From positions 4,964 to 68,963 of the forward strand of contig SIBK01000009.1 of assembly GCA_009695205.1 (NCBI GenBank): a stretch of 64,000 nt of DNA. Direction: 5' to 3'. Of the stretch, positions 1 through 64,000 are shown piece by piece (position 1 is the stretch's first letter; each line of letters opens with the position of its first letter). The notes beneath the pieces are model-generated. The model ran no database searches. It was not told where the DNA came from and was given only the letters and a program-made list of their open reading frames with translations. The translations under genes were made by a program, and so were the position numbers. The stretch is from Pedosphaera sp. Its GTDB lineage: Bacteria; Verrucomicrobiota; Verrucomicrobiia; Limisphaerales; UBA9464.

Positions 1-1521
1 CAGCGACCAGGCCCCCGTTTTTTCGGTGGGTTCGGCCAATTCACACGCCAGCCAGTCGAGGAGTTCCGGATGCGACGGCGGCGTGCCCTGCGTCCCAAAA
101 TCGTTCTCTGTTTCTACCAATCCGCGCCCGAAGAATTGTTGCCACAAACGGTTCATCACCACTCGAGCCGTCAACGAATTCTCCCCGGATATCAACCACG
201 CCGCCAGATCGCGTCGGCTCCGACCGGACGTCGCCGCTGGCGCGAGCACGGCCGGTGTCCCGGGCGTCACCACATTCGATGGCCGGGTGAAATCGCCCTT
301 GATCATCACGCGCGTCTCCCGCATTTCGGGGCGCTCCTTCATCACCAGCGTCGACGGGATCATCGGTTCCTGAAGCTTGAACCGGTCGAGCTCACCTCGA
401 CGCGCCTTCCAGTCCGGGTCCTGATCCCGAAACATTCCCCACAACAAGTTCGACTGATCCTTCGCGCGGTTCGCCGGTGGAATGGCCAGGATGTCTCTCA
501 GGAGCCGGGACAAACCATTCCGAGTTTTTTCCGTCAATCCGGCCTCCCAGCCTTGAAACCGCCCCGGCAGCTCCGTCGCCGCCCAATCCGCCAGCGCCTT
601 GTCCCGGCGGCTCACCTCAGCACGGTGTTCATTTCGCTGGCTGATCTCCGTGGGGGTTCCGAGTTCCAACGTCTGTTCTGCCGTCAAACTGGCGTTTCCA
701 TGCCCGTCGTTTTCACACGAATTGAAGTACGCGAACAATTGGTAGTATTCGCGCTGTGAAATGGGATCGAACTTGTGATCGTGACACTGCGCGCAGCCCA
801 CCGTCAGCCCGAGCCATACCGTGGCAGTCGTATTCACTCGATCAACCACGCTCTCAACCCGGAATTGTTCCACGTCCACGCCCCCTTCATGGTTCACCTG
901 CGTGTTCCGGTGGAAGCCCGACGCAATGGCTGCATCGCGCGCCTGATCGGCGCCCAGTGTCGCATCGGACGCGATCAGGTCTCCTGCCAGCTGCCACACC
1001 GTGAACTGATCGAACGGCATGTCAGCGTTCAAGGCACGAATCACCCAGTCCCGGTACGGCCAGACACTGCGGGGTGAATCGATGCTATACCCGTTGGAAT
1101 CGGCGTAACGCGCCAAATCCAACCAGATCCGGGCTTGTCTCTCGCCAAAATGCGGCGATGCCAGCAGCCGCTCGACGACACGTTCCCAGGCGTCTGGACT
1201 CCGGTCAGAGAGGAATCCACGAACGTCGGCGGGCGAGGGCGGAAGTCCGGTCAAATCCAGGCTTACACGGCGGATCAATGTGACCCGATCGGCCTCGGGC
1301 GAGGCCTGAATCCCTTCCACTGCGAGACGCGCGCGAATGAACGCATCGATCGGATTCATCGTCGCCTCCGTGGAGATCCGTGGGATCACCGACCGCACCG
1401 GCTTCACGAATGCCCAATGCTGTTGCGGCAAGGGCTTTGCGTCCCTGGCGGCAGCCAACCCCGATTCCAGCGGCATCCCGTTCGCGAGGAGCATCAGACA
1501 AATAATCCATCGACACGTCAT
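1..1521 (-). CDS. DUF1549/DUF1553 (PSCyt2 + PSD) domain protein; C-terminal end runs off the window
   Basis: Not in the ORF track (no stop inside the window). Manual minus-strand translation from ATG (complement of 1519-1521) gives MTCRWIICLMLLANG... (signal-like). DUF1549 hallmarks: RVSLDLTGLPPSPADV and WLDLARYADSNGY. DUF1553 hallmarks: GLTVGCAQCHDHKFDP and NRLWQQFFGRGLV. The frame stays open to position 1. The + strand ORFs 26-373, 70-759 etc. are shadow ORFs. Confidence 0.85.
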   Translation of the reverse strand, partial: MTCRWIICLMLLANGMPLESGLAAARDAKPLPQQHWAFVKPVRSVIPRISTEATMNPIDAFIRARLAVEGIQASPEADRVTLIRRVSLDLTGLPPSPADVRGFLSDRSPDAWERVVERLLASPHFGERQARIWLDLARYADSNGYSIDSPRSVWPYRDWVIRALNADMPFDQFTVWQLAGDLIASDATLGADQARDAAIASGFHRNTQVNHEGGVDVEQFRVESVVDRVNTTATVWLGLTVGCAQCHDHKFDPISQREYYQLFAYFNSCENDGHGNASLTAEQTLELGTPTEISQRNEHRAEVSRRDKALADWAATELPGRFQGWEAGLTEKTRNGLSRLLRDILAIPPANRAKDQSNLLWGMFRDQDPDWKARRGELDRFKLQEPMIPSTLVMKERPEMRETRVMIKGDFTRPSNVVTPGTPAVLAPAATSGRSRRDLAAWLISGENSLTARVVMNRLWQQFFGRGLVETENDFGTQGTPPSHPELLDWLACELAEPTEKTGAWSL

Positions 1522-1737
1522 ATGGAGCTGCCCATCAAGTACCACGGAAGCCAGCTCTCTGGAAAGCATTGAAGACGCGGAGGCAGCAGTTCTTATTTTG
1601 GTAAACCCTGTGGGGCGCGTGAGTCGTAACGAGAATGAACTGAGTCACGAGAGTTATTTCCACACCGCTCAACCCGACCGGCCATTACATCTCATTCTGA
1701 TCTGGCCAGCGCGAGAGGCTTGGAGTAGTAACGGACG

Positions 1738-2700
1738 ATGAATAAACGGAAATTGGGACGGCGCGAGGCACTGGCCCAAACGGGATTGTTGGCCGGCGCA
1801 ACGATGGCGTTTGAGCAGTTCGCAGTTTCCAACGCATCAGCGCAGGCTGTTGGAGCGAAGAATGAATCCGCATTCCTGTTTTGCCTGAATACGGCCACAA
1901 TCCGCGGACACAAACTTGGAATTGTCAAAGAAGTCGAAATCGCTTCCGAAGCCGGTTATAGCGGGATTGAACCCTGGGTGGATTCGGTTCAGGAATATGT
2001 CAAAGGTGGCGGGACACCAAAGGATTTGCGGAAACGTATTGTGGATGCGGGCCTGACGGTGGAGGGCGCGATCGGATTTTCGGATTGGATCGTCGATGAC
2101 GACGCACGGCGCGCCAAAGGTTTGGAGCGGGCAAAACAGGAGATGGATCTGATGGCTCAAATCGGGGCTCGCCGGTTTGCAGCCCCGCCCGCGGGCGCGA
2201 CCGACTTGCCCAAGCTGGACTTGTTGAAGGTTGTCGAACGGTATCGCGCTCTGCTGGAGGCAGGGGATCAAATTGGGATTGTGCCGGAGTTGGAGCTGTG
2301 GGGGTTTTCAAAGAATCTAAATCATTTGGGAGAATGCGTGTTCGTCGCCATGGAAACCGGGCATCCCAAAGCGTGCGTGCTCGCGGATGTGTTCCATTTG
2401 CACAAGGGCGGCTCGAACTTTCGCGGCATGCGACTGCTGGGTCCGGAAGCGATTCCGGTCCTTCACATGAACGATTTCCCAATCAATCCCCCGGCGGAAA
2501 AAATTGACGACAGCTTCCGCATTTATCCCGGGGACGGGTCGGCGCCGCTGTTGGAAATCCTGACTGCGCTGCGCAAGACCGGTGGTCAAAAGGTGCTTTC
2601 GCTGGAACTATTTAATCGCACCTATTGGACACAAAAGGCGCTGGACGTGGCGAAGACCGGGCTAGCCAAAATGAAAGCAGTGGCGCTGAAGGTAATCTAG
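1738..2700 (+). CDS. Sugar phosphate isomerase/epimerase (xylose-isomerase-like TIM barrel) with twin-arginine signal
   Basis: 320-aa ORF. N-terminus is MNKRKLGRREALAQTGLLAGATMAF (TAT-like). The body resembles AP-endonuclease-2/xylose-isomerase-like TIM-barrel proteins (GYSGIEPW..., ELELWGF..., ADVFHLHKGG). Confidence 0.8.
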   Translation: MNKRKLGRREALAQTGLLAGATMAFEQFAVSNASAQAVGAKNESAFLFCLNTATIRGHKLGIVKEVEIASEAGYSGIEPWVDSVQEYVKGGGTPKDLRKRIVDAGLTVEGAIGFSDWIVDDDARRAKGLERAKQEMDLMAQIGARRFAAPPAGATDLPKLDLLKVVERYRALLEAGDQIGIVPELELWGFSKNLNHLGECVFVAMETGHPKACVLADVFHLHKGGSNFRGMRLLGPEAIPVLHMNDFPINPPAEKIDDSFRIYPGDGSAPLLEILTALRKTGGQKVLSLELFNRTYWTQKALDVAKTGLAKMKAVALKVI

Positions 2701-2726
2701 ACCTTTACCCTAGGCCGCCCCGAGAG

Positions 2727-3060
2727 GGGCTCATCCCGATGGTGTGGGCGCTCCCAACTCGAATTGCCCGCGATTTGCCGACTTTTCACGTTTGCCAATA
2801 CGTGGGTGATGTTCGGAGCAAAGCTGCGGAGCAGCGCCAGAGAATAGCCCATGGCGGAAGCCATGGGACGGTGTTCACATCAAGTCCAAGCCCCGCCAGG
2901 GGCGACAGAGGAAGAGGACGGCAACCGTCTGCGCAAATCTCCATCGCCCCTCCGGGGCTTGAGAGCGCGCGTGTCGAGACCCACGACTGGCGCCGTGGGC
3001 TACTTTCCGGCGGCGCTCCGCGCCTTAAGAGTGCACGTGTACCAACAACTTCGGGATGCC
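2727..3060. mobile_element. MITE-like element, family A, full-length copy A1 (intergenic)
   Basis: Aligns by eye over ~334 bp with 52065-52400. Left end is GGGCTCATCCCGATGGTGTGGGCG. Right end is ACCAACAACTTCGGGATGCC (reverse complement GGCATCCCGAAGTTGTTGGT). The flanks GCCCCGAGAG and CCCCCGACCG look like a degraded 10-bp duplication (7/10). ORFs 2625-3383(+) and 2786-3076(-) are just translations of the repeat. Confidence 0.7.
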
Positions 3061-3307
3061 CCCCCGACCGAATCACACTGTATCAGCGCAGACTCCACCA
3101 ATCGGGGACGGCTGAGTCGGTGACCTGTTCTAGGCAAATTCCTATTTCCATTGCATGTTCAGCACGAAGAAACCGTGTCCCTTGTCGTGGGTTTGATTTT
3201 CAGCCGTCTCTTCGGAACTTGCTGGGTCTGTCCTGTAATCCAGCGTTGAAACGCCGGGCCAATGTCGATTTTCTCTCCGGGACATACGTGCAAGTAGATG
3301 GCCAAAG

Positions 3308-3460
3308 TCCAGGCGCGGACTGCCGTCCGCGACTACGGGTCGACGGTTCATGGAGAGCAAAGTTTTCCAACGAATGGACATGAATTTGGACCATGAACCG
3401 TTGCAGGGGAATGAGTTGCGGGGACTGCGGTCCGCGACTACGAGGGGACGATTCATGGAG
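3308..3460. repeat. Family B hairpin (REP-like) repeat, two units in tandem
   Basis: GCGCGGAC-TGCC-GTCCGCGACTACGGGTCGACGGTTCATGGAG at ~3313-3358 and GCGGGGAC-TGCG-GTCCGCGACTACGAGGGGACGATTCATGGAG at ~3418-3460. They are joined by the spacer ...TTCCAACGAATGGACATGAATTTGGACCATGAACCGTTGCAGGGGAATGAG. The same unit recurs at 6077-6178 (inverted) and 42852-43003. Confidence 0.75.
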
Positions 3461-3944
3461 GGGTACTATCGATAAAACAATTCAACAACCTCTGACAGCG
3501 GATGTCTGACCCTCGGGTTCAAAGTCTGGCCCGCATGTTCAAATCCTTCTCGAATCGCACCACACATTCCACCGTGGAACTTATCATGGTCTTCGGCCAT
3601 GGGTGTCTCGTAAAGCTGCCTGATGGCCGATTCGAACTACAGGGAGGCAGTTGGGCCGATCACACCGCAGCAAAGGAATACGCATCCCTCTTCCTCCACC
3701 CGGCATCACCCATCAAATCGCTCCCAACCCGCTGACGCCCGTTCGAACGGGGCGTGTCAGCATGCGAATTCTCATATCACTTTAATTTTGACGGGTTGCG
3801 ACCCGGAAGCCATTCATGCGTTGGCTGCGGTCGATGCACACCCGTTGCCTTGGACCCCGGGCCCCCCCGGACGATCCCACGGTCAGTAGACCGGGGCTGT
3901 AGCCGCTGCGATACGGCCTTGGAAGACTGCAACCTCGGAGAAAA

Positions 3945-4847
3945 ATGAACCAATACGACGCCCAAATCGCTGTCTCCCGGCGCACCAACGACAGCGCCCG
4001 ACTGGTCCTGCGGGGCATCGGGCTGAACGCACTGCTGGCCGCGGTGAAGTTGGCCGGAGGTATCTTTGGGCATACCTACGCGCTCATTGCTGATGCGGCG
4101 GAGTCCATGCTCGACATCCTCTCGTCGACGCTGGTGTGGGCGGGCTTCCGCGTCGCGGCGCGACCGCCCGACGCCAATCATCCCTATGGTCACGGCAAGG
4201 CCGAACCGCTCGCCGCCCTTGCCGTGGCGCTGTTTATTTTCGCGATGACCGCGTGGGTGGCTTCGCATGCGGTGCAGGAGATCCGGACTCCACACCAGGG
4301 GCCGGCCTGGTGGACGCTGCTGGTGCTGGCTGGCGTCATCGTGGCGAAAACCTGGTTCTCACGCCGGATGAGCATGGCCGGCGAGCAGGTGGGCAGCACC
4401 GCGTTGGGGATTGAGGCGATGCACCATTGGTCAGATGCGATGACCTCCGCAGCGGCGTTTGTTGGCATCAGCATTGCGCTGTGGGGCGGCACCGGATGGG
4501 AGACGGCCGACGACTGGGTGGCGCTGTTCGCGTGCGTCATCATCGCCTTCAACGGGTTCGGCATGTTCACCAAAGCGCTGGGTGACGTGATGGACGTGGC
4601 CGCGCCTGCGAATTTCGAGAACGAAGTGCGGGCCCTCGCCCTTGCCGTGCCGGGAGTGCAAGCGCTCGACAAGATGCGCGTGCGCAAGAGCGGTCTTAGC
4701 CACCTCGTCGATATCCAAGTGCGCGTGGACGGCAATCTGACCGTGCGCGCAGGGCACGATATCGCGCACGCTGTAAAGGATGCACTCATCTCGTCCGCCA
4801 GCCATGGCATCAGCGATGTTACGGTGCACATTGAGCCGGCAAGGTAA
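3945..4847 (+). CDS. Cation diffusion facilitator (CDF) family metal efflux transporter
   Basis: 300-aa ORF with six predicted TM segments. CDF signatures: ALIADAAESMLDILSS and HPYGHGKAEPLAAL. C-terminal cytoplasmic domain present (HLVDIQVRVDG...HDIAHAVKD). Confidence 0.9.
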   Translation: MNQYDAQIAVSRRTNDSARLVLRGIGLNALLAAVKLAGGIFGHTYALIADAAESMLDILSSTLVWAGFRVAARPPDANHPYGHGKAEPLAALAVALFIFAMTAWVASHAVQEIRTPHQGPAWWTLLVLAGVIVAKTWFSRRMSMAGEQVGSTALGIEAMHHWSDAMTSAAAFVGISIALWGGTGWETADDWVALFACVIIAFNGFGMFTKALGDVMDVAAPANFENEVRALALAVPGVQALDKMRVRKSGLSHLVDIQVRVDGNLTVRAGHDIAHAVKDALISSASHGISDVTVHIEPAR

Positions 4848-4937
4848 CGCCAACGCCGTCGAATACCAGCAGCAGCCATGAGCTGAACGAAGAATGGGCT
4901 TTAAGGGATCCCGTCCGCAGGATACTGTGTTATCTCG

Positions 4938-5364
4938 ATGATTCCCGAAACTCTCCAGCGTTCACGCAGCGAGCCTGTGGACGACGTGCTGTTGCAGGAG
5001 ATCGTCGGCAAAATTGTGGAGCGGTTTCAGCCGCGCCGCATTATTCTATTCGGCAGCCGGGCGCGAGGAGACCACCGCCGCGACAGCGATCTGGATTTAT
5101 TCGTCGAGATGGATACGGACGCCAAGCCGCACGAACGGCGTCCGTCCGGAGCGAACGCACGACCTCGGCCGGCTGCCGAGCGAATACTCAACGTTCGACG
5201 GGTATTTGCGGAGGCTGATCGAGGATTGCGACAAGCTAACGGAGTTTGCAGTGGACATTCGCTATCCTGACATTCCCGTGGAAGCCGAGGAGCAGGCGGG
5301 GCGGCAAGCCGCTGTCCTGGCCGAGCGGATTTGCGTGGCCATTCGCGCACGCTTGCCGAGCTGA
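4938..5364 (+). pseudogene. Internally deleted MNT (nucleotidyltransferase antitoxin) / HEPN (toxin) remnant
   Basis: ORF 4938-5270 starts with a minimal-nucleotidyltransferase N-terminus (RIILFGSRARGDHRRDSDLDLFVEMD). ORF 5014-5364, in another frame, ends like a HEPN C-terminus (RPERTHDLGRL...FAVDIRYPD...EEQAGRQA). The two are joined out of frame near 5135 and total only ~142 codons, against roughly 230 for an intact pair. Confidence 0.6.
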
Positions 5365-5391
5365 AAAGCACCCAGCGAACCCGCCGTCAAT

Positions 5392-6074
5392 ATGAACCTG
5401 TCCCTAGCATCGGAATCAACCAGCACGGTTGAGCCCGTCCAGCAGGGGCACCGCACGGGCCTGGTGACGCTGGTGTTCACCGACATCATCGGCTCGACGG
5501 CGCTTAAGCAGCAGCTCGGGGATCGCCAGGCCGTCGCCCTGATCCAGAAGCACCATGCGGTCGTGCGGGAACTCGTAGCAAGTTTCGAGGACGCGCGAGT
5601 GATCAGCACGGCGGGCGACTCGTTCTTCCTCGTATTTGCCAAGCTGTCAGACGCGGTGAAGTTTGCGCTCCAATTGCTAACCCAACTTCGTGATTTGGCT
5701 CAGAACACCGGGCACTCTCTGGCCGACCGCGTGGGCATTCACGTGGGCGAAATGGTAATTCAGGAGGAGGCCGGCGCAGCCCAGCCGGAAGACCTTTACG
5801 GAATTCATGTCGGTACCTGCGCGCGCGTGATGGGTCTGGCGGGTGCGATGATGTGGCGAAGGTGTATCTGAATGGAGAACAGATCCACAAATCTCCCAGC
5901 AATCGCTCCTTCAATGCAGACCAGGATACGGTGTCAGACATCCTTTTGAACGCCGGGTTGAACGTGCTGATATTTAAAGTGGTGAATGAAGACGGAAACT
6001 GGCAGGGCTCCATTCGGTTCACCGATGCCCGGGGCACCCCAGTCAAGGGCATCACGGTGACGCTGACACCGTAA
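5392..6074 (+). pseudogene. Remnant of a class III adenylate/guanylate cyclase-domain protein (N-terminal cyclase fragment joined out of frame to a C-terminal beta-sandwich fragment)
   Basis: ORF 5392-5871 reads HRTGLVTLVFTDIIGSTALKQQLGDR...TAGDSFFLVF...RVGIHVGEMV...DLYGIHVGTCARVMGLAG, then becomes nonsense. ORF 5853-6074 (other frame) reads (DDV)AKVYLNGEQ...LNAGLNVLIFKVVNEDGNWQGSIRFTD, a typical C-terminal module. No kinase or repeat region lies between them, so most of the gene appears deleted. Confidence 0.6.
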
Positions 6075-6076
6075 CT

Positions 6077-6178
6077 TTCCATGAACCGGAACGTCATAGT
6101 CGCGGACGGCAGTCCGCGCAATCCTCTTTCCTGCAACCGTTCATGGTCACAATTCATGTCCATTCTTTGGACGTTTTC
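6077..6178. repeat. Family B hairpin repeat, one unit, inverted orientation
   Basis: TCCATGAACCGGAACGTCATAGTCGCGGAC-GGCA-GTCCGCGCAATCC...CTGCAACCGTTCATGGTCACAATTCATGTCCATTCTTTGGACG is the reverse complement of the 3308-3460 unit. Confidence 0.75.
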
Positions 6179-6351
6179 CCTGCCCGCAAACACAAGCCCC
6201 CTTTTACAGGAGAAAAATCTTGTGGAGGAATCTCCTGATGATCCAATTACGACAATCGGCACATCCTCCCACACGCTGATGCAAGTGTGGCGACGCGTGC
6301 TGCACAGCGGATTCGTTCAACACGCCGGAAAGAAACCCCTCCACACACTCC

Positions 6352-7608
6352 ATGTTTCGCTTCATCCACGCCGCAGACCCGCATCTGGACAGCCCACTCC
6401 AAGGGTTGGAAGCCCACGAGGGGGCGCCCCTCGATCGGCTCCGAGGTGCCACGCGTCGCGCCTTTGGAGACCTGGTTCAATTGGCCATCGACGAACAGAT
6501 TGACTTCCTGGTGATCGCGGGCGACCTCTATGACAGAGATTGGAGAGACTATAACACCGGCCTCTTTTTTCGTGGCCAAATGGTCCGACTCTTCGACCAA
6601 AATATTCCCGTTTATCTGATTTCCGGAAATCACGATGCGGCTTCGGTCATTTCGAAAAAACTGAGCCTGCCGGAGAATGTACATGTCTTTTCCACCCGAA
6701 CGGCGGAATCCAAGGAAGTGCCAAAACATCGTGTGGTGATTCATGGACGCGGATTCCCGAACCGAGCGGTGCCGGAGAATCTGGTGAAGGATTATCCCTC
6801 GGCTATATCGGGTAAGTTCAACCTCGGACTGCTTCACACAAGTCTTACCGGGAGACCGGGTCACGACACGTACGCACCGTGTTCCGAAACGGATCTGCGG
6901 GAGAAGGGCTACGGTTACTGGGCCCTCGGTCATATTCACCAACCCGAAGTGATCAGCCAGGATCCCTGGATTGTGTTCGCGGGCAATTGCCAGGGGCGAC
7001 ACGTCCGAGAGGCGGGACCTCGCGGATGCCGTTTAATCACGGTGAACGATTCTCTCACGGTGGAACGGGCTGATTGGCGCACCCTGGACGTCGTTCGTTG
7101 GCAGGAGCTGAATGTCGATTGCACCGGCATCAAGAACGAATCCGAGGCGCTTCGGCGGGTCGGAGAATCGATGAAAAAAGCCGTGAACGAAGCGGAAGGG
7201 CGGCTGGTTGCCGCGCGGATTGTCATCGGTGGCACAACCTGCTTGCACGGTTCGCTACACCGGGATGGCCATCGGTGGCGCGCGGAATTACTGGCGTGCG
7301 CGCAAGATCAGGGCGCCGAGGCTCTTTGGATTGAGCGGATCAAAATCGCCACAACTCCAGTCTATGACGTTGCCCAGCTGGCCGAGCGAGATGGCCTGAC
7401 GAAGATCGTCGTGGAAAACTTGGCTGAAGCTCATGACAAACTGACTACGCTGCCAGCCGAGATCGAGGAAATGCTCGGAGTGCTGCCGCCGGAGCTTCGG
7501 AGGGAAGTCGAGGCGGAATGGGGTGAGGACCAGCGAGGGGCCGTCCTGAACGACGTTCGGGCCATCATTCTGGAGGCCTTGTCGACGAAGGGAGGACACG
7601 CCTCGTGA
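6352..7608 (+). CDS. Metallophosphoesterase DNA-repair exonuclease, SbcD/Mre11-like (YhaO/SbcF type)
   Basis: 418-aa ORF with calcineurin-like phosphoesterase motifs: FIHAADPHLD, VIAGDLYD, SGNHD, GHIHQ. Its TGA stop overlaps the GTG start of the next gene (GTGA at 7605-7608). Confidence 0.85.
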   Translation: MFRFIHAADPHLDSPLQGLEAHEGAPLDRLRGATRRAFGDLVQLAIDEQIDFLVIAGDLYDRDWRDYNTGLFFRGQMVRLFDQNIPVYLISGNHDAASVISKKLSLPENVHVFSTRTAESKEVPKHRVVIHGRGFPNRAVPENLVKDYPSAISGKFNLGLLHTSLTGRPGHDTYAPCSETDLREKGYGYWALGHIHQPEVISQDPWIVFAGNCQGRHVREAGPRGCRLITVNDSLTVERADWRTLDVVRWQELNVDCTGIKNESEALRRVGESMKKAVNEAEGRLVAARIVIGGTTCLHGSLHRDGHRWRAELLACAQDQGAEALWIERIKIATTPVYDVAQLAERDGLTKIVVENLAEAHDKLTTLPAEIEEMLGVLPPELRREVEAEWGEDQRGAVLNDVRAIILEALSTKGGHAS

Positions 7609-10600
7609 GATTTCAACGACTACAGATCCCGGCCTTCGGACCTTTTACAAACCTGGATCTCCAGTTCCCGAATTCACCGGGAGATCTCCACATAATTTAC
7701 GGTGCCAATGAGGCGGGCAAGAGCTCGTTGCTCCGGGCTATCCGAGATCTGCTCTTCGGCATTCATAGCCAGTCCGCCGACAACTTCCTCCATGGCTACG
7801 CCGAGCTAAGAATCAAAGGTGAAATCCGCAACCGGGCCGGAGGACACTTGGTTTTTCAACGGCGCAAAGGGAACAAGAATACCTTGCTGGACGCGGAGGG
7901 CCAACCGTTGCCGGACGGCGCCCTGGTTCCATTTCTCGGAAGTGTGGATGCGTCCTACTTTTCGGCCATGTTCGGCCTGGGCTCCCGGGAACTTCACGAA
8001 GGAGCTCAGCAACTTCTCCGCGGCGAGGGAGACCTTGGCAATGCGCTTTTCTCAGCCAGCCTGGGTGGAACGCCCGTCCAAAAAGTCGTTGAGGCGCTTG
8101 AACAGGAAGCCGAGTTCCTCTTTAAAGGCCGCGCGACATCCAACGTGTCAATCCGCCCGGCATCCAATCGCTACAGGGAACTGCTCAAGCAAAGCCGCGA
8201 TGCCACGGTCAACCCGGAGGCATGGGATACGATCGAAAAGGATCTGGCTGAGGCGGAGGGGGCAAAGAAGCACCTCGAAGAAGAAATCTCTAAACGGGAG
8301 CGGGAGCTTCAATGGATTTCGCGCTGCGAAGACGCACTGCCCACGGTCGGTCGCCTGATTGAAGAGAGGCAAAAGATCGCACAGCTTCCGCCCTTGCCGG
8401 AACTCGCCAGCGATTTCAGACCCCGAGCGCAGGCTTCCCGAAAAACGGTCAGTGAAGCCCAGACCGAAGTGCAGCGCCTGACCGCTCAAATCGGAAAACT
8501 CCAAACCCAACTCCTTAGTTGTCAGATCGCCCCGTCCGTGCTGGCCGAAGCGGCGAGGGTGGATCAGTTGCATCAGGATCTGGGGGCCTATAAGGATCGT
8601 AAGAAATCCCTGGCCGATTTGCGCGCCACGCTCGGGGAACTCGATCCACTGATGCGTGCCGGCATGCACAACCTGGAGCTAAAGGGTGAATTCACATCGC
8701 TGGAAAACCACCGTCTTAGCCGCCCGATTCAACTTGCCTGCGAAGCCGCCGCCGCCGCGCTGAAGGTCGCCCTGGCCGAACACGCCGCGAACTCCGGCAA
8801 GGCTGAAGACCTGACAAATCAGATCCGCGCGCAGGAAATTCAGGCCCAGGCTCTTCCGGAAACGGACTTGACCGATCTCCGCGAAGCGTTGGCTGTTGCC
8901 GCAGAGGCCACGGAGGCGGACCGGAGTTTTTCCACCAGCGAATCCGAGGTCCAACGCATGACCCGGGAGACAGCGGACTCGCATCGCCAGCTTGTGGGCG
9001 CTCCTAGTGGCTTGGAGGCGACCGTCGGTCTTCCCGTCCCGGCCCTCGCGACCCTTCGCCGCTATCAAGAGCGGATGGAAGGGATCCGGCGCGACATCGA
9101 GAACGAGAAGGAAAAACTTCTCGAAGCGAATAAACGCGCAGGAGCGATTCAAGCCGAGCTAAGTCGACAGCAACGCAAGGGAGAATTGCCGTCAGAAGAG
9201 GCGCTGCTCAAGGCTAGGAAACATCGGGATTATGGTTGGAGTTTGGTGCTGGCTGAGTGGAAAGGAGACGGCGCCAAGGAGGATCTGGTTCCGGGGTTGC
9301 CGTTGGAGGAGGTCTTCCCTCAAACAATCGCAAACGCGGACGGGATTGCAGATCGGTTGCGATTTCAAGCCGAGGCCGTCGCTAAAGCGGAAGAGAAACG
9401 ATTTCAACTAGGCGAAACGGAAGCACAAATCGGCGCGGTCCAACGAAAAATCCTCGAGCTACAGGGCGCCTTGGATGAGTGCGACAAATCCTGGCAAACC
9501 GAGTGGTTTGCCTGCGGGATCACACCCCGTTCACCTCTTGAAATGGAAGAATGGCGCGATGATTGGAGTGAGTTCCGCGAGCGACTCGGGAAACTAAGAA
9601 CCGCACAGGAATCCCTCCAAGAGAAACGTCACCAGATCCAGCAGGCCAAGTGTCGGCTTGCCTCGGTTCTCCAGCAGTCCGAACAAAAGGAATTTTCACT
9701 TTTGTTTGCCTCGGCTCGGAAACTTGTCCAGGACGGCGAACAAGCGGCCGGTCGGCGCATCGAGATGGCCAATCAACTTGGAGCATTGGAGATTGAACTA
9801 GCCAAGTTTGACCAAAGCCGTGCTCGGCTTGCTGCTGCGGTCGACACCTCAGTCGCTGAATGGAAATCCAAGAGCGCGGCGGTCGGTTTACCGGAAGGCA
9901 CTTCTCCCGATGCGGGTCTGATCCTCTTGCGAGAACGAAAGGATCTTCTCGCCAAATTCGATGAATGGAGGGAGTTATCCAATAAATTTCAATTGGCTGC
10001 CGATGCGATTGCCAAATTCGAGCAGACCGTCGGTGAGATAGCCGTCGCTTTAGGCCTTAAGGGCGACTCGACCGAAGCCATCGAGTCCGCTCTGTGGAGA
10101 GCGCTCACCGAAGCGCGCAAAGCTCAAGACCGACACGACCAGTTGGCCGAACAAATCGGACAGGCGAATGACGAGCAGGAGGATGCCACGTTACGCGCCA
10201 CTCAATCGGATCAAACCCTCAGAGAATTGATCCAGCTGGCCAGCATAAACACGATCGAGGAGCTGGAGGCTCTGCTGGCCCACCTCGAACTGCGTGACGC
10301 TGCGCAGGCTCGAATGGAAAACTTGCGTAATACCCTCAGCGGCCTCGCCCGCGGCCAGGCTGTGGACGAATTTGTCTCCCAGGTTCGTGCGGAGAACCCC
10401 GATGCTCTTGCGGAAAGAAAAGCGACCGCGGCACGCGAGAAAAGCGAAAAAGAATCCGCTTTCCCCGGGATCCGCGAAACGTTGTTCCGGATTGGGAATG
10501 AGAAAACAACTTTGGAGAAAGCTGGAGACGCGGCTGCCGATTTTCGCCAGCAGGCGGAGTCCTGTGCGGCTACATTGAAACAGGACGCGGCCCGCTTTCT

Positions 10601-11156
10601 GCGGCTTCGCCTAGCCACCCATCTTTTGCAAACCCAGATCGAGCGGTTCCGAAAGGAAAATCAAGGCCCGCTCCTCGAAAAGTCGGGCGATATTTTCCAG
10701 GCCATCACACGGGGCGCGTTCAGCGGGCTCGACGCGGAGTTCAATGCCGATGATCTCCCTGTCCTCGTCGGCGTCCGGCCAGACCGAACCAAGGTCCTTG
10801 TGGAAGGCTTGAGCGATGGTTCCCGTGATCAGCTATACCTCGCACTCCGGCTGGCGGCGCTCGATCGGTACCTTCAGGAGCATGAACCGATGCCTCTCAT
10901 TTTGGATGATCTCTTGATTACGTTCGACGACAGCCGCGCTAAAGCGATTCTCCCGCAGCTCAGCGCTCTGGCCAAACGCGCTCAGATCTTTGTGTTCACC
11001 CATCACGAACACCTCGTGGAACTCTGCCGGCAGACCTTGGGCGACGGCCAATTTCATCTCCACCGCCTGGGCCAAGCCGGCGGAGTGCTCGCCGCCAGTG
11101 GGCTCGGGACTCCTGATATCGCAGCGAGACGTTTTGCTGACTTGGAAAAAGCGTGA
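7605..11156 (+). CDS. SMC/Rad50-like AAA ATPase with long coiled coil (YhaN/SbcC/SbcE type)
   Basis: 1183-aa ORF. N-terminal Walker A is GANEAGKSSLLRAI. A ~900-aa Glu/Leu/Ala/Gln/Arg-rich coiled-coil region follows. The C-terminus has the ABC signature and Walker B (LSDGSRDQLYLALRLAAL...PLILDDLLITFDD). I saw no CxxC zinc hook. Confidence 0.8.
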   Translation: MRFQRLQIPAFGPFTNLDLQFPNSPGDLHIIYGANEAGKSSLLRAIRDLLFGIHSQSADNFLHGYAELRIKGEIRNRAGGHLVFQRRKGNKNTLLDAEGQPLPDGALVPFLGSVDASYFSAMFGLGSRELHEGAQQLLRGEGDLGNALFSASLGGTPVQKVVEALEQEAEFLFKGRATSNVSIRPASNRYRELLKQSRDATVNPEAWDTIEKDLAEAEGAKKHLEEEISKRERELQWISRCEDALPTVGRLIEERQKIAQLPPLPELASDFRPRAQASRKTVSEAQTEVQRLTAQIGKLQTQLLSCQIAPSVLAEAARVDQLHQDLGAYKDRKKSLADLRATLGELDPLMRAGMHNLELKGEFTSLENHRLSRPIQLACEAAAAALKVALAEHAANSGKAEDLTNQIRAQEIQAQALPETDLTDLREALAVAAEATEADRSFSTSESEVQRMTRETADSHRQLVGAPSGLEATVGLPVPALATLRRYQERMEGIRRDIENEKEKLLEANKRAGAIQAELSRQQRKGELPSEEALLKARKHRDYGWSLVLAEWKGDGAKEDLVPGLPLEEVFPQTIANADGIADRLRFQAEAVAKAEEKRFQLGETEAQIGAVQRKILELQGALDECDKSWQTEWFACGITPRSPLEMEEWRDDWSEFRERLGKLRTAQESLQEKRHQIQQAKCRLASVLQQSEQKEFSLLFASARKLVQDGEQAAGRRIEMANQLGALEIELAKFDQSRARLAAAVDTSVAEWKSKSAAVGLPEGTSPDAGLILLRERKDLLAKFDEWRELSNKFQLAADAIAKFEQTVGEIAVALGLKGDSTEAIESALWRALTEARKAQDRHDQLAEQIGQANDEQEDATLRATQSDQTLRELIQLASINTIEELEALLAHLELRDAAQARMENLRNTLSGLARGQAVDEFVSQVRAENPDALAERKATAAREKSEKESAFPGIRETLFRIGNEKTTLEKAGDAAADFRQQAESCAATLKQDAARFLRLRLATHLLQTQIERFRKENQGPLLEKSGDIFQAITRGAFSGLDAEFNADDLPVLVGVRPDRTKVLVEGLSDGSRDQLYLALRLAALDRYLQEHEPMPLILDDLLITFDDSRAKAILPQLSALAKRAQIFVFTHHEHLVELCRQTLGDGQFHLHRLGQAGGVLAASGLGTPDIAARRFADLEKA

Positions 11157-11295
11157 CCCCGTAGGCGCCTCACCCCTGCCCTCCCCACATCGGCTGTGGG
11201 GACTGGAGATCGGCCATTTTTCGGATTCCCAGGAATTTCACCAGGAGTGGGCTGTTTTCTGTTGCAAATTCGAGCGGTGACTTAAAATATATGCG

Positions 11296-12999
11296 ATGAA
11301 TATCAAGTACTTACAGATAATGTCCAAACTCATTTCCATCCCGTTTGCGGCTGTCTTGGCTGGCAGCATCCTCTGCGAGGCGGCGGACCGTTCTCAAGCC
11401 CGTTCGATGACCGTTACACGTTACGGCATCGTCGCAACGGAACAACCCCTCGCCTCGCAAGCCGGCGTTCAGATTCTTGCGAACGGTGGAAACGCGATCG
11501 ATGCGGCGGTGGCAGCGAATGCCGTGCTGGGTCTTACGGCACCGATGATGTGCGGTATTGGGGGTGATCTCTTTGCAATTATCTATGATTCGAAAAGCAA
11601 ACAACTATACGGACTGAACGCCAGTGGATGGGCTCCCGCCGGGCTCACGCCAGAGTTTCTCAGGATGCAGGGTTTCACCAACATGCCGCAGAAAGGGATT
11701 CATGCCATGACCGTTTCGGGATGTGTCGAGGGTTGGCAACAGCTGCTGGATCGCTTCGGAAGAAAGAAATTCTCCGAAGTGCTCGCGCCAGCAATACAGC
11801 TGGCGGAAGAAGGATTTCCTGTCACCGAGATGATCTCCGAGCACTGGGCGGGCGCGAAAGCGACCTTCCGAGAGGACCCCTCGGGACTCCGAACCTTTGC
11901 GCCAGACGGACACATTCCAAAGCTCGGGGAGATCTTCTGGAATCCTGATCTCGCCTGGTCCTACCGTCAGATTGCCAAGCGGGGTCGCAAGGCGTTTTAC
12001 GAAGGAGCCATCGCGAAGCGGATTCTCGAATGTTCGGCGAAACACGGCGGAACCCTCCAGCCCGATGATCTGCGCAAGTTCTCCGCCGAATGGGTCACGC
12101 CCATTTCCTCGAGCTATCATGGATGGACCGTTTACGAAATTCCTCCGAACGGGCAAGGCGTCGCCGCGCTGGGGATGTTGAACATGATGGAAAATTTTCC
12201 GATCAGCGACTACGGTCCTGCGTCCCCCTCCGCTCTCCACGTCGAAATCGAAGCTAAGAAGCTCGCCTATGCGGACATGCTCCGTTACGTCGCCGATCAA
12301 CGATTCGCGAAGACGCCGGTCGTCGGGATGTTATCGAAGGACTACGCCCGTGAGCGTTCAAAATTGATTGATCCGGATCGGGCCAACTGCCACGTCGAAG
12401 CAGGCAAACCTCTGGAGGCGGGAACCGACACAACGTATTTCTGCGCGGTCGATAAGGAGGGCAACATGATTTCGATCATCCAGAGCAACTATAGTGGGTT
12501 CGGCACTGGCCTTGTGGCGGACGGCACCGGGTTTTCGCTTCACAACCGAGGAGGGCTTTTCACGTTGGACCCGTCTCACCCAAACATCCTCGCCGGACGC
12601 AAACGCCCGCTGCACACGATCATTCCCGGGTTCATGACCCAGGGCGATGTCAAGATTGCATTCGGAATCATGGGCGGATTCAACCAAGCGCTCGCCCACG
12701 CCCAATTTGCGTCGAACATCGCGGATCATCGAATGAACATTCAGGCAGCCCTTGAAGCGCCCCGTTTCACCAAGACAACGTTCACCGGTTGCGATGTAAT
12801 GATTGAGTCTCGTGTGTCGGAAGCGACGCGTGCCGCGCTCACAGCCCGAGGCCATGAACTGAACGTCAAAGGGCCGTTCTCTCCGTCGATGGGAAGCGGA
12901 CAAGCCGTGCTGAGAAATTTTTCCACGAGAGTGAACTTCGGGGCAACCGATCCTAGGAACGATGGGCTCGCCATTCCAGAACCGACGCGCATTCATTGA
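11296..12999 (+). CDS. ggt: Gamma-glutamyltransferase
   Basis: 567-aa ORF with a signal peptide and GGT hallmarks (GGNAIDAAVA, GIGGDLFA). The autoprocessing Thr context is EAGTDTTYFCAVDKEGNMIS. C-terminal region contains GGFNQ... and PRNDG. Confidence 0.9.
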   Translation: MNIKYLQIMSKLISIPFAAVLAGSILCEAADRSQARSMTVTRYGIVATEQPLASQAGVQILANGGNAIDAAVAANAVLGLTAPMMCGIGGDLFAIIYDSKSKQLYGLNASGWAPAGLTPEFLRMQGFTNMPQKGIHAMTVSGCVEGWQQLLDRFGRKKFSEVLAPAIQLAEEGFPVTEMISEHWAGAKATFREDPSGLRTFAPDGHIPKLGEIFWNPDLAWSYRQIAKRGRKAFYEGAIAKRILECSAKHGGTLQPDDLRKFSAEWVTPISSSYHGWTVYEIPPNGQGVAALGMLNMMENFPISDYGPASPSALHVEIEAKKLAYADMLRYVADQRFAKTPVVGMLSKDYARERSKLIDPDRANCHVEAGKPLEAGTDTTYFCAVDKEGNMISIIQSNYSGFGTGLVADGTGFSLHNRGGLFTLDPSHPNILAGRKRPLHTIIPGFMTQGDVKIAFGIMGGFNQALAHAQFASNIADHRMNIQAALEAPRFTKTTFTGCDVMIESRVSEATRAALTARGHELNVKGPFSPSMGSGQAVLRNFSTRVNFGATDPRNDGLAIPEPTRIH

Positions 13000-13123
13000 G
13001 ACGGGTTTTCTTGCATCCGTGGATCCAAGCCCGCGATGAGGCCGTGGGGAAGAGTTCGAAGAGGACGTCTGAGCTTGGGTTTCAGAACGATCGGCCCAAC
13101 GTGAGCCTTGACGCTGATGCAAT

Positions 13124-13450
13124 GTGTTTCTCAATGGCTTATGGCTGAAATCGAGATTCCTCACCATGCCGAGAACCAGGATCAAGGAGTCGGGAGACCA
13201 GGCAAAAAGCCACGCCAAGATTGCCGAGGTGAAAAACGAGACGTTTGATCGCGCGGAGATTCTTCTCCAAATCGCGTTGGTACTCTGTTCGTTGACGCTC
13301 CGGACGGGATTCAAGTTGTTCACGCGTGTGGGGTTTGCGGCGGCGGCAGCCGGAATTGCTTTCGGGGTTTGGGCCTACACTCGAAATGACGTGCTGCAGG
13401 AGGCGGGGCACAAGCCTGCCGCCCCCGATCAAGCCGTGTCGACTCGATGA
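13124..13450 (+). CDS. DUF4337-like small membrane protein, possibly N-terminally truncated or frameshifted
   Basis: The C-terminal half resembles DUF4337 (ETFDRAEILLQIALVLCSLTLRT followed by a second hydrophobic segment). A DUF4337-like start, MAEIEIPHHAENQ, lies at ~13141 in another frame, which suggests an internal lesion. Confidence 0.35.
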   Translation: MFLNGLWLKSRFLTMPRTRIKESGDQAKSHAKIAEVKNETFDRAEILLQIALVLCSLTLRTGFKLFTRVGFAAAAAGIAFGVWAYTRNDVLQEAGHKPAAPDQAVSTR

Positions 13451-13558
13451 AACCACGTTGCCCAGCAACCGGTGTCAGATTGGTTGCAAATAAAACCACG
13501 CACTATGGCTGCGCTACCTCCGCCCTGCGGAAAGTAAAGTCGAGTTCCAGCGCTGCCA

Positions 13559-16500
13559 TCAATTATTCCCGCTCACTGTGGCCCTTTCCTGTTTCTTCGC
13601 TTTTTCTCGGGCGTCGATTTCGGCGAAGGAAGGGGCGCGCAGAAGCAGCACTGTACGCTGCTCGGTCACGCCGTTGATCACATTCACGACCAGGACGCTG
13701 CTGTCGGGAGGTAGCATGACAGAAGAAGGGAAGTACGGCGCAATCGGGAAGTTGAGGAGTTCCCGCGCAGGGATGGAGGACACATCCCACAACTTGAGGG
13801 CTTGGTCGGCGCTACCACTGGCCAAGAACCTACCATCGGGCGAGAACATTGCTGCAATGACCCCGCCCATTTGTCCCCGAAGGAGGTCGAGTTCCTTCCA
13901 TGAAGTCGTGTCCCAGAGGCGGATGGTGTTGTCTTCGCTGGCGGCCGCCATGTGCCTGCCGTCCGGCGAGAATTTCAACGAGCGGATTCCCCCAGTATGC
14001 GCCTTCAGGCGGGTCACATTCGTTCGTGCCTCGAGATTTCTAAGCGTGATGCTGTGATCCTCCATTCCAGCCGCCAACAATGTTTCGTCCGGTGAGAACT
14101 CCCAGCCCCACGAGGTGTCGTCAAACCGGCCGGGTGGCAGGCCGGTGGCGAGGTTCAAGACGGTGACGTGCGAATTCCACTTTCCGTCCACGACCTGCCC
14201 GGTATTAGCGAGAAGCTAACGATCCTTCCGCGAGAACTTCAGAACACGGACTGCGGCTCCGGCGACTTGATGTGTGCCGATGCGCTGTCGTGTCGCGAGA
14301 TTCCATAGCTCCACCGTACCGTTCGTGGAGCCCGCCGCCAACGTCTTGCCGTCCGAAGAAACAGTGACTGCCGCGGATTGATTCGTGCTCAAGCCAAGAT
14401 CGATCCCTCGGAGCTTCTGCCTCGATAGAATGTCCCAATCACTGAGCGTTCAGTCCATGTTCAGAGTCAGCAGTCTATTTCCATCTTCGGAAAATCTTAA
14501 CGCCTGTTGCACCTCGGTGAGCACATATTCGTTTGCTCTCGGGGTTCCGCTCCAGAACTGGGTTGTTCCATCTTTGCCTCCAGACACGAGTGACTGTCCA
14601 TCAGGTGAGAAAGGCACCGCCCAGACTTCGTGCAGGTGTCCCTGCAGTGTGGCCATTTTCCGTAATTCGGGATTGCTTTGCAGCGTGCCCGTCACCGCGG
14701 CTTGTGGATTGAGCGCGGCAATATCCCAGAAATAAATCTTCTGGTCGCCACCACCTGTCACCAGGGTCTTGCCGTCTGGAGAGAAGGCGAGAGCGAAGAG
14801 AAACGTGGGATGCGCTTTGAAGCTCACCACTTCTTGATTTGTTTCGATGTCCCAGATTTTCAGGTAACCGTTCCAACTGCCTGCGGCCAGCCAGTGCGAC
14901 GACCAGGCCAGTGACGCGAGGCCGTCGAGTTTGCCCCTGAACCTTCCGATCCGAGAATGCAATTGCGTATCCCACAACTAAATTCCGTCGTTGTTCACCA
15001 CTGCCAAGGACTTGCCATCCGGCGAGTAGGCCAACCGATCGACCTTAACGAAATCCAGTGATCGCAATCTTTCCCGGCCGGTAGCCACGTCCCAAAAGAT
15101 CAGCTCCCCGTGGAAGGAAATTGCCAGAGTCTGGCCATCGGGAGAGAATGCCAATGCGGACACATCAGGGACAAGCACCTCTCCGCCAGCCTGTGTGACA
15201 ATTGCCAATCACTGGTCCGCCAAAGGTTCACCGCCCCCTTATCCGCCGTAGCCAGGAGTCTTCCGTCCGGAGAAAAAGCCAGGATCTGAGAGCCGATTTG
15301 CCCAAAATGCCCCTTCAACCGGGTCAGCACTCGCTTGGTGGATGCGTCCAGGATGGTGACTTTGTTATCGAAGCTGGCCAGCGCGACGAGCCGTCCGTCC
15401 GGAGAGAACTTCGCTGCGCTCACCGTGTAGTCGTTGTCCACGCCGAGGTCATTGAAGTGAAGCGTGTACGTCTCGTCGCCCTGACAAAGCTTCCAGAGAT
15501 AACGCGATTCCGGCTCGCGCAGGTCTTTTTTCTGGCTTGAAATACTCGTTCAGCTTATCGAGAGCCCGGCCCAAGTTGTTTTCCTGGAGCGCTTGCTGGA
15601 CCGCGCCCATGTCGGCGAGGTAAAGACTTTTGCGAAGCGCTTTGGCCGAGTCCTCAGCGCGCTGGCGTTGCTGCTCGGTCTGCTGGGCGTGGCGGCTGGC
15701 GCTGGCCGCGTTGCGGTCGGCACGGTCGGCTTGCTTGAAGGCGTATAGCGCCAGGAACATGACGCCCGTGACGATGAGTAGCGCGAAACTTGCCGTGCGG
15801 ATCATTCCACGCCGAAACGCAGCCTTCTCGCGCGCCGCCAACTCGGCTTGTTGTTTGGCAATTGCCGCTTGGCGGTCTTGCAGCGCGCGCAGATTCTTCG
15901 CCAATTGACCTGCGCCCGCAAAACGGTCTTGTGGATTCCCAGCGAAGCAATGTTGTAAATCGTCACGCAGTAATCCGTCGGCAATATCTGCGGCCCAATC
16001 CGTCGTGACGGGTTTGGAACAATCTCCGGCCAGCAACTGATAAAGCACGACGCCCAGCGAATAAATGTCTGAGCGTGTCGAGGCGGGCTTGCCGGCCAGA
16101 AGTTCCGGCGCCATGTACATCTGCGAACCGGTCTGCGAGGAGGATGAACTCGCCACGAGGGTTTCGGTGAAGGCGGCTTTGGTCACGCCTTTCAAGGCTT
16201 CTGCCGAGACGACCTGGCCGATGCCAAAGTCGGTGAGCTTGGCGCGTAGGACAGACGTCGCGCCTATCGCTGATTGAAGGGTTGGCAACGGAACCGCCAC
16301 GTCAATTGCCGAAGTGTCCGTTGCGTTTTGCGTGGGTGAAGAATGCGACAGGCGCGACTCCTGTCCCACGAGAATATTTCCCGGTTTCACATCGCGGTGG
16401 ATCACGCCGGCGTCGTGCGCGGACTGCAATGCATCCGCGATTTGCGCGACGATTTCCAACTTCGTCTCCAACGCCACCTTGCCCGCGCCGCCTTGCTGCT

Positions 16501-17486
16501 CGCACCACGCTTTCAAGTCCTGACCGTCGACGTGGTCCATGACCACATAGAACGGCGGCTCCTCGAAATACACTTCGCGAATCGCCACGATGTTCGGATG
16601 ATCGCCGATCCGCTCCTTGATCAGGCGGAACAAGGTCATTTCGCGTTTCAACGATCGCACGCGGTCCGCGAGGAAACAAAACTTGAACACCCGCCGCTCC
16701 TTCATCGTCTGGTGCCGCCCCAGCCAGACTTCCCTGAAGCCGCCTTCGCCCAGTTTCTTTTCGAGCACCCATTGCATGTTCGGCACGCGCTGATCGAGCG
16801 CTGGCCGCCAGCCAAGGACCGGTTCCCCGTCCGCCGAGACCTTGCGCTGCGCTTTAGTCGCATCCGTCGGTGGCTTCAGCGAGGCCATTCCGGCTTCACC
16901 AACTTCACAAATCTCCAGCGGCTCTTCCACCCCTTTGAGGACATAGGCGCCGTGATTAAGCCATTGCAATTCATTCACTCCGCCCAACTCTTCGCCCTTA
17001 AGCACCTGCCGCGCATTGTCGAACGCCGCGCGCGTCAGCAGAATTTGATCGCCGTCCGCGAGCGACATCACGCGCGCCGTAAAGATCCCGGGGCTTGGGC
17101 GCGCCTTCCCGTTCTTCGATCACGACTTCGCCAATGTGGATGCCGATGCGATCCTGAATCGCCGCCGCCGCCGTCTGCGGCAGCGCCCGTAAGCGCGCCT
17201 GCAATTGCAACGCAAACCGCGCGGTATCGGACGGTTTGACGAACACGATGAAAAACGAATCACCGGCGGTGTTGATCTCCTGCGCTTCCGTGAAGTGCCC
17301 GAGAATTTCCCGCAACAATGCGTGATGATGCTGAATGACTGCGACGCCTTCGCGGTCGCCGAGCGTCTGCTTCAGACGCGTCGAGCCGACGAGGTCGGAG
17401 AACACCAGCGTTACCAACCCCGTCCGGTGGCGGCGGCGGAATTCCTCCACGTGCGCGCGGTGCTTCAATGCGATCTGCGCATCCAT
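13559..17486 (-). pseudogene. Cyclase domain - Ser/Thr protein kinase - TM - WD40 repeat protein, multiply disrupted
   Basis: One minus-strand gene is split over ORFs 16998-17528, 15449-17071, 15100-15441, 14978-15208, 14450-14977 and 13559-14191. Domains: class III cyclase (HRTGLVTLVFSDLVGST, GIHIGEVV), kinase (HRDVKPGNILV, DFG, APE; the P-loop reads GEGGFR), a TM helix, then WD40 repeats (FSPDG...LWD). Lesions found by manual translation: deletion plus frameshift at ~17060-17075; frameshift in the T6 run 15526-15531; frameshift at ~15205-15215; in-frame TAG 14978-14980; TGA 14450-14452; TAG 14216-14218. Confidence 0.85.
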
Positions 17487-17687
17487 GTCAGCGCAAGCTA
17501 CTGCAACGCAAACGAAGTAAAAGCTCAAACCGGCTCAAACCGCGGGCTGCTGCGCAAATCTTGGATTGACGGGGTTTGCTGCGCCTGGAACCGGGTTCTC
17601 GCGCCCGAAAACGGCCCCAAGACCTCTCCAAACCTCCGATTTCGCCTCCGCTGTCCCCAAATGCCCCACTCGACGGGCTTGCCCCCT

Positions 17688-18365
17688 TACGAAAGCCCAT
17701 TGACAGAGCTAATTCAGTGCGCGGACTTTGCCCCAGGGAATCAATTGGGCCAACAAACCAAATCTCTCAAGCCGCCGAGAGCTACTTTTCAAGTGCATGA
17801 CAACAACGACGTGCTGCCGCTCAATGAGTGGTTCTGCAACGATCGGATCAACTGCGCCAATGAAAAGGACACCTGGCTGGTCGGCAATGCTTTCACCGAG
17901 ACCAGTCCGACCAACATCCAGCGCGGCGTGCTTTATCAATACAACCAGTCCACGGGCATTTACCGCTGCCCCGGTGACCGCGCCACCGTCCGCGACCTGG
18001 GCAAACAGCTTCGCCTCTGGAACTATTCGATGAACTCCTACATGCACAACCGCACGAATCCCCATTATGACTTCTCCTACAGAAAAGCGCCTGCCATCCG
18101 GAACCCAACCAGTATCTTTGTCTTCGTTCACGAGCACGCTGGAACGATCGCGGAAGCCAATTTTGCCACCACGCAACCGGGAGACTGGTACTGGCAGAAT
18201 TTTCCCGCGACGCTCCACAAGAATGGCGACAACTTCTCCTTCGCTGATGGCCACGTGGATTATTGGAAATGGGTTGAACCGAACACTCTGAAGCTTTCCC
18301 AAAGGAAAGATTGGTTTATCGGATCCGACGCTGCAAAGAACGACCGCGACCTGCAGCGCATGTGA
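17688..18365 (+). pseudogene. Prepilin-type / H-X9-DG-like protein lacking its N-terminal leader and hydrophobic helix
   Basis: The C-terminal ~220 codons of ORF 17205-18365 match the Verrucomicrobia/Planctomycetes pseudopilin-like family (HDNNDVLPLNEW, GIYRCPGDRATV, NYSMNSYM, NFSFADGHVDYWKW). The expected MK..GFTLIELLVVIAII leader is reduced to PLTELIQCADFA, with no in-frame start. The upstream part of the ORF is antisense to the cyclase domain. Confidence 0.65.
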
Positions 18366-18765
18366 CGGGCGGTGCCGAACGTGAGCGAGGAACTCAAGTG
18401 CTGAACCTTTCCGCCATCATGTCGCGTGGCAACCGCCAGAAGTCCGTGGCGGCCCCAATCCCAGTGCCGGTCCATCAATTCCGCCCAGCGTCGCCCCTGA
18501 ATCTTTTCCGGAGCCTCGACCATGGCCTTCCACGTTGGTCGCGTCATTCCCGCACCCCGGTGTACGGTCGCCGGACCCCTCGATTCGCCCCGAACCCGCT
18601 TCAACAGCCTCGACATTCCCAATCGGTCAATAGTGCAGGTTTGACTCCATTGCTTTCTGCTTTTGCCGGAGGCTGTAATCCGCATCGGCCGAAAATGTCA
18701 TGAGAATTGTCGCTTGAATATGTTTCCTTCGCGGGGGATTACTTAGGGAATTAGGCACCCCCGCT

Positions 18766-20112
18766 ATGAACACTTGCATTACGCGCCGACGCTTCATCCA
18801 ATCCACGGCCCGGGCAGCGACAGTCTTCACCATTCTCAAATCGGGTTCCGCTCGTACGTACGCCGCGAACGAGAAGCTCAACATTGCTTCCATCGGCGCG
18901 GGAGGCCAGGCGGCGGGCGACATCGGCCAGCTTGCGAGCCAGAACATCGTGGCGCTCTGTGATGTGGACTGGCGGCACGCGGCCGGCACGTTCGCAAAAT
19001 TTCCGGATGCGAAGAAGTTCAAGGATTATCGGAAGATGCTCGACACAATTCATAGCGAGGTCGACGCGGTGATTGTGGGGACTCCGGATCATCATCACTT
19101 CTTCGCTTCGATGGCAGCCGTCCGGCTGGGCAAGCACGTTTACTGCGAGAAACCGCTCACGCACTCGGTCTGGGAAGCGCGCGAACTCACCCAAACCGCG
19201 CGCGAAGCAAAGGTCGCCACCCAAATGGGGAACCAGGCGCAGGCTTCCGAGGAAACACGCCGGCTTCAAGAGTTCGTTATGGACGGTGTCATCGGGCCGA
19301 TTCGCGAAGTTCACATCTGGACGGACCGACCGTCGCGCGGCCTGTTCGCCGAATACTGGCCGCAGGGTGTGACCCGGCCTTCGGATTCGCCCGCCGTGCC
19401 GGACACGCTGGACTGGGATTTGTGGCTCGGGCCGGCGCCGTGGCGCCCGTATCATCCGGCCTATCTTCCAGCGAAGTGGCGCGGATGGTTGGATTTTGGG
19501 ACGGGCGCGCTGGGCGACATCGCATGTCATTATTTCGATCCGGTCTTCCGCGCCTTGAAGCTCGGCGCACCGATCAGCGTCGAGGCATCCTCGACGCGTG
19601 TGAACGAGGAGACGTATCCGCTGGGTTCCATGGTCACGTATCAATTTCCGGCGCGCGGCGAAATGCCCGCGTTGAAACTGGTATGGTACGACGGCGGGTT
19701 GCGTCCACCGCGTCCGCCGCAGATGCAGGACAAAGATCCCATGGGCGATAACGGCCACCTGCTCGTTGGCGACAAGGGCATCATCACCACGGACTGGAGC
19801 AAGTGGCGTATTTATCCCGAGAAACTCGCCAGGGAATACGGCGAGCCCCCAAAGCGGCTGCCGCGCTCACCGGGTCACCATCAGGAATGGATCAACGCGT
19901 GCAAAGGCGGACCGAAGGCGGGATCGAACTTTGACTGGGCCGGGCCCATGACGGAGACGGTGCTGCTCGGAAATGTCGCGTTGCGAAAGCAACTCCGGGA
20001 ACGACTGACCCTTGCGCCCTTGAAGTGGGATCCGGAGAAGGGTGCTTTCAGCAATGTTTCCGAGGCGAATCAGTTTCTCCGCCGTGAGTATCGTCCGGGA
20101 TGGACGGTCTGA
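18766..20112 (+). CDS. Gfo/Idh/MocA family oxidoreductase with twin-arginine signal
   Basis: 448-aa ORF. TAT-like N-terminus (TRRRFIQSTARAATVF). Rossmann motif LNIASIGAGGQAAGD, plus VDAVIVGTPDHHH and EKPLTH. Confidence 0.9.
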   Translation: MNTCITRRRFIQSTARAATVFTILKSGSARTYAANEKLNIASIGAGGQAAGDIGQLASQNIVALCDVDWRHAAGTFAKFPDAKKFKDYRKMLDTIHSEVDAVIVGTPDHHHFFASMAAVRLGKHVYCEKPLTHSVWEARELTQTAREAKVATQMGNQAQASEETRRLQEFVMDGVIGPIREVHIWTDRPSRGLFAEYWPQGVTRPSDSPAVPDTLDWDLWLGPAPWRPYHPAYLPAKWRGWLDFGTGALGDIACHYFDPVFRALKLGAPISVEASSTRVNEETYPLGSMVTYQFPARGEMPALKLVWYDGGLRPPRPPQMQDKDPMGDNGHLLVGDKGIITTDWSKWRIYPEKLAREYGEPPKRLPRSPGHHQEWINACKGGPKAGSNFDWAGPMTETVLLGNVALRKQLRERLTLAPLKWDPEKGAFSNVSEANQFLRREYRPGWTV

Positions 20113-20230
20113 GAGCAGAGTCTTCATCCGTGGACTCGTAAAGAGGTCAAGCCCGGAATTTGGCTCCGTCCTGCAGTGGACGATCCCCAACCTTTAACGC
20201 CCCAAGCCCCAGTCCCAACAACCGTTGCGC

Positions 20231-20258
20231 TTGCCCATTGCCCATTGCCCGTTGCCCG
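20231..20258. repeat. Heptanucleotide microsatellite (TTGCCCR)x4
   Basis: TTGCCCA TTGCCCA TTGCCCG TTGCCCG, read directly from the sequence in the intergenic space between the oxidoreductase gene and vapC. Confidence 0.6.
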
Positions 20259-20333
20259 TGCGCCCGCTTGGCCTCGCCGCTGTAGGTCGTGGACCGTCCT
20301 TTTCCCAATGTCTCTTTGATATAAAAGGATCTA

Positions 20334-20777
20334 TCATCCTGGCTGCGCACGTCCGGGACAGACCACTTTGAAACCAGCCTTGATGGCGGCCCTGACCTGC
20401 GCGTCGTCATGGGTCATCAGTCGCGAAATGCCCAATTCCTCCATCGCCGCCAAATGCAGTCGATCCAACGAACGGCAATGAATCCTTGCGGAAGCCCGAT
20501 GTTGGCGCAAGGCGGTTTGAAAGAGAGCCATCGGCAATTTCCGGAAGTCGAAAGGCGCCAAGGTTCGCATCAGTTCAAATCGGGCTTCGGCCTGACGGGC
20601 GTGCCTCCGGGAAAGGCGGCCTCCCGTCCAGGCGCCCTTCAGTTGCACCTGCATCTCAAGTTCCGCGAGAGAAGAGATTTGAACGGATTCCTCACCGTCG
20701 ATTGCCAACCATACCGCTTCACTCAAGGGCTCTGGACGGAGCACTTTCAAGAGGCAACTGGTATCGATGTAGATCAT
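20334..20777 (-). CDS. vapC: PIN-domain ribonuclease toxin (VapC family)
   Basis: 147-aa ORF starting MIYIDTSCLLK (first acidic residue). Further conserved acidic residues: SSLAELE and SLDRLHLAAM...THDD. It lies 4 bp downstream of a small antitoxin-like ORF. Confidence 0.85.
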   Translation of the reverse strand: MIYIDTSCLLKVLRPEPLSEAVWLAIDGEESVQISSLAELEMQVQLKGAWTGGRLSRRHARQAEARFELMRTLAPFDFRKLPMALFQTALRQHRASARIHCRSLDRLHLAAMEELGISRLMTHDDAQVRAAIKAGFKVVCPGRAQPG

Positions 20778-20781
20778 TCGC

Positions 20782-21042
20782 CTAGATCAGTGAACGCTCC
20801 GCTCGATCGGCTGCGAGTTCATCATCACTGCTAGAAAACACTCGGCCGCCGTAGACCTTTTTGATCCACTTCCGATGTTCCTCAGGATTCCAATGTTTGC
20901 GCTGGGCGGGTTGGATTTCGACGCGGACGAGTTTTGCAACGGGCTTGGAATCGCGCGTGATGAGGATCTCCGTCTCCAACTGCAAGGCCGCCTCAGCCTC
21001 CGGCCATCGTTGGCGTAGCGCCCGGATCGTCATCGTTTTCAT
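20782..21042 (-). CDS. Type II antitoxin (Phd/YefM- or VapB-like) partner of the PIN toxin
   Basis: 86-aa ORF directly upstream of vapC. The N-terminus MKTMTIRALRQRWPEAEAAL...ILITRDSKPVAKLV is typical of Phd/YefM-type antitoxins. Confidence 0.7.
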   Translation of the reverse strand: MKTMTIRALRQRWPEAEAALQLETEILITRDSKPVAKLVRVEIQPAQRKHWNPEEHRKWIKKVYGGRVFSSSDDELAADRAERSLI

Positions 21043-21258
21043 GGGTCAATGAGTAACATGTTTCACGCTCCCGTCAAGATACGTAGCTGTCGCCGTGAGC
21101 AGACGCTAGCCAATCTGCTCGCAAATCCACGCGCGTCGATTCCGGGAACTCCGCCTCGCTCACGACATCATAGAGTCCGTGTCTTCATCCGTGGAATCCG
21201 CAGGTGAGGCACACCCATTTGATTCAGGTCAAAGGATTGTGCAAAGACTGCCGGCGAT

Positions 21259-22781
21259 TTGACCGGAGTCAAAGGGAGGCGTTCTCTCTGGTGTCAGTGT
21301 GCGCTCAAGAAAGACAATCTTGTGATCACCCTCAGCCAGATAAGCCGGAAGAGTTTTGAAGCAGACAGCCCCTGTGGAATCGCACTCACGGCGCCGCCTG
21401 CGGGGGCGTCCGAGGCAACGTCGGTCGAACAGCAGTCCTGGATCCTCTCCCTGGATTATTCGTTGACCCGTCGCGCGCTGAGTTTAGCCATTGGAAGTCT
21501 GCTTCTCGCGGGTTGTTTTTCCCTGCTGCTGATCGTCTGGTTCTTCTCCTTTGCCGCGGCCCTTTATTCGTTATTGCCCGGAGAAAAGTCGGGCCATGCG
21601 ATGTTTCGCGCAGGCTTTGCCGTCGCGTGTGGCGGGGTGCTGACAATGGTTGCGGGAACCATGATTCCGGGCACTCGCCGGTGCTGGCCAACTACGTGCC
21701 GGTCATCGATAATCCGGTGTATATCACGGGTGTGGCGCTGTTCTTCGCTGGCCTGCTGCTGTGCTTCTTGAACGAGCGCTTGTTCGTCCGCTCGCTCGAT
21801 GCTTCTCAACAGGCCCCTCCTTCAGTCTGGGACCCGTTTCGGGTCACGCCGGATGTTGTGACGGCATTGAAGACCACTGCGCTGGCCTATCTCGTGGCGA
21901 TGACCACTTTTCTAGTATCGTGGGCGGCGACGCCACACGAATTGGAAGCTAAGGCCTACTATGAGCTCGTGTTCTGGGGCGGTGGGCATGTGCTGCAGGT
22001 GGCGAACGTGGCTGCAATGCTTGCGGTATGGCTATTGTTGCTCTCATCGCTATTGAAGTCCCCAGTTCTATCGGCCAAGACGGCGCAGGTGTTGTTTGCA
22101 CTCTTGCTCGCACCGCATCTGATTGGGCCCCTCCTCACCCTAAACGGAACGCTCACGTCGACGTATCGTCTCGGGTTCACAAGGCTGATGCAATTAGGCA
22201 TCGCTCCGGTGGTGGTGATTCTCTTAGGGATTTGCGTGCGACGCCTCCGGGCAGCATGGCGTGGTGGAGTCATTGGGAAGAAGAATTTGTACGACCCACG
22301 CCTGGTCGGATTTGTCGCGAGCGCGGCGCTAACGGTTACAGGCTTCCTGATGGGGTCGGCCATTCGTAATTCCAACACGATGATCCCAGCGCACTATCAT
22401 GCCTCCATCGGCGCGGTAACAGTCGCGTTCATGACCATCACCTATCTCCTGCTCAAGCCGCTCGGCTTCGTGCTGCCGGGAACGCGTCTGCCCAGGCTGA
22501 TACCCTGGCAGATCTGCCTCTTCGGCTTCGGTCAGGTGATTTTCGCCATCGGTTTTGGTCTAGGCGGCATGCACGGCCTGAGCCGCAAGGCTTATGGGGT
22601 CAAGCAACACATCCGGTCGATGGGCGAGGTGATCGGCCTTGGCGTGATGGGTGTGGGCGGACTCATCGCCGTTGCGGGCGGACTGTTGTTCCTGCTGCTG
22701 ATGATCTATGCGGGGCAATCCCGAATCCCGGTTGGCATTCCCCAACCTAAACTCGAATCCATGGCAAGGAGTAACGTATGA
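21259..22781 (+). pseudogene. Degenerate heme-copper oxidase subunit I paralog
   Basis: ORFs 21259-21771 and 21513-22781 join by a frameshift near 21670. The product is multi-TM and aligns by eye with the downstream subunit I: FWGGGHVLQVANVAAM vs WWGLGHMSQQVNVCAM; LAPHLIG vs SAHHLLV; IPAHYHAS vs IPGHFHVT. The segment corresponding to ...WFYRILTLHGLNML (low-spin heme His) is missing, and one CuB His is replaced (HH becomes PH). Confidence 0.6.
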
Positions 22782-22888
22782 GTGAACCAAACAAAAAGCA
22801 CCCGATACAGAAATTGATGGACAACACCTGGCTGTTGCTGGCGCTAGGCATTTTGATCCCGTTTCTTTCCTACACCGTGTGGGGTTGA
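22778..22888 (+). CDS. 36-aa single-TM peptide, possible small oxidase subunit (subunit IIa-like)
   Basis: Manual translation gives MSEPNKKHPIQKLMDNTWLLLALGILIPFLSYTVWG followed by a stop. Its ATG overlaps the upstream stop (ATGA at 22778-22781). It is too short for the ORF track. The position before subunit II mirrors ba3-type operons. Confidence 0.35.
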   Translation: MSEPNKKHPIQKLMDNTWLLLALGILIPFLSYTVWG

Positions 22889-22945
22889 ATCGAGATCCTG
22901 CTGGTCAAACCGGCGACTCTTCCGTGAAAGCCAACCTGAGGATCC

Positions 22946-23500
22946 ATGATGAGTCAACCTTCTCGCAGCAGCATTGAATGTCCGGCGCCGGATTGGTTCA
23001 AGGTGCCCACTGGCAACGAGCGGATCTGGATCGGCCTCGCCCTCTGTTGGTGCATGGTTATGTCCCTGATGATGCCCTACTGGCACTTCAAGGGAAAACA
23101 GAACAGCTCCGGTGAATCCTATTCGGTGAAGCCCGCTGATTTCACAAAACGCACGGAGAAATTCATCCTGGCGAATACAGGTGCCGAGTCACTTCTGGAA
23201 GAAGGCCTCGCCCCAATCGTCCCCGCGCCGCCAGGCGATGTCTATTTGATTGCCAAACAATATTTCTGGTTCCCGATCCTCAAGCTGCGCGCAGGAGAAG
23301 TCTACCGGTTGCACATTTCTTCGGTCGATTTTCAACACGGCTTTTCGCTACAGCCCATAAACATGAACTTCCAGGTCGTGCCGGGCTTTGATCACGTTCT
23401 CACCATCACGCCCCAGGCGCCGGGTACCTACCCGATTGTCTGCAACGAATTCTGCGGCATCGGGCACCAGAATATGGTCGGTAAAATCATTGTTGAGTAA
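22946..23500 (+). CDS. Heme-copper oxidase subunit II, cupredoxin domain with CuA site
   Basis: 184-aa ORF with one N-terminal TM helix. CuA ligand pattern: H in FQHGF, then CNEFCGIGHQNM (C-x-E-x-C-x3-H-x2-M). Confidence 0.85.
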   Translation: MMSQPSRSSIECPAPDWFKVPTGNERIWIGLALCWCMVMSLMMPYWHFKGKQNSSGESYSVKPADFTKRTEKFILANTGAESLLEEGLAPIVPAPPGDVYLIAKQYFWFPILKLRAGEVYRLHISSVDFQHGFSLQPINMNFQVVPGFDHVLTITPQAPGTYPIVCNEFCGIGHQNMVGKIIVE

Positions 23501-23513
23501 GGAGAAACACCCC

Positions 23514-25241
23514 ATGAGTAACAATACAAATGGAAAACGGATTTGCGCAACCACCGGCCTGCCAATCTGCCTGGATGCCGAGTTCTTCATCAAATGCAAC
23601 GCCGTGCTCGGCATCGTGTTTCTCCTGATTGGCGGCATCGGCGCCCTTCTGCTGGCACTCACCCGGTGGCAAACCGTCCATCTCCTGCCCGTCGATTGGT
23701 TCTATCGCATACTGACGCTGCACGGGTTGAACATGCTAATTTTTTCGATCCTGTTCTATGAAGTGGCGATTCTCTATTTCGTCTCCACATCCCTGCTCAA
23801 TGCCAAGTTGGCTTCCGTCAAGACTGCATGGGTCTCCCTCATCATGATGGCCGTCGGCGCCGTGATGGTGGACGGGACGATCCTCGTGGGGCAAGCCGAC
23901 GTCATGATGACCTCCTATCTGCCGTTGCTGGCGCACCCGGCGTTTTATCTTGGCATCATTTTCGTAGCCGTAGGAACGCTCATCGCCGTAATCAATTACT
24001 TCGCCACACTCTACAAGGCCAAGAAGGAGAAGACCTATCAAGGCTCGGTCCCGCTGGTCGTCTTCGGGGCGACCGCTGCTGCGATTATTGCGGTGGTGAC
24101 TTTGTTGCATGGCGCGATCGTCATGATTCCGACGTTCCTATACTCGATGGGATGGATTGCGCAGCCCGATCCGATCTGGTATCGAATGACCTGGTGGGGC
24201 CTGGGCCACATGTCGCAGCAGGTCAACGTCTGCGCGATGGTCTCGGTGTGGTACCTGTTGGCGACACTCACCACGGGTGCGAAACCACTCAATGAAACAG
24301 TCTGCCGCGGCGCGTTCCTGCTCTACATCTTCTTCATCAATCTTGCTTCCGCCCATCATTTGCTCGTCGATCCGGCAATCAGTGCGGGTTGAAAGATATG
24401 GAACACCTCCTACGCGATGTATCTGGCGGTGCTGGCGTCGATGATCCACGGCTTCACGGTGCCCGCATCGGTGGAAGTGGCGATGCGTCATAACGGCTAC
24501 GTGAAAGGTTTGTTTGGCTGGCTCACAGGCGCACCGTGGCGGAACCCTGGTTTTTCCGCGTTCGTCCTTTCGCTTGTGATCTTCGGCTTTGGCGGCGGCA
24601 TCACCGGCGGCACGCTGGGCGCGCAGCAAATCAACATTATCGCCCACAACACACTGCGAATTCCCGGCCATTTTCATGTTACGGTGGTCGGCGGAACGAC
24701 GTTGGCGTTCATGGGGCTCGCTTTCTATGTGGTGCCGCTTTTGTTTCAACGGGAGTACATCTTCAAACCATTGGCGCGACTGCAGCCCTACCTTTTCGGA
24801 ATTGGCATTACGATTATGGCGATGGGCATGTCGTTCGCGGGCTCGATGGGAGTTGCTCGGCGGAGTTGGGATATCGAGGCCACCGGGTCAATCTACGGCT
24901 CGACGGCGCACTTGTTCCTCGCCTTGGTCGGCATTGGCGGCGTGTTGGCCTTCCTCGGTCTGCTGCTGTTCATTCTGTTGACCGTGGGCAGCCTGCTCTT
25001 CGGACGGTCCTGCGTCGGCAGGTCGATGGAAAGCTGGGGCACGCCTAAACCGCTCGGGCGAGAGGAACAGGAGCACGCGCCGGCCGGCACGCCCCGTGGC
25101 TCCGGCGCTCCCGCTATGGCGCTGGTGGAAGCGCACCCCACCCAAGGAACGATGACGCTCGCGATCGTCTTTCTTATGAGCTTCGCTGTCTATTACTTCG
25201 CCAACTGGAAAGCGCTGGCCGACGTCTGGCCGGTGCGGTAA
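23514..25241 (+). pseudogene. Heme-copper oxidase subunit I, B-family-like but without the cross-link Tyr; interrupted by one in-frame TGA
   Basis: ATG at 23514 preceded by AAGGAG. ORFs 23388-24392 and 24417-25241 are in the same frame, separated by TGA at 24390-24392. Motifs: LTLHG (heme b His); WWGLGHMSQQV (CuB His at 24207-24209, with Gln rather than Tyr at +4); SAHHLL (24354-24359); PGHFHV (24669-24677). GLFGWLTGAPWRNPGF resembles ba3 enzymes. Confidence 0.8.
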
Positions 25242-25272
25242 GGGAGATGTTGGCGGCGATGGAGACGCACCC

Positions 25273-26226
25273 ATGAACAGCATCCGTACAGCGCAGCCGG
25301 TGGACCGGTTCATTTCGGGGGCATCGGGATTCCTCTCGGGCGGTCGTTTTCCGGCCTTTGCGATCTGTGCGCTCGTTTTCTATCAGGTCTTCATCGCCGT
25401 GATGGCGTTCGTGCCGCCCACGGGCGGGGCGTGGGGTGACTTCCTCCAAGACTTTCGGATGCGCTGTTTCAAATTTGATCCAAAGAGTGGGTGGATGGAG
25501 ATGAGCCCGGTGTGGGTCCTGTTGAGCGAGCCGCTGCCGCTTCTGGCCATGTTCTATTTCATCTGGCGCACACCGCTGCATGAGTTGTCGGAGACGCGTC
25601 GCCGGGCATTCGCGCAGGCGGCTTGTTGTGCGCTGCTGTTGGTGAGTCTGATTGGCTTCAGCCTGATGGGATTGGGCCGCTCGCAGGCCACCTCAACCGA
25701 ACTTCCGTTCCCTGCCGTCAACTTGCGCAGCGCGCTGGTGATGCCGTCGTTCACACTCACCAACCAGGAGGGTCACGCCGTCTCGCTCGCCGACTTCAAG
25801 GGCCGCGTCGTGCTAGTCACCGCCGTCTATTCCACGTGCACCACCACCTGCCCGATGATGCTGACGAAAGTGCGCGCGGTCCTGGATCAGTTGACTCCTG
25901 CCGAGCACAACGACATGGCGGTGGTGGCGTTCTCGCTCAACCCGGAAGCCGACACTCTCGAATTGGGTGGCATGATCGCGAAAAGCTATGGAATGAAAGC
26001 GGAGTTCCATTTCGTGAATGGCGTTCCGTCCGAGGTAAATGCGGTGCTCGACACGCTGAATGTCGCACGCACGCGCGACGAGAAGAGCGGCCAGATTATG
26101 CACTCGAACCTTTTCTTCCTCCTCGACCGTGAAGGCCGCATCGCCTACCGCCTCTCCCTAAGCCAGAACGAAGCATCATGGCTCATCTCCGCCCTGCGCG
26201 TGCTATTGGTGGAAAAGTCGTCCTAA
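25273..26226 (+). CDS. SCO1/SenC family copper chaperone (thioredoxin fold) with an extended multi-TM N-terminus
   Basis: 317-aa ORF. CxxxCP motif in VYSTCTTTCPMM, with a downstream His (IMHSNLFFLLD). About 130 N-terminal residues contain several hydrophobic helices. Confidence 0.85.
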   Translation: MNSIRTAQPVDRFISGASGFLSGGRFPAFAICALVFYQVFIAVMAFVPPTGGAWGDFLQDFRMRCFKFDPKSGWMEMSPVWVLLSEPLPLLAMFYFIWRTPLHELSETRRRAFAQAACCALLLVSLIGFSLMGLGRSQATSTELPFPAVNLRSALVMPSFTLTNQEGHAVSLADFKGRVVLVTAVYSTCTTTCPMMLTKVRAVLDQLTPAEHNDMAVVAFSLNPEADTLELGGMIAKSYGMKAEFHFVNGVPSEVNAVLDTLNVARTRDEKSGQIMHSNLFFLLDREGRIAYRLSLSQNEASWLISALRVLLVEKSS

Positions 26227-26249
26227 CAAAGGGCGAACCGAGACGCGTG

Positions 26250-28381
26250 ATGAACGACCACTCCAATCCCGAAGCGATTCCCCAGGAGGGAGAAACCCAT
26301 ACACTCCGCGTTCACGGCGGACGAACATCCAATTCCCCGCTGCCACCCTCTTCGCACGCTGAAGGTTTGCCGCGATGGCTGGAGAATGGCTGGCTCTACC
26401 TTGACCGGCTGATCCAGAACTTGATTCCACCCGAGCTCAATCCCCTCAGTCAGCTCGGCGCGATGGCCAACACCTCCCTGATCATCGCCGTCCTCTCCAG
26501 CATCGCCCTGCTTATTTGGTACACGCCAAGCGTTCATCACGCCTACGAATCTTTGGAAACGATCCGACAGTCCTCGTGGCTGGGCAGCTCGACCGTTCGA
26601 TCCACCGCTATAGTTCCGATGGCTGCCTCTTCTTTGTCCTGCTGCACTCGCTGCGCATCGTCTGTCAGCGCCGATTCATCGGCCCCCGGTGGCTGGCCTG
26701 GACCACCGGTCTGCTGCTCCTCTCCCTGCTCTGGTTTATCGGGTGGACCGGCTACTGGCTAGTCTGGGACGTGCGGGGCCAACACGCCGCGCTCGGCACC
26801 GTGCGTTTTATCGATCGCCTGCCGATCTTTGCCGAACCGCTCTCCCGCTCCTTTCTCACGGACCAGAGTGTGCCCTCGCTGCTATTTTTCCTGATCTTTT
26901 TCGTTCATATGCTCGCGCCGCTTTCCATAGGCGTTGGCATCTGGATGCACCTGATGCGCGTGAACCGCGCGAAGTTTCTTGCCGGTCGCGTGATGGCGCT
27001 CTGGATAATGGGCTCCCTCGTGGTGCTCTCCCTGGTGCGCCCGGCATTCAGCGCCAGTCCTGCGCTCATGAACGTCAAGGCGCTGGAGTTCAACATCGAC
27101 GGGTGGTATCTCTGGCCGTTCGTTCTCACAAACCGGCTGAGCGGCGGATTACTCTGGTCGGTCTTCCTCGTAACAGGGATCGCGGCGCTCAGCGTGCCCT
27201 AGTGGATTGCGAAACGTCGGATCGAGCCGCAATGGAAGGGGCAGGTGGATTTACCACGCTGCATGGGTTGCACTCTCTGAGCACAGGATTGTCCGTTCAA
27301 CGCCATCACCATGGCGCCGCGCGAAGACGGGAGGAAATTCACCGTTCAATCCGCCGTGAACCCCGACCTGTGCGTGAGCTGCGGCATCTGCACCGGTTCG
27401 TGTGATTCACAGGCGATTAACATGCCCGGACTGAATAGCCGTGAGGTGGAGAAACGGCTGCACGTCTGGATCGATTCGCAAAAGTCCCGCAGTTTGAAAC
27501 CATTCGTGGCTTTTTGCTGTGCCGAGTCATCGAGTGCCGTGCTCCGCGCCGACGCCGACGGCAGCTCAGCCGAGTTGCCGGGCTACGTCGTACAAACGAT
27601 TCCATGCGTTGGCTGGGTCAGCGCCGTGATTCTCGAACGAACGTTGCAGCGCGGCGCCGGCGGAGTGCTCGTCGTCGGCTGCGGTGAAGGGGACCCGGTG
27701 GCGCACGAGGGGATGAAATGGTTTGAACAACGCATGAGGGGCCGGCGGGAGCCGAGGTTCGATCCCGCCAAGGCCGATCCATCGCGCGTGCGGTTTGCGC
27801 AATTTGATCGCACGCGCCGCGCTGAGCTGTTGAAGGTAGCTCGAGAATTCCAGCAGCAATCGACGGCGATGCCCGGCAACATGCCGCGCAGGAGACTCTT
27901 GCAGATCGCCGCCGCCATCGCGCTGTGCATGGGCTTGATCACGGTGATCTTCGCACTCAGCAACCTGCCCTACCGAACCCCTCATTCGTCCCAACCGGAG
28001 TTGGTCGTCTCGTTCAACCACAGCGGCGCCATCTTAAACGCACGCAAACTGACTAAGGAAGAACTGGCCAAGCGCCTGCCCCACATGCGCGCCCAGGTTA
28101 ACGTCACTCGCCAACGCACGCCGGTGCGCCTCCGCGTGCACGTGAACGGCCAGATTGTATTCGACCAATCCTTCCAGCCCAAGGGGCTCTCGAAGGACGG
28201 CCCGAGCATCGCCGTCGTGCGCCTGCCGGTGAGCCTCGGCCCGCACCCAGTGCGGGTCGAGTTGGCCGACACCGCCGACCCCAATGTGTGGACCAAGCAG
28301 TGGAGCGAAACGGTGAGCTTCGAGAGCAATCGAACCCGGGTGGTTTTGTTCGACACAAAGGCGGGGTTCTCGCCGCATTAG
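26250..28381 (+). pseudogene. Fusion protein: di-heme cytochrome b (N-terminal domain) + 2x[4Fe-4S] ferredoxin + MvhD/FlpD-like domain + TM + beta-rich C-terminus; disrupted
   Basis: ORFs 26178-26762, 26516-27202 and 27311-28381. Cytochrome b has two His pairs, each spaced by 14 residues (IHRYSSDGCLFFVLLH and VHMLAPLSIGVGIWMH). Ferredoxin motifs are CMGCTL*AQDCP and CVSCGICTGSCD. The MvhD-like region reads FVAFCCAE...IPCVGWVSAVILERTLQRGAGGVLVVGCGEGD. Lesions: frameshift at ~26583; in-frame TAG 27200-27202; in-frame TGA 27278-27280, at the third Cys position of the first cluster motif. Confidence 0.7.
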
Positions 28382-28693
28382 AGATCTCCATTTTCTTCAT
28401 CCCCGGGGCGGATGGTTTTGGTTTATCCCGATTCGTATTCTCGAGGGGCTTGATCATTGGGCCGTTTTCCCGGCAGGCTTGGCTGAGTGCGCGACCACGC
28501 GGATCCAATACGTTGCTTTCACGATCTTCCGAACCTGGGAAATGCCTCGTCGGCAGTCGGGGGTTTTCCCGAAAGCCGCGCCTCGACACTCTTTGACGAG
28601 ACCCGTGTTCTGCAGTCGGCGAAATCCGATTGATGCAGGACGACCCTCGCGGTTCCGCCGATCGACCTCTCTGACGATTTCAAAAGGTTCCTC

Positions 28694-31330
28694 ATGAAAA
28701 CTCAATCGACGCCATCACACTGGCTGAGTCTTGGCATCTTGTTCGGCTTGCTGCTGACGGTGGCGGCTCTGTCATTTTCGGCTGTTCTGTGGCCCGCGGC
28801 GTCTGTGTTTGCCAACGATGGTCCGTTTGGCAGAACGGCAAGCGCTTGTGTGCGGATTCCGGAAGCGTTTATGCGGATATGGTCGGATCTGAATTGGCTC
28901 GGGAATTTTGGGGGCAATCTTCTGCCGAATTTCACCTTTCTCTTCTTCTGGCTCTTTGGCCCGGTGGGGTTCAGCCGCTATTACGCGCCGGCCACCTTGG
29001 TTTTTCTGGGATTCGCCTTCTGGTTTCTGGGACGGCGCCTGGGCTTCCGCCCCGCTGCGTGTGTGCTCGTTGGGCTCGCTGCTTCCCTCAACTCCGACTA
29101 CTTCAGCTACGCAGCCTGGGGATTGGGCACACTCCCGTTGTGCATCGCAATGGCAGCCCTCGCCATGGGCACGGTGGCGTCCTCCGTTCGGCCCGACTGG
29201 GCTCGATGGCCGTTGGCGGGGGTGTTTGTGGGGCTGGCGATCATGGAGGGTTTTGACAACGGCGCCATCTTTAGCGTGTTCGTCGCCGCCTTCGCCGTGT
29301 GGTGGACCGTCGTCCGGCTGGGGACCTCTGCAAAAGCTTGGAGTCTTGGGTTCGCAGGGACCGCGGTTATCGCCATCGCGGCGGCCCTGACCGCGGCCAA
29401 CATCCTGGTAACGCTTATACAGACTCAGATTACGGGGGTTGTCGGAACCAAACAGGATGCGGAATCGAAGGCGGACCGGTGGAGCTTTGCCACCAGCTGG
29501 AGTTTTCCCAAGAAGGAGGTCGTGCGCTTCCTGATTCCCGGCATCATGGGGTACCGGATGGATACTGCCGATGGGGGTGCCTACTGGGGGGAAGTGGGGC
29601 CTACCGGTACGGCCCAGGGGAGGCACAATGGCAACGGGCAGTATCCCGGAGTGCTGTTGTTGATGGTCGCCGCCTGGGCGGTCGCCCGTGCCGCGGCTTC
29701 GGGCGGTCGGCAGCCGTTTTCTGGGGCGGAGCGAAAAATGATCGCCTTTTTCGCAATCGCGGGGCTTTGGGGTCTCCTGCTTGGATTTGGGCGGTTCGCG
29801 CCATTTTACCAGGTCGTTTTTCATCTCCCCTATTTTTCAACGATCCGGATTCCGGCAAAATTTATCCATGTGACCCAATTCTGCCTGCTCGTGCTCTTTG
29901 GATTCGGACTGGATGGAATGATCCGACTCTATGCGAAGGAGGGTAAGCGGATCGCGGGGGGGCTCTGGAACCAAGTGCAAACGGGGTGGGGGGGAGCCTC
30001 CGACTTTGAGCGACACTGGATGTTTGGAGTGGGACTGTTCGGGGTGCTGGGAGTGGCCGGAGCGATGACATTTACCGGAAGCAAAACGCAACTTGCCGAA
30101 TATTTGGGAACGCTTCCATACCAGGGAGTCCCGTCGACCGCCGGGTTCGCAATTCGGGAAGTCTGGTTATTCGTACTCATTCTCGCCGTCAGCATTGCGG
30201 CTCTGGTACTGGTACAGTCGGGATGGTTTGTGGGTGCGGGCGGCTCTACGCTGTGTGGGTTGCTGGGACTTATTTTGGTGATCGACCTGCTTCGGGCCGT
30301 AAGCCCCTGGGTGGTCACGTATAATCGAGAACGCCGATATCAGACGAATCCCGTGCTGGACGTCTTGCGGCAGAAACCCTGGGAACACCGAGTTTCGGGC
30401 TTTATCGATCCGCACCGCGGCATGCCACTGGCCGGTGGAGCGCCGGACGATCCCTGGATCCCACTTCATTACCTTTGGGTTGAACAGCTATTTCCGTTCT
30501 TCAACATACAGACCCTGGACATCAGCCAGATGCCACGCGAACCGGAGTTGGATGCGGCCTATTTCAAGAATTTCCGCCCGGCCAGCGCCGCACAGCTTTC
30601 GCTCGCCGGCCGCCTTTGGGAATTGACCAACACCCGGTACATTCTGGCGACACGGGGTACGGCCGACCAGCTGAACCAAGCGTTTGACCCTGGCCGTCGC
30701 CGCTTTCGGGAAGTTCTGGCGTTCAGCGCCGCTTCCAAGCCGGGCCGTGCCGAACCGAAGGCATCCATTCCTCTTGAACAGTTTTACGATGACATCACGG
30801 TTGTGGCGGCGACCAACGGCCCCTACGCACTGTTTGAGTTCTCCGGCGCCTTGCCACGAGTGATGATGCATTCCCGTGTCGAAGTACTCGCGGACGATGC
30901 GGCGGTTCTAAGTCGGCTTCGGGATTCAGCATTTGACCCGGCAGCAGCAGTGGTGTTGCCAGGGTCAAGCAGGCTGACGGCTCGAACAAATGGAACCACG
31001 GGAACGGCGGCGATCCGCAGCTACCGCTCCGATCGGTTGGTGATCTCCGCAGAGAGCCCTTCCCCTGGCGTCCTGCTATTGAACGATCGCTGGGATCCCA
31101 ACTGGAATGTCACCGTCGACGGAAAACCCTCCAGGCTGCTGCGGGCAAACCATTTGATGCGCGGTGTGGAAGTGCCTGCCGGAAGCCACGAGGTGATCTT
31201 CGAACTCCACCCGCCCTTAACGTCCCTTTGGATCAGTCTTTCGGCGTTGTTCGCCGCCCTAGCCTTGTTTGGGATCGTTTCTGTCAATGCACACCGAGAC
31301 AGAACTGGACAGTCTGCGAAGCTCGCATAG
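28694..31330 (+). CDS. Large polytopic membrane protein, YfhO-like (putative glycosyltransferase)
   Basis: 878-aa ORF with many TM helices in the first ~520 aa. The C-terminal soluble region ends like YfhO-family proteins (NDRWDPNWNVTVDGKPSRLLRANHLMRGVEVPAGSHEVIFELHPP, then a final TM). The family assignment is by eye. Confidence 0.55.
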   Translation: MKTQSTPSHWLSLGILFGLLLTVAALSFSAVLWPAASVFANDGPFGRTASACVRIPEAFMRIWSDLNWLGNFGGNLLPNFTFLFFWLFGPVGFSRYYAPATLVFLGFAFWFLGRRLGFRPAACVLVGLAASLNSDYFSYAAWGLGTLPLCIAMAALAMGTVASSVRPDWARWPLAGVFVGLAIMEGFDNGAIFSVFVAAFAVWWTVVRLGTSAKAWSLGFAGTAVIAIAAALTAANILVTLIQTQITGVVGTKQDAESKADRWSFATSWSFPKKEVVRFLIPGIMGYRMDTADGGAYWGEVGPTGTAQGRHNGNGQYPGVLLLMVAAWAVARAAASGGRQPFSGAERKMIAFFAIAGLWGLLLGFGRFAPFYQVVFHLPYFSTIRIPAKFIHVTQFCLLVLFGFGLDGMIRLYAKEGKRIAGGLWNQVQTGWGGASDFERHWMFGVGLFGVLGVAGAMTFTGSKTQLAEYLGTLPYQGVPSTAGFAIREVWLFVLILAVSIAALVLVQSGWFVGAGGSTLCGLLGLILVIDLLRAVSPWVVTYNRERRYQTNPVLDVLRQKPWEHRVSGFIDPHRGMPLAGGAPDDPWIPLHYLWVEQLFPFFNIQTLDISQMPREPELDAAYFKNFRPASAAQLSLAGRLWELTNTRYILATRGTADQLNQAFDPGRRRFREVLAFSAASKPGRAEPKASIPLEQFYDDITVVAATNGPYALFEFSGALPRVMMHSRVEVLADDAAVLSRLRDSAFDPAAAVVLPGSSRLTARTNGTTGTAAIRSYRSDRLVISAESPSPGVLLLNDRWDPNWNVTVDGKPSRLLRANHLMRGVEVPAGSHEVIFELHPPLTSLWISLSALFAALALFGIVSVNAHRDRTGQSAKLA

Positions 31331-31552
31331 GAACCTGATGGGGGCGGAGATACGGTTGGATCCGAGCAAAAACTGCGTGTGGTCGCCGCAATAAGTGGTT
31401 GAACTTTCTCAACTGACATCTTGGCGGATGGCCAAACCTTGAGCCATACTGGGGGTGTAGTTAGGCTGCGGCGGCGGGTAATGACGGGTTGACCGAGCGG
31501 TCGACAGGTTCATCGCCGGGTTCGCTGCGTCGGCCGGAATCCTTATTTTTGT

Positions 31553-32524
31553 ATGTCTTCAAGTGTTTCCTCAATGGGGCGGGCGCGTTCCATATTGATC
31601 TCGCTCGTACGGTGGTTCGACTCCGATTTCGGCGCCGCGGACCCGACCGCGCTTCGAAACAAGCCCGATCGCGTCGAATGGCTCCGCACGCTTCCTTTTG
31701 TCGTTCTGCATCTGGGATGCCTCGGAGTGATCTGGACGGGATGGAGTTGGACCGCTGTCGGGTTGGCTGTTTCTTTGTATTTCGCGCGAATGTTTGCCAT
31801 AACCGGTTTTTACCACCGGTACTTTTCCCACCGCACATTTTCAACGTCGAGGGCTGGACAATTCCTTCTCGCGTTCTGGGGAGCTGCCTGTGTGCAGCGC
31901 GGAGCCCTCTGGTGGGCGTACACCCATCGCCATCACCATCAACATTCGGACGAGGAACACGACAAACATTCACCCCGGCAACACGGTTTCCTCTGGGCGC
32001 ACATCGGATGGATTACCAGCGCGAAGAATTTTCCGACCGATTACTCGAAGGTGAAGGATCTCGCCCGGTTCCCGGAGTTGGTCTTTCTGAATCGATTTGA
32101 CTCACTCGTGCCGACACTTCTGGCGATCATGCTCCTTTTGCTGGGCTGGGCGCTCCATGCGTGGCTTCCGGGGTTGGGAGTGACTGCCGGGCAGATGCTT
32201 GTCTGGGGCTTTTTCGTAAGCACCACGCTTCTGTTTCATGGAACATCTTGCATCAATTCGATGGCTCACGTATTCGGGCGGAAACGCTACGAAACCGGCG
32301 ATGACAGCCGGAACAGTTTTCTGCTGTCGTTGATCACCCTCGGTGAGGGTTGGCACAACAATCACCACCACCACATGGGCTGCGTACGCCAGGGTTTCTA
32401 TTGGTGGGAGATCGACATCACCTACTACCTCCTCAAGGTGATGTCCTGGACCGGGCTCATTTGGGACCTGCGACCCGTGCCCATCGCTGCCTACGATCCG
32501 ACGCGGCAGTTACCGCGATCCTGA
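31553..32524 (+). CDS. Acyl-CoA (stearoyl-CoA delta-9-type) fatty acid desaturase
   Basis: 323-aa ORF with the three His boxes: HRYFSH, HRHHHQH and HNNHHHH. TM segments are present between the boxes. Confidence 0.85.
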   Translation: MSSSVSSMGRARSILISLVRWFDSDFGAADPTALRNKPDRVEWLRTLPFVVLHLGCLGVIWTGWSWTAVGLAVSLYFARMFAITGFYHRYFSHRTFSTSRAGQFLLAFWGAACVQRGALWWAYTHRHHHQHSDEEHDKHSPRQHGFLWAHIGWITSAKNFPTDYSKVKDLARFPELVFLNRFDSLVPTLLAIMLLLLGWALHAWLPGLGVTAGQMLVWGFFVSTTLLFHGTSCINSMAHVFGRKRYETGDDSRNSFLLSLITLGEGWHNNHHHHMGCVRQGFYWWEIDITYYLLKVMSWTGLIWDLRPVPIAAYDPTRQLPRS

Positions 32525-32653
32525 CCTGGAACAAAATCTCTGAAACCGGTGGTTGGTTCGGAGGGTCACCTCTTGGAACCGAAAATTGAGAATCGCTGAA
32601 TTGTCGCCCAAGGGGTTTGACGCTCGCCGGCGATTCACGCACTATTTTTAAAA

Positions 32654-34168
32654 ATGAAGTTTCTCCCTGCATTCCTGGTGTCCGTGTCCCTGGCTCTTAT
32701 TCAGGGATTGCACGCCGAGGAAGCGAGGCACCTTTCCCTGGATGAATGCATCCACGACGCATTAGCCCGCAACATGGACATCCGGATCAGCCGGTTTTCG
32801 CCACAATTCGGGCGGCTCGACTTGCGCGCGGCTTCCGCGGATTGGGATCCCCGTCTCAATACGAGCGCCTCGGAGAGTTTCAGCGCCTCAGCGGCTATTG
32901 CCATTCCCGGCCAACCCAATACGCGCGCCAGCGAAACCACAACCGAACACTACAATGTAGGCCTGAGTGGGCTGACGCCGGTCGGACTGACTTACAATCT
33001 GTTCGGTGACCTTTCGCGGACGGTCGGTTTCGAATCGTTTATTATTGACACCAACGGGACGACCATTTCGGCGCCTCCGTCCGTCCGGTACCGGCCATCC
33101 ACCGGCGTGACGCTTGCGCAGCCACTCCTCAAGAATTTCTGGATTGATCCGACGCGCTACACGATTGCGGTCAGCAAGCTGGCTTTGAAGCAGGACGAGC
33201 AGGCAGTCCGTCAGCAGATTATTTTAACGGTTACCCAGGTAACGCTGGCTTATTACAATCTTATTTTCGCCCGGGAAACCATAAAGGTGCAGCAGAAAGC
33301 CCTGGAACTTGCCGAACGTTTGCTGATGGAAAACAAGAAGAAGGTCGAAGTCGGCGCCATGGCTCCTCTCGAAGCAAAGGAGGCGGAGGCGCGTGCCGCT
33401 GTCAGTCGGACCGATCTGCTGTCCGCACAGCAGCTGTCCGAGCAGGCTCAAAACTCGCTGAAAGAATTGATCGATGATGATTTTGCGAAGTTCGAAGCAA
33501 TCCGGATAGAACCGACCGAGACGTTGATGGCCACTCCAGTTCTCTTAAGCCAACAGGATAGCTGGGCTCGGGGTTTGACACTCCGCCCTGACATTCTCCA
33601 ATCGATCTCCAATCTGGAGCAGAAGAAGATCGCAGTTCGTTTCACCCGTAATCAGTTGTTTCCCCAGTTGGACCTGACCGGCAGTTACGGTCTGACGGCA
33701 TTCGACCGTGGGCAATGGCTTGCGTACGACCAGATTGGGGCTCAACAGAACCCGAATTACAGTTATGGCGCCCGGCTCAGCATTCCGTTGAGCAACCGGG
33801 CCGCTCGTACCGCATATCAAAAGTCCAAATTGCAGCGCGAAGAACAGCTCCTGCGGCACAAGAGACTTGAACAACAGGTGATGGTTGAGATTGCGAATGT
33901 CGTGCAGTTCGCGCGGATTGCCTACGAAAAGTTAGACTCGACCAAGCAGGGGCGAATTTTTGCCGAAGACGCTCTGGCTGCGGAGCAGACGAAGTTGGAG
34001 AACGGCAAAAGCACGAACTTCCTCGTACTCGAAGCGCAACGGAAACTGACGGCGGCGCAATCCGCCGAAATCGAGGCGCTGACCGAATACAACAAGTCAT
34101 TGGCCCGACTCTCTCAGGCGGAGGGCTACACGCTCGATCAACATAAGATCCAGGTGGAGTATCGGTAG
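32654..34168 (+). CDS. TolC-family outer membrane efflux protein
   Basis: 504-aa ORF with a signal peptide (MKFLPAFLVSVSLALIQGLHA) and a duplicated OEP-type helical/beta repeat pattern (LSLDECIHDALARNMDI..., LAYYNLIFARE..., NRAART..., LTEYNKSLARL). Confidence 0.85.
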   Translation: MKFLPAFLVSVSLALIQGLHAEEARHLSLDECIHDALARNMDIRISRFSPQFGRLDLRAASADWDPRLNTSASESFSASAAIAIPGQPNTRASETTTEHYNVGLSGLTPVGLTYNLFGDLSRTVGFESFIIDTNGTTISAPPSVRYRPSTGVTLAQPLLKNFWIDPTRYTIAVSKLALKQDEQAVRQQIILTVTQVTLAYYNLIFARETIKVQQKALELAERLLMENKKKVEVGAMAPLEAKEAEARAAVSRTDLLSAQQLSEQAQNSLKELIDDDFAKFEAIRIEPTETLMATPVLLSQQDSWARGLTLRPDILQSISNLEQKKIAVRFTRNQLFPQLDLTGSYGLTAFDRGQWLAYDQIGAQQNPNYSYGARLSIPLSNRAARTAYQKSKLQREEQLLRHKRLEQQVMVEIANVVQFARIAYEKLDSTKQGRIFAEDALAAEQTKLENGKSTNFLVLEAQRKLTAAQSAEIEALTEYNKSLARLSQAEGYTLDQHKIQVEYR

Positions 34169-34347
34169 CCAGTTTTTTGGAATTGATGGAACACGATTCA
34201 ATCGAAAGCTGAGGCCATTTTGAGGGCGGCGATCTAGCCGGTTGGGTTGCGGATCGGGGGGATAGACAGACCCGTCAAACGACCCCGGATTTATGCAATT
34301 GCTTTCATTGGTGGGGGGAAAGCGCTTCGTAACCGTCCTGTTGAGAG

Positions 34348-35550
34348 TCAAAACCGCTCTCCGGGTCGCCCTCGGAATGTAAAATCGGCCCCTTCGCTCC
34401 GCGCCACGGCGAGGGTTGCGACCCCATTGCCGATGAGGTTGGTGATGGACCGCGCCTCCGACATAAAACGATCGACGCCAATCAAGAGTGCCAGTCCCTC
34501 CACGGGCACCAACTTAACGGCCAGCAGCGTCGACGCCAGAGTTACGAAACCACTCCCGGTCACGCCCGCTGCTCCCTTGCTGGTGACCATCAAAATAGTG
34601 ATCAATGCAACAATCTGACCTGGCTCCAGATGAACCCGATACACCTGCACCAGAAACATTACCGCCATGGAGAGATAAAGTGTGGTGCCATCGAGATTGA
34701 ACGAATAACCCGCAGGAACGACCAAGCCAACGACCCGGGGTGGGCACCCGAACCGTTCCAACTTATTCATCAATTGTGGGAGAGCAGCCTCGCTGGAGGA
34801 CGTTCCCAGCACGATCAGGATTTCTTCACGTATCAGCCGAAAGTAATCGAAGATCCGGACGCCACACCAACGAAGGACCAGCCCCAGCACGCCAAAGATG
34901 AAGAGTCCCATGGTCAGATACACCGCCAACATCAGTCGACCTAGGGGCAGCAGGCTGCTGAGGCCGAATTTTCCCACGGTGAACGCCATGCCACCAAACG
35001 CTCCCAAAGGTGCCACTCCCGTGACCCAGCTCAAGCCTCGGAAGACCCAACGGCTGGCATGTTCCAGGGGTTTGACGATTCGCATCCGGTCACGCATCCG
35101 CCCCAGGACAATCCCAAACAGGAGCGACACCCCCAGCACTTGAAGTGTCGGGTTCTTCCAAAAGAATCCGCGCCAAGTGAAATTCTGTGCCCCCGTCGCG
35201 TACGCGCTCACATCCGTCCCCGGCGAGATTTCCCCCGAAATCCCCGCACCCGGGCGCACGAGCTCGGCCACCAAAATTCCGATGAGCAACGCGATCGTAG
35301 TAATCACTTCGAAATACACCAGTGCCTTTAACCCGATGCGCCCGGCCTGCCTAAGATTCCCCGCCCCGGCCACTCCAAGGCTCACCGTGCAGAAAATGAT
35401 CGGAATCACGAACCATTTGATTACGGTGACAAAGATGTCTGCGAGGACCTTGCAATGAACGGCAGCTTTCGGCCAGACCGCGCCCACCAAGACGCCCAGG
35501 CCGATCGCTACAAGGACCTGCACGCTTAGGTTGGAGGCAATTCGTTTCAT
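34348..35550 (-). CDS. Dicarboxylate/amino acid:cation symporter (DAACS family, GltP/DctA-like)
   Basis: ORF 34348-35643. The likely start is the ATG at 35550 (MKRIASNLSVQVLVAIGLG). Typical motifs: GTSSSEAALPQLM, VPAGYSFNLDGT, IGVDRFMSEARSITNLIGN. Confidence 0.85.
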   Translation of the reverse strand: MKRIASNLSVQVLVAIGLGVLVGAVWPKAAVHCKVLADIFVTVIKWFVIPIIFCTVSLGVAGAGNLRQAGRIGLKALVYFEVITTIALLIGILVAELVRPGAGISGEISPGTDVSAYATGAQNFTWRGFFWKNPTLQVLGVSLLFGIVLGRMRDRMRIVKPLEHASRWVFRGLSWVTGVAPLGAFGGMAFTVGKFGLSSLLPLGRLMLAVYLTMGLFIFGVLGLVLRWCGVRIFDYFRLIREEILIVLGTSSSEAALPQLMNKLERFGCPPRVVGLVVPAGYSFNLDGTTLYLSMAVMFLVQVYRVHLEPGQIVALITILMVTSKGAAGVTGSGFVTLASTLLAVKLVPVEGLALLIGVDRFMSEARSITNLIGNGVATLAVARSEGADFTFRGRPGERF

Positions 35551-35830
35551 ATTCACAACGGCGCACGATGCGGCATCCGCAGGCCGAAAATGAGATCGCG
35601 TTCGGGCAAACTGAAATGAACGAAGTGAGAAGTGTAAAAACAAAAGCCCTTACATGAGCACGTCACAAAGTTGTCCCACCTGCGGCTCCCCGCAATTTGT
35701 AAGCGGTACGACCGGCAGGCTTATCCTCGGAAGCTTCGGCGAACGGCCGCGCTCGCCCCACACGATTTTCAGCGACTAAGGATTCGCGCCGACACCCTTC
35801 AGGCTGTAAATTCTGATTCGAACCACTACG

Positions 35831-38800
35831 ATGTCGAAGAATGTTTACCCGTTGATTTCACGGATCCTGCTCGCCGCGGGGCTTGCCGTCGGCGCGGGCT
35901 CGGTGACCCGCGCTGCGGAGGCTCCTTCTGCCGGCAGGGTAAACTTTAACCGCGACGTCCGCCCCATCCTCTCTGACACCTGCTTCCAATGTCACGGGCC
36001 GGACGAGCAGAAGCGCAAAAGCGGCTTGCGGCTCGACATCAAGGATCAGGTCTTCAAACCAGCCAAATCCGGGAAGATTCCGATCGTTTCGGCGAAACCC
36101 GATTCGAGCGAACTCGTGAGTCGAATCGTCAATGCCGATCCGGACGAGGTGATGCCGCCGCCGAAGAGCACCAAGAAGCTCAAACCGGAGCAGATTGAAA
36201 CCCTCAAGCGTTGGATCGCACAGGGCGCCGAGTACCAGGACAACTGGGCCTTCATCAAACCAGAACGCCCCGCGATACCCGCCGTGCACATGCCCGGCGC
36301 CCGCGTCGTGAATCCAATCGATAACTTTATCCTGCGCCGGCTCGATAAAGAGGGCCTCAAACAATCACCCGAAGCACTGACGGAAACGCTGCTTCGCCGG
36401 GTCTCGCTCGATCTGACAGGCATCCCTCCCACGCCGGAAGAGTTGGACGCATTTCTCGCGGAAAAGTCCCCCGATGCTTACGAAAAGTTCGTGGACCGCC
36501 TGCTAGTATCGCCGCGCTACGGTGAACGAATGGCCGCGCAGTGGCTCGATTTCGCCCGCTACGCAGATAGCAACGGTTTCCAGGCGGATGGGTCACGGCA
36601 AATGTGGCACTGGCGCGACTGGGTGATCGAGGCCTTCAATCGAAACCTTCCCTTCGATAAATTTACGATCGATCAGCTCGCCGGCGACCTCCTCCCGAAC
36701 GCGACTCCCGACCAGATCATTGCGACAGGCTTTAATCGAAACAATCGGCTCAACGGCGAAGGGGGACGAATCGTCGAGGAGTGGTTCGCGGAAACCGTCA
36801 TTGATCGCATCGAGACCACAGGCCAGACGTGGCTCGGGCTCACCCTCGGCTGCTGCCGTTGCCATGATCACAAGTTCGATCCGGTGACCCAGAAGGAATT
36901 CTACCAAATCTTCGCGTTCTTCAACTCCTGCAACGAGAGCGGAGTCCTTGAGAGCGACGGCATGAACACCAAGCCTGTCCTCCCTCTTCCGTCGCCCGAA
37001 CAAGAGGCCGAAATGGCAACACTCGACGAGGCGATCAAGGTGGCCACCGCCCGCGTTACCGAGGCTGCCAAGGAACTGCCTCAACTGCAAGTCCAGTGGG
37101 AAGCAACGTTTCGCGAGCAGCTAAAGCCGGGAACCGTGACGTGGGCTCCGCTCGCGCCGACCGCGGTGAAGAGCGAAGGCGGGGCAAACTTCTCCAAGCA
37201 AGTGGACGGTTCATGGCTCGCGAGTGGGACGAATCCGGATAACGATACTTACGTCGTCACCGCACCTCTCGCAGCCGGAACTTTGAGCGGCGTGCTCATC
37301 GACGTCTTCCCCGATCCTTCACTTCCGAACCAGAGCCTCGGCCGTTATTCCAACGGCAACTTCGTCCTCACCAGCATCCACGCAGAAATAAATGCGCCCG
37401 GCCTTGCGCAACCCCTCGTCGCCGACTTCACCCGTGCTGAGGCATCCTACGAACAGAAGGACTATGAGGTCAAACTGATCATCCGTGAGAAGTCAAAGCG
37501 GGAAAAAGGATCCAAGAGCCCGAAGGGGTGGGCCGTGGACGGCAATGACCCGGCAAAGCGACTCCCTCGACAGGCGCTCTTCGTCGCCGGAACGCCGCTC
37601 ACCGTGCCGGCGAATGCCGTGTTAACCGTCGTACTCAAGCACGGCGCGATCGCCGGCCATAATATCGGCCGATTCCGCCTGAGCACCACTTTCCTGCCAC
37701 CCGCCGTTGTGAATCTCGAGGGGGGCAAGGTGCCGGAAGAGATCCGGATCTCGATCGGAACCCCGTCGAAGGACCGCACGGACGAACAGCGAAACGCACT
37801 TGTGAAGTTTTTCCGGGAAAACGCGGATAACCCCGCGAAGCATGCCGAGACGGCGCTCGCTGCCGCGCGGAAGAAGGCCGATGACCTCCGATCGAGCCTG
37901 CCCACCACCATGATCATGGAAGAGCTTCCGAAGCCACGCGAGGCGCACGTGCTGATTCGCGGTGAGTATGACAAGCCCGGCGAAAAGGTCGGACGCGGAC
38001 TTCCCGCATCCCTCCCGCCTCTGCCCGCCGGCGCTCCCCTCAACCGCCTCGGCCTGGCGCAATGGCTTGTCTCTGGCAAACACCCGCTCACCGCCCGAGT
38101 TTGGGTGAATCGCGCGTGGGAGAAATTCTTCGGGATCGGCATCGTGCGCACCACGGAGAACCTCGGCTCACAGGCGGAATGGCCGAGCCATCCTGAGCTT
38201 CTCGACTGGCTTGCCACGGAGTTTGTGCGCCTGGGTTGGAATATGAAGGAGATGCAGAAGCTCATCGTCATGAGCGCGACGTACCGACAGTCGTCGAAAG
38301 TCACAACGGACCTCACAGAAAAAGACCCGGAGAATCGCCTCCTCGCTCGCGGGCCGCGGTTCCGTCTCACGGCCGAACTCCTCCGCGACCAGGCTCTGGC
38401 CCTGAGCGGACTTTTCGTCGAAAAGACCGGAGGGCCCAGCGTCCGCCCTTATATGCCGGCCGGAGTGTGGGACGAGACAAGCGTCTACGGTGATCTGCGC
38501 AATTATAAGGCCGATTCGGGCGAAGGGCTCTATCGTCGCACTCTCTATACCATCTGGAAGCGCACATCCGCGCCGCCAACGATGCTACTCTTTGATTCGC
38601 CGACCCGGGAGATTTGCACGGTCAAGCGTACGCGGTCCAATACGCCGCTACAGGCGCTTGCGCTGCTCAACGAAGCCACGTACGTCGAAGCCGCTCGGAA
38701 GCTCGCCGAACGAATGATCGCCGTAGGCGGCCCAACTCCCGCCGACCGCATCGCGTGGGCCTTTCGCCGGGTGACTGCTCGCAAACCCGACACGGAGGAA

Positions 38801-38989
38801 ATCAAGACGCTTTCCGCCGGCCTGACCAAACGACTCACGCTATACCGGCAGAGCCCCGATGCCGCGAAAAAACTAATCGCCGTTGGCGCAATCCAATCGG
38901 GACCGGAATTCGATCCGGCAGAGCTGGCTGCCTACACCCTCACAGCTAACGTCCTCCTCAACCTGGACGAAACCGTCACACGCGAGTGA
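35831..38989 (+). CDS. PSCyt1 (c-type heme) + PSCyt2/DUF1549 + PSD/DUF1553 protein
   Basis: 1052-aa ORF with a signal peptide and a heme motif, CFQCHGPD. DUF1549 hallmarks: RVSLDLTGIPPTPEE, WLDFARYADSNGF. DUF1553 hallmarks: GLTLGCCRCHDHKFDP, NRAWEKFFGIGIV. Confidence 0.9.
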   Translation: MSKNVYPLISRILLAAGLAVGAGSVTRAAEAPSAGRVNFNRDVRPILSDTCFQCHGPDEQKRKSGLRLDIKDQVFKPAKSGKIPIVSAKPDSSELVSRIVNADPDEVMPPPKSTKKLKPEQIETLKRWIAQGAEYQDNWAFIKPERPAIPAVHMPGARVVNPIDNFILRRLDKEGLKQSPEALTETLLRRVSLDLTGIPPTPEELDAFLAEKSPDAYEKFVDRLLVSPRYGERMAAQWLDFARYADSNGFQADGSRQMWHWRDWVIEAFNRNLPFDKFTIDQLAGDLLPNATPDQIIATGFNRNNRLNGEGGRIVEEWFAETVIDRIETTGQTWLGLTLGCCRCHDHKFDPVTQKEFYQIFAFFNSCNESGVLESDGMNTKPVLPLPSPEQEAEMATLDEAIKVATARVTEAAKELPQLQVQWEATFREQLKPGTVTWAPLAPTAVKSEGGANFSKQVDGSWLASGTNPDNDTYVVTAPLAAGTLSGVLIDVFPDPSLPNQSLGRYSNGNFVLTSIHAEINAPGLAQPLVADFTRAEASYEQKDYEVKLIIREKSKREKGSKSPKGWAVDGNDPAKRLPRQALFVAGTPLTVPANAVLTVVLKHGAIAGHNIGRFRLSTTFLPPAVVNLEGGKVPEEIRISIGTPSKDRTDEQRNALVKFFRENADNPAKHAETALAAARKKADDLRSSLPTTMIMEELPKPREAHVLIRGEYDKPGEKVGRGLPASLPPLPAGAPLNRLGLAQWLVSGKHPLTARVWVNRAWEKFFGIGIVRTTENLGSQAEWPSHPELLDWLATEFVRLGWNMKEMQKLIVMSATYRQSSKVTTDLTEKDPENRLLARGPRFRLTAELLRDQALALSGLFVEKTGGPSVRPYMPAGVWDETSVYGDLRNYKADSGEGLYRRTLYTIWKRTSAPPTMLLFDSPTREICTVKRTRSNTPLQALALLNEATYVEAARKLAERMIAVGGPTPADRIAWAFRRVTARKPDTEEIKTLSAGLTKRLTLYRQSPDAAKKLIAVGAIQSGPEFDPAELAAYTLTANVLLNLDETVTRE

Positions 38990-38992
38990 TCC

Positions 38993-40483
38993 ATGAACTG
39001 CAACGACCCTCTTTTTCTCAGCCTTGACCGCGAGAGCCGGCAGGCGGTCACGCGCCGCACCTTCCTGCAACGGTCCGCATCGGGCATCGGGCTCGCCGCG
39101 CTCGGCTCCTTGCTGAGCGGATCCGCCGCTGCCGAAGCCGTGCAAGGACGGTCAAATGCCGAGGTCGGACTGCCTGGTTTCCCGAACTCAACCCCCAAGG
39201 CGAAACGAATCATCTACCTCTTCCAGTCGGGCGCTCCGTCACAGATGGATCTCTTCGACCCCAAACCATTCCTCGCAAACCGCCGCGCTGAAAACCTCCC
39301 GAACTCGATTCGCCAGGGACAGAGGCTTACGACGATGACTTCGGGACAGACAACCTTCCCGGTCGCGCCGAGCATTTTCAAGTTTGACCAGCATGGGAAG
39401 AGCGGCGCGTGGTTGAGTGAACTAATGCCGAACATGGCGAAGGTCGCCGACGACCTCTGCATCGTGCGATCGGTGTTCACCGAGGCGATCAACCATGATC
39501 CCGCCATCACGTTCATCCAGACCGGCTCCCAGCTTCCCGGTCGACCCAGCATCGGCTCATGGCTCAGCTACGGTCTCGGGAGTGAAAACAAGGACCTTCC
39601 TGCCTATGTCGTTCTCACCTCCTTTGGCACGGGGCGCCGGGATGACCAACCGCTCTATGATCGCCTCTGGGGCTCCGGCTTTCTCCCCTCCAAGCATCAA
39701 GGCGTCAAGTTTCGCAATAGCGGCGATCCCGTTCTTTATCTATCAAATCCCCCCGGCGTGGACTCCGGAACACGCCGGGAGACGTTGGACGAAATTAGCG
39801 CGCTCAATCGCCGTCACTTCGATGTCCTCGGTGATCCCGAGATTTCGACCCGTATTTCACAATACGAAATGGCTTTTCGAATGCAATCGAGCGTGCCGGA
39901 TCTCACGGACATCTCAAAGGAGCCCCAAAGCGTTCTGGATCTCTACGGTCCTGAAGTCAGAAAGCCCGGAACCTACGCGGCAAACTGCCTGCTGGCACGC
40001 CGGCTCGCACAGCGCGACGTCCGATTCATTCAACTTTTTCACATGGGCTGGGATCACCATGGTGGCCTGCCCAAAGCTATCAAGGGCCAGTGCAGCGATA
40101 CCGATCAACCCACCGCGGGTCTCATCCAAGACCTCAAACAGCTCGGTCTACTTGAGGACACGCTCCTCGTCTGGGGCGGAGAGTTCGGCCGCACCATTTA
40201 CTCGCAAGGCACCCTCACCCAGGACGACTACGGACGCGATCATCACCCGCGCTGTTTTACCATCCTTCTTGCAGGCGCCGGTGTCAAAGCAGGCACGACC
40301 TTCGGGGAAACGGACGATTACTGTTATAACATCGTCCGCGATCCAGTCCACGTTCACGACCTAAACGCGACCGTGCTCCATCTCCTCGGCATCGAACACA
40401 CCCGGCTTACGTTTCGATTTCAAGGACGCGACTTCCGGCTAACGGACATTCACGGCGCCCGAGTCGAGGGTCTGCTCGCGTGA
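38993..40483 (+). CDS. DUF1501 (sulfatase-fold) protein, TAT-exported partner of the PSCyt/PSD protein
   Basis: 496-aa ORF starting 4 bp after the previous stop. Twin-arginine signal ([19 protein letters not shown]). Typical DUF1501 blocks: [36 protein letters not shown]. Confidence 0.9.
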
Positions 40484-40653
40484 CACGCTACGCGCGAACT
40501 TCCCCCCTGCGGGAGCCTTCCCTGCAGTAGTGTGTTGCGTTGCCCTGAGGTGGGCTCCGAGATCAATTTCCGCACAGGGATCCGTGGGAGTGCAAAGCAA
40601 TCGCAGAAGCGAATAAAGCCCTTGCCTTGAAGTGATTTGACAGGTCGTAACTT

Positions 40654-41796
40654 ATGAACACATCGACCCTGTGTGCTACACCTGCCCGCGTATCGGGACT
40701 CTGAATTGGCGCCCACGATCAAGGACGTGTTGTAACATGCGAGGTACCTGAACCGCGTGTATTTCGGCATCTGCAGACAATACCATGCGGAGAATGGCTT
40801 TAACATATTGAGTGAATTTAAAGAGACTTCCAGGTTCAAGATAATCGATGTGTTATATACGGATTCACAGAATTTGGCGTGGGCCAGGGCTCAAATCAAT
40901 GAAACGCTATTGTCGGATGAGGATTATATATTTTAATTGGACTCTCACCATCGCTTTGATAAAGACTGGGTCGTGACTTTAATTGGAATGCATCAACAAT
41001 TGGAACGGAAGGCCTACAAGCTGCTTATATCGGCATACCTACCATCGTATACACCGTTAAATGACCCGGAAGGTAGAGCCGTGCGCCATGGCAGCAGCAA
41101 TTCGCCTGCTTTTATTCCTATGAAACAATCTATATAACGCCTGCAACATTGATTGACTGGGAAACACTTACCGAACCCGTTCCGTCCAGATTTTTATCGG
41201 GTCACTTCTGCTTTGCCAGGAGTAAATGGGCAAGAACCATAAGACATGATCCTGACATTTATTTCAGCCGTGAGGAAATTAATCTGACTGTTAGATCATT
41301 TACTCACGAGTATGACATGTTTCATCCACATAGGTTGGTTGCATGACATTCAACGATGAGAAAGGAAAGGAGTGAAATGTTAAAATGGGACGATGACGCA
41401 AGGAGGGGCATCCAATGGTGGGTCAAGCAGGATTACGTCCGAAAGAAAATTAGAACTTCGTTTAAAACAGAATCCAACCCCGGGATAGACTTCCGTGAGC
41501 ATGATTTGGGCACGGTAAGGGCATTCGCTGATTATGAAGCCTATGCAGGAGTTAACTTTAAGGAGAGCGCCGTCCAACAATATACCCTGGATAACCACTA
41601 TCCACCCAATCCGAGTGACAGCCCCGGGTTCAAATCATATTATTGTTTTGTGTCAATAGAAAGGAGGAAACTGCCGGGAGATGATTATAAATCGATCGAT
41701 ATTTTTTTTCTTGATCCGGATGGAATCGAAGTATTTTGCAGAACGTTTCAAGAAATGGACTTGCAGCAATTTGTAGAAGGAAGCGGGCCTCTTTAG
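40654..41796 (+). pseudogene. Decayed glycosyltransferase (GlcNAc-transferase-like family), mostly within a low-GC island (from ~40780)
   Basis: Manual translation across ORFs 40937-41137, 41149-41346 and 41356-41796 plus upstream sequence gives AYRDSELAPTIKDVL*HARYLNRVYFGICRQYH...IIDVLYTDSQNLAWARAQI...DYIF*LDSHHRFDKDW...SRFLSGHFCFARSKW...HPHRLVA*HSTMRKERSEMLKWDDD. Lesions: in-frame TAA 40733-40735; TAA 40934-40936; TGA 41344-41346; frameshifts near 40660 and 41140. Family recognition is by eye only. Confidence 0.5.
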
Positions 41797-41977
41797 TATG
41801 AGGAATATTTTCCGCATAACACCAAGGCGCCGGTTAGATTGGTGGCTTTGGCGTACGGTGACGCAAGGGGAAAGGCGGATAAAGTCGAACAGGGCATTTC
41901 AGCCGATGGCGAGATGGAGTTAGATCTATAGAAAGGTCGTTGACGCGCCTTTACCCCCATTTTTCAACAGCCCGCAC

Positions 41978-42727
41978 CTACGCAATCCGCATCGTCAGTC
42001 CACCGTCGATCGTGAATGTCTCGCCCGTAAGATAGTCATTCTTCACCAGTTCGAGAATGACACTCGCCACCTGCTCCGGCGTGCCTTCGCGATGCAACGG
42101 GATGCGCTGGTCGAGGTTCAACGCGCGCTGCGCGGCTGTCATCGTGGCGTGAAAATCCGTCCGCACCACCCCCGGTGCGACACAGTTCACACGAATGTTG
42201 TCGTCGGCAAACTCCCGCGCCAGCGCCCGGGTGAACTGCGGGATCGCCCCCTTTGCCACCTGATACGCAACGTTGGTGACCACGCCGCGGATGCCCGCGG
42301 TGGAGGAGATCAATACGATGGCGCCTTCGCGCTTCAGTTTCAGGTGCGGGATGACCGCCCTGCAAAGATAAAAGATCGCGTGCACATGGGTGTCGAAGGC
42401 CCCGTGCCACTGCTCAGGCGTGATTTCGAACAGTTTCCCATTCACTGGGCCGCCGGCGGAATGCACCAGCACATCGACGCCGCCAAACTTGGCCAACGTC
42501 TCCGCTACGAGCCGCGTCGCCTCGGCGTGTATCGCGCAATCTGCGAGAATCAGTTCGCAGCGCCGGCCCAGCGCCTCGATGCCGTGCTTCACCGACAGCG
42601 CACCAGCATCGTTGCGGCGACCGTTGATGACGACATCGGCACCTGCTTGCGCGAGCGCCAGGGCCGTGGCGGCGCCTATGCCTTTGGTGCCACCCGTGAC
42701 GAGAGCGATCTTACCTTCGAGTTTCAT
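41978..42727 (-). CDS. Short-chain dehydrogenase/reductase (FabG-like SDR)
   Basis: 249-aa ORF with TGGTKGIGAA (cofactor motif), NSAG-like HSAGG, and the catalytic YQVAKGA (YxxxK). Confidence 0.9.
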   Translation of the reverse strand: MKLEGKIALVTGGTKGIGAATALALAQAGADVVINGRRNDAGALSVKHGIEALGRRCELILADCAIHAEATRLVAETLAKFGGVDVLVHSAGGPVNGKLFEITPEQWHGAFDTHVHAIFYLCRAVIPHLKLKREGAIVLISSTAGIRGVVTNVAYQVAKGAIPQFTRALAREFADDNIRVNCVAPGVVRTDFHATMTAAQRALNLDQRIPLHREGTPEQVASVILELVKNDYLTGETFTIDGGLTMRIA

Positions 42728-42851
42728 GAGTGCCGATAGGGTGGCAGCAGTCGCGCCAAAATTAAAGTATCATCCTTTGCCCTCCCCATCCGATGCCGGG
42801 AGAGAACTCACCGAGCTCAAAGTTTGCGCTGTTGAATTACAACCCATTGCC

Positions 42852-43003
42852 GGAATGAGGTTTGCGCGGACTCCTGTCCGCAACTACGGGGCAACGGTTC
42901 TTGAGTGGCGAAGTTCTCTGAAAATGGACGCGAGTTGAGATCATCAACCGCTGCTGGGATGAGATTTGCGCGGACCCCGTCCGCGACTACGGGGCAACGG
43001 TTC
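42852..43003. repeat. Family B hairpin repeat, two units ~104 bp apart
   Basis: GGAATGAGGTTTGCGCGGAC-TCCT-GTCCGCAACTACGGGGCAACGGTTC at 42852-42900 and GGGATGAGATTTGCGCGGAC-CCC-GTCCGCGACTACGGGGCAACGGTTC at 42956-43003. Located in the intergenic space between the SDR gene and the dead DUF1501 gene. Confidence 0.7.
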
Positions 43004-43018
43004 GGGGGTCGGTTTCGA

Positions 43019-44372
43019 TCACATTAGGAAATCCAGGTTGGAGGCCCACCCGCTGCCGAAATCGGCGAGGTTACCAAACACGGACGTCAGTTCGGCATCC
43101 GGAACACCCATCCATTTGGCAAGGGCCGCGCCGAATTGCTCCGTCGAAGTCGTCGGAATGATCGCACTTCGGTTGCCGCTGTCGTCGTCGCCGCCGAGCG
43201 CAAGGCTTGGGAAGGTGCCATAGACGTGGCTACCCTTAACCGCGCCGCCCATCAAGAGGAGGTGGCTGTCCCAACCGTGATCGCAGCCTGAACCGCTCGG
43301 TTGCAAGGGTCTTCCGAAGTCAGAGAAGGTGAAACTCGTCACGCCGTCCGCGACACCTAGTTCTTCATCCGTTGTCTTATAGAAAGCGGCCATCGCCTCG
43401 GCCACATCCTTGAGTAGATCCCAGTGCTGCCAACTTTGCGAACTGTAGATATCAAAGCCGCCGAGCGTGCAGAAGAATACCTGCCGCCGAATACCCGTTA
43501 CCCCCCGCATCTTGATGATCTTCGCCACCTGCTGGAGCTGGTCGCTGAGGCTGCCGCCAGGGAAAGGCGTCGTAATGGTGGCCGAACCTCCCCGCAGCAG
43601 CGCGTTCAAGTCGAGCGCGTCCTTGCGGACCGTGTTCGCTGCCTGCACGAGAGCCAGTCCACTATCGAATTCCAGCACCTGTTGGAGGCCGGTTTTGCGG
43701 GCGAGCGCAGCTGAGGCCGGCCACAGGCTCATACCGCTCACGTCGAGATCGAACCCAGGCAGCAGGCTGGCTGATTGAACGATGTTACCTGTGCAAAACA
43801 GCGCCGCGCCGTTCGTGGAAATCGCAGCTGGAAAGGTGGAGCTCCGTTCATCAAGTGCAGGGCATCCGCCGCGCGTGCGCCCCAACCCGTGCCGCCCGAG
43901 CTCGAGGGAACGCCCGTTTGCATCTGCTGGATCTGGTCCGAGTGCGAGAAGAGGTTCGTGGGCACCGGCACGCTATTCCCAGGAATTGCGTGCGCGTGAT
44001 CGGCTTCACCAACATGCCGACGTTGCCGAGGACAGCGAGTTTGCTCTGAGCCCAAAGGGAATGTACTGCCGTCAGACCGGGATTCAGTCCGTACGGAATG
44101 GCGTTCAGCGTTTCGACGGGCAGGAGAGCGCCGTTGCCATCGGGCAATGTGAGCGAGGCACGGCCGGCCTTGTAGGCGTTAAACTCAGACTGCGTGAGCG
44201 GAACGATGGTATTGTGGCCGTCGTTGCCGCCAACGAGAAAGATGCAGACGAGCGCCTTGTAGTCGGGCGGAGTGCTCTGCGCGAGGGCGTTCATCCAGCC
44301 GAAGCGGGATAGGCGGGTGGTGGCACCGAGGCCGCGAAGCATACTGCGCCGGCTCAAACGGAAATGGATCAT
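43019..44372 (-). pseudogene. DUF1501 protein, frameshifted twice
   Basis: ORFs 43851-44372 (TAT-like start, LVCIFLVGGNDGHN), 43738-44055 (NLFSHSDQIQQMQTG) and 43019-43885 (TLGGFDIYSSQ..., GSGCDHGW) are three frames of one DUF1501 gene, with joins near 44000 and 43860. The usual GGFDTH block reads GGFDIY. Confidence 0.8.
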
Positions 44373-44411
44373 GATGAGGGTCTTTCTAAGTTGAAGTGGA
44401 AGTGGAGCCGA

Positions 44412-47283
44412 TTAGTGCTGGACGGCGTATTGACCGCTCAAGGCGGTGAGATAGAGGATGGTTTCGATGCGGGTCGTGACGTCATACCCGGGCGCCGCTG
44501 CATCGATGAGAACTTGCTTCATCCCGGCTGGCATACGTCCGTAAAGCAGGCGTTGGTTTACGAGTTCCACAAGTTCGGGCATGTCGTTGCCGAGGGCCTG
44601 GAAGGGAGACAGATCGATTGTGAAGTCGCTCCCAGGATTGCCGAGGATGTAGTGGAACAGATTGCCGCGAAGCGTCCCTTCGGTGGGCGAATATATCTGG
44701 AATTCCGGTCCGAACAACGGGCTCTTCGGGACGCGGTAGAGTGGCGAGAACCAACTGAACACGGACAACGGATTGAGTGGAGACTGCGCCATGTAGCTAT
44801 AGAGATAGGTCAGTTGCTCCGATATGCTAAACTGTCCGTTCAACGCCCGCAGGAAGCCGGAGATATGAAGAATCGGCTCCTTGAGACGGCCAGAATTCAC
44901 GGTCGGCGTATCGTTGCGTGCCTCGACGTCCGTGAGGATCGCAGTGACAACGGCTTGCAGGTTCCCACTGGTGCTACTAAAATCTGAGCCACCCGTTGTA
45001 CGAACCCGGGGCTAGGATTGCTCATCACGAGGCTGCGAATCAGCCGCGCGGCAATAAATGGCGCGGTGTTGGGGTGATTCATCACAATGTCCAGAAAGCT
45101 TTCCAAATCCTGCTCGACGGACTGCCCGGCGGGAACCGTGACTCCGAGTATCGTCTTGGCCACCGTGGAATGGTTTTCCGGCCGTGTTTCCATTGGCGGA
45201 CCGTGGTATTCGTTGTTGTGACTGCGAGGCGTGGCGCCCGGAGCGGTTGCGTAAGTCCAACCAGTGAGGGCGAGCGCAACTTGAGCTACCGTATATTGAT
45301 CGTAGGTCGGAATCGCAAAGCCGTTCGCATCGGTCAACAACGTTCCATCGGAGTTCAATCGCCAGAGGCCAATCGTGAAAAGCTGCATCGCCTCGCGGGG
45401 AAAATTCTCGTTTGCCCCCCTGATGCCGGGTTTGCTCGAGTTTGCCAAGTCTAGGAATTTGCCCATCGAGGAACTCCTCGCAACATCCCGCAACAAATCC
45501 TTGTAGTTTCCAAAGGCTTGCTGACTGAGGATGTTCATCCATGGAAGCATGGCGTCCGCGTAGATCTGCTTGTTGGTTGATATGACCACGATCTGGCTTA
45601 GGGCATATATGACCCGCTGGCGAAGCTGGTCGGGCGCAGCCGTATAGTTGTAGAGTGTCCACTTTTGCAGGGCGCCGACGGAATTGTCTGCGGGTGTCGG
45701 AATGACCGAGGCCGGAAGGGAAAACTGCTGCTGAAGATATCCGTCAATGCCCAACTGCTGCACCTCGGCGAGACTCGCCGTCGCCGGGCCAAAGCAGGAC
45801 TGCTCCAGGAACCGCGCCGCGGCGAGCAGTCCGGCATAATCGATCGCAGGCGTCAGGGTAACCGTCGCATCGGCTGAAGAATTTGGGTCCGCGACTGTGG
45901 TTGCCCGCACCGTGACCGTGGACGAACCCGGCATCGCCACCGGAGTGACATAAATACCGCTGCTGCTGATCGTGCCATTGGCAGAACCACCGACCACGTG
46001 ACCGCGGTGTTGGCACTGCCGGTGACCGTGGCGACAAATGCCTTGGTGTTGCCAATCCGCACGATGGCAGGAGTGGGTGCCACCGCTACGATCACCGGCG
46101 GCGGCAGTAGGGTCACTGTGGCGTTCGCGGACGTGAGTACATTCGCCACGGAAGTCGCCCGAACCGTCACGACCGCCACAGCTGGCAGGACGGCGGGAGC
46201 CGTGAAAACGCCGCCCGAGCTGATTGTGCCGTTGCCCGAACCGCCGATCACCGACCATGTCACGGCAGTGTTGGGGCTGCCGGTAACCGTGGCGGTGAAT
46301 AACTTCGTGGTGCCGACCTGCACCGAAGCAACATTCGGCGTGACGGCAACCGTCACCGAAGGCGGTTGGGTGAGCGTCACCGTGGAATTAGCAAAAATCG
46401 ACGAAATGGCGCCAGAAGTCGCGCAGACGGTGACCGTCGCCGAAGCCGACATCAAAGCGGGCGCGGTATATATGCCACCCGACGTTATTGAACCGTTGAC
46501 CGAGCCGCCTACCACCGACCACGTCACCGCTGTGTTTGCATTGCCCGTGACGGTTGCCGTGAAAGCCCGTGAACTGCCGAGCTGTACTGTGGCGGTGGTG
46601 GGCGCAACCGCAACCGTCAGCGTCACTACGGTCACTGGCACAGAAACGCTGTTACCGGTAACCGCGCCCGGGCCCGGCTGACGCACGGTGAACAGGATCG
46701 TGCCGACGGCAGCAGCGTTTTCGGTGGCGACCAGTTTTGTTTTGGAAAAGTAAGTGGTCGGGAGATCCACGCCGTTCGCTTGCGCCTTCGAATCTGGCGC
46801 GAAGTTGTTGCCATTGAAACTTACGGAGTAATTGCCAACCTGCAGTGTCGAGGGTGAAACGCTCCAAAGCCACGAATACGGTCGAATTACGGTCAGGGTC
46901 GTCGTCTTGAATGAGGACGGGTAGGCCGTGCTCTGAGCCTTAATCGTCAGGCCACTGTTTGCTGGCGCCTTGGCGGGGGCCTGATACAGGCCGGCGGGAC
47001 TGATCGTGCCGCAGGTGGCATCGCCGCCCAATTTGTTGTTCACCCACCATGTGATCGTGTTCGGTGTGATCGGCACGTAGGCGCCGAACTGCTTTGTTGT
47101 GCCGATTTCCACCGTACTATTCGCGGGCCAAACATCCATAGAGCCAGACACCTGCGCCCAGAGTGAGTTTCCTCCGAACGCGCAGATCGCGAGTGCCATC
47201 CACGCCAGCATCGACCGGAGCGGCTTCCGTCCGGAAAGGGGGTTGGTCATGGAACCGTGAGTCAGCGAAAAGAGGAAGTTCAT
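44412..47283 (-). pseudogene. Signal peptide + Big_2-type Ig-like repeats + DUF1800 protein, frameshifted
   Basis: ORFs 45853-47316, 44897-46258 and 44412-44900. There are three ~90-aa Ig-like repeats (FTATVTG..NTAVTWSV.GGS.NG.I.S.G.Y.AP), then DUF1800 (FLEQSCFGPA, ENFPREAMQLFTIG, NPSPGFVQRVAQI, GRLKEPILHISGFLRAL). Frameshifts lie at ~45985-45995 and in the A4 run 44979-44982. The probable start is the ATG at 47283. Confidence 0.8.
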
Positions 47284-47556
47284 AGGGCGACGAGAGATTC
47301 CGAAACGTGAGGACAAGGCAATGGGTTGTTCGACGGTTATTTCTTAGCCGATGAAGAATCCGTTTAACAATACTACTATTAGCGTAGCTACTATGTAGTA
47401 GTGCCTCAAAAAAAGAGGTAGTTGAGGCGTAGAGTGACTGCCGGATTGGAGCGATTGGAGGACACTAGAAGGCAGAGGGTGTCGCTCGTTAGTCGCTCGA
47501 CCACCGGCTGCAGGCTTGCTACGCGGCGGGCTGCTAAGGCACTAATCTCGTCCAAC

Positions 47557-50523
47557 ATGATTCCCCGGCTGTTCAACGGCGTCCACGTCGTTCCCTGGAT
47601 CCTCTCGTTGCTCAGTGCGTCAACCCAGTTGGAAGCCGCAGTGGCTGCGTCGCGCTTTGCCGGGGCGGGTCGATTGCGTCCGAACATTGTTTACATTCTC
47701 GCGGACGACCTGGGTTACGGCGATGTGCGCTGCCTCAATCCACAGGGGAAAATCGCCACACCCCATCTCGACCGCCTGGCGGCGGCCGGGATGATTTTCA
47801 CCGATGCGCACTCGAGTTCGGCCGTCTGCACGCCGACTCGATATGGGCTGCTCACCGGCCGCTACAATTGGCGTTCCCGACTTAAGAGCGGCGTGTTGGG
47901 GGGGATGAGCCCGCCCTTGATTGAACCCGGACGGCTGACCGTGCCGGCGTTTCTCAAGCAGCAGGGCTATCGCACGGCCTGCATTGGCAAATGGCATCTC
48001 GGCTTCGACTGGCCGAGGAAGACAAACACACCACCGTTCACAGATGGCATTGAGAAGGGCGAAGACGGATGGCGCGTGGATTTTACCAGACCCATCGGCC
48101 GCGGACCGAACGCGTTTGGTTTCGATTATTTCTTCGGGCTCGCCGGATCGCTCGATATGATTCCGTACTCGTTCATCGAGAACGACCGCATTACAATTGT
48201 ACCCGCGGTGGACAAGGCATTCCCGATGATGCTCGGGCGCACGAACGGCGCGACCCGCCGAGGACCTGGGGCCAAGGATTTCGAGGCAATCAACGTACTC
48301 CCTGCCTTGACACACCGGGCGACGACCTATATCGACGAACACTCCCACACAGCCGATAAGACTCCATTCTTTCTCTACATTCCACTCAATGCGCCGCATA
48401 CGCCCATCGCACCGAGCAAGGAATGGCAGGGCAAAAGCGGATTGAATCCGTATGCAGACTTCGTCATGGAGACCGATGCCAGCGTCGGTGTATTGCTCGA
48501 CGCGGTGGATCGGAACGGTCTGGCTGACAACACGCTCATTGTCTTTGCGAGCGACAACGGTTGCTCGCCGGAGGCGATGTTCGATGAACTGCTCCCCCGG
48601 GGTCACAACCCCAGCGCACAATTTCGCGGAACGAAGGCGGACATTTTCGACGGTGGGCATCGCGTGCCTTTCCTCGTCCGCTGGCCCGGCCGGGTTAAAG
48701 CCGGAACCACGAGTAACCAACTCATATGCCTCAACGACCTGTTCGCCACGTGCGCGGATTTCCTCGGAGTCAAGCTGCCCGACAACGCCGCCGAGGACAG
48801 CGTCAGCATTTTTCCGGCACTCGAAGGGCACGCTGAGCAGCCTTTGCACGAAGCCTTGGTCCATCATTCCATCAACGGCTCCTTCGCGATACGCCGGGGG
48901 CCGTGGAAGCTCGAACTCTGTTCCGACTCCGGCGGGTGGAGCTCTCCGAGACCCGGCAGCCCACCGGCAAGGGAATTGCCGACCGTGCAACTCTACGATC
49001 TGGCACAAGACCCAGGCGAAGCTAACAACGTCCATGCCGACCATCCCGAAATCGTCACGCGCATGACCCGCCTCTTGGAGCGATACGTGGCCGACGGCCG
49101 GAGCACCCCCGGTGCTCCTCAACCGAACACGACACCGGTGGAAATCCGGCGACCGGCCCAAAGAACCACGGCACGGGCCGTTTCCCCGAACATTCTCTTC
49201 GTCATTGCCGACCAGTGGCGTGCGCAGGCGTTTGGGTTCGCGGGCGATCCGAATGTGAAGACGCCGCATCTCGATCGCTTTGAGCGGGAGTGCGTGAACT
49301 TTTCCCAAGCCGTGGCGGGCATGCCCGTCTGTTCTCCAACCCGCGCGTCGCTTCTCACCGGCCAGCGCCCTCAGACCCACGGCGTGTTCCTCAACGACGT
49401 GCCGTTGAGCACCAATGCCGTGACACTACCCAAGGCGCTCAAGACTGCCGGCTACGACACTGGCTGCATTGGCAAGTGGCACATTGACGGCCACGGCAGC
49501 CGCTCTGCCTTTATCCCGCGTGAGCGGAGGCAGGGATTCGACTATTGGAAAGTCCTCGAATGCACCCACACCTATAATAACTCACCCTACTACGCCGACG
49601 GCCCGGACAAATTGAAGTGGGACGGCTACGACGCCATCGCCCAAACCCGAGACGCACAGAACCATCTTCGCGACCGTGCGGCCGGAGGGCGGCCATTTTT
49701 GCTTTGGCTCGCGTGGGGGCCACCGCACAACCCGTACGAGACCGCTCCAGAGAAATATCGGGCGCTCTATGATCCGGAGAAAATCCAACTTCACCCGAAC
49801 GTGCCGTTGTCCAAGCGCGCACAGGCGCGACGCGAGTTGGCGGGGTATTATGCCCACTGCACGGCGCTCGACGATTGCTTCGCAGATTTGCTTCGAACCC
49901 TCGACGAGACTGGCCTGGCCACAAACACGATCGTGGTCTTCACGTCCGATCACGGTGACATGCTTGGGTCGCAGGATCAGCAGCGCAAGCAAAGGCCCTG
50001 GGACGAGTCCACACGCGTGCCGATGCTCTTTCGGTTGCCCGCTGCGCTGGGCATTAAACCGCAGCGCCTGGCGGCGGCGATCAACACCGAAGACGTCATG
50101 CCGACGCTCCTCAGTCTCTGCGGAACGCCGATCCCGAAATCCGTCGAAGGTCTCAATTTCACGGATGCCATGCGAGGTGGAGACGACCCTGCTGGTGGAG
50201 CCACCCTTGTCCGGTGCATTTCGCCGTTCGGTGAGTATTCGCGCCAGAGCGGCGGCCGGGAGTATCGGGCGTTACGTACCCCAAACCACACCTTCGTCCG
50301 CGACCTCAGGGGCCCCTGGCTCCTTTACGATAATGGAGTCGACCCCTATCAACTTAAGAATTTAGTCGGCCAATCGGAGCACTCAACGCTCCAGTCGGAG
50401 CTCGATGCGCGGCTCAACATGAAATTAGCTTCGCAAAACGACGAATTCCGTCCCGGAGCTGAATATATCCGGAAGTGGGGCTACACGGTGGACGCCGACG
50501 AAACAATTCCCTATGCTCCATGA
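47557..50523 (+). CDS. Tandem (two-domain) sulfatase fusion protein
   Basis: ORF 47422-50523. The likely start is the ATG at 47557 (MIPRLFNGVHVVPWILSLLSAS signal). The first domain has NIVYILADDLGYGD and the FGly motif CTPTRYGLLTGR. After a ~19-aa linker (~49130-49185) the second domain has NILFVIADQWRA and CSPTRASLLTGQ, with no second signal peptide. Confidence 0.85.
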   Translation: MIPRLFNGVHVVPWILSLLSASTQLEAAVAASRFAGAGRLRPNIVYILADDLGYGDVRCLNPQGKIATPHLDRLAAAGMIFTDAHSSSAVCTPTRYGLLTGRYNWRSRLKSGVLGGMSPPLIEPGRLTVPAFLKQQGYRTACIGKWHLGFDWPRKTNTPPFTDGIEKGEDGWRVDFTRPIGRGPNAFGFDYFFGLAGSLDMIPYSFIENDRITIVPAVDKAFPMMLGRTNGATRRGPGAKDFEAINVLPALTHRATTYIDEHSHTADKTPFFLYIPLNAPHTPIAPSKEWQGKSGLNPYADFVMETDASVGVLLDAVDRNGLADNTLIVFASDNGCSPEAMFDELLPRGHNPSAQFRGTKADIFDGGHRVPFLVRWPGRVKAGTTSNQLICLNDLFATCADFLGVKLPDNAAEDSVSIFPALEGHAEQPLHEALVHHSINGSFAIRRGPWKLELCSDSGGWSSPRPGSPPARELPTVQLYDLAQDPGEANNVHADHPEIVTRMTRLLERYVADGRSTPGAPQPNTTPVEIRRPAQRTTARAVSPNILFVIADQWRAQAFGFAGDPNVKTPHLDRFERECVNFSQAVAGMPVCSPTRASLLTGQRPQTHGVFLNDVPLSTNAVTLPKALKTAGYDTGCIGKWHIDGHGSRSAFIPRERRQGFDYWKVLECTHTYNNSPYYADGPDKLKWDGYDAIAQTRDAQNHLRDRAAGGRPFLLWLAWGPPHNPYETAPEKYRALYDPEKIQLHPNVPLSKRAQARRELAGYYAHCTALDDCFADLLRTLDETGLATNTIVVFTSDHGDMLGSQDQQRKQRPWDESTRVPMLFRLPAALGIKPQRLAAAINTEDVMPTLLSLCGTPIPKSVEGLNFTDAMRGGDDPAGGATLVRCISPFGEYSRQSGGREYRALRTPNHTFVRDLRGPWLLYDNGVDPYQLKNLVGQSEHSTLQSELDARLNMKLASQNDEFRPGAEYIRKWGYTVDADETIPYAP

Positions 50524-50598
50524 TGGCTAAGGACAACGCCTCTCGATGCATTGTAAATGCGGGCATTGCCCAGGGTCGACGTGTCGGATGTGACCGCT

Positions 50599-53500
50599 TC
50601 AATTTAACGAAAGGTTCACGCGGCTTTCACCCCGGTAGGCCGCGTCCACCGGCTTCGGTGCGACGAGAAAAAGCCGGTTGGCAGCGACCGGCCCGTTTTG
50701 GAGAAACCAGTCCTGAACCCACCGCTCACGAGTCGTCATCAATTCGCGAAACTCTTCGCGGGTCACCGGGATATTCCGGGTGAGAAGCTCCTCCATGAGT
50801 TCCGGCGTCGCCAACCCCAGCGCCTCCTGGTCGGCTTTGGTGAGACTTTTTTCGGCGGGCTTCTTGTGGCGGGTTCCGCTGAAGATGCCGGTCATTCGTG
50901 CGAGAAGAGGGCGTTTCGGCTGGGAAGCACTCTTGCTGGCTGCAAGAGGTTGCTGGTTGGTGGTGATGAGGGGCGGAAGATTGGTTTGGAGGATTGCAGC
51001 GATGTTGGTGCCAAACTGCTCAACGAAGGCGGCCCGCATGAGGCGGTCACGTTCCTCGGGGTTGGATCTGAAAATTTTCAAGGGAGACGGCTGGACGACC
51101 GCCTTTCGCGCTGAGTTCCTGAAGCCGCCTGGCCTTGAGTTGATCGCTCAGTTTTTGCTGCGCGAGAGCGGCACGATCCCGAATTGGGTCCACCGCGGCT
51201 TCGATCTCGAGGTTGAGCGACGGGCCCTTCGCCAACGCTGCGGTGAGTTTGCCGAGTTTGCCCACCTCACCGTCGACGAGGTTCGTGGCGCCGGGCTGGA
51301 ACTCGATGAAGCTCAGTTCATCGCCCCCGCCGCCAACCAGCGAGCCGAGCAGCTTGAACGGCGAGGTGGCGGCCTTGATGATAATGTTTACAACGACCTT
51401 GAGGATGATGGGGCCGAGGCTGAATTTCGGATCATCCAGTCGCCCGCTCAGCGGCACATCGAGTTGGATGCGCCCCTCGCTGTCCTTGAGCAACGCCACG
51501 CCGAGTTTTAACGGCAGGCTCGTGGCGTCCGGGCTGGTGTTACGCTGCCCGAGCGTGAGTTGATCAATCTGAATTTTGTTTTCCGCCCGGAGCGCCTTTC
51601 CTTCGATGCGGTAATGGAGGCTAGAGCTTACCCGGCCCTTCTTCAGCGGAAACCCCCCAATATTTCTCCAAATAGCCGGTCAGCGAGGTGAGCTGCGTGT
51701 TCGCGTTCGTGATGGCGAGGTCCACAAACAGAGCGGCTGCAAAGGGATTCACGCGCCCCGTGACGGCGAAGGGCGACTGGACGTCCACTCGGCCATGCAG
51801 GTCCACATCGGCAGGGGAGCTTAAGTCAGAAGCAAGACCTTTGACAGTGCCGCTGAGTTCCTCAATGCCGAGCACGACGCGGGGTTGCACAGATTCGTCG
51901 GCAAAGGCCACGGAAGCTCGATCCAGGAACAACGTGCCCAACTTCATGGAAAACGGGTCGCTCAGGAAATTTGTCGCGCTCCCGCCCGCGAGCGGCGCAG
52001 CGGAATCGTTCGTTTGGAAGCGGACCTTGCCCGCCGTCGTCAACGCGCCGTTCACGATGCCGAGGGGCGCATCCCGATGTTGTTGGCGCGCGCAACTCGC
52101 ACTGCCCACGATTTGCCGATTTTTCAACTTTGCCAACACGTAGGTGATGCTCGGAGCACAGCTGCGGAGCAGCGGCAGAGAGTAGCCCATGGCGGGAGCC
52201 ATGGGACCGTATGCACGATAGGTCCAAGCCCCGCCAGGGGCGACAGAGAACGAGGACGGCAACCCGTTGCGCAAATCTCTGTCGCCCCTCCGGGGCTTGA
52301 GAGCGTGCGTGTCGAGACCCACGACTGGTGCCGTGGGCGACTTTCCGGCGTCGCTCCGCGCCTTAAGAATGCACGTGTGCCAACAACTTCAGAATGCGCC
52401 CGATGCCGAGCGAAACGAACGGCTCGACATACGGCTGCGCCGCGCGAAGGTCCAGATTGGTGACAGCGACATCGAGATCGGCAAAGAGTGGTTCGATCAT
52501 CGCGGTGCCTTGTGCGGAGAAGGTGCCTGATTCGTTCAAGCGGAAAGCTATATTGGCGCGGATGGGTGTGTTGGTGACAGAACTCGCGCCTTTCAAGTTC
52601 AGCGCAACCTTGTCGAGCAGGAAGATGGCAGGCTTGGGCGGTATCAGGTCCTCGACTTTGAACGTATAATTGTCGAGCTGGATCTCATCGACGTTCAAAG
52701 TCCAGACCCAGGGCATAGGTTGAAGCGTTTGTCATCTTGCCTTCGGGCGACCCCGACGGCTCTAAATTGGATTTGATAGGCGCAGCAGCGTTTGTTCGCG
52801 AAACTGCCAGCAGACCCAGCAGGTTGATCGCACCGTCTTTATGGCGACGGATCACTACCGAGCCCCCATCGCCCTTGAACAAGCCCACCCGCCCCCGTCG
52901 ATCCTCCAGGCTGACCTCAACCCGCTCGAAGCCGATCTCTGTGACACGGGTCACCGTCTCGGAGTTCTCCGGCAAGTTCACTTCAAGATCGGTGAGTTTC
53001 ACGCCGAGATTGGTCACGCCCGCCAGCAGGCTGTTCATGCCCAGTGCAAACCGATAAGGCACACGAACCTCGACTTTCCCAGACAAAATCCTGCCTCGGA
53101 AAAAGTCCTCGGCGTACGGCAGGTATTTTTTAACATCCACGGTGCTGATCGTCACTTCGCCCGTGGAACGGATTGGGTTGATGGACACCGTGCCTTCTCC
53201 CGCAAAAACCTCCGCCACTTCGCTCAACATGCGGAAGGAATAGCGGGCATCGGAGTTTGTCCGGGTGGTAAAGTGTTTCAGGCTAACCTCGATCGGTTTC
53301 AATTCCATCTTGAACGGAGTGCGCCGCGTCAAGTCCTCGAAGGTCACCATCGCTTGTTCAATCGAAAAATCGTCCACCGAAACACTCAACGGGGGCAGCG
53401 CGGGAAGCGTGAGCAGGACGTCGATCAGGTTCAGGGTGCCGTTTTTCCGAACTCGTGAGACCAAGGCTGCTTCGGTCACTTCGACGCTCCCGAGGCGGAT

Positions 53501-54460
53501 GGCGAGAGAGCGCAGGTCAAACTCGGCCCGCTGAACGTCGAGGCCGCGCAGTTGAGTAACGATTTCGGCCGAAGCCGGATCGAAGACCTGCAACTGAGCC
53601 ACTTGGACCGCTCCGTTGGTGACGGTGAGGTCGAATCCGTTGGTACCCGCCGCGAAGCGATAGAAGAACTGCACGTCCGCCAGGCCATTCGTGATCAACG
53701 TGCTGGTGAACTCTTCGATATACGGCTAGTAACGGCTGAGTTTGACGCCCGTGACTTCGAGATGACCGGAGGACCGCAGCGGCTGGATCGAGAGATCGCC
53801 AGCCCAGGCGATGCTGCGTCCGGTGTCGCTTTCGGCACGAAACAAGTACGGGGTGTCCGAATTGAGGTGGGTGGTGAATTCGGTGAGATCAAAGTTGATG
53901 GGCCGATACTCGGTGCGGAAGACCGAACGGCGCGTGCGATCTTCCAAGGCGACGAACCCGTTGGTTATTTCAAGGCGGAAGATGTTGACGCGCGGGATGC
54001 TCGCCGGCCGGGAAGAACTCGGGAACGTATTCGCCTGGGCTTCCAACATGTTGGCGAAGTTCAGCCGACCGCCCTTCGACAAGATCACTTCGCCGAACGG
54101 TTTCACGATCCGAATTTCTTTAAATGTCCACGCCCAGCGGAAGAGCGACGAGGTCTGGAAGTTGACGTAAAGCTCGTCCCAGGAAGCGAACGGACGTCCA
54201 TCCGGTTCGGTGAGGGACAACCCGCGCACGGTGAGGGACAACGTCCACGGATTCACCTTTACTTGCTGCACGGAGGTCTGGCGCTTTGTGATCGCTGGCA
54301 GGCGCCGCACCATCTGCGATTGGATGATCGGCGGCAGGACAAAGAATCCCAACAGCGAGTAGAGAACGAATGCGCACGCGCACCATTTCAGCGCTCTGCG
54401 CACGCGAAGAGGAAGTTGATTGAGGAGTTCTGGCTTCATAAAACGAACCGGGTGCCTCAA
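50599..54460 (-). pseudogene. DUF748 (AsmA-like) large envelope protein, multiply disrupted including a MITE insertion
   Basis: ORFs 53726-54460, 52685-53698, 52363-52716, 51621-52322, 51047-51499 and 50599-51081 are consecutive pieces. The N-terminus is typical of DUF748 (FFVLPPIIQSQMVRRL...VKVNPWTLSLTVRGLSL...DELYVNFQTSSLFRWAW). Later blocks include LLKDSEGRIQLDVPLSGRLDDPKFS. Lesions: in-frame TAG 53726-53728; frameshift at ~52715; 336-bp insertion at 52065-52400; frameshift in the C6 run 51653-51658; frameshift at ~51085-51100. Confidence 0.85.
52065..52400. mobile_element. MITE-like element, family A, copy A2, inserted in the DUF748 gene
   Basis: Flanked by a perfect direct repeat, CGATGCCGAG, at 52055-52064 and 52401-52410. 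Ends are GGGCGCATCCCGATGTTGTTGGC and GCCAACAACTTCAGAATGCGCC, which form inverted repeats (19/22). Internal perfect hairpin at 52186-52205. No coding capacity for a transposase. Confidence 0.8.
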
Positions 54461-54466
54461 ACAGTT

Positions 54467-55100
54467 CTATAATTGAACAGGAGATCGCAGAGGGAGCAGA
54501 GAGGCGGAAAACAGGCTAACTCTTTCATCTGAGATGGCAGCCACGAGGATCGTTTCGGTCAGTCCGGACGGTTTTCCAAACAACAAATGCATAAAGTTTG
54601 AACCGGTGGCAACGGAGAAATTCGTCTTCCCTCTCTGCTGCGGGTGCATCCAGAAGTTGTTGGTGAACGATTCTATAGCACTCACCTCGCGCGCTCCTTT
54701 CAGGGCGCACAGCGATTGCATGTGCAGCTTTTCGCCCCCGGCGAGCCGGTCGAAGCGCCGGGTCATAAAGTGGCGCCTCCCGTTTTCCTCCAGCAGCCGA
54801 CATTCACTCATGGCGATGCCCGCCGCCTTCGCCATCAGGTTTCCGTTCATTCCGATGCGTCAGAACTTCGGACCCCAACCGGACCAGCGCATCCATCTCG
54901 ATCTTCATCGCCTTGCGTGGCTTTGGCCCGAGCTCCGGTGCAAATTCGAGAGCGCCCATGCCTCGGGTGCCTGTGTAGCACAGCCGCTCCACCGTGCGCT
55001 TGGAAACGTTCGCCTGCCCGGCCAGTGCCGCCTGCGGCTTTCCGTTCGTCCAGCGTCTATTGCGCGACGTCCAGCGGATCGTATGCGGAGGCCGTGCCAC
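54467..55100 (-). pseudogene. HipA/YjjJ-like kinase toxin remnant (HTH + HipA fragments)
   Basis: ORF 54804-55100 has an HTH-like stretch (AALAGQANVSKRTVERL) and a HipA N-domain block (GTRGMGALEF). ORF 54467-54850, in another frame, has a HipA core block (LMAKAAGIAMSECRLLEENGRRHFMTRRFDR...KLHMQSLCAL) and then degenerates. Large parts of a ~440-aa HipA are absent. Confidence 0.5.
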
Positions 55101-55256
55101 CGCCCGCCATGACCTTGATTTGCGTCGCTCCGGCCCGGAGATTTTCCCGCGTAGAGGTCAGCACTTCATCTCGGCCATCGGCGATAGAACTGGACGACGG
55201 ATCTGAACGCACAGTACAAGGAGGGAAGCGTACCAAAGTTCCCGTTCCTTTTTTCC

Positions 55257-55890
55257 ATGAACGATACCCCTCGGAAGAGCGGCTTAGCCGTCACCAACTT
55301 GGTGCTTGGCATTCTTTCCGTGCTGGGATGCACGTTGTTCACCGGGATTCCGGCGATCATTTGCGGCATCATCGGACGCACGCGGGCTCGAAAGACTCCG
55401 GAAAGCTACGCCGGTGACGGCCTGGCGCTCGGCGGCATCATCACCGGAAGCATCGGTTCGGTGCTCGTGTATCGTATTCACGATACCGTTTCTTGCGGGA
55501 ATGCTGTTGCCTGCGCTCACCCAGTCGAACGGAAGAGCGCAGCCGATTCAATGTGTGAACAACATGAAACAGATCCTTCTCGCCTCACGCATCTGGGCCA
55601 CCGATAACCAGGACGTTTTCCTGTCGAATTTTCTCACGATGTCCAACGAACTATCCTCGCCGACAATTCTCACTTGCCCGTCCGAAACGACCCGGACACG
55701 CATGACGAATTGGTCGCAGTTCAGTCCGAACAATGTCACCTATATCTACTCAGGTGGAGGTCTTAAAGAAGACCTCTCGACCATGCAAAAAGTGATACTA
55801 ACGTGCCCGATCCACGGCCACGTCGGCCTGGGCGACGGAAGTGTGCAACAGCGCGCAGGCGGCGGTGGACGAAACAGGAATCGGCCATGA
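55257..55890 (+). pseudogene. DUF4190-like TM domain fused to a pseudopilin-like (LLPAL...QCVNN) domain; one frameshift
   Basis: ORF 55257-55607 reads GLAVTNLVLGILSVLGCTLFTGIPAIICGIIG...GLALGGIITGSIGSVLV. ORF 55306-55890, in another frame, continues IVFTIPFLAGMLLPALTQSNGRAQPIQCVNNMKQILLASRIWATDNQD...CPIHGHVGLGDGSV. The join is at ~55465-55475. This could be a sequencing indel rather than a true pseudogene. Confidence 0.5.
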
Positions 55891-55917
55891 ACGGCAGCCC
55901 TCAAAGACCCGCACACC

Positions 55918-57591
55918 ATGTTAAAGAATCCAGTCACGAAATATCGCCCGTTCCCACCGGTCCAGTTGCCCGCTCGCCAATGGCCAAACCGAGTGCTCAG
56001 CGCCGCACCCATCTGGTGCAGCGTCGATCTCCGTGATGGCAACCAGGCGCTCGCCGTGCCCATGAATATCGCCCAGAAGCTGGAGCTGTTTCAGACACTC
56101 GTGCAATGCGGTTTCAAGGAAATCGAAGTGGGCTTTCCATCCGCCTCGAACACCGAGTTCGCTTTCAACCGGTTGCTCATCGAGAAGGGCCACATTCCCG
56201 AGGATGTTACGATCCAATGCCTCGTGCAAGCCCGCGAGGATCTGATCGAGAAAACCGTCCAATCATTGATCGGTGCGAAAAACGTCATCATCCATCTCTA
56301 TAATTCCACCTCGCCCGCCCAACGCCGCGTCGTGTTCGGCAAGACCCAGGACGAGATCAAGGCCATCGCGGTGCAAGGTGCGAAGTGGATTCACGAACGG
56401 CTGCCGCGTCTCATTGGCACCCACGTCCGCCTGCAGTATTCGCCCGAAAGTTTCAGCGCCACGGAATTAGAATTTGCGAAAGAGATTTCCGAAGCGGTGA
56501 TGGATGTCTGGAAGCCAACACCCGAGTGGAAGATGATTCTCAATCTTCCCGACACGGTTGAAGTGGCCATGCCCAACATCCACGCGGACCAGATCGAGTG
56601 GATGTGCACGAACATCCGGAATCGCGGATCGCTCACGATCAGCCTTCATACCCATAACGATCGTGGGACAGGTGTTGCTGCGACCGAAATGGGATTATTG
56701 GCTGGTGCCGACCGGGTCGAGGGCACGCTCTTCGGCAATGGCGAACGAACCGGTAACCTCGATGTCATCACCGTCGCATTGAACCTCTATATGCACGGCA
56801 TCGATCCTAGGCTGGATTTCTCCAATCTCAGCGCCATCCGCGACGTTTACGAACGCTGCACCGGCCTGACCGTACCGCCACGTCAACCCTATGCGGGCGA
56901 ACTTGTCTTCACCGCCTTCAGCGGCTCGCATCAGGACGCGATCAAGAAGGGATTGGCGGAATGGGAGAAAGGTGGACGCTCGATTTGGGACGTGCCTTAT
57001 CTCGCCATCGATCCTGCGGACATCGGTCGCGAATACCGCGAAGTAATCCGAGTGAACAGCCAGTCCGGCAAGGGCGGCGTCGCCTACCTGCTCGAAAGCC
57101 AGTTCGGCATTGAGCTCCCCAAGGACATGCAGCGCGAGTTCGGCCCGATCGCCAACGATCTCGTGGACGCCCTCGGCCGTGAAGTGAAGGGCGAAGAACT
57201 CAAGGCGATGTTCTGGAAGGAATATGTCGAGCGCACTGCGCCGTGGGAATTGATCCATTTCCATGCGGACGGAGCCGATGGAACTTTCCGCTGCCGCGCC
57301 AGTGCCCGATTCCAGGAAAAGGAAGTCACTCTCACCGGCGAGGGCAACGGCCCCATCGCGGCCATCGTCCATGCACTGACCAACATGGGCCCGTCCAAAT
57401 TTGAAGTGATCAACTTCAAGCAGCACGCGCTTTCATCGGGAGAAGAGGCCAGTGCCATCGCCTACATCCAGATCAAACGCACCGACGGCAACGTGCGGTG
57501 GGGCGCCGGCGTCGACACCAACATCGAGCTGGCTTCGATCAGGGCCGTCTTCAGCGCACTCAACCGACTGTACAGACCTTCAGGCCGGTGA
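55918..57591 (+). CDS. leuA: 2-isopropylmalate synthase (long form)
   Basis: 557-aa ORF with WCSVDLRDGNQAL, EVGFPSAS and HTHNDRGTGVAATE, plus the C-terminal LeuA dimerisation/regulatory domain. Confidence 0.92.
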   Translation: MLKNPVTKYRPFPPVQLPARQWPNRVLSAAPIWCSVDLRDGNQALAVPMNIAQKLELFQTLVQCGFKEIEVGFPSASNTEFAFNRLLIEKGHIPEDVTIQCLVQAREDLIEKTVQSLIGAKNVIIHLYNSTSPAQRRVVFGKTQDEIKAIAVQGAKWIHERLPRLIGTHVRLQYSPESFSATELEFAKEISEAVMDVWKPTPEWKMILNLPDTVEVAMPNIHADQIEWMCTNIRNRGSLTISLHTHNDRGTGVAATEMGLLAGADRVEGTLFGNGERTGNLDVITVALNLYMHGIDPRLDFSNLSAIRDVYERCTGLTVPPRQPYAGELVFTAFSGSHQDAIKKGLAEWEKGGRSIWDVPYLAIDPADIGREYREVIRVNSQSGKGGVAYLLESQFGIELPKDMQREFGPIANDLVDALGREVKGEELKAMFWKEYVERTAPWELIHFHADGADGTFRCRASARFQEKEVTLTGEGNGPIAAIVHALTNMGPSKFEVINFKQHALSSGEEASAIAYIQIKRTDGNVRWGAGVDTNIELASIRAVFSALNRLYRPSGR

Positions 57592-57720
57592 AATCGCCGA
57601 TTGACAACCAGACAATCAACAAACCTGCCGCTCATGGGTCGAATGGTATGAATATGTTAATACTTGTATCCGAACCATCGTGCCGTCCCGCCGTCCCGCC
57701 GTCGCGCCCACGAGAAGGCC

Positions 57721-60384
57721 ATGACCAATTCTTCCAACACTCGCGATCCCGAAAGGCAAAACAAGATGACAGGCCTCATCAACCGTTCCCCTGTTTCTAA
57801 GACGATCACCACAGCGGCAAACGCCCTGTGTCATCAAGGGTCCCGTCTCCTGCTAGGCACCCTGGCGCTTTTCGCACCGCTCTCTGCTCATGCTGTCGCC
57901 CAGGTACTGACATTTGGCGGTAACGCTCAGCATACTTCACTTTTTTCCACACCCGCCCAGAACTTGAACCGCATCAAGTGGACGGTCGATAACGATCAGA
58001 ATATTTCCGCAGACTTTGCTCACTACGGCTCCCCCTGATCACCGCCGCGAACACGGTAATCATGCCCGTCAAGACAGCCGCGAACGGCTTCCAGGTCGTG
58101 GCCCTCGACGGGACAACGGGAGTAACCAAGTACACGCTCACGACCGATTAGATTCTTCCTTCGGCAGATTGGATTCCTGTTTACCAACCGGTCATCACAG
58201 TCCCCCCACCGGCCCTCGTCTCTATTATCCGGGTGCCGGCGGAACCCTGTGGCACATTGACAATGCGGATTCAAGCACACCGGGAACGCCTGTTCGCGAA
58301 GTGTTTTATACATCCTTGGCGGGCTATCAGGCCGATGCCCCCAACTTTAACAGCACACTTTTCATCAATACTCCAATTACCGCCGCCACGGACGGCTCGG
58401 TGTATTTTGGTTTCCGAACTCAAGGCACCGCACCGGCACCGTTGAACACCAATCAGAGCGGTTTCGCGCGCATCGACTCATCTGGCAACGGAACCTATGT
58501 CCTGGCCAGCACGGCGGCCAAGGATGCCGCCATCGGCCGCGATTCGCACAATTCCGCCCCGGCCCTGAGCGCGGACGAAACGACGGTTTACATCGTGGTC
58601 AAGCCCCCGGCAAACAACGACTACGGCGGCTACCTCCTCGGACTCGATGCCGCCACCCTTGCGAACAAATACTCGGTGTTTCTTCGCGATCCCCACAACA
58701 ACAACCCGGGGGGGATTCTCGAACCAAGCACCGCCTCGGCAATGGTAGCGCCCGATGGGGATGTCTACCTCGGAATATTTGAAAATCCCTACAACGGCTC
58801 ACGAGGATTCCTGCTTCGCTTCAGCAATGACCTGTCAACCGAAAAGACGCCGGGCGCCTTCGGCTGGGACTATACTCCCGGGATCGTTCCGTCAAGCATG
58901 GTTCCATCCTACACGGGCGGTTCCAGCTATCTGCTTTTCGCTAAGTACAATAACTATGCGATCGGGGATGGTGCATCAACGCACCCGCTGTGGACCTGGC
59001 GAACAACTGTGTCCTCGTTCCTTCGGAGGACGGTCACGTCTACCGGTGGAATCTGGCTGTAAATTCGCTCTCCGAGGCGCTCCCCATATCCCCCGGCGTC
59101 GGACAGCCATACGTTCCAACCGTCATCGGACCCGACGGCACCGTGTTAACGTTAAATGGGGGAACGTTGTTTGCGCTGGGTGCGTACGACGGAGTCCGCA
59201 TCTCCTTGGCATCCTCCGCACCGGACATGCGGAATTGGGTCTTGGGTGAGAAGGTCACTTTCACCGTCACCGTGTCTTCGACCGGACTCTTGCTCAATGT
59301 CCCGACGGGATCGATCACGTTCACAGATTTAACCTATAACGGTCTTACACCGGTGACGACCGTGCTCGCCGACGATATCCCGCTGGACGCAAGCGGTCAA
59401 GCCTCCGTCACGACATTTTCTCTGGCGGCCGGCGGCAACTTCCTTGGCAATCACCGCATCACTGCGAGCTATAGGGGTGATGTCAACTTCACGGGCGGCA
59501 GCGCCCAGCGAGTTCAAAAAGTCCACGCCTACACCACGACGATGAGCGTAGCGTGCAGCAGTCCAGTGCTGTTTAGTCAGACGGTCCAATTCACGGCCAC
59601 AGTTAGTGCCGGCGTCGGAGTAACGACGGGCATGGTGATGTTCTGCGAGGGCTCGACAATTCTTGGCCAACGGCCGGTAAATGGATTGGGCGTCTGCTCA
59701 CTCACGATTGCGGGATTGTCTGCCACCAGCCACACCATTACAGCGACCTATGCCTCGGATACACGCTACGCCGCCAGTCGTGGCGATATAGCCCTAGTCG
59801 TCGAAGATGGCACAACCACCACCCTCGCATCCGGGCCCAACCCATCGAGCTTCGGCCAGTCCGTGGCGTTTACAGCGAGGGTTGCCGCTGTCCATGTCGG
59901 TGCCGGCATTCCCACGGGATGGGTCACATTTAAAAAAGGCGGCACCTCGCTTGGTACGGTCGCCGTAAACGCCGCAGGCAAGGCGGTATTGAATATCTCA
60001 AACCTTACCCCCGGCGCGCACGTGATCACCGCGACTTTCGCAGGTTCGAACGGCTGGGGTAACAGCAGCGGCAACACCGTGACACACACAGTGCTTGCCG
60101 ACACGACGCCTCCGACCATTCCGGGCGGGCTCACCGCCAGTTCCGGTCCGGCCAGGAAACAAATCACACTCGCATGGACAGGGTCGCCAGATGCCTCCGG
60201 AATCGCACGATACGAAGTGTACCAGGCTACGACTGAGTTCGGTGCTTACACCCTGATCTCTTGGCCGACTCCACCGACGACAAGTTATATCGTGACCTTG
60301 TCCAAGTCCGGACAGGTCCGCTGGTATTACGTTATCGCCGTGGATAATTTCGGAAATAATTCGGCCGCCTCCGTCAAGGTTTAG
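57721..60384 (+). pseudogene. Secreted protein: beta-propeller-like N-terminal region + Ig-like (Big_3-type) repeats + FN3-like C-terminus; three frameshifts and one in-frame stop
   Basis: ORFs 57664-58038, 58016-59062 and 58990-60384 plus an unlisted frame at 58035-58205. Signal peptide is LLLGTLALFAPLSAHA. Lesions: frameshift in the C5 run 58031-58035; in-frame TAG 58149-58151; frameshift in the C6 run 58202-58207; frameshift at ~58985. Ig-like repeats (VTFTVTVSS..., VQFTATVSAG..., VAFTARVAAV...) are followed by PPTIPGGLTASSG...ITLAWTGSPD...YEVY. Confidence 0.75.
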
Positions 60385-60411
60385 GGGAAATCTAAATAGG
60401 CGGCCCGGTCC

Positions 60412-61748
60412 ATGAAAGCGCCGATCGATAGTGCTCGTGGCGGGGTGAGAAATAACCACCACTTTTCTCGCCATTCGAGATTTTATCGGAGTGCTCTGGT
60501 GCTGGGAGCAGGGCTCCTGGTCGCCGCTGGGCAACCCGAGGAGGCTATCCTAGGCGAGGCGGAGGAAAAAATCATTCGATATAGCGTCGCTTCGGATTGG
60601 TCCGACCCTGTTACCCGGTTTCAAAAGCGATTGGAAAAGAGGGAGGCGAAGCTCCAATTTGAACCCCAGCACGGTTATCTGACCTCGTTGCTCCAGCAGT
60701 TGGGTGTCCGCGTTTCATTGCAAACGCTGGTCTTCTCAAAGACGAGTTCCCAGGCGGCGCACACTAATCCGTAGACACCCCGGGCCCTCTATTTCAATGA
60801 TGACACCTATATCGGATGGGTGCAGGGAGGTGAATCCATCGATGTCGTGGCCATCGATCCGAGGAAGGGTCCCATTTTTTACACCTTGAATCAACAAGCC
60901 GAACTATCGCCCCGCTTCGTACGCCACAATGAGTGCCTTACTCGGTGTCATCTGGGGCCGAAGACTCTCAATGTCCTGGGATTGTTTGTGCGCTCGGCGC
61001 TTACGGCACCGAGCGGGAAGCCGATCGAAGAGATCCGGAAATTTGTCGCCGGACACAACAGCCCACTTGGACAAAGGTGTGCCGGGTGGTATGTCATTGG
61101 CACTCATGCTGTCGACCAACACCTCGGCAATACCGTGCTTCCAGATTCGCATCGCCCACAAGTGTTTGATCCGAAAACAAGCTCCAACGTCACCGATCTG
61201 CGGTCTTTATTTGATACCAAAAACTATCTGTCATCGCACAGTGATGCCGTCGCCTTGATGGTTTTGGATCACGTCGTCCGGATGCAGAATTTAATTACCC
61301 AGGCAAGCTACGAAACTCGCCTATTTCTCGGGATTCCAGGGGCTGCTCCGACCGATTCCAAGGAAGGAATCGCCCGAGCCGGAGAGGCCCTGCTGACGTA
61401 CATGCTTTTCCGGGATGAGGCGCACCTCCAGGGTTCGGTTGCCGGCACGACGAGTTTCGCCCATGATTTTTCTGGAGTCGGTTCCCGGGATTCGAAAGGC
61501 CGTTCGCTGCGGGATTTCGATCTAAAAAAGAGACTATTCCGATATCCCTGCAGTTTCCTAATTCACTCGGAAGCCTTTGACGCCCTGCCCGGGAGATGAA
61601 GGCGTACCTCGTTCCGCGGCTCAACCAAATCCTGACTGGCAAGGACCAAAGCGGCTTGTACGGCACTCTGTCTAACGAGGATAGAATTGCCGTACGGCAG
61701 ATTTTAAGAGAGACCCAGCCCGATTTTCGTGCGTGGCTGGCGGAATAG
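60412..61748 (+). pseudogene. Conserved hypothetical exported protein, interrupted by an in-frame TAG and a frameshift
   Basis: ORFs 60412-60774 and 60820-61599 share one frame, separated by TAG at 60772-60774 (...AAHTNP*TPRALYFNDDTYIGWVQGG...). After the GGG run at 61591-61593 the sense continues in another frame (GEMKAYLVPRLNQILTGKDQSGLYGTLSNEDRIAVRQILRETQPDFRAWLAE) to TAG at 61746-61748. Confidence 0.6.
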
Positions 61749-61943
61749 AGGTTCCCATTTATTCCCACATCTATAAACAGAAGCACGGCCCTTTTCGCTT
61801 CGTAAGGGTACTTTTCACCCGAACGCGGTTCCGGCAGTGTGTCCGTCAGGGTCGCTGACGTCACAACCAAGAAGCGGGCGCTCAATTGCCAACGCAGGTT
61901 TAGCGCAGCGAGCTCTGCAGAGACTCTTGCCGTGTTTTGCAAT

Positions 61944-61967
61944 CTTTTGTTGCATATGCAACAAAAG
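61944..61967. promoter_or_regulatory. 24-bp perfect palindrome, possible operator site
   Basis: CTTTTGTTGCATATGCAACAAAAG is its own reverse complement. GTTGCA/TGCAAC half-site-like words recur within the next 70 bp. It lies in a 1.26-kb non-coding stretch. Function is unknown. Confidence 0.3.
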
Positions 61968-62351
61968 GTTGCGCGTTGCAGTGAACCGCAACCGGAGAGG
62001 GTTCATGCCTGCGCACCGAAGCTGTGACGTTGCAGTGGAGGGCTGGCGGCCAGTCCACCCGCAGAACGCCGAATATCAAAGGGGAATAGGTCGAGCGGAT
62101 AGGGGCCAGTTTTGGGTAGGGACGGGACCGTTTGATTTTTTTTGCGGTTGGACAAAACCGTGGTGAACGCCCCAGCCCTAGAGGTAAGCTACCTGACGTC
62201 GGATGTCCGAAGGATACGACACAGTGAAAAAATTGACCGAAGCTGGAGGCTGAAGGCTGGAGGGGGGCGAAGGGTTGGAGACCTTCAATATATCTTTTAT
62301 TCGCCTGTCGGTGGGCAATTCGCGGATCACAGGCAATAGCGATCCTTGCCG

Positions 62352-62505
62352 CAGTTCGCCAATGAGTGGGTGATGCTGCGAGCGGAGCTGCGGAGCAGCG
62401 CCAGAGAGTAGCCCATGGCGGGAGCCATAGGGCAGTGTTCACAAACTATCCAAGCCCCGCCAAGGGCGACAGAGACAAAGGACCGCATGACCCGTTGCGC
62501 AAACC
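62352..62505. repeat. Family A MITE fragment (internal part only, no termini)
   Basis: TTCGCCAATGAGTGGGTGATGCTGCGAGCGGAGCTGCGGAGCAGCGCCAGAGAGTAGCCCATGGCGGGAGCCATAGGG...CCGCCAAGGGCGACAGAG...GTTGCGCAAACCTCTGTC aligns by eye with the central ~155 bp of 52065-52400 and 2727-3060. Confidence 0.65.
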
Positions 62506-63012
62506 TCTGTCTGGACTCTTCTCTCACTCCTTCATCTTTCGGCGAGTTGGATTATATTTTTTATCAAGGTCGAATTTATACTCTTTGCGCACGGAAGCCG
62601 GCGCGGAGTCGCTCTCAACCTGCGAAACTAAACGAGCCCCTGTCCGGCTGCCGCGCCCCAGCGCGCGGACTGGGGCGGGAGGAGTCTTAACGGTGGATAC
62701 GGTTATGCCGGTTGAACTGTTCAACGAGACCGGGCGAGGTCTCGCTCCCTGCCAGATTGCAGGATCGCAGCGGTGGCTATCCGGTGTGGGGCAAGGTTGG
62801 CGACGTGCAGTACCGCTGACTTTAACCCTTTCCTGAGTTTCCGATTGGTTTCGCTTGAAGGGCGTGGCCCAGCAGTTCGCATTTTGGAAGGGTCAGCAGG
62901 CGGAGCGTCTGGTTTCCTTTCAGTTCAAAATGAGAATAGCTGGACAAAATTCTGTAGGAAGCAGGTAGAATTCCGTTGCGGAAGCTGGAGAAACCGGCGA
63001 TTAGAAGGGTCT

Positions 63013-63089
63013 CGGGACGTAGCTCAGCCCGGTAGAGCGCTTGGTTTGGGGCCAAGACGTCGCAGGTTCAAATCCTGTCGTCCCGACCA
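63013..63089 (+). tRNA. tRNA-Pro (anticodon UGG), CCA encoded
   Basis: Manual cloverleaf: acceptor CGGGACG/CGTCCCG; D arm GCTC-AGCCCGGTA-GAGC; anticodon arm CTTGG-TTTGGGG-CCAAG (anticodon TGG with G37); variable loop ACGTC; T arm GCAGG-TTCAAAT-CCTGT; discriminator A; CCA. Total 77 nt. Confidence 0.9.
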
Positions 63090-63179
63090 TTCCCACATCG
63101 CCCACATCGCCGAAGAGCGGAAAAGGGACAGGTACATTATTTTTCTTTTTCGTCGATTCCTGAATGTTTGCCCAGAGGA

Positions 63180-64000
63180 TCACGGACTCAGTCGAAACTG
63201 AATCGCGTAAAGGTCCGCGTCCCGGAGCACGAATCGCAGGCGCACCGGCTGACCGGCGAGTGCGTTCAAATTCGGCGCGGCCTTGCCCGGCCTAACCTTC
63301 CACTGCATCCCATGCTCGATTTTATCTCCCGTGAAGGGCTCGCAATCCTCGAGCGAAAAACCCTCGACTGCCGATCCGTTTGCGGACTGGATTTCGCAGC
63401 GCACCTCGCCCGAGGCGCCCGTGCTCGCATTGAGCACCAGTTGTCCGCCCTCGAAGCCGAGGGGTTTGGTCACCATCTCCCCCTGGATCGCTCCGGCGTG
63501 GACCGACGCAAAACCATCCACCCGCAACACATAACGGTCGCCGCTCCCGACGTGGTAGATCGACATTTCCTCTGGGCTGCTGGGCACAACATTGAGTGCC
63601 GCGTAATTAGCCCGGTTGCCCCAACGGGCCGAATCGAGCCCCGGCCGGATGAACGCTTCCAAAAACGGTCGCTCATATCGATCGAGCGAACGGGCGGACA
63701 TGAAGAGAATTTCCGTGCTGCTGCCCCGGTTTTCCATATACCGCGTCGGCAACGCGATCAGTATGTGCGGTGCGCGAAAATAGGGGTGTGTTTGGCTCGT
63801 GTACAGATGTTCGCCAGGCGCGTTTTGCGCAAGCGCGATGGGTTTTGACCACGTAACGAAATCGAGCGAAGTCGCAAGACTGATCGACCGCAGGCCATTT
63901 TTCCATGTTCGGAAGCAAGCAATGTACAGTTTTTCGACCGGCGACCAGAAAGCTACGTTCTGGGAATCAAATCCAAACTCGGTTAATCGGATGATCGGCT
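63180..64000 (-). CDS. Glycoside-hydrolase-like beta-propeller protein with C-terminal beta-sandwich; N-terminus lies beyond the window
   Basis: ORF 63180-63752 extends upstream without stops to the window edge (manual translation PIIRLTEFGFDSQNVAFWSPVEKLYIACFRTWKNGLRSISLATSLDFVTWSKPIAL...). The C-terminus (GGQLVLNASTGASGEVRCEIQSANGSAVEGFSLEDCEPFTGDKIEHGMQW...VRLRFVLRDADLYAIQF) is typical of GH32/43-like accessory domains. The family is not resolved. Confidence 0.45.
   Translation of the reverse strand, partial: PIIRLTEFGFDSQNVAFWSPVEKLYIACFRTWKNGLRSISLATSLDFVTWSKPIALAQNAPGEHLYTSQTHPYFRAPHILIALPTRYMENRGSSTEILFMSARSLDRYERPFLEAFIRPGLDSARWGNRANYAALNVVPSSPEEMSIYHVGSGDRYVLRVDGFASVHAGAIQGEMVTKPLGFEGGQLVLNASTGASGEVRCEIQSANGSAVEGFSLEDCEPFTGDKIEHGMQWKVRPGKAAPNLNALAGQPVRLRFVLRDADLYAIQFRLSP

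Follow-up and report, generated by a model that had tools for sequence, protein, structure and literature searches.

A gene cluster within a 64,000-nucleotide stretch of Pedosphaera sp. DNA (the window) includes a heme-copper oxidase (HCO) subunit I gene whose product lacks the cross-linked active-site tyrosine of O2 reductases. Two questions arise: to which HCO family does this protein belong, and does the cluster still function? An earlier note had proposed a nitric oxide reductase (NOR)-type enzyme or a novel HCO. The first option proved right and the second wrong, because the sequence places the subunit I lineage in eNOR, a named and biochemically characterized family. Our analyses make it very probable that the cluster represents an eNOR-type nitric oxide reductase operon in decay, from a verrucomicrobium close to subdivision 3.

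Gene content of the cluster

All six genes, with their motifs and positions, were found on the forward strand where the earlier note had placed them (Table 1). This includes the ATGA overlap between the start codon of the small peptide and the TGA stop of the paralog.

Table 1. Features of the eNOR-type gene cluster (coordinates refer to the window)
Feature	Position	Strand	Evidence
HCO subunit-I-like paralog (hcoP), pseudogene	21259-22781	+	tblastn/blastn against intact relatives
Small single-helix membrane peptide, truncated	22778-22927	+	Similarity to L003 peptide, gene order
eNOR CuA subunit II, intact frame	22946-23500	+	Pfam COX2/Cupredoxin_1, PDB matches
eNOR subunit I, 575 codons, TGA-interrupted	23514-25241	+	PF00115, alignment to ba3
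SCO1/SenC-type copper chaperone, intact frame	25273-26226	+	Pfam PF02630
Cytochrome b + 2x[4Fe-4S] + FlpD/MvhD fusion, pseudogene	26178-28381	+	Pfam, L003 comparison

Subunit II consists of one N-terminal membrane helix and a cupredoxin domain. Its CuA motif CNEFCGIGHQNM and an upstream His (DFQHGF) provide a complete site (His, Cys, Glu, Cys, His, and Met), and all of these ligands align to the Thermus ba3 CuA domain, the best solved match in the PDB (E ~4e-15). The protein is 81% identical to its counterpart in an intact relative, L003. The SCO protein is 73% identical to that of L003 over its full length and carries an N-terminal membrane region and a CxxxC motif with a downstream His (PF02630, E = 3.5e-23).

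The small peptide comprises 49 amino acids in relatives; here a TGA at 22886-22888 replaces their Trp codon and shortens it to 36. Its translation reads ...YTVWG, stop, IEILLVKPATLP, stop, and similarity to the L003 peptide (84% identity) spans the first of these stops. A search of the PDB with this peptide found no sequence match, so its assignment as the probable counterpart of ba3 subunit IIa is based on size and gene order.

The window copy of hcoP has no Pfam match. It is 72% identical to a 542-amino-acid protein of L003 that matches PF00115 (COX1) over positions 4-418 of 436, and intact relatives range from 477 to 542 amino acids. Among 40 aligned homologs of this protein, the H-Y-H heme ligands are conserved, as are the His of helix II and one His of helix VI; the CuB His-His pair is absent. 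The fusion protein, which is 709-760 amino acids long in relatives, combines a di-heme cytochrome b membrane domain, a 2x[4Fe-4S] ferredoxin, an MvhD/FlpD domain, one membrane helix, and a C-terminal domain, with H-x13-H pairs and Cys motifs conserved across 41 homologs. Pfam bears out the identities previously given to both the fusion and the SCO protein.

Lesions in four genes

Four of the six genes are damaged, by seven lesions in total. Three of the lesions are deletions (one of 90 nt and two of 1 nt), and the other four are nonsense codons (three in-frame TGA and one TAG). In hcoP, comparison with L005 by blastn revealed the 90-nt in-frame deletion (~21537/21538), which takes out the conserved His of helix II, together with the loss of 1 nt at 21676. 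The tblastn alignment of the L003 protein runs in frame 1 for residues 9-152 and switches to frame 3 for residues 153-524. Besides the TGA in the small peptide, a second TGA (24390-24392) occupies the codon of the invariant Trp293 of subunit I, which is Trp in 11 of 11 aligned homologs. The fusion gene has a 1-nt deletion near 26590, where comparison with the L003 protein suggests that one G was lost from a G run, a TAG at 27200 where relatives have Trp, and a TGA at 27278 in place of the third Cys of CxxCxxCxxxCP. All four nonsense codons thus fall at conserved Trp or Cys codons. The earlier note had recognized the TGA in subunit I and the degenerate state of the paralog, but it underreported the damage by passing over the small-peptide TGA, the paralog deletion and frameshift, and the three lesions of the fusion gene. 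Subunit I also has four changes of its own at columns conserved to 98% or more (median for 120 homologs, zero). Homologs that are 70-94% identical are full length, and close relatives have intact genes. These sequence features indicate that the window operon is probably nonfunctional and pseudogenized.

Could the operon instead be functional, with its stops and frameshifts being assembly or consensus errors, or with TGA codons subject to readthrough or to recoding as Trp or selenocysteine? A single transition separates three of the four nonsense codons from TGG, and of the two 1-nt deletions, one falls within a G run, as is typical of sequencing errors. Subunit II and the SCO gene are intact, and subunit I remains 94% identical to its nearest homolog. 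Further fragmented genes in the window could indicate a lower-quality assembly; those for DUF1800, DUF1501, and DUF748 proteins are also broken, so the operon lesions might in part stem from the quality of the assembly or from a consensus over a mixed population, and not from decay particular to the operon. However, errors are unlikely to create four stops within 7 kb, each at a conserved Trp or Cys, or a clean 90-nt deletion. Long neighboring genes (878-1183 amino acids) are uninterrupted, so the lesions cluster in a few loci, as expected of pseudogenes and not of random errors. Also against a functional operon, one stop is TAG, one TGA stands in place of an Fe-S ligand Cys conserved to at least 95%, and most ordinary genes of the window end in TGA, the commonest stop (42 of the 72 listed open frames of at least 200 codons). 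Nor does a hairpin signal come after the three TGA codons, where the downstream RNA shows no more structure than its shuffled versions (z = -0.3 to -0.75). We therefore regard a functional operon as unlikely and decay as the better reading.

A glutamine replaces the cross-linked tyrosine

Subunit I matches PF00115 (E = 1e-58), and the closest solved structures are the ba3 enzymes of Thermus thermophilus (1EHK/1XME) and Aquifex aeolicus (7DEG) (E ~1e-41, ~29% identity), in agreement with the resemblance proposed earlier. Alignment to ba3 also confirmed the six canonical His ligands: H70, H232 (codon at 24207), H281/H282 (24354-24359), and H386/H388 (24669-24677) correspond to ba3 H72, H233, H282/H283, and H384/H386. 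The GH-M-S-Q-Q segment aligns to GH-P-I-V-Y of Thermus ba3, which puts Gln236 at the position of Tyr237. (Structure 4g71, a ba3 variant, reads GHPINY here.) Loss of the helix VI Tyr, as claimed before, is therefore real, and Gln takes its place in all 24 clade members compared. Likewise, no C-family-type substitute is apparent by sequence, with Ile275 located six residues before the His-His pair. The invariant helix VII Tyr271 does not mark Tyr-less enzymes because the Tyr-bearing sister sequences P0123 and P0127 have it too.

The residue at the Tyr site is diagnostic: O2 reductases have Tyr, cNOR and qNOR have Glu, sNOR has Asn, and eNOR has Gln (PMC8756737, section 2.7.1 and Table A4). S309, reported to be conserved in eNOR, is also present in 24 of 24 clade sequences.

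A second alternative is that the family, or its verrucomicrobial branch, is not primarily a NO reductase and serves as a high-affinity O2 reductase or in other chemistry, as has been argued for sNOR in Nitrosomonas. The NOR role of verrucomicrobial members is a prediction from sequence, the sNOR debate shows that such assignments are contestable (10.1101/765727), the metal-binding His triad does not differ from that of Cu-containing oxidases, and a Pfam scan of ~43 other reading frames in the window found no nir or nos genes. Yet the cross-linked Tyr that O2 reduction requires in this superfamily is absent from every clade member compared. Moreover, the operon neighbors in one relative are DUF2249, HemN, CopD, cupin, and NMO genes, presumably of a kind associated with NO or low-oxygen responses. 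One purified eNOR, that of Rhodothermus marinus, reduces NO and not O2 (PMC11214002). We consider this alternative very unlikely and favor NO reduction.

Phylogenetic placement within eNOR

A neighbor-joining tree was computed from corrected p-distances with 200 bootstraps and included no named eNOR reference sequence. Subunit I falls in a clade whose members all carry Gln (200/200), and the B family forms a separate clade (also 200/200), so the protein lies outside ordinary B-family O2 reductases, contrary to an outcome that the earlier note had allowed for. The all-Gln clade includes Verrucomicrobia, Rhodothermales MAGs, Myxococcota, Gemmatimonadota, proteobacteria, and one haloarchaeon (Natrarchaeobius). 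Subunit I is 54-75% identical to clade bacteria of other phyla, including Rhodothermales, and 40% identical to the haloarchaeal member. The W-x-x-G-H-x-S/A-Q-Q motif occurs in at least 592 GTDB species genomes; eNOR has been counted in 547 GTDB genomes (PMC11214002, Table 1) and reported from one verrucomicrobial isolate (PMC13274419).

No named protein of Rhodothermus, Accumulibacter, or Gallionellaceae turned up in further homolog searches. Membership in eNOR is therefore assigned from three features: the diagnostic residue described in the literature, the structure of the clade, and the distribution of its taxa. We give very little credence to an unnamed family that gained Gln independently: convergent active sites are documented (sNOR with bNOR, nNOR with cNOR; PMC11214002) and the tree has no named reference, but the all-Gln sequences form one tight group that includes Rhodothermales and a haloarchaeal member, eNOR was defined in Rhodothermus and haloarchaea, the number of genomes matches the published count, and eNOR is already reported in Verrucomicrobiota.

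The nearest outgroups of the eNOR clade carry the Tyr in a GHxxQY motif; two come from archaeal MAGs (Hodarchaeales and Thermoproteota), and two are unattributed. At 33-44% identity, they share Gln235, Asn238, His312, and S309 with eNOR. Having kept the Tyr, they are presumably O2 reductases. These sequences are probably the "K family", since their position fits its published clustering beside eNOR (10.1101/592808).

Conservation of the operon

We conducted a census of 80 related species loci, with denominators that differ per gene (60-71). Subunit II lies directly upstream of subunit I in all 70 loci, the small peptide is upstream of subunit II in 63 of 70, SCO is downstream of subunit I in 67 of 71, the cytochrome b-Fer4 fusion accompanies eNOR in 62 of 67, and the HCO-like paralog is upstream in about half (32/60). 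The intact six-gene order is present in Lacunisphaera and close relatives. The neighboring genes are thus conserved with subunit I across many phyla, and the order from small peptide through CuA subunit II, subunit I, and SCO to the cytochrome b-ferredoxin-MvhD fusion is the normal eNOR operon. These partners had been called unusual for cNOR and qNOR, which is correct, but they are standard for eNOR. Only the consistency of two accessory genes is mildly new: the cytochrome b fusion is nearly constant, and the paralog that lacks the CuB His pair occurs at about half of the loci.

Comparison with related enzymes

The window copy was compared, through published descriptions, with the eNOR family and its R. 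marinus DSM 4252 enzyme (Hemp & Gennis 2008; Murali et al. 2024, PMC11214002). They have in common Gln at the Tyr position, a three-His metal site, both heme ligands, B-family derivation, a CuA subunit II gene directly upstream, a K-type proton path that includes S309, and a wide spread over phyla. SCO and cytochrome b/Fe-S genes also occur in the described Ferrigenium eNOR operon (10.64898/2026.01.22.701106). The window copy differs by its seven lesions and by the lack of a CtaA homolog among the ~43 scanned reading frames; many eNOR operons carry CtaA according to the literature.

The ba3 oxidases share the CuA ligands, the six His, the GLFGW..PW.NP.F motif, and part of the K path (Y248, S309, and T315). 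Their genes are ordered small peptide (IIa), subunit II, and subunit I, as in the window. They differ by forming a separate clade and by their substrate, which is expected to be NO for the window protein and not O2. From ba3 to subunit I, Tyr237 and Val236 become Gln, Trp239 becomes Asn, Tyr244 becomes Val, and Thr312 becomes His.

The sNOR of ammonia oxidizers (norSY-senC-orf1) is likewise B-family derived and Tyr-less, with a CuA subunit II and SenC/SCO in its operon. It has Asn and not Gln at the Tyr position, and Murali et al. describe it as lacking S309 (PMC11214002), which the window protein has. The cNOR and qNOR enzymes belong to the same superfamily, lack the cross-linked Tyr, and share the expected NO reduction. 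In contrast, Glu occupies the equivalent position in them, CuA gives way to a cytochrome c subunit or a fused quinol-oxidizing domain, and no cytoplasmic proton channel is conserved.

Proposed function of the intact operon

In an intact operon, conserved CuA ligands suggest that a periplasmic donor would pass electrons to the CuA center of subunit II, then to the low-spin heme (H70/H388) and the binuclear site. By alignment, this site would contain the high-spin heme (H386) and a metal (Fe or Cu) on H232, H281, and H282, beside Gln236 and without the cross-linked Tyr that O2 reduction needs. By analogy with the characterized R. marinus enzyme, the reaction would be 2 NO + 2 e- + 2 H+ -> N2O + H2O. 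Protons would probably enter from the cytoplasmic side along a K-type path like that of ba3, in which S309, Y247, and T315 are kept and H312 and N260 fill the other two positions; such uptake would make the reaction electrogenic, as the literature proposes. SCO probably loads copper, and the full-length 49-amino-acid peptide would take the place of subunit IIa. Our best guess for the fusion is electron transfer across the membrane, which would link the enzyme, or its maturation, with the quinone pool or with an Fe-S donor in the cytoplasm. In the window genome, the lesions appear to have inactivated this operon, including its catalytic subunit.

Assignment of the catalytic subunit to the eNOR family

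All six genes that the earlier note had listed as a respiratory cluster are present on one strand, and four of them were identified by Pfam (see the table). The first gene encodes a heme-copper oxidase (HCO) subunit-I-like paralog. Pfam gave no match to the window copy, which shares 72% identity with a 542-aa protein from an intact relative; the COX1 match of this relative's protein spans nearly the entire Pfam profile. The His-ligand codons of subunit I lie exactly where they had been placed previously. Residues H70, H232, H281, H282, H386, and H388 align with H72, H233, H282, H283, H384, and H386 of ba3, and all three active-site His residues and both heme axial His residues are thus kept. 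The CuA ligand set of subunit II is likewise complete, and every ligand aligns to the Thermus ba3 CuA domain, to which the best matches were obtained.

The operon, its lesions, and other features of the window
Feature	Position	Strand	Evidence or remark
PIN-domain toxin gene	20334-20777	-	directly upstream of operon
Small gene upstream of PIN-domain gene	20782-21042	-	
Six-gene operon	21259-28381	+	
Paralog, 90-nt deletion			helix II His lost
Paralog, 1-nt deletion	21676		
Small peptide, TGA	22886		Trp in relatives
Subunit II, COX2/cupredoxin	22946-23500	+	Pfam
Subunit I, COX1		+	Pfam, E = 1e-58 after bridging in-frame TGA
Subunit I, TGA	24390		invariant Trp293
SCO1/SenC protein	25273-26226	+	Pfam
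Fusion pieces with cytochrome b, two 4Fe-4S ferredoxin motifs, and FlpD/MvhD domain	26178-28381	+	Pfam
Fusion gene, 1-nt deletion	~26590		G run
Fusion gene, TAG	27200		Trp in relatives
Fusion gene, TGA	27278		third Cys of first cluster motif
Same-frame pair, PSCyt/DUF1553 and DUF1501	35810-38989/38990-40483		
Second DUF1501 gene	38993-40483		full length
Low-G+C stretch	40001-42000		G+C 0.495 (0.55-0.61 elsewhere)
DUF1800/DUF1501 pair	43019-46258	-	fragmented
DUF1800, two frames	44897-46258 and 44412-44900	-	
DUF1501, C-terminal piece	43019-43885	-	Pfam
DUF1501, other pieces	43851-44372 and 43738-44055	-	assigned by eye (Tat-like signal, motifs)
DUF748 gene	51621-54466	-	at least four pieces: profile positions 13-231, 149-347, 453-553, and 653-772 of 1037
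DUF748 gene, in-frame TAG	53726-53728	-	
Same-frame pair, prepilin-like and LeuA	55288-55890/55891-57591		

Among solved structures, subunit I is closest to those of the ba3-type oxidases from Aquifex (7DEG) and Thermus (1EHK), with E values of ~1e-41. Both in the structure-match alignments and in a MAFFT alignment of 52 sequences used to compare the ligands and the Tyr site, GH-M-S-Q-Q aligns on the ba3 sequence GH-P-I-V-Y. Gln236 thus occupies the position of Tyr237, and the helix VI Tyr is missing, as the earlier note had claimed. This Gln, four residues after the first CuB His, is found in 24/24 members of the clade described below, and Q-Q occurs at both positions in all 11 homologs of 71-93% identity. 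A C-family-type substitute also appears to be lacking, since the position six residues before the HH pair is Ile275 (helix VII), and we saw no sign in the sequence of a relocated Tyr in subunit I. The invariant Tyr271 also occurs, as read from the sequences, in the Tyr-bearing sisters P0123 and P0127.

The residue at this site has been used as a key to HCO families, in which Tyr denotes O2 reductases, Glu cNOR/qNOR, Asn sNOR, and Gln eNOR (PMC8756737, section 2.7.1 and Table A4, after Hemp & Gennis 2008). The purified eNOR of Rhodothermus marinus reduces NO and not O2, and NO-reductase activity and heme A(s) are the biochemical properties of the family (PMC11214002). According to the published count, eNOR is found in 547 GTDB genomes (PMC11214002), and it has also been reported from a cultured verrucomicrobium (PMC13274419). 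Our scan of GTDB, seeded with the motif and covering a single genome for each species, recovered W-x-x-G-H-x-S/A-Q-Q in at least 592 genomes, including those of Rhodothermales, Balneolaceae, Myxococcota, Planctomycetota, Nitrospirae, Gemmatimonadota, Acidobacteria, Alpha- and Gammaproteobacteria, and many Verrucomicrobia.

We searched cluster representatives exhaustively with HMMER and found a compact family, below which identity drops to 42-49% and then to ~30% for the ordinary B family. The 42-49% group includes the haloarchaeal Gln-type sequence P0126 and the Tyr-bearing sequences P0123, P0124, and P0127; Tyr-bearing P0148 stands at 33%. We then built a tree by neighbor joining (not maximum likelihood) from a numpy distance matrix, with no named eNOR reference sequence among the taxa, and in it all 24 Gln-type sequences, including those from Rhodothermales and the haloarchaeon Natrarchaeobius, form one clade in 200/200 bootstraps. 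The same neighbor-joining support (200/200 in each case) was obtained for the B family, from which eNOR is derived, as a separate clade and for the nesting of the window's subunit I with subdivision-3-like Verrucomicrobia. Judged by the residue key, the clade, and the taxa represented, in a comparison from which the R. marinus sequence itself was absent, the window's subunit I is assigned to eNOR. The earlier suggestion of a NOR-type enzyme was therefore correct, given Gln at the Tyr site and an all-Gln clade apart from the B family, whereas the option of a novel HCO falls away because the system belongs to a known and characterized family.

Closest to the Gln clade among the outgroups are GHxxQY sequences that bear the Tyr; two come from archaeal MAGs (Hodarchaeales and Thermoproteota). 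This placement agrees with the reported clustering of a “K family” of O2 reductases with eNOR (10.1101/592808). Residues of a B-family-like, K-type proton channel also appear to be conserved (ba3 numbering): S309 and Y248 are each found in 24/24 clade members and T315 in 23/24, while T312 is replaced by His in all 24 and S261 is Asn or Ser. Conservation of S309 is a published feature of eNOR that is lost in sNOR (PMC11214002).

The outgroup sequences P0123, P0124, P0127, and P0148, one of them from a Hodarchaeales/Asgard MAG and another from a Thermoproteota MAG, retain the Tyr and have the GHxxQ-x-N, His312, and S309 features in common with eNOR. These four outgroups may illustrate the stage immediately preceding the change from O2 to NO reduction. 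Two B-family-like sequences, P0265 and P0269, each lack a CuB ligand: at the first CuB His one reads G-Q-A-L-G-Y, and the other reads G-N-G-L-E-Y with R-Q replacing the H-H pair. Both have the appearance of HCO subunits that have degenerated or been repurposed.

When a Rhodothermales MAG protein and a betaproteobacterial (Alcaligenaceae) protein were used as seeds for homolog searches, sequences from Balneolaceae, Fodinibius, “Bacteroidetes Order II,” and Steroidobacteraceae were returned, and no named Rhodothermus, Accumulibacter, or Gallionellaceae protein. Looking up the clusters of fragments and Rhodothermales-like proteins yielded no informative names. Among the ~43 reading frames of the window that were scanned, none matched CtaA/COX15; many, though not all, eNOR operons include a CtaA homolog (PMC11214002).

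Other HCO families were weighed against the eNOR assignment. The sNOR family was considered because of the SenC/SCO gene, which is common to sNOR and the window's operon but is not exclusive to sNOR. However, sNOR carries Asn at the Tyr site and lacks S309 (PMC8756737 Table A4, PMC11214002), whereas the window's subunit I has Gln and S309, and these two criteria rule it out. A B-family ba3-type O2 reductase would have the cross-linked His-Tyr cofactor (GHPxVY), where Gln236 is found instead. In gNOR, one active-site His is changed to Asp and subunit II has no CuA ligands, unlike the three His residues and complete CuA site found here. Finally, cNOR and qNOR have Glu at the site, a cytochrome c subunit or fused quinol domain, and a C-family relationship, in contrast to the Gln, the CuA subunit II, and the ba3-type closest structures of the window's system.

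Conservation of the operon and its accessory genes

The six genes are intact and in the same order in Lacunisphaera contigs and in one close relative. A census of 80 species-representative loci, with denominators giving the loci assessable for each gene, placed subunit II directly upstream of subunit I in 70/70 loci, the small peptide before subunit II in 63/70, and an SCO gene downstream in 67/71. The cytochrome b-ferredoxin fusion lies within 4.5 kb in 62 of 67 loci (44 with the MvhD part), and the HCO-like paralog is upstream in 32 of 60. The synteny search proposed in the earlier note thus found the order intact in relatives and the partners conserved, and the window's gene arrangement is that of a typical eNOR operon.

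In ba3 operons, the gene order is small peptide, subunit II, subunit I. The shared order suggests that the small peptide is a counterpart of subunit IIa; the 49-aa peptide of relatives had no sequence match in the PDB. The fusion consists of a di-heme cytochrome b and a 2x[4Fe-4S] ferredoxin, usually with MvhD and a C-terminal domain past a membrane helix. At least 95% conservation was found in 41 fusion proteins for the two H-x13-H pairs and for both CxxCxxCxxxC motifs, which indicates two b hemes and two [4Fe-4S] clusters. The 40 paralogs compared conserve a His in helix II and one in helix VI, together with an H-Y-H motif and an Arg-Lys pair; they lack the CuB His-His pair and retain both sets of heme ligands.

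The main eNOR paper names only CtaA as an operon gene (PMC11214002). In a Ferrigenium eNOR operon, sco1 and a pair of cytochrome b/Fe-S genes were described, the latter as “rather unusual” (10.64898/2026.01.22.701106). By our census, cytochrome b/Fe-S fusions are the rule in eNOR operons and, given these two accounts, their near-universal linkage has not been described earlier as far as we found. We tentatively raise the possibility that eNOR is not a simple two-subunit, cytochrome c-fed enzyme, and that the fusion and paralog could form a dedicated electron-input or bifurcating/confurcating module, or a supercomplex, coupling NO reduction to the quinone pool or cytoplasmic Fe-S carriers. The wider interest that is left lies in how consistently eNOR operons across phyla carry the fusion and how often they have the CuB-less paralog, which together pose the question of the electron route to a possibly energy-conserving NO reductase. 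Without the eNOR assignment, a widespread NO reductase in at least 592 species genomes would be hidden and aerobic respiration potential overstated, a point also raised by the Ferrigenium authors (10.64898/2026.01.22.701106).

In the Lacunisphaera locus (L001, positions 1-7300 and 12900-14400), the operon is flanked by DUF2249, HemN, DAO/amine-oxidase-like, CopD, cupin, PNPOx-like, and nitronate monooxygenase genes. These neighbors may belong to a wider regulon for NO, copper, and heme that surrounds eNOR in Opitutaceae.

Lesions and probable pseudogene status

Comparison with intact relatives revealed seven lesions in four of the six operon genes; the reading frames of subunit II and SCO are intact. 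Because ordinary genes in the window end most often on TGA, close homologs are full length, and the RNA downstream of the TGA codons is no more structured than shuffled sequence, recoding and selenocysteine are disfavored. For selenocysteine in particular, the three TGA sites are occupied by Trp, Trp, and Cys in relatives, and one lesion is a TAG. An alternative code (TGA as Trp or Gly) was likewise rejected, with 42 of the 72 long (at least 200-codon) open frames listed in the window ending on TGA. Two ORF pairs that seem to share a frame proved to be adjacent genes.

Subunit I also carries four private substitutions (W78S, V366G, T370A, and T493S) in columns with conservation of at least 98%, compared with a median of 0 across 120 homologs, a pattern that fits relaxed selection. 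A functional operon would have unbroken frames for the catalytic subunit and all of its conserved partners, a full set that the window lacks, and the operon is probably dead in this Pedosphaera sp. genome. With the catalytic subunit truncated at codon 293, these genes give no ground for counting the organism among NO reducers or N2O producers.

Elsewhere in the window, three genes (DUF1800, DUF1501, and DUF748) are fragmented, while long neighboring genes and a second DUF1501 copy are intact. Clustering of the lesions in a few loci is the pattern of real pseudogenes; some contribution from assembly is possible in this comparison of assembled sequences. The broken DUF1501 apparently occupies three frames, of which Pfam supports only the C-terminal piece. 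The full-length second DUF1501 gene indicates that the damage is specific to the DUF1800/DUF1501 pair's locus. The DUF748 locus, with an in-frame TAG and frame shifts between its later pieces, is another pseudogene or damaged gene.

Flanking regions

The PIN-domain toxin gene and the small gene next to the operon are probably a VapBC-type pair. At the same position, the locus of the close relative with an intact operon (L003) has an additional SCO gene and one for DUF2249, both undetectable in the window. The stretch of low G+C content, flanked by the DUF1501 gene and an SDR gene, holds short ORFs only.

Follow-up and report, generated by a model that had tools for sequence, protein, structure and literature searches.

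A young pseudogene of a cytochrome b/Fe-S fusion protein beside a candidate eNOR-type nitric oxide reductase cluster in Pedosphaera sp.

The window analysed here, 64,000 nucleotides of a Pedosphaera sp. genome, contains at positions 26250-28381 a single gene, which is a young pseudogene of a conserved membrane redox protein. The read-through product is 83% identical to the intact protein of a congener (P0001) over 100% of its length, this being the top match among the 534 homologues found by database search. The gene is read in two frames, 26250-26585 and 26585-28381, joined via a one-nucleotide deletion, and this frameshift, together with stop codons in place of two conserved residues, has abolished its function in this genome. 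Our joint reading, which we hold to be the probable one, is that the fusion protein is a dedicated electron-transfer subunit of eNOR in intact relatives and a young pseudogene here. The features of the gene and of its product are as follows.

26250..28381, + strand: fusion pseudogene (cytochrome b / 2x[4Fe-4S] / MvhD-like / TM / beta-sandwich), about 710 codons when read through
26583..26587, + strand: frameshift, one nucleotide lost after 26584 in a GGG run (DNA alignment with the intact congeners L006 and L007)
27200..27202, + strand: in-frame TAG at the near-invariant Trp318 (VPWW), cytoplasmic end of TM F (homologue alignment)
27278..27280, + strand: in-frame TGA in place of the invariant cluster ligand Cys344 (homologue alignment)
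26415..27208, + strand: cytochrome b module with six TM helices A-F (PF00033, PDB profile match, Foldseek)
27095..27136, + strand: Qo-motif-like ef-loop/ef-helix IDGWYLWPFVLTNR, family consensus xDWWYLWPxxLTDR (alignment, model)
27245..27424, + strand: dicluster ferredoxin domain with CMGCTL*AQDCP (27260-27295) and CVSCGICTGSCD (27371-27406) (Fer4_7, Fer4_9 and Fer4_21 matches)
27506..27859, + strand: MvhD/FlpD-like domain (PF02662; family profile against 8rvu_F; residue-level alignments)
27893..27961, + strand: seventh TM helix RRRLLQIAAAIALCMGLITVIFALS (helix 549-571 in the model; positive residues ahead of the helix)
27965..28378, + strand: C-terminal beta-sandwich of about 138 aa, presumably periplasmic (eight strands in both models)

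Architecture and spread of the fusion protein

An earlier note on this DNA had proposed an unusual single-polypeptide fusion. The fusion is genuine and is not an artefact of lost stop or start signals, because more than 100 of the homologues are intact, full-length single ORFs of about 700 aa with the same Pfam set; the alternative of normally separate genes is not borne out. In a search of 1.84 billion proteins, 599 clusters at 50% identity matched at E<=1e-30. The family covers at least eight phyla, and the loci come from Verrucomicrobiota, Myxococcota, Calditrichota, Rhodothermales, Planctomycetota, Leptospiraceae, Lentisphaeria and Proteobacteria. It is a real and widespread family in which a cytochrome b is joined to cytoplasmic Fe-S domains, with a predicted redox role.

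In the intact protein, a cytochrome b of the bc1/b6 type, with a pair of b haems, six membrane-spanning helices and a Qo-like loop that has been retained, is followed by cytoplasmic 2x[4Fe-4S] and MvhD-like domains; a further TM helix, the seventh, then leads to a periplasmic beta-sandwich. The parts named in the earlier note, namely the cytochrome b pattern with two His pairs spaced by 14, the cluster motifs in the same frame, the MvhD/FlpD-like region, and the TM helix with a beta-rich end of about 140 aa, were all recovered. In the read-through translation, residues 56-239 match Cytochrome_B PF00033 (E=9.7e-18, 65.1 bits against a cut-off of 27.2), and the family profile matches PDB cytochrome b6 with E=6.7e-32. 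The haem ligands on helices B and D, H119 (26603) with H133 (26645) and H220 (26906) with H234 (26948), form two i, i+14 pairs and are invariant in 74 homologues. Foldseek alignments with full-length bc1 cytochrome b span 300-357 columns and extend past helix D; therefore helices E and F and the ef loop are present as well.

The Qo-like motif lies in this loop, between TM E and TM F of the AlphaFold2 model. Its residues D284, L288, P290 and R296 are invariant, W286 is found in 73 of the 74 sequences, and the variants among homologues include IDWFY, VDWFY and MDWWY. Its counterpart in Kao & Hunte 2014 is the 'PDWF' Qo motif; the register against PEWY is ambiguous by one residue. The fusion shares the four-helix di-haem core with b6f cytochrome b6 plus subunit IV and with bc1 cytochrome b (6rqf, 7rja, 6kls), and helices E/F with the ef loop superpose on those of bc1 cytochrome b. 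However, it has xDWW[Y/F] where these have PEWY, it lacks the Rieske ISP, cytochrome c1/f and helices G/H, and its Fe-S/MvhD domains fill the n-side, the region of the Qi site in bc1/b6f.

The ferredoxin domain contains the two CxxCxxCxxxC(P) motifs of a dicluster 2x[4Fe-4S] ferredoxin, and it also matches the ferredoxins NuoI, HdrA and FwdF. All eight cysteines are invariant in the 74 homologues. The window copy keeps seven, with the second motif CVSCGICTGSCD intact, and the eighth, the third Cys of CxxCxxCxxxCP, is the TGA. The Fer4_7 score of the broken copy (residues 337-389, E=1.6e-5, 25.7 bits) falls just below the cut-off of 27 because one Cys is a stop.

The MvhD/FlpD assignment agrees in fold and in sequence profile: in the read-through translation, FlpD PF02662 matches residues 420-537 well above the cut-off (E=1e-12, 48.5 bits against 22.3), and the family profile matches the MvhD-related chain 8rvu_F over its full length (its residues 6-124, E=2.2e-10). 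The reference MvhD proteins have the set CCxxC ... C ... GCxxGDC, whose cysteines are the expected [2Fe-2S] ligands. In the fusion family only C424 (27518), C453 (27605) and C478 (27680) are invariant. The canonical CNWC and GDC cysteines are replaced by S427 and P483 in the window copy, and by Ser (third Cys of CNWC) and Pro (GDC) in 67 and 52 of the 74 sequences, respectively. The cluster content of this domain is uncertain because just three canonical cysteines are kept. The same order, 2x[4Fe-4S] and then the MvhD fold, is found in the C-terminal part of HdrA2 (5odc, 8rvu, 9sw2; NF040770), and fusion residues 330-537 match HdrA2 571-767 with E=5e-17. Unlike MvhD and HdrA2, the fusion retains only these three cysteines and is tethered between two TM segments, with no hydrogenase or heterodisulfide reductase genes nearby.

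The AlphaFold2 model of intact P0001 has pLDDT 90 and pTM 0.87, and thus the domain arrangement is confidently fixed. In this model the seventh TM helix would bring the chain back to the periplasmic side, and residues 573-710 form an eight-stranded beta domain. A stand-alone model of the latter is of moderate quality (pLDDT 75). Its conserved residues include H591, H612, M613, D650 and H666. No significant fold match was found by Foldseek in the PDB (best E=6.8e-3, query-normalised TM-score TMq at most 0.43), and the domain has no recognisable family, cofactor site or fold relative. A copper chaperone of the PCuAC type, defined by a cupredoxin-like fold with the motif H(M)x10Mx21HxM, was considered and rejected: none of the 50 highest-ranking PDB matches of Foldseek is a PCuAC, the best being unrelated generic beta-sandwiches.

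The earlier note did not recognise the protein as a described component, and here it was mistaken. Kao & Hunte 2014 (PMC4122944) delineated a 'PDWF-FeS clade' of cytochrome b with 4Fe-4S and MvhD (methyl-viologen-hydrogenase delta) domains and no Rieske protein. From architecture, motif and taxonomy we infer that the window gene belongs to this clade: both have a full cytochrome b with an xDW(W/F) Qo motif, the 4Fe-4S and MvhD fusion and no Rieske gene in the cluster, and a Leptospiraceae member (L032) is among our loci. However, that paper presents the architecture in a phylogeny only, and assigns to it neither a function nor eNOR linkage, a seventh TM helix or a domain in the periplasm. Cytochrome b-FeS genes of an eNOR operon are described in a 2026 preprint on Ferrigenium straubiae (10.64898/2026.01.22.701106), which proposes a supercomplex and reports the proteins in the proteome of a denitrifying culture. 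By its description, that operon likewise combines cytochrome b-[Fe-S] with eNOR I/II, sco1 and an 'eNOR scaffold protein', but it also encodes a haem o synthase and another fusion, which carries FAD/NADH domains; MvhD is not mentioned. In annotation pipelines the homologues go under 'hydrogenase iron-sulfur subunit' or 'cytochrome b N-terminal domain-containing protein'. In the literature searched, nothing relevant was found on such a subunit with cytochrome b and NOR, or on 'PDWF' elsewhere.

The six-gene cluster

The fusion gene is the last of six genes on the + strand. The other five are listed below.

21229..22781, + strand: degenerate HCO subunit I paralogue, first gene of the cluster (tblastn of the L007 orthologue; frameshift near 21675)
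22778..22927, + strand: conserved 49-codon gene of a single-TM peptide, with an in-frame TGA (22886-22888) at a conserved Trp
22946..23500, + strand: cupredoxin subunit II with intact CuA motif CNEFCGIGHQNM (COX2, Cupredoxin_1 and CoxB TIGR02866 matches)
23514..25241, + strand: HCO subunit I of B-family descent, with GHMSQQVN and a TGA (24390-24392) at a conserved Trp
25273..26226, + strand: SCO1/SenC-like protein (PF02630, E=3.5e-23) with a three-TM N-terminal extension, CxxxCP and His

An atypical oxidase as neighbour of the fusion, with genes for CuA and SCO, was already named in the earlier note, and this neighbourhood proved to be conserved. The order paralogue-cox2-cox1-sco-fusion is seen in essentially every locus with upstream sequence, of 80 genome loci, and the SCO gene is always directly upstream of the fusion gene. 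The two genes overlap by 4 nt in three loci (L093, L094, L095), and the genes as called in L096 overlap by 55 nt. The HCO-I paralogue stands at the upstream end of the cluster in most loci; Pfam COX1 matches its product in L096, and in the window tblastn with the orthologue from L007 gives matches in two frames, the break being at 21675. Orthologues of the 49-aa peptide, the second gene, were called as small ORFs in L004, L005 and L093-L096. Subunit II appears intact, with the CuA motif CxxxCxxxHxxM readable in the sequence and 91% identity over 184 aa to that of L007. The SCO protein appears intact as well, and its features are conserved over 77 orthologues.

Subunit I has Gln at the position of the cross-linked Tyr, GHMSQQ being aligned with GHPVVY of 7deg in the 7deg/ba3 alignment, and the signature GHxSQQ(V/I)N is conserved in about 75 loci. 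Gln in place of the cross-linked Tyr is diagnostic of eNOR (PMC8756737). With a B-family subunit I carrying this Gln and a CuA-type subunit II, both known from sequence, the cluster is predicted to encode an eNOR-type (Gln-for-Tyr), CuA-containing heme-copper NO reductase. The Gln signature was not part of the earlier note, nor was the decay of the whole operon. An sNOR (norSY-senC), suspected from the SenC gene and the literature on AOB, was rejected, as sNOR has Asn at the Tyr position of subunit I (PMC8756737, Table A4), and here this position is Gln. A SenC/SCO gene is not by itself diagnostic of sNOR.

No Rieske protein or c1/f-type subunit was found among the conserved cluster genes of eight annotated neighbourhoods; the cluster does not encode a Rieske/cytochrome b complex of the bc1 or b6f kind. 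This analysis relied on called genes with Pfam, de novo ORF clustering over the 80 loci having been spoiled by antisense ORFs. Some loci adjoin NirK, NirS, Crp and DUF2249 genes. The c-type cytochrome domains seen in the flanking regions belong to variable neighbours, namely fusions of NirK/NirS, a PQQ dehydrogenase and a multihaem protein.

Candidate roles in intact relatives

The likely role of the fusion, judged from its domains and neighbours, is that of a Rieske-less subunit through which the quinone pool and the cytoplasmic Fe-S centres are connected with eNOR. The Qo-like pocket would oxidise quinol at the periplasmic face of the membrane and hand one electron to acceptors of the complex on that side, namely the CuA domain, with the copper site of SCO or the C-terminal beta-sandwich as possible intermediates. 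Across the membrane, haems bL and bH would join this pocket to the Fe-S chain in the cytoplasm. Similar logic is seen in the quinol-oxidase supercomplexes of the SoxM type in Sulfolobales and haloarchaea (PMC4122944), in which an HCO and a copper protein of the membrane are combined with a cytochrome b module; these, however, include a Rieske protein and sulfocyanin. A membrane cytochrome b is coupled to cytoplasmic Fe-S proteins in QmoC and HdrE as well, but there it is of the NarI type and not of the PetB type as in the fusion. None of SoxM, QmoC and HdrE has the domain order of the fusion.

Several observations bear on such a mechanism. Nothing equivalent to a Rieske protein or c1 is present that could accept the first electron from quinol, and a simple path from quinol to CuA leaves the cytoplasmic Fe-S chain unexplained. 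The R. marinus eNOR shows two subunits on SDS-PAGE (10.1101/2021.10.15.464467), and the purified enzyme is active with ascorbate/TMPD (PMC11214002); catalysis in vitro thus does not depend on the fusion.

One could assume that the fusion is a transmembrane conduit without quinol chemistry, where a cytoplasmic donor docks on the MvhD-like domain and electrons pass through the two [4Fe-4S] clusters, haem bH and haem bL to the periplasmic SCO-Cu/CuA. NO reduction would then be fed by cytoplasmic reductant, independently of the quinone pool. Indeed, the Fe-S and MvhD domains are cytoplasmic, follow directly after TM F and are confidently packed in the model; MvhD is an electron-transfer adaptor of Mvh-Hdr complexes (PDB matches 5odc_D, 8rvu_F, 9sw2_D), and the cluster has no gene for a soluble carrier. 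However, the strongly conserved Qo-like loop with its four invariant residues is hard to explain without quinol, and no conserved candidate gene for the cytoplasmic donor lies beside the cluster. We consider this reading unlikely.

A shade less likely is electron bifurcation of the Qo type (reverse electron flow) in a Rieske-less module of an eNOR supercomplex. In such a scheme the high-potential reduction of NO would pull one quinol electron to CuA, perhaps via the SCO copper or the beta-sandwich, and the second would pass via bL/bH and Fe-S/MvhD to a low-potential acceptor, e.g. ferredoxin or NAD(P)+. If this were true, there would be a direct coupling between denitrification and reverse electron flow. 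The connection of a complete Qo-type cytochrome b with cytoplasmic clusters of the low-potential type is consistent with it, as are the sister fusion with FAD/NADH domains, proposed as an eNOR-coupled quinol:NAD+ oxidoreductase (10.64898/2026.01.22.701106), and the Alicycliphilus example in Kao & Hunte (PMC4122944). Similar ideas appear for anammox Rieske/cytochrome b complexes (PMC12954380). However, the scheme follows from architecture alone, with no Rieske-like gate or identified acceptor, and the cluster ligation of the MvhD domain is degenerate.

Still more doubtful is a helper in biogenesis or maintenance, which would carry reductant across the membrane for the CxxxC/copper site of SCO, and hence for CuA, with no catalytic flux. 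The position of the fusion gene directly 3' of the SCO gene, with the overlaps noted above, the unusual conserved membrane extension of the SCO protein carrying a conserved Cys, and the in vitro activity of eNOR without the fusion all agree with this. On the other hand, the known thiol-reducing systems for Sco/CuA (TlpA, CcdA/DsbD type) have neither haems nor Fe-S clusters, two haems, three clusters and a Qo loop are elaborate for such a task, and in the fold search the C-terminal domain is not PCuAC-like.

Loss of the operon in this genome

The frameshift near 26583, the TAG at 27200 and the TGA at 27278 were already listed in the earlier note, which concluded that this copy is probably inactive. 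All three were found at these positions, the frameshift being a one-nucleotide deletion at 26584/26585, and the conclusion stands, as both stops fall at conserved positions. The TAG column holds Trp in 11 of 11 aligned homologues and in at least 90% of a 74-sequence alignment; Cys at the TGA column is invariant. The window copy also has missense changes at the fully invariant G84, A331 and R486. A relative-rate test with L006 as sister and L007 as outgroup gave 29 versus 43 unique amino acid changes, the window lineage not being accelerated. The inactivation is recent, since there is no excess of amino acid change in this lineage; errors of assembly are the less likely explanation of the same rates.

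Decay is not confined to the fusion gene. There are six disabling lesions in four of the six genes (the paralogue, the 49-aa peptide gene, subunit I and the fusion), and the whole operon is dead in this genome. Estimates of the genome-wide pseudogene load from ORF coverage and from adjacent same-frame ORF pairs were swamped by spurious ORFs at 58% GC, and spot checks were used in their place: rpoB and two other HCO-I genes are uninterrupted. Of two other genomes of the same genus, one (G002) has an intact copy and the other (G001) only a deleted remnant.

It is very improbable that the gene is intact in the organism and that its three lesions are sequencing or assembly errors of the 142-contig draft genome. 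The deletion does sit in a GGG run, and the lineage has no surplus of amino acid substitutions. However, four of the six operon lesions are substitutions giving stops at conserved Trp or Cys positions, which is an atypical error mode, and the lesions cluster in one operon, the 1335 codons of rpoB and the other HCO-I genes being clean. The three missense changes at invariant columns and the congener with an advanced stage of the same loss also speak against errors. Recoding (TGA as Sec or Trp, TAG read through, a programmed -1 frameshift) is effectively refuted: although a TGA at a Cys position is the classic place of selenocysteine, no tRNA-Sec or suppressor tRNA was found in the genome, TGA stands at Trp in two neighbour genes and at Cys here so that no one meaning fits, relatives have ordinary TGG and TGC codons there, and one TAG and two frameshifts would need separate mechanisms.

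As one genus holds an intact copy, a fresh break and a deleted remnant, it is reasonable to treat the six genes as one functional module; at this locus the cluster is dispensable and has been lost as a unit. By itself the window locus adds little on the electron supply of eNOR. Enzymes of the eNOR type are estimated to form a large share of environmental N2O-forming enzymes (PMC11214002). The fusion is an obvious candidate for the natural electron supply of such NO reductases, because it is encoded with clusters carrying the Gln signature in all of the about 80 family loci covered, across at least eight phyla, and because its start often overlaps the SCO gene.

Domain content and topology of the fusion protein

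An earlier note read window positions 26250-28381 as a single polypeptide combining a di-heme cytochrome b, a double [4Fe-4S] ferredoxin and a FlpD/MvhD-like domain, and domain and profile searches back these assignments. The read-through translation, with stops set as X, matches the Pfam families Cytochrome_B (residues 56-239, E=9.7e-18), FlpD (420-537, E=1e-12) and dicluster Fer4 (333-392). Partial NCBIfam matches are to cytochrome b6, ExtP-type cytochrome b and NuoI, and the ferredoxin+MvhD tail of HdrA2 matches residues 330-537 (E=5e-17). A profile of 74 homologues matches cytochrome b6 chains (E=6.7e-32) and the full length of the MvhD-related chain 8rvu_F (E=2.2e-10). The His pairs H119/H133 and H220/H234 do not vary among the 74 homologues, nor does any of the eight ferredoxin cysteines. 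The MvhD-like domain retains only C424, C453 and C478 as invariant cysteines; in contrast to MvhD, the third Cys of CNWC is replaced by Ser and the Cys of GDC mostly by Pro. The MvhD fold assignment holds, and any cluster in this domain is putative.

The intact congener protein P0001 (83% identical to the window copy) was modelled from the 74-sequence alignment with mean pLDDT 90 and pTM 0.87. The model has six TM helices, namely A-D and two more at 247-263 and 299-320, the latter separated by a short strand and a helix (285-296). The sixth helix is followed by the ferredoxin and MvhD domains, then by a helix at 549-571 and a C-terminal eight-strand beta domain (573-710). Foldseek against PDB aligned 300-357 columns with full-length bc1 cytochrome b and about 200 with b6; the longer alignment with bc1 identifies the extra helices as E and F, with the ef loop and helix between them. 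The loop has the sequence xDWWYLWPxxLTDR, in which D284, L288, P290 and R296 are invariant and W286 is present in 73 of 74 homologues; it can be recognised as a variant form of the PEWY motif of Qo sites. The window copy has LTNR at 27131-27133, where 73 of 74 homologues have an acidic residue (D/E295). The rare Gly285 (IDGWY; 27101-27103) is common to the window copy and P0001 and thus is a genus trait rather than a lesion.

Positively charged residues follow helix F (KRR) and precede helix 7 (RRR). Together with the b6f/bc1 orientation, they would place the Fe-S/MvhD part in the cytoplasm and the C-terminal beta domain in the periplasm. The latter, modelled alone, has pLDDT 75, and the fold search produced no significant relative.

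Distribution of the family and the eNOR gene cluster

The homologous-protein search yielded 534 matches. Most of the best 120 are single proteins of 650-780 aa that share the Pfam set in their precomputed annotation; their sources include Verrucomicrobiota, Methylomirabilota and Myxococcota. Pipelines call them 'cytochrome b N-terminal domain-containing protein', 'hydrogenase iron-sulfur subunit' or 'ferredoxin/coenzyme F420-reducing hydrogenase delta subunit'. With the profile run exhaustively against 1.84 billion representatives, 599 clusters match at E<=1e-30. Thus the fusion is genuine and does not correspond to separate adjacent genes in relatives; this architecture is ancestral to the family. 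Seven representatives of 510-551 aa (P0230, P0231, P0239, P0242, P0245, P0249, P0263) match the profile at about 20-537 only and have neither TM helix 7 nor the periplasmic beta-sandwich; they may be a natural short form or products of truncated contigs.

The interpretation in the earlier note is partly supported; its suggestion that this is an undescribed component does not stand. The cytochrome b branch had been named PDWF-FeS, with members lacking a Rieske partner (Kao & Hunte 2014, PMC4122944), and similar proteins are discussed in a 2026 preprint on Ferrigenium straubiae (10.64898/2026.01.22.701106). In the latter, an eNOR (heme-copper NO reductase) operon encodes two cytochrome b-[Fe-S] proteins along with sco1 and a 'scaffold protein'; its authors report these proteins from a proteome and suggest that a supercomplex couples NO reduction to the reduction of NAD+. 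In PMC8756737, an appendix table of the gene neighbourhoods surveyed there includes a Chloroflexi protein that combines b6, DMSOR-beta-like and FlpD domains. Murali et al. (PMC11214002) do not mention the fusion protein, and no biochemical or genetic study of any family member was found in the literature searched. The family is real, widespread, noticed before and uncharacterised.

In annotated neighbourhoods and a tblastn tabulation of 80 species-representative genome loci, the fusion gene is the last gene of a conserved cluster.

Conserved cluster, with positions in the window where assigned
Gene 1: 21229-22781, + strand, degenerate heme-copper oxidase (HCO) subunit-I paralogue, ~460-510 aa
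Gene 2: 22778-22927, + strand, single-TM peptide, 36-49 aa
Gene 3: cupredoxin subunit II with CuA motif
Gene 4: HCO subunit I
Gene 5: 25273-26226, + strand, SCO1/SenC with conserved three-TM N-terminal extension
Gene 6: 26250-28381, + strand, fusion gene; its first 4 nt are shared with the end of the SCO gene in loci L093, L094 and L095

Upstream genes are missing only at contig ends, except that L004, L009 and L031 lack the HCO-I paralogue alone. The paralogue is the conserved first gene in most phyla, these three being Verrucomicrobia subdivision 3 loci; it may be the 'eNOR scaffold protein' of the Ferrigenium preprint. The 49-codon gene between it and subunit II (MSEPNKKHPIQKLMDN...VWG*IEILLVKPATLP) has small single-TM counterparts in L004, L005 and L093-L096 and may encode a small eNOR subunit that has escaped annotation. 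The N-terminal extension of the SCO1/SenC-like protein, ~150 aa long, contains three TM helices and a F...F..WC...DP.TG loop at least 90% conserved, and the protein also has CxxxCP and His. A simple copper chaperone would not usually look like this.

Subunit I descends from the B family, and its best PDB matches are ba3-type. About 75 loci have GHxSQQ(V/I)N, with Gln at the position of the cross-linked Tyr of oxygen reductases, the published eNOR diagnostic (PMC8756737); the family and the R. marinus enzyme are described in PMC11214002. The genes nirK, nirS, Crp and DUF2249 adjoin the cluster in some loci. In the neighbourhoods and loci examined, the conserved genes of the cluster include no Rieske protein or c1/f-type cytochrome; c-type cytochrome domains in the flanks are variable neighbours, e.g. 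NirK/NirS fusions.

Decay of the operon in this genome and genus

Translation of the window and DNA alignment with the intact genes of L006, from the same genus, and of L007 recover the frames and all three interruptions described earlier. Frame 1 opens with the ATG at 26250 and extends to about 26585; frame 2, offset -1, continues from there to the stop at 28379-28381.

Lesions of the operon
Near 21675: frameshift, HCO-I paralogue
22886-22888: TGA at a conserved Trp, 49-codon gene
24390: TGA at a conserved Trp, HCO subunit I
After 26584: 1-nt deletion within a GGG run, fusion gene
27200-27202, + strand: in-frame TAG, second frame of the fusion gene, replacing a Trp codon of L006 and L007
27278-27280, + strand: in-frame TGA, same frame, replacing a Cys codon of L006 and L007

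The Trp at the TAG site (VPWW) is present in 11 of 11 homologues and in at least 90% of the 74; the Cys at the TGA site, ligand three in the first CxxCxxCxxxCP motif, is invariant in all 74. Three further invariant columns are changed (G84S, A331G, R486H). With a frameshift and two stops at conserved residues, the copy is a pseudogene, as had been supposed.

Six lesions fall within about 7.1 kb of the operon, with subunit II and SCO apparently intact. Of the four nonsense lesions, three (22886 TGA, 24390 TGA, 27200 TAG) replace Trp, consistent with coding-strand G-to-A transitions as the dominant mutational input. Recoding of stops is excluded, since TGA takes the place of Trp in two genes and of Cys in another; the genome has no tRNA-Sec or suppressor tRNA. 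The genome (4.95 Mb, 142 contigs, 93% complete) carries the fusion gene once. Unlike the operon, rpoB (1335 codons) and both other HCO subunit-I genes are uninterrupted in the same genome. There is a small residual chance of assembly error. One intact HCO subunit-I gene (C35:49324-50556) lies 2.4 kb upstream of a distant cytochrome b-like ORF (C35:52987-53382; 26% identity to the cytochrome b part of the fusion, inside a 668-aa open frame), and the two may form a second cytochrome b/HCO pairing.

A relative-rate test detected no excess amino-acid change in the window lineage, so the inactivation is recent. Only four of 40 relatives examined carry the fusion gene. The congener G002 has an intact copy. 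The congener G001 retains a remnant (C224, about 1702-2018) in which residues 405-490 run straight into 692-710, with Gly in place of the invariant Cys453; its contig contains no cox1, sco or other cluster genes. This remnant is a later stage of the same loss; in the window the pseudogene is fresh, and the eNOR operon around it is dying.

Possible role in intact relatives

With artificial donors, two subunits suffice for activity of the R. marinus eNOR in vitro (PMC11214002; gel in bioRxiv 10.1101/2021.10.15.464467), which counts against a catalytic requirement for the fusion protein. Given the conserved linkage, the overlap with SCO, the retained Qo loop, the periplasmic domain and the lack of a soluble carrier gene, we argue that it is probably a redox subunit dedicated to the eNOR complex. 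In the preferred reading, quinol would be oxidised at the Qo-like pocket and electrons would reach CuA on the periplasmic face, perhaps through the copper site of SCO or through the beta-sandwich; the bL/bH pair would join to the cytoplasmic Fe-S chain. The Fe-S/MvhD chain could return electrons to quinone, accept them from a cytoplasmic donor, or deliver them to a low-potential acceptor in a bifurcating scheme.

Follow-up and report, generated by a model that had tools for sequence, protein, structure and literature searches.

What is the inserted DNA that interrupts the DUF748 membrane-protein gene of this lake Verrucomicrobium, which enzyme brought it there, and where does its interior come from? 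Within the window (the whole 64,000-nucleotide stretch of DNA that was analysed), the gene contains a 337-bp element (52065-52401) that starts GGGCGCAT and ends ATGCGCCC. A preliminary description had read the insertion as a non-autonomous element with terminal inverted repeats that entered the gene fairly recently, and our analysis supports this. We consider it very probable that the element is a composite MITE, in which the termini of an IS surround a captured doublet of Acido-Lenti-1 motifs. The host gene and the outer parts of the element are arranged as follows.

50602..54460, minus strand: pseudogene of the DUF748 family (PF05359), with an intact 1262-aa orthologue in a sister species (G001)
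52056..52064, no strand: left copy of the 9-bp target-site duplication, GATGCCGAG
52065..52401, plus strand: MITE, with 6 differences (1.8%) from the consensus of six young copies
52065..52086, plus strand: left terminal inverted repeat, GGGCGCATCCCGATGTTGTTGG, matching the left terminus of a complete ISKra4-like IS (in L141) at 22/22 positions
52087..52159, plus strand: left arm, common to shorter variants with the same termini (90-bp, 184-bp and 550-bp)
52380..52401, minus strand: right terminal inverted repeat, CCAACAACTTCAGAATGCGCCC (reverse complement GGGCGCATTCTGAAGTTGTTGG), 19/22 identical to the left one
52402..52410, no strand: right copy of the 9-bp target-site duplication, GATGCCGAG

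The strings quoted in the preliminary description were all found at the positions it gave, and the 19/22 match between the inverted repeats was confirmed; in the family consensus, this match is better than in the window copy. One of these strings, CGATGCCGAG, is present twice (52055-52064 and 52401-52410), from which a 336-bp element with a 10-bp duplication had been deduced. The insertion and its duplication stand, while their sizes become 337 bp and 9 bp, because comparison of the copies moves the right boundary by one base and leaves the element with symmetric ends (GGGCGC...GCGCCC). The sibling copy C126, in which the tenth base of the repeat does not match, supports the 9-bp duplication. 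Only spurious reading frames cross the 337 bp.

An empty site is provided by the intact orthologue in the sister species: here, the gene is uninterrupted, its nucleotide alignment is ungapped across the junction, and the target (GTCGGCATC in gene sense) occurs once only. Excision of the element together with one repeat copy (346 nt) results in a continuous minus-strand frame (...QPYVEPFVSLGIVNGALTTAGKVRF...), as had been described; such a combination of features is far outside what chance would produce. An orthologue without the 337 bp, a reading frame that is restored by excision and eight full-length copies in the genome together refute the idea that the sequence is native to this site, or that an inverted and a direct repeat merely coincide there; we give it next to no weight. 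That the element was caught inside a gene is correct, but the gene is not otherwise intact. Besides the MITE, it contains an in-frame TAG (53726-53728) and, in the assembly, three frameshifts (near 52705, at 51636-51658 and at 51059-51090), and it lacks about 63 aa (residues 729-791 of the orthologue). Because of these additional lesions, the DUF748 gene is regarded as a decaying pseudogene, and the MITE insertion alone probably did not kill a healthy gene. Given the same lesions, the window copy would have entered the coding sequence either in a lineage that was already losing the gene or in one that stopped maintaining it later. Insertion of a MITE into a dying gene is routine by itself; the interesting part is the link with Acido-Lenti-1.

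Counting the copies, as the preliminary description had suggested, gives eight full-length MITEs in the host genome (G000), with 82-100% identity and with consistent termini and duplications. These are accompanied by dozens of fragments and variants; in all, the genome gives about 60 BLAST matches and 90 terminus-like sites. The window copy, C3 and C126 have exact 9-bp duplications, and the older copies C44 and C17 retain 8/9 positions. One older full-length copy is located in the window itself.

2727..3063, plus strand: older full-length MITE copy, with 35/337 differences from the young consensus and a decayed duplication

Two other candidates within the family were discarded. A pair of inverted termini 3 kb apart (C108, 4702/7704) was considered as an autonomous copy and is actually two MITEs around a TonB-receptor-like gene. 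Mini-elements of 72-90 bp were considered as an arms-only progenitor, and look equally like deletion derivatives as like ancestors.

A search for an autonomous IS with matching inverted repeats, also suggested at the outset, yielded such an IS, which also has 9-bp duplications. Elements sharing the 22-nt termini of the MITE are present in about 9-11 copies in the host genome, visible only as contig-end stubs: 20 contig ends (11 left, 9 right) carry this terminus and break off after 127-220 nt of a longer element. No intact autonomous IS is readable in the host genome: the assembly, whose smallest contig is 10 kb, does not include the interiors, and of the longest stubs observed one has an internal deletion (C126) and another a frameshift (C43). 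The 20 stubs match the two ends of a complete 2252-bp relative, which was found in a metagenome (L141) and encodes an ORF with a DruA/DUF4338 domain and a 433-aa ISKra4-like transposase, presumably of the Mutator-like DDE type. ISKra4 is the best family for this transposase (174-179 bits, profile positions 22-413 of 422), at a score under the curated ISKra4 cut-off of NCBIfam NF033572 (179 vs 205 bits), and we therefore name the IS 'ISKra4-like'. Its inverted repeats are 22-24 nt long and end in ...GCGCCC-3' on both strands. In three left/right pairs of stubs, the 9 nt adjoining the two termini on the outside are identical, compared with 0.0004 expected by chance, so that the duplications of the IS and the MITE are equal in length. 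No flanking duplication was seen around the complete relative (L141/L142), possibly as a result of chimeric metagenome assembly. What had been called a MITE family that could not be named is indeed a MITE, and is now tied to an ISKra4-like IS.

Elements of the ISKra4 type (p-MULT) are characterized by inverted repeats of 18-39 bp with a conserved terminal C and by direct repeats of 8-9 bp, and some of them contain an extra ORF upstream of the transposase (PMC3942029). The ISKra4/p-MULT 4 group (Guerillot et al. 2014, PMC3942029; NF033572) is the best model for the transposase of our IS, and the IS likewise has 22-24-bp inverted repeats ending in C, 9-bp direct repeats and an ORF upstream of the transposase. 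It differs from the group in its sub-threshold score, in the DruA/DUF4338 domain of the accessory ORF and in its host, since Verrucomicrobiota are outside the phyla given in that study. Two further candidates were rejected: the ISKra4-like element on C124 is a different IS, without the MITE termini, and G001:C213 is a short remnant of an IS end only. In a scan of genome contigs, many Verrucomicrobiota MAGs contained the terminus (51 matches, some 17 of which are expected by chance), but the 337-bp MITE and a full IS were both absent from the matches. Our literature searches found no MITE derivatives of the ISKra4 group. With the MITE and the IS, there is now a concrete case from Verrucomicrobiota in which an ISKra4-like element of the Mutator type occurs both as a non-autonomous derivative and as an autonomous form with two ORFs.

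The outer 22 nt on each side of the MITE are the terminal inverted repeats of this roughly 2.25-kb IS. In the proposed mechanism, the IS transposase would recognise them in trans and make a 9-bp staggered cut, resulting in the duplicated GATGCCGAG. The element thereby resembles bacterial MITEs mobilised in trans: it is small, non-coding and multi-copy, carries the termini of a resident IS, has a fixed-length duplication and a strongly folding interior, and sometimes sits in genes. The best-known examples of structured bacterial MITEs are the Correia elements of Neisseria and the ERIC sequences of enterobacteria. Unlike in such MITEs, the interior here is a separate, older repeat module, which is also found bare and in a second MITE family. 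Beyond the 22-nt termini, the MITE arms have nothing in common with the IS, and the MITE is therefore not a simple deletion derivative.

The interior had been described as highly structured, which is supported by folding in excess of shuffled sequences (z = -8.3 for the whole element as RNA; z = -7.2 for the core as DNA). It is not anonymous, however, as it consists of a doublet of motifs belonging to the Rfam family Acido-Lenti-1 (RF01687) around a central hairpin.

52160..52363, no strand: palindromic core (element positions 96-299), consisting of Acido-Lenti-1 (reverse), central hairpin and Acido-Lenti-1 (forward)
52160..52205, minus strand: Acido-Lenti-1 motif 1, 49.7 bits (gathering score 37)
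52228..52297, no strand: central long hairpin, GCCCCGCCAGGGGCGACAGAG ... CTCTGTCGCCCCTCCGGGGC
52318..52363, plus strand: Acido-Lenti-1 motif 2, degraded in the window copy (16.2 bits vs 38-44 bits in sibling copies)

On the plus strand, motif 1 reads ...GAGAGTAG, followed by the hairpin CCCATGGC-GGGA-GCCATGGG (52186-52205). Within the central hairpin, GGCGACAGAG (52239) base-pairs with CTCTGTCGCC (52277); Rfam matches to mir-1803 and mir-641 were dismissed as chance matches to this hairpin. Three of the six private substitutions of the window copy fall in motif 2, one of which abolishes its CTAC tag. Across the host genome, there are 34 matches to RF01687, of which 22 exceed the gathering threshold (37 bits) and 25 lie in elements bearing these termini. 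Every full copy has two motifs on opposite strands, about 110 nt apart. The core alone (about 74% identity) recurs in each sister species, in over 30 elements, where it is enclosed by unrelated, CTGGAGATTGGCCATT-type termini, and the module is also found bare. The interior is not IS-derived; it is a palindromic module of 205 bp, with two inverted Acido-Lenti-1 motifs around the central hairpin.

Acido-Lenti-1 is an abundant RNA family, still described in 2026 as having no known function. It was proposed as an RNA family from covariation (Weinberg et al. 2010, PMC2864571) and is classified as an sRNA that acts in trans in Acidobacteria and Lentisphaerae. The motif analysed here matches the family over its full length, with the same two-hairpin structure and the same conserved GCUA-containing linker. 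In contrast to that classification, it occurs in Verrucomicrobiota (Pedosphaerales-type), always in repeated, evidently mobile DNA. One could argue that a genuine Acido-Lenti-1 sRNA gene ended up in repeated DNA by chance, and that its conservation is driven by a trans-acting function. The match over the gathering score, the covariation on which the family was founded and a copy (C66) with wholly different stems and a retained linker would all agree with this. We nevertheless consider it improbable, because the two motifs in each element are oriented in opposite directions, are present in dozens to more than 65 copies per genome and are found inside coding sequence, in two MITE families and in tandem arrays, which is more in line with repeats at the DNA level than with a gene for a trans-acting sRNA. 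Furthermore, motif 2 of the window copy is decaying, and a hairpin that is recognised as single-stranded DNA would give identical covariation.

The motif also has a short tag next to the hairpin. GTAG directly precedes hairpin 1 (opposite strand) in the MITE copies of the host genome, in the copies of G001 and G002, and in most of the L. araneosa and Koribacter seed sequences that were read; exceptions are ATAG in C66, the lack of a tag in two L. araneosa seeds and TTAG in the Rfam consensus. The flanks of the L. araneosa and Koribacter seeds (Weinberg set) contain no termini like those of the MITE, so not every Acido-Lenti-1 copy is a MITE core. In Lentisphaera, the motif is arranged in tandem units of roughly 200 nt without such termini. 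The Weinberg data file for Acido-Lenti-1 lists no neighbouring transposase. The connection between Acido-Lenti-1 and mobile DNA is, on these data, established only in part.

Tagged hairpins in inverted pairs are reminiscent of repeats that are associated with Y1 transposases, and such an association was found in related genomes. In five of these (G002, G007, G494, G485 and G449), bare doublets lie on both sides of a single-copy gene for an IS200/IS605-type Y1 transposase. Doublet-flanked loci make up 5/5 of this close subfamily vs 1/15 of the other Y1 subfamilies (Fisher p = 0.0004), and each of the five genomes has one gene of the close subfamily. The enzyme, which has 150 aa in G002 and G007, matches generic models (PF01797, 78 bits; NF033573, 66 bits). 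The host genome has no cognate Y1 gene: the only one present is 44% identical, has an in-frame TAG and is without flanking motifs. Neither was a doublet-flanked Y1 gene found in G001, and several motif-rich MAGs are without the gene (MAG incompleteness may contribute). The number of motifs per genome in the bacterial family shows no simple dependence on the presence of the close Y1 gene (counts of at least 65 at the top). A phylum-wide Y1 search gave 0 matches at E <= 1e-45 and is uninformative, as its even sample omitted the relevant genomes.

Could a Y1/HUH transposase have moved the MITE itself, by acting on the internal hairpins as in REPIN/PATE-type movement, with the termini and the flanking repeat being incidental? 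In favour of this explanation are the GTAG-tagged hairpin motifs that form the doublet in the core, and the bare doublets around the Y1 genes of relatives. However, Y1 transposition produces no target duplication and has no need for terminal inverted repeats, whereas several copies have 9-bp duplications exactly outside the 22-nt termini, as does the DDE-type IS described above. All young, near-identical copies carry these termini, bare modules in the host genome are few and diverged, and the cognate Y1 gene is lacking there. This makes Y1-driven movement of the MITE even less probable than an sRNA gene lying in repeated DNA by chance. Returning to the composite MITE, its core was most likely a REPIN-like doublet at first, serviced by this kind of Y1 enzyme; termini of the DDE type would then have captured it, and it would now spread as passenger DNA.

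The closest parallels for the doublets are REPIN-RAYT systems and REPtrons/TIRtrons (Bertels & Rainey 2011, PMC3116915; Di Nocera et al. 2013, PMC3733652). One case with a bearing on Acido-Lenti-1 is Koribacter versatilis ORF1552, a TIRYT for which the repeats on its flanks constitute a family (PMC3733652). For TnpA-REP of E. coli, binding and cleavage of repeat oligonucleotides have been assayed. Shared with these systems are the inverted palindromic doublets, the GTAG/ATAG tag by the hairpin, the bracketing of a single-copy Y1/HUH gene in five related genomes and the tens of dispersed copies per genome. The unit analysed here is different in that it is 46 nt long with two hairpins, rather than a single palindrome of 20-40 nt, and its spacer of about 110 nt has a long hairpin of its own. 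Additionally, the enzyme is classed by generic IS200/IS605 models only, and in the host genome the doublets ride in the arms of a DDE-type MITE while the cognate Y1 gene is absent. Tentatively, with our doubts slightly outweighing our confidence, we propose that Acido-Lenti-1 is the cognate DNA repeat (REP/TIR-type inverted doublets) of a single-copy, RAYT/TIRYT-like Y1 clade rather than a free-standing sRNA. Its doublets would have been captured at least twice between unrelated DDE termini in Pedosphaerales-type Verrucomicrobiota, and the resulting hybrid MITEs would multiply them even after loss of the Y1 gene.

This offers the orphan Rfam family, which is abundant among environmental genomes, an explanation that can be tested: the motif behaves as repeated mobile DNA and, in five genomes, brackets a Y1/HUH gene as REPs bracket RAYTs. 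DDE-type MITEs and Y1-type REPINs are the two main kinds of miniature mobile DNA in bacteria. With one module in two MITE backbones, a hybrid between them would explain how the motif persists without its own enzyme. Annotation pipelines that tag these sites as 'sRNA genes' probably mislabel parts of mobile elements. A loose analogy is found in the Pack-MULEs of plants, which are non-autonomous Mutator elements with captured sequence (PMC3942029). Both have Mutator-superfamily termini and a 9-bp duplication around captured foreign sequence that is not transposase-derived; unlike Pack-MULEs, the MITE is prokaryotic and far smaller, and its cargo is a repeat element instead of host gene fragments.

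Two smaller pieces of the family are also present in the window.

62355..62511, plus strand: core-containing family fragment, without either terminus
54642..54664, plus strand: solo terminus-like remnant, GGGTGCATCCAGAAGTTGTTGGT, with part of a right-arm-like stretch

The latter adjoins a fragment of a HipA-like gene, immediately upstream of the DUF748 pseudogene.

The element at window positions 52065-52401, inside a minus-strand DUF748 gene (50602-54460), is very probably a MITE of an ISKra4-like IS, and its cargo is a REPIN-like doublet, that is, an inverted pair, of Acido-Lenti-1 motifs (Rfam RF01687). As an event, the insertion is ordinary; new here are the composite architecture and the probable tying of an orphan Rfam family to mobile DNA with a Y1 (IS200/IS605-type, HUH) transposase.

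The window corresponds to C140:4964-68963 of the 142-contig, 4.95-Mb MAG (G000). All strings quoted in the preliminary description were found in place: CGATGCCGAG at 52055-52064 and 52401-52410, the interval between these copies running from GGGCGCATCCCGATGTTGTTGG to CCAACAACTTCAGAATGCGCC(C), the hairpin CCCATGGC-GGGA-GCCATGGG at 52186-52205, and GGCGACAGAG (52239) pairing with CTCTGTCGCC (52277). Its proposal of a 336-bp insertion with a 10-bp target duplication stood as to insertion and duplication, while both lengths required correction. Aligning the flanks of full copies places the right boundary one base further, giving 337 bp with symmetric ends (GGGCGC…GCGCCC), and the duplication is 9 bp in all assessable copies.

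Target duplications (9 bp) of the G000 copies
Window copy: GATGCCGAG
C3 copy: CTGCAGTTC
C126 copy: CGCGTCACG; tenth base not the same
C44 and C17 copies: 8/9 matching
Oldest copy: decayed

A copy-number check within the same genome, as had been suggested, returned eight full-length copies of the 336/337-bp sequence, along with ~50 partial or variant matches, several at contig ends. Identity to the window copy is 95-100% for six of the full-length copies and 88% and 82% for two older ones. Relative to the consensus built from the six young copies, the window copy has changes at 6/337 positions; its insertion is therefore recent, though other copies are newer.

The host reading frame (…QPYVEPFVSLGIVNGALTTAGKVRF…) is restored once the element and a single 9-mer are taken out, as had been claimed, and the empty site that was to be looked for exists in G001, a sister species of the same genus. 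Its uninterrupted 1262-aa ORF (DUF748/PF05359, 863 bits) aligns at the protein level straight across the junction, where the nucleotide alignment is also ungapped; GTCGGCATC occurs once in G001 and CTCGGCATC twice in G000. The G000 gene carries further lesions.

Other lesions of the host gene in G000 (window positions, minus-strand gene)
53726-53728: in-frame TAG
Near 52705, 51636-51658 and 51059-51090: frameshifts
Orthologue residues ~729-791: missing

The long neighbouring genes are intact, and contig ends extend ~127-150 nt into repeats, an overlap suggesting a short-read de Bruijn assembly; on these grounds we take the lesions as real rather than as assembly errors. Given the TAG, frameshifts and missing residues, the MITE appears to sit in a pseudogene, its insertion having come either before or after the other lesions. 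Directly upstream, a HipA-like kinase gene fragment (54467-54850, minus; …RRFDRLAGGEKLHMQSLCAL…) leads into a solo MITE-family terminus (54642-54664), and the entire neighbourhood appears degraded.

The autonomous IS with matching termini, whose existence the preliminary description had left to be checked, is present in G000 as contig-end stubs, with a complete relative on a metagenome contig (L141). Among 90 terminus-like sites in G000, 20 point outward, 127-220 nt inside contig ends, and form two classes that share a 22-nt terminus and then diverge: the first opens an ORF (MVSTLYLQGRTV…) and the second, in reverse reading, holds the end of a protein. The longest stubs observed have an internal deletion (C126:1-537) or a frameshift (C43:1-822). 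The C-terminal portion from the C43 stub matches NCBIfam ISKra4 (E = 4e-28), and a search at the protein level turned up full-length relatives (414-433 aa, up to 85% identity) on 2-3-kb contigs.

Complete relative of the partner element
L141:535-2786: entire element, 2252 bp
Left terminus: GGGCGCATCCCGATGTTGTTGGAG, 22/22 with the MITE left terminus
L141:602-1459: ORF 1, 285 aa, DruA/DUF4338 domain (PF14236, 92 bits)
Overlapping ORF 1: transposase, 433 aa; PF06782; ISKra4 as best family at 175-179 bits, short of the curated 205-bit cut-off

Of the G000 stubs, 11 align with the left end of this element and 9 with its right end (~78% identity). Three perfect 9-mer pairs lie outside left and right stubs (C18/C97, C24/C9 and C126/C71; 0.0004 expected by chance), and thus the large IS likewise generates 9-bp duplications in G000. 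The same pairs mark contigs adjoining across an IS copy, providing three scaffold joins for the MAG. These IR and DR traits agree with ISKra4-type prokaryotic Mutator-like elements, whose IRs span 18-39 bp and have C as the terminal base and whose DRs measure 8-9 bp (PMC3942029). The MITE would be mobilised in trans by the partner-IS transposase. Contigs below 10 kb are absent from the MAG, so no intact gene for this transposase can be seen there.

A first ORF with a DruA/DUF4338 domain is common to these ISKra4-like elements (L141:602-1459, the MVSTLYLQGRTV… stub ORF, and C124:~27300-28300 in G000). The domain is named after the Druantia anti-phage protein, and its occurrence in both an IS accessory protein and a defence-system component may inform what DruA does. 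In silico removal of the MITE copies at C44:5857, C126:20956 and C17:56172 leaves stop-free frames of 300-353 codons, each starting only ~30-55 codons (90-160 nt) ahead of the junction; these copies may lie in gene 5′ regions or just upstream, a possible connection with the promoter-proximal targeting that some ISKra4 elements are reported to show.

The element, described as highly structured, indeed shows far stronger folding than shuffled controls (z = -8.3 as RNA over its full length; core alone, as DNA, z = -7.2). An Rfam scan matched 52160-52205 (-) to Acido-Lenti-1 (49.7 bits; gathering score 37), with a second, decayed copy at 52318-52363 (+). Full-length MITEs carry two such motifs apiece, in inverted orientation. 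Genome-wide, G000 has 34 matches (22 above threshold), 25 of which lie within elements bearing MITE termini. The discoverers of the motif reported it in Acidobacteria and Lentisphaerae, sometimes near group II introns (PMC2864571).

More than 30 loci in each of the sister species G001 and G002 have a match confined to element positions ~96-299, from motif to motif, at ~74% identity. Core-bearing elements there are ~330 bp long with terminal inverted repeats (CTGGAGATTGGCCATTTTCTGG) quite unlike those of the window MITE. The same core module thus occurs in two MITE backbones. In G000, all young near-identical copies have DDE-type termini, while bare modules lacking either terminus type are few and diverged (C63 and C66, the latter with a conserved linker and both stems wholly different). 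Together, this suggests that the module was captured and then spread as a passenger; 72-90-bp mini-elements could be progenitors or deletion products, with capture running in either direction.

The second MITE family has at least 30 copies per genome in G001 and G002 (loci L122-L140), often bracketed by the same 20-24-bp hairpin (AGGTTGTCGCGCTGCGACAACCCC at L124, GGGGCAGACCTCCTGGTCTGCCG at L129b), which means that the target duplication is unusually long or that the elements inserted into REP-like hairpins. G000 holds both terminus types (25 sites of the second), and a 184-bp GGGCGCAT-terminus member (C44:127-310) has a mini-element of the other type (GGGGAGATTGGACATTCTGGAG…CTCCAGAATGGCCAAACTCC) nested within it, so the two families insert into one another. 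Members with window-type termini and different cargo occur at C30:5578-6127 and C31:29254-29650; one such cargo is a second tagged hairpin, GTAG-TCGCGGAC-GGGA-GTCCGCGC, in tandem in C31.

An opposite-strand GTAG directly precedes hairpin 1 in the G000 MITE copies, the G001/G002 copies and most original seeds read, resembling the tag of REP sequences (PMC3733652); exceptions are ATAG in the divergent C66 module, TTAG in the Rfam consensus, and two L. araneosa seeds without a tag. A PF01797 search revealed a 150-aa IS200/IS605-type gene (NF033573, 66 bits with a cut-off of 55; PF01797, 78 bits) exactly between two doublets in G002 and in the related genome G007, the REPtron/TIRtron layout of Di Nocera et al. 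(PMC3733652). Among the 81 genomes that make up the taxonomic family, five from four genera have a gene of the close Y1 subfamily (≥57% identity), one per genome. Above-threshold motifs directly flank the gene at 5/5 of these loci versus 1/15 in other subfamilies (Fisher p = 0.0004); several control loci have weak adjoining matches (27-33 bits), which suggests related repeat variants. A TIRYT gene surrounded by a repeat family was described in Koribacter versatilis, with no Rfam link drawn (PMC3733652); this genome is a seed genome of Acido-Lenti-1.

The sole Y1 homologue of G000 is 44% identical, has an in-frame TAG and lacks flanking motifs; G001 has no homologue, and the close gene was not found in several motif-rich MAGs among the family genomes. 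The motif also forms tandem arrays in Lentisphaera and the related genome G484. The doublets resemble REPs in their putative relation to the Y1 enzyme. The G484 arrays (C1:7244-8120 and C3:186709-188770) are same-strand, with periods of ~208 and ~505 nt, and resemble the ~200-nt tandem units of the Lentisphaera araneosa seeds. In this Pedosphaerales-type genus, several MAGs from lakes (isolates AH-24oct19-145, TH-08apr19-195 and ZH-13nov19-140) are deposited as 'Akkermansia muciniphila', which looks like a taxonomy-label error.
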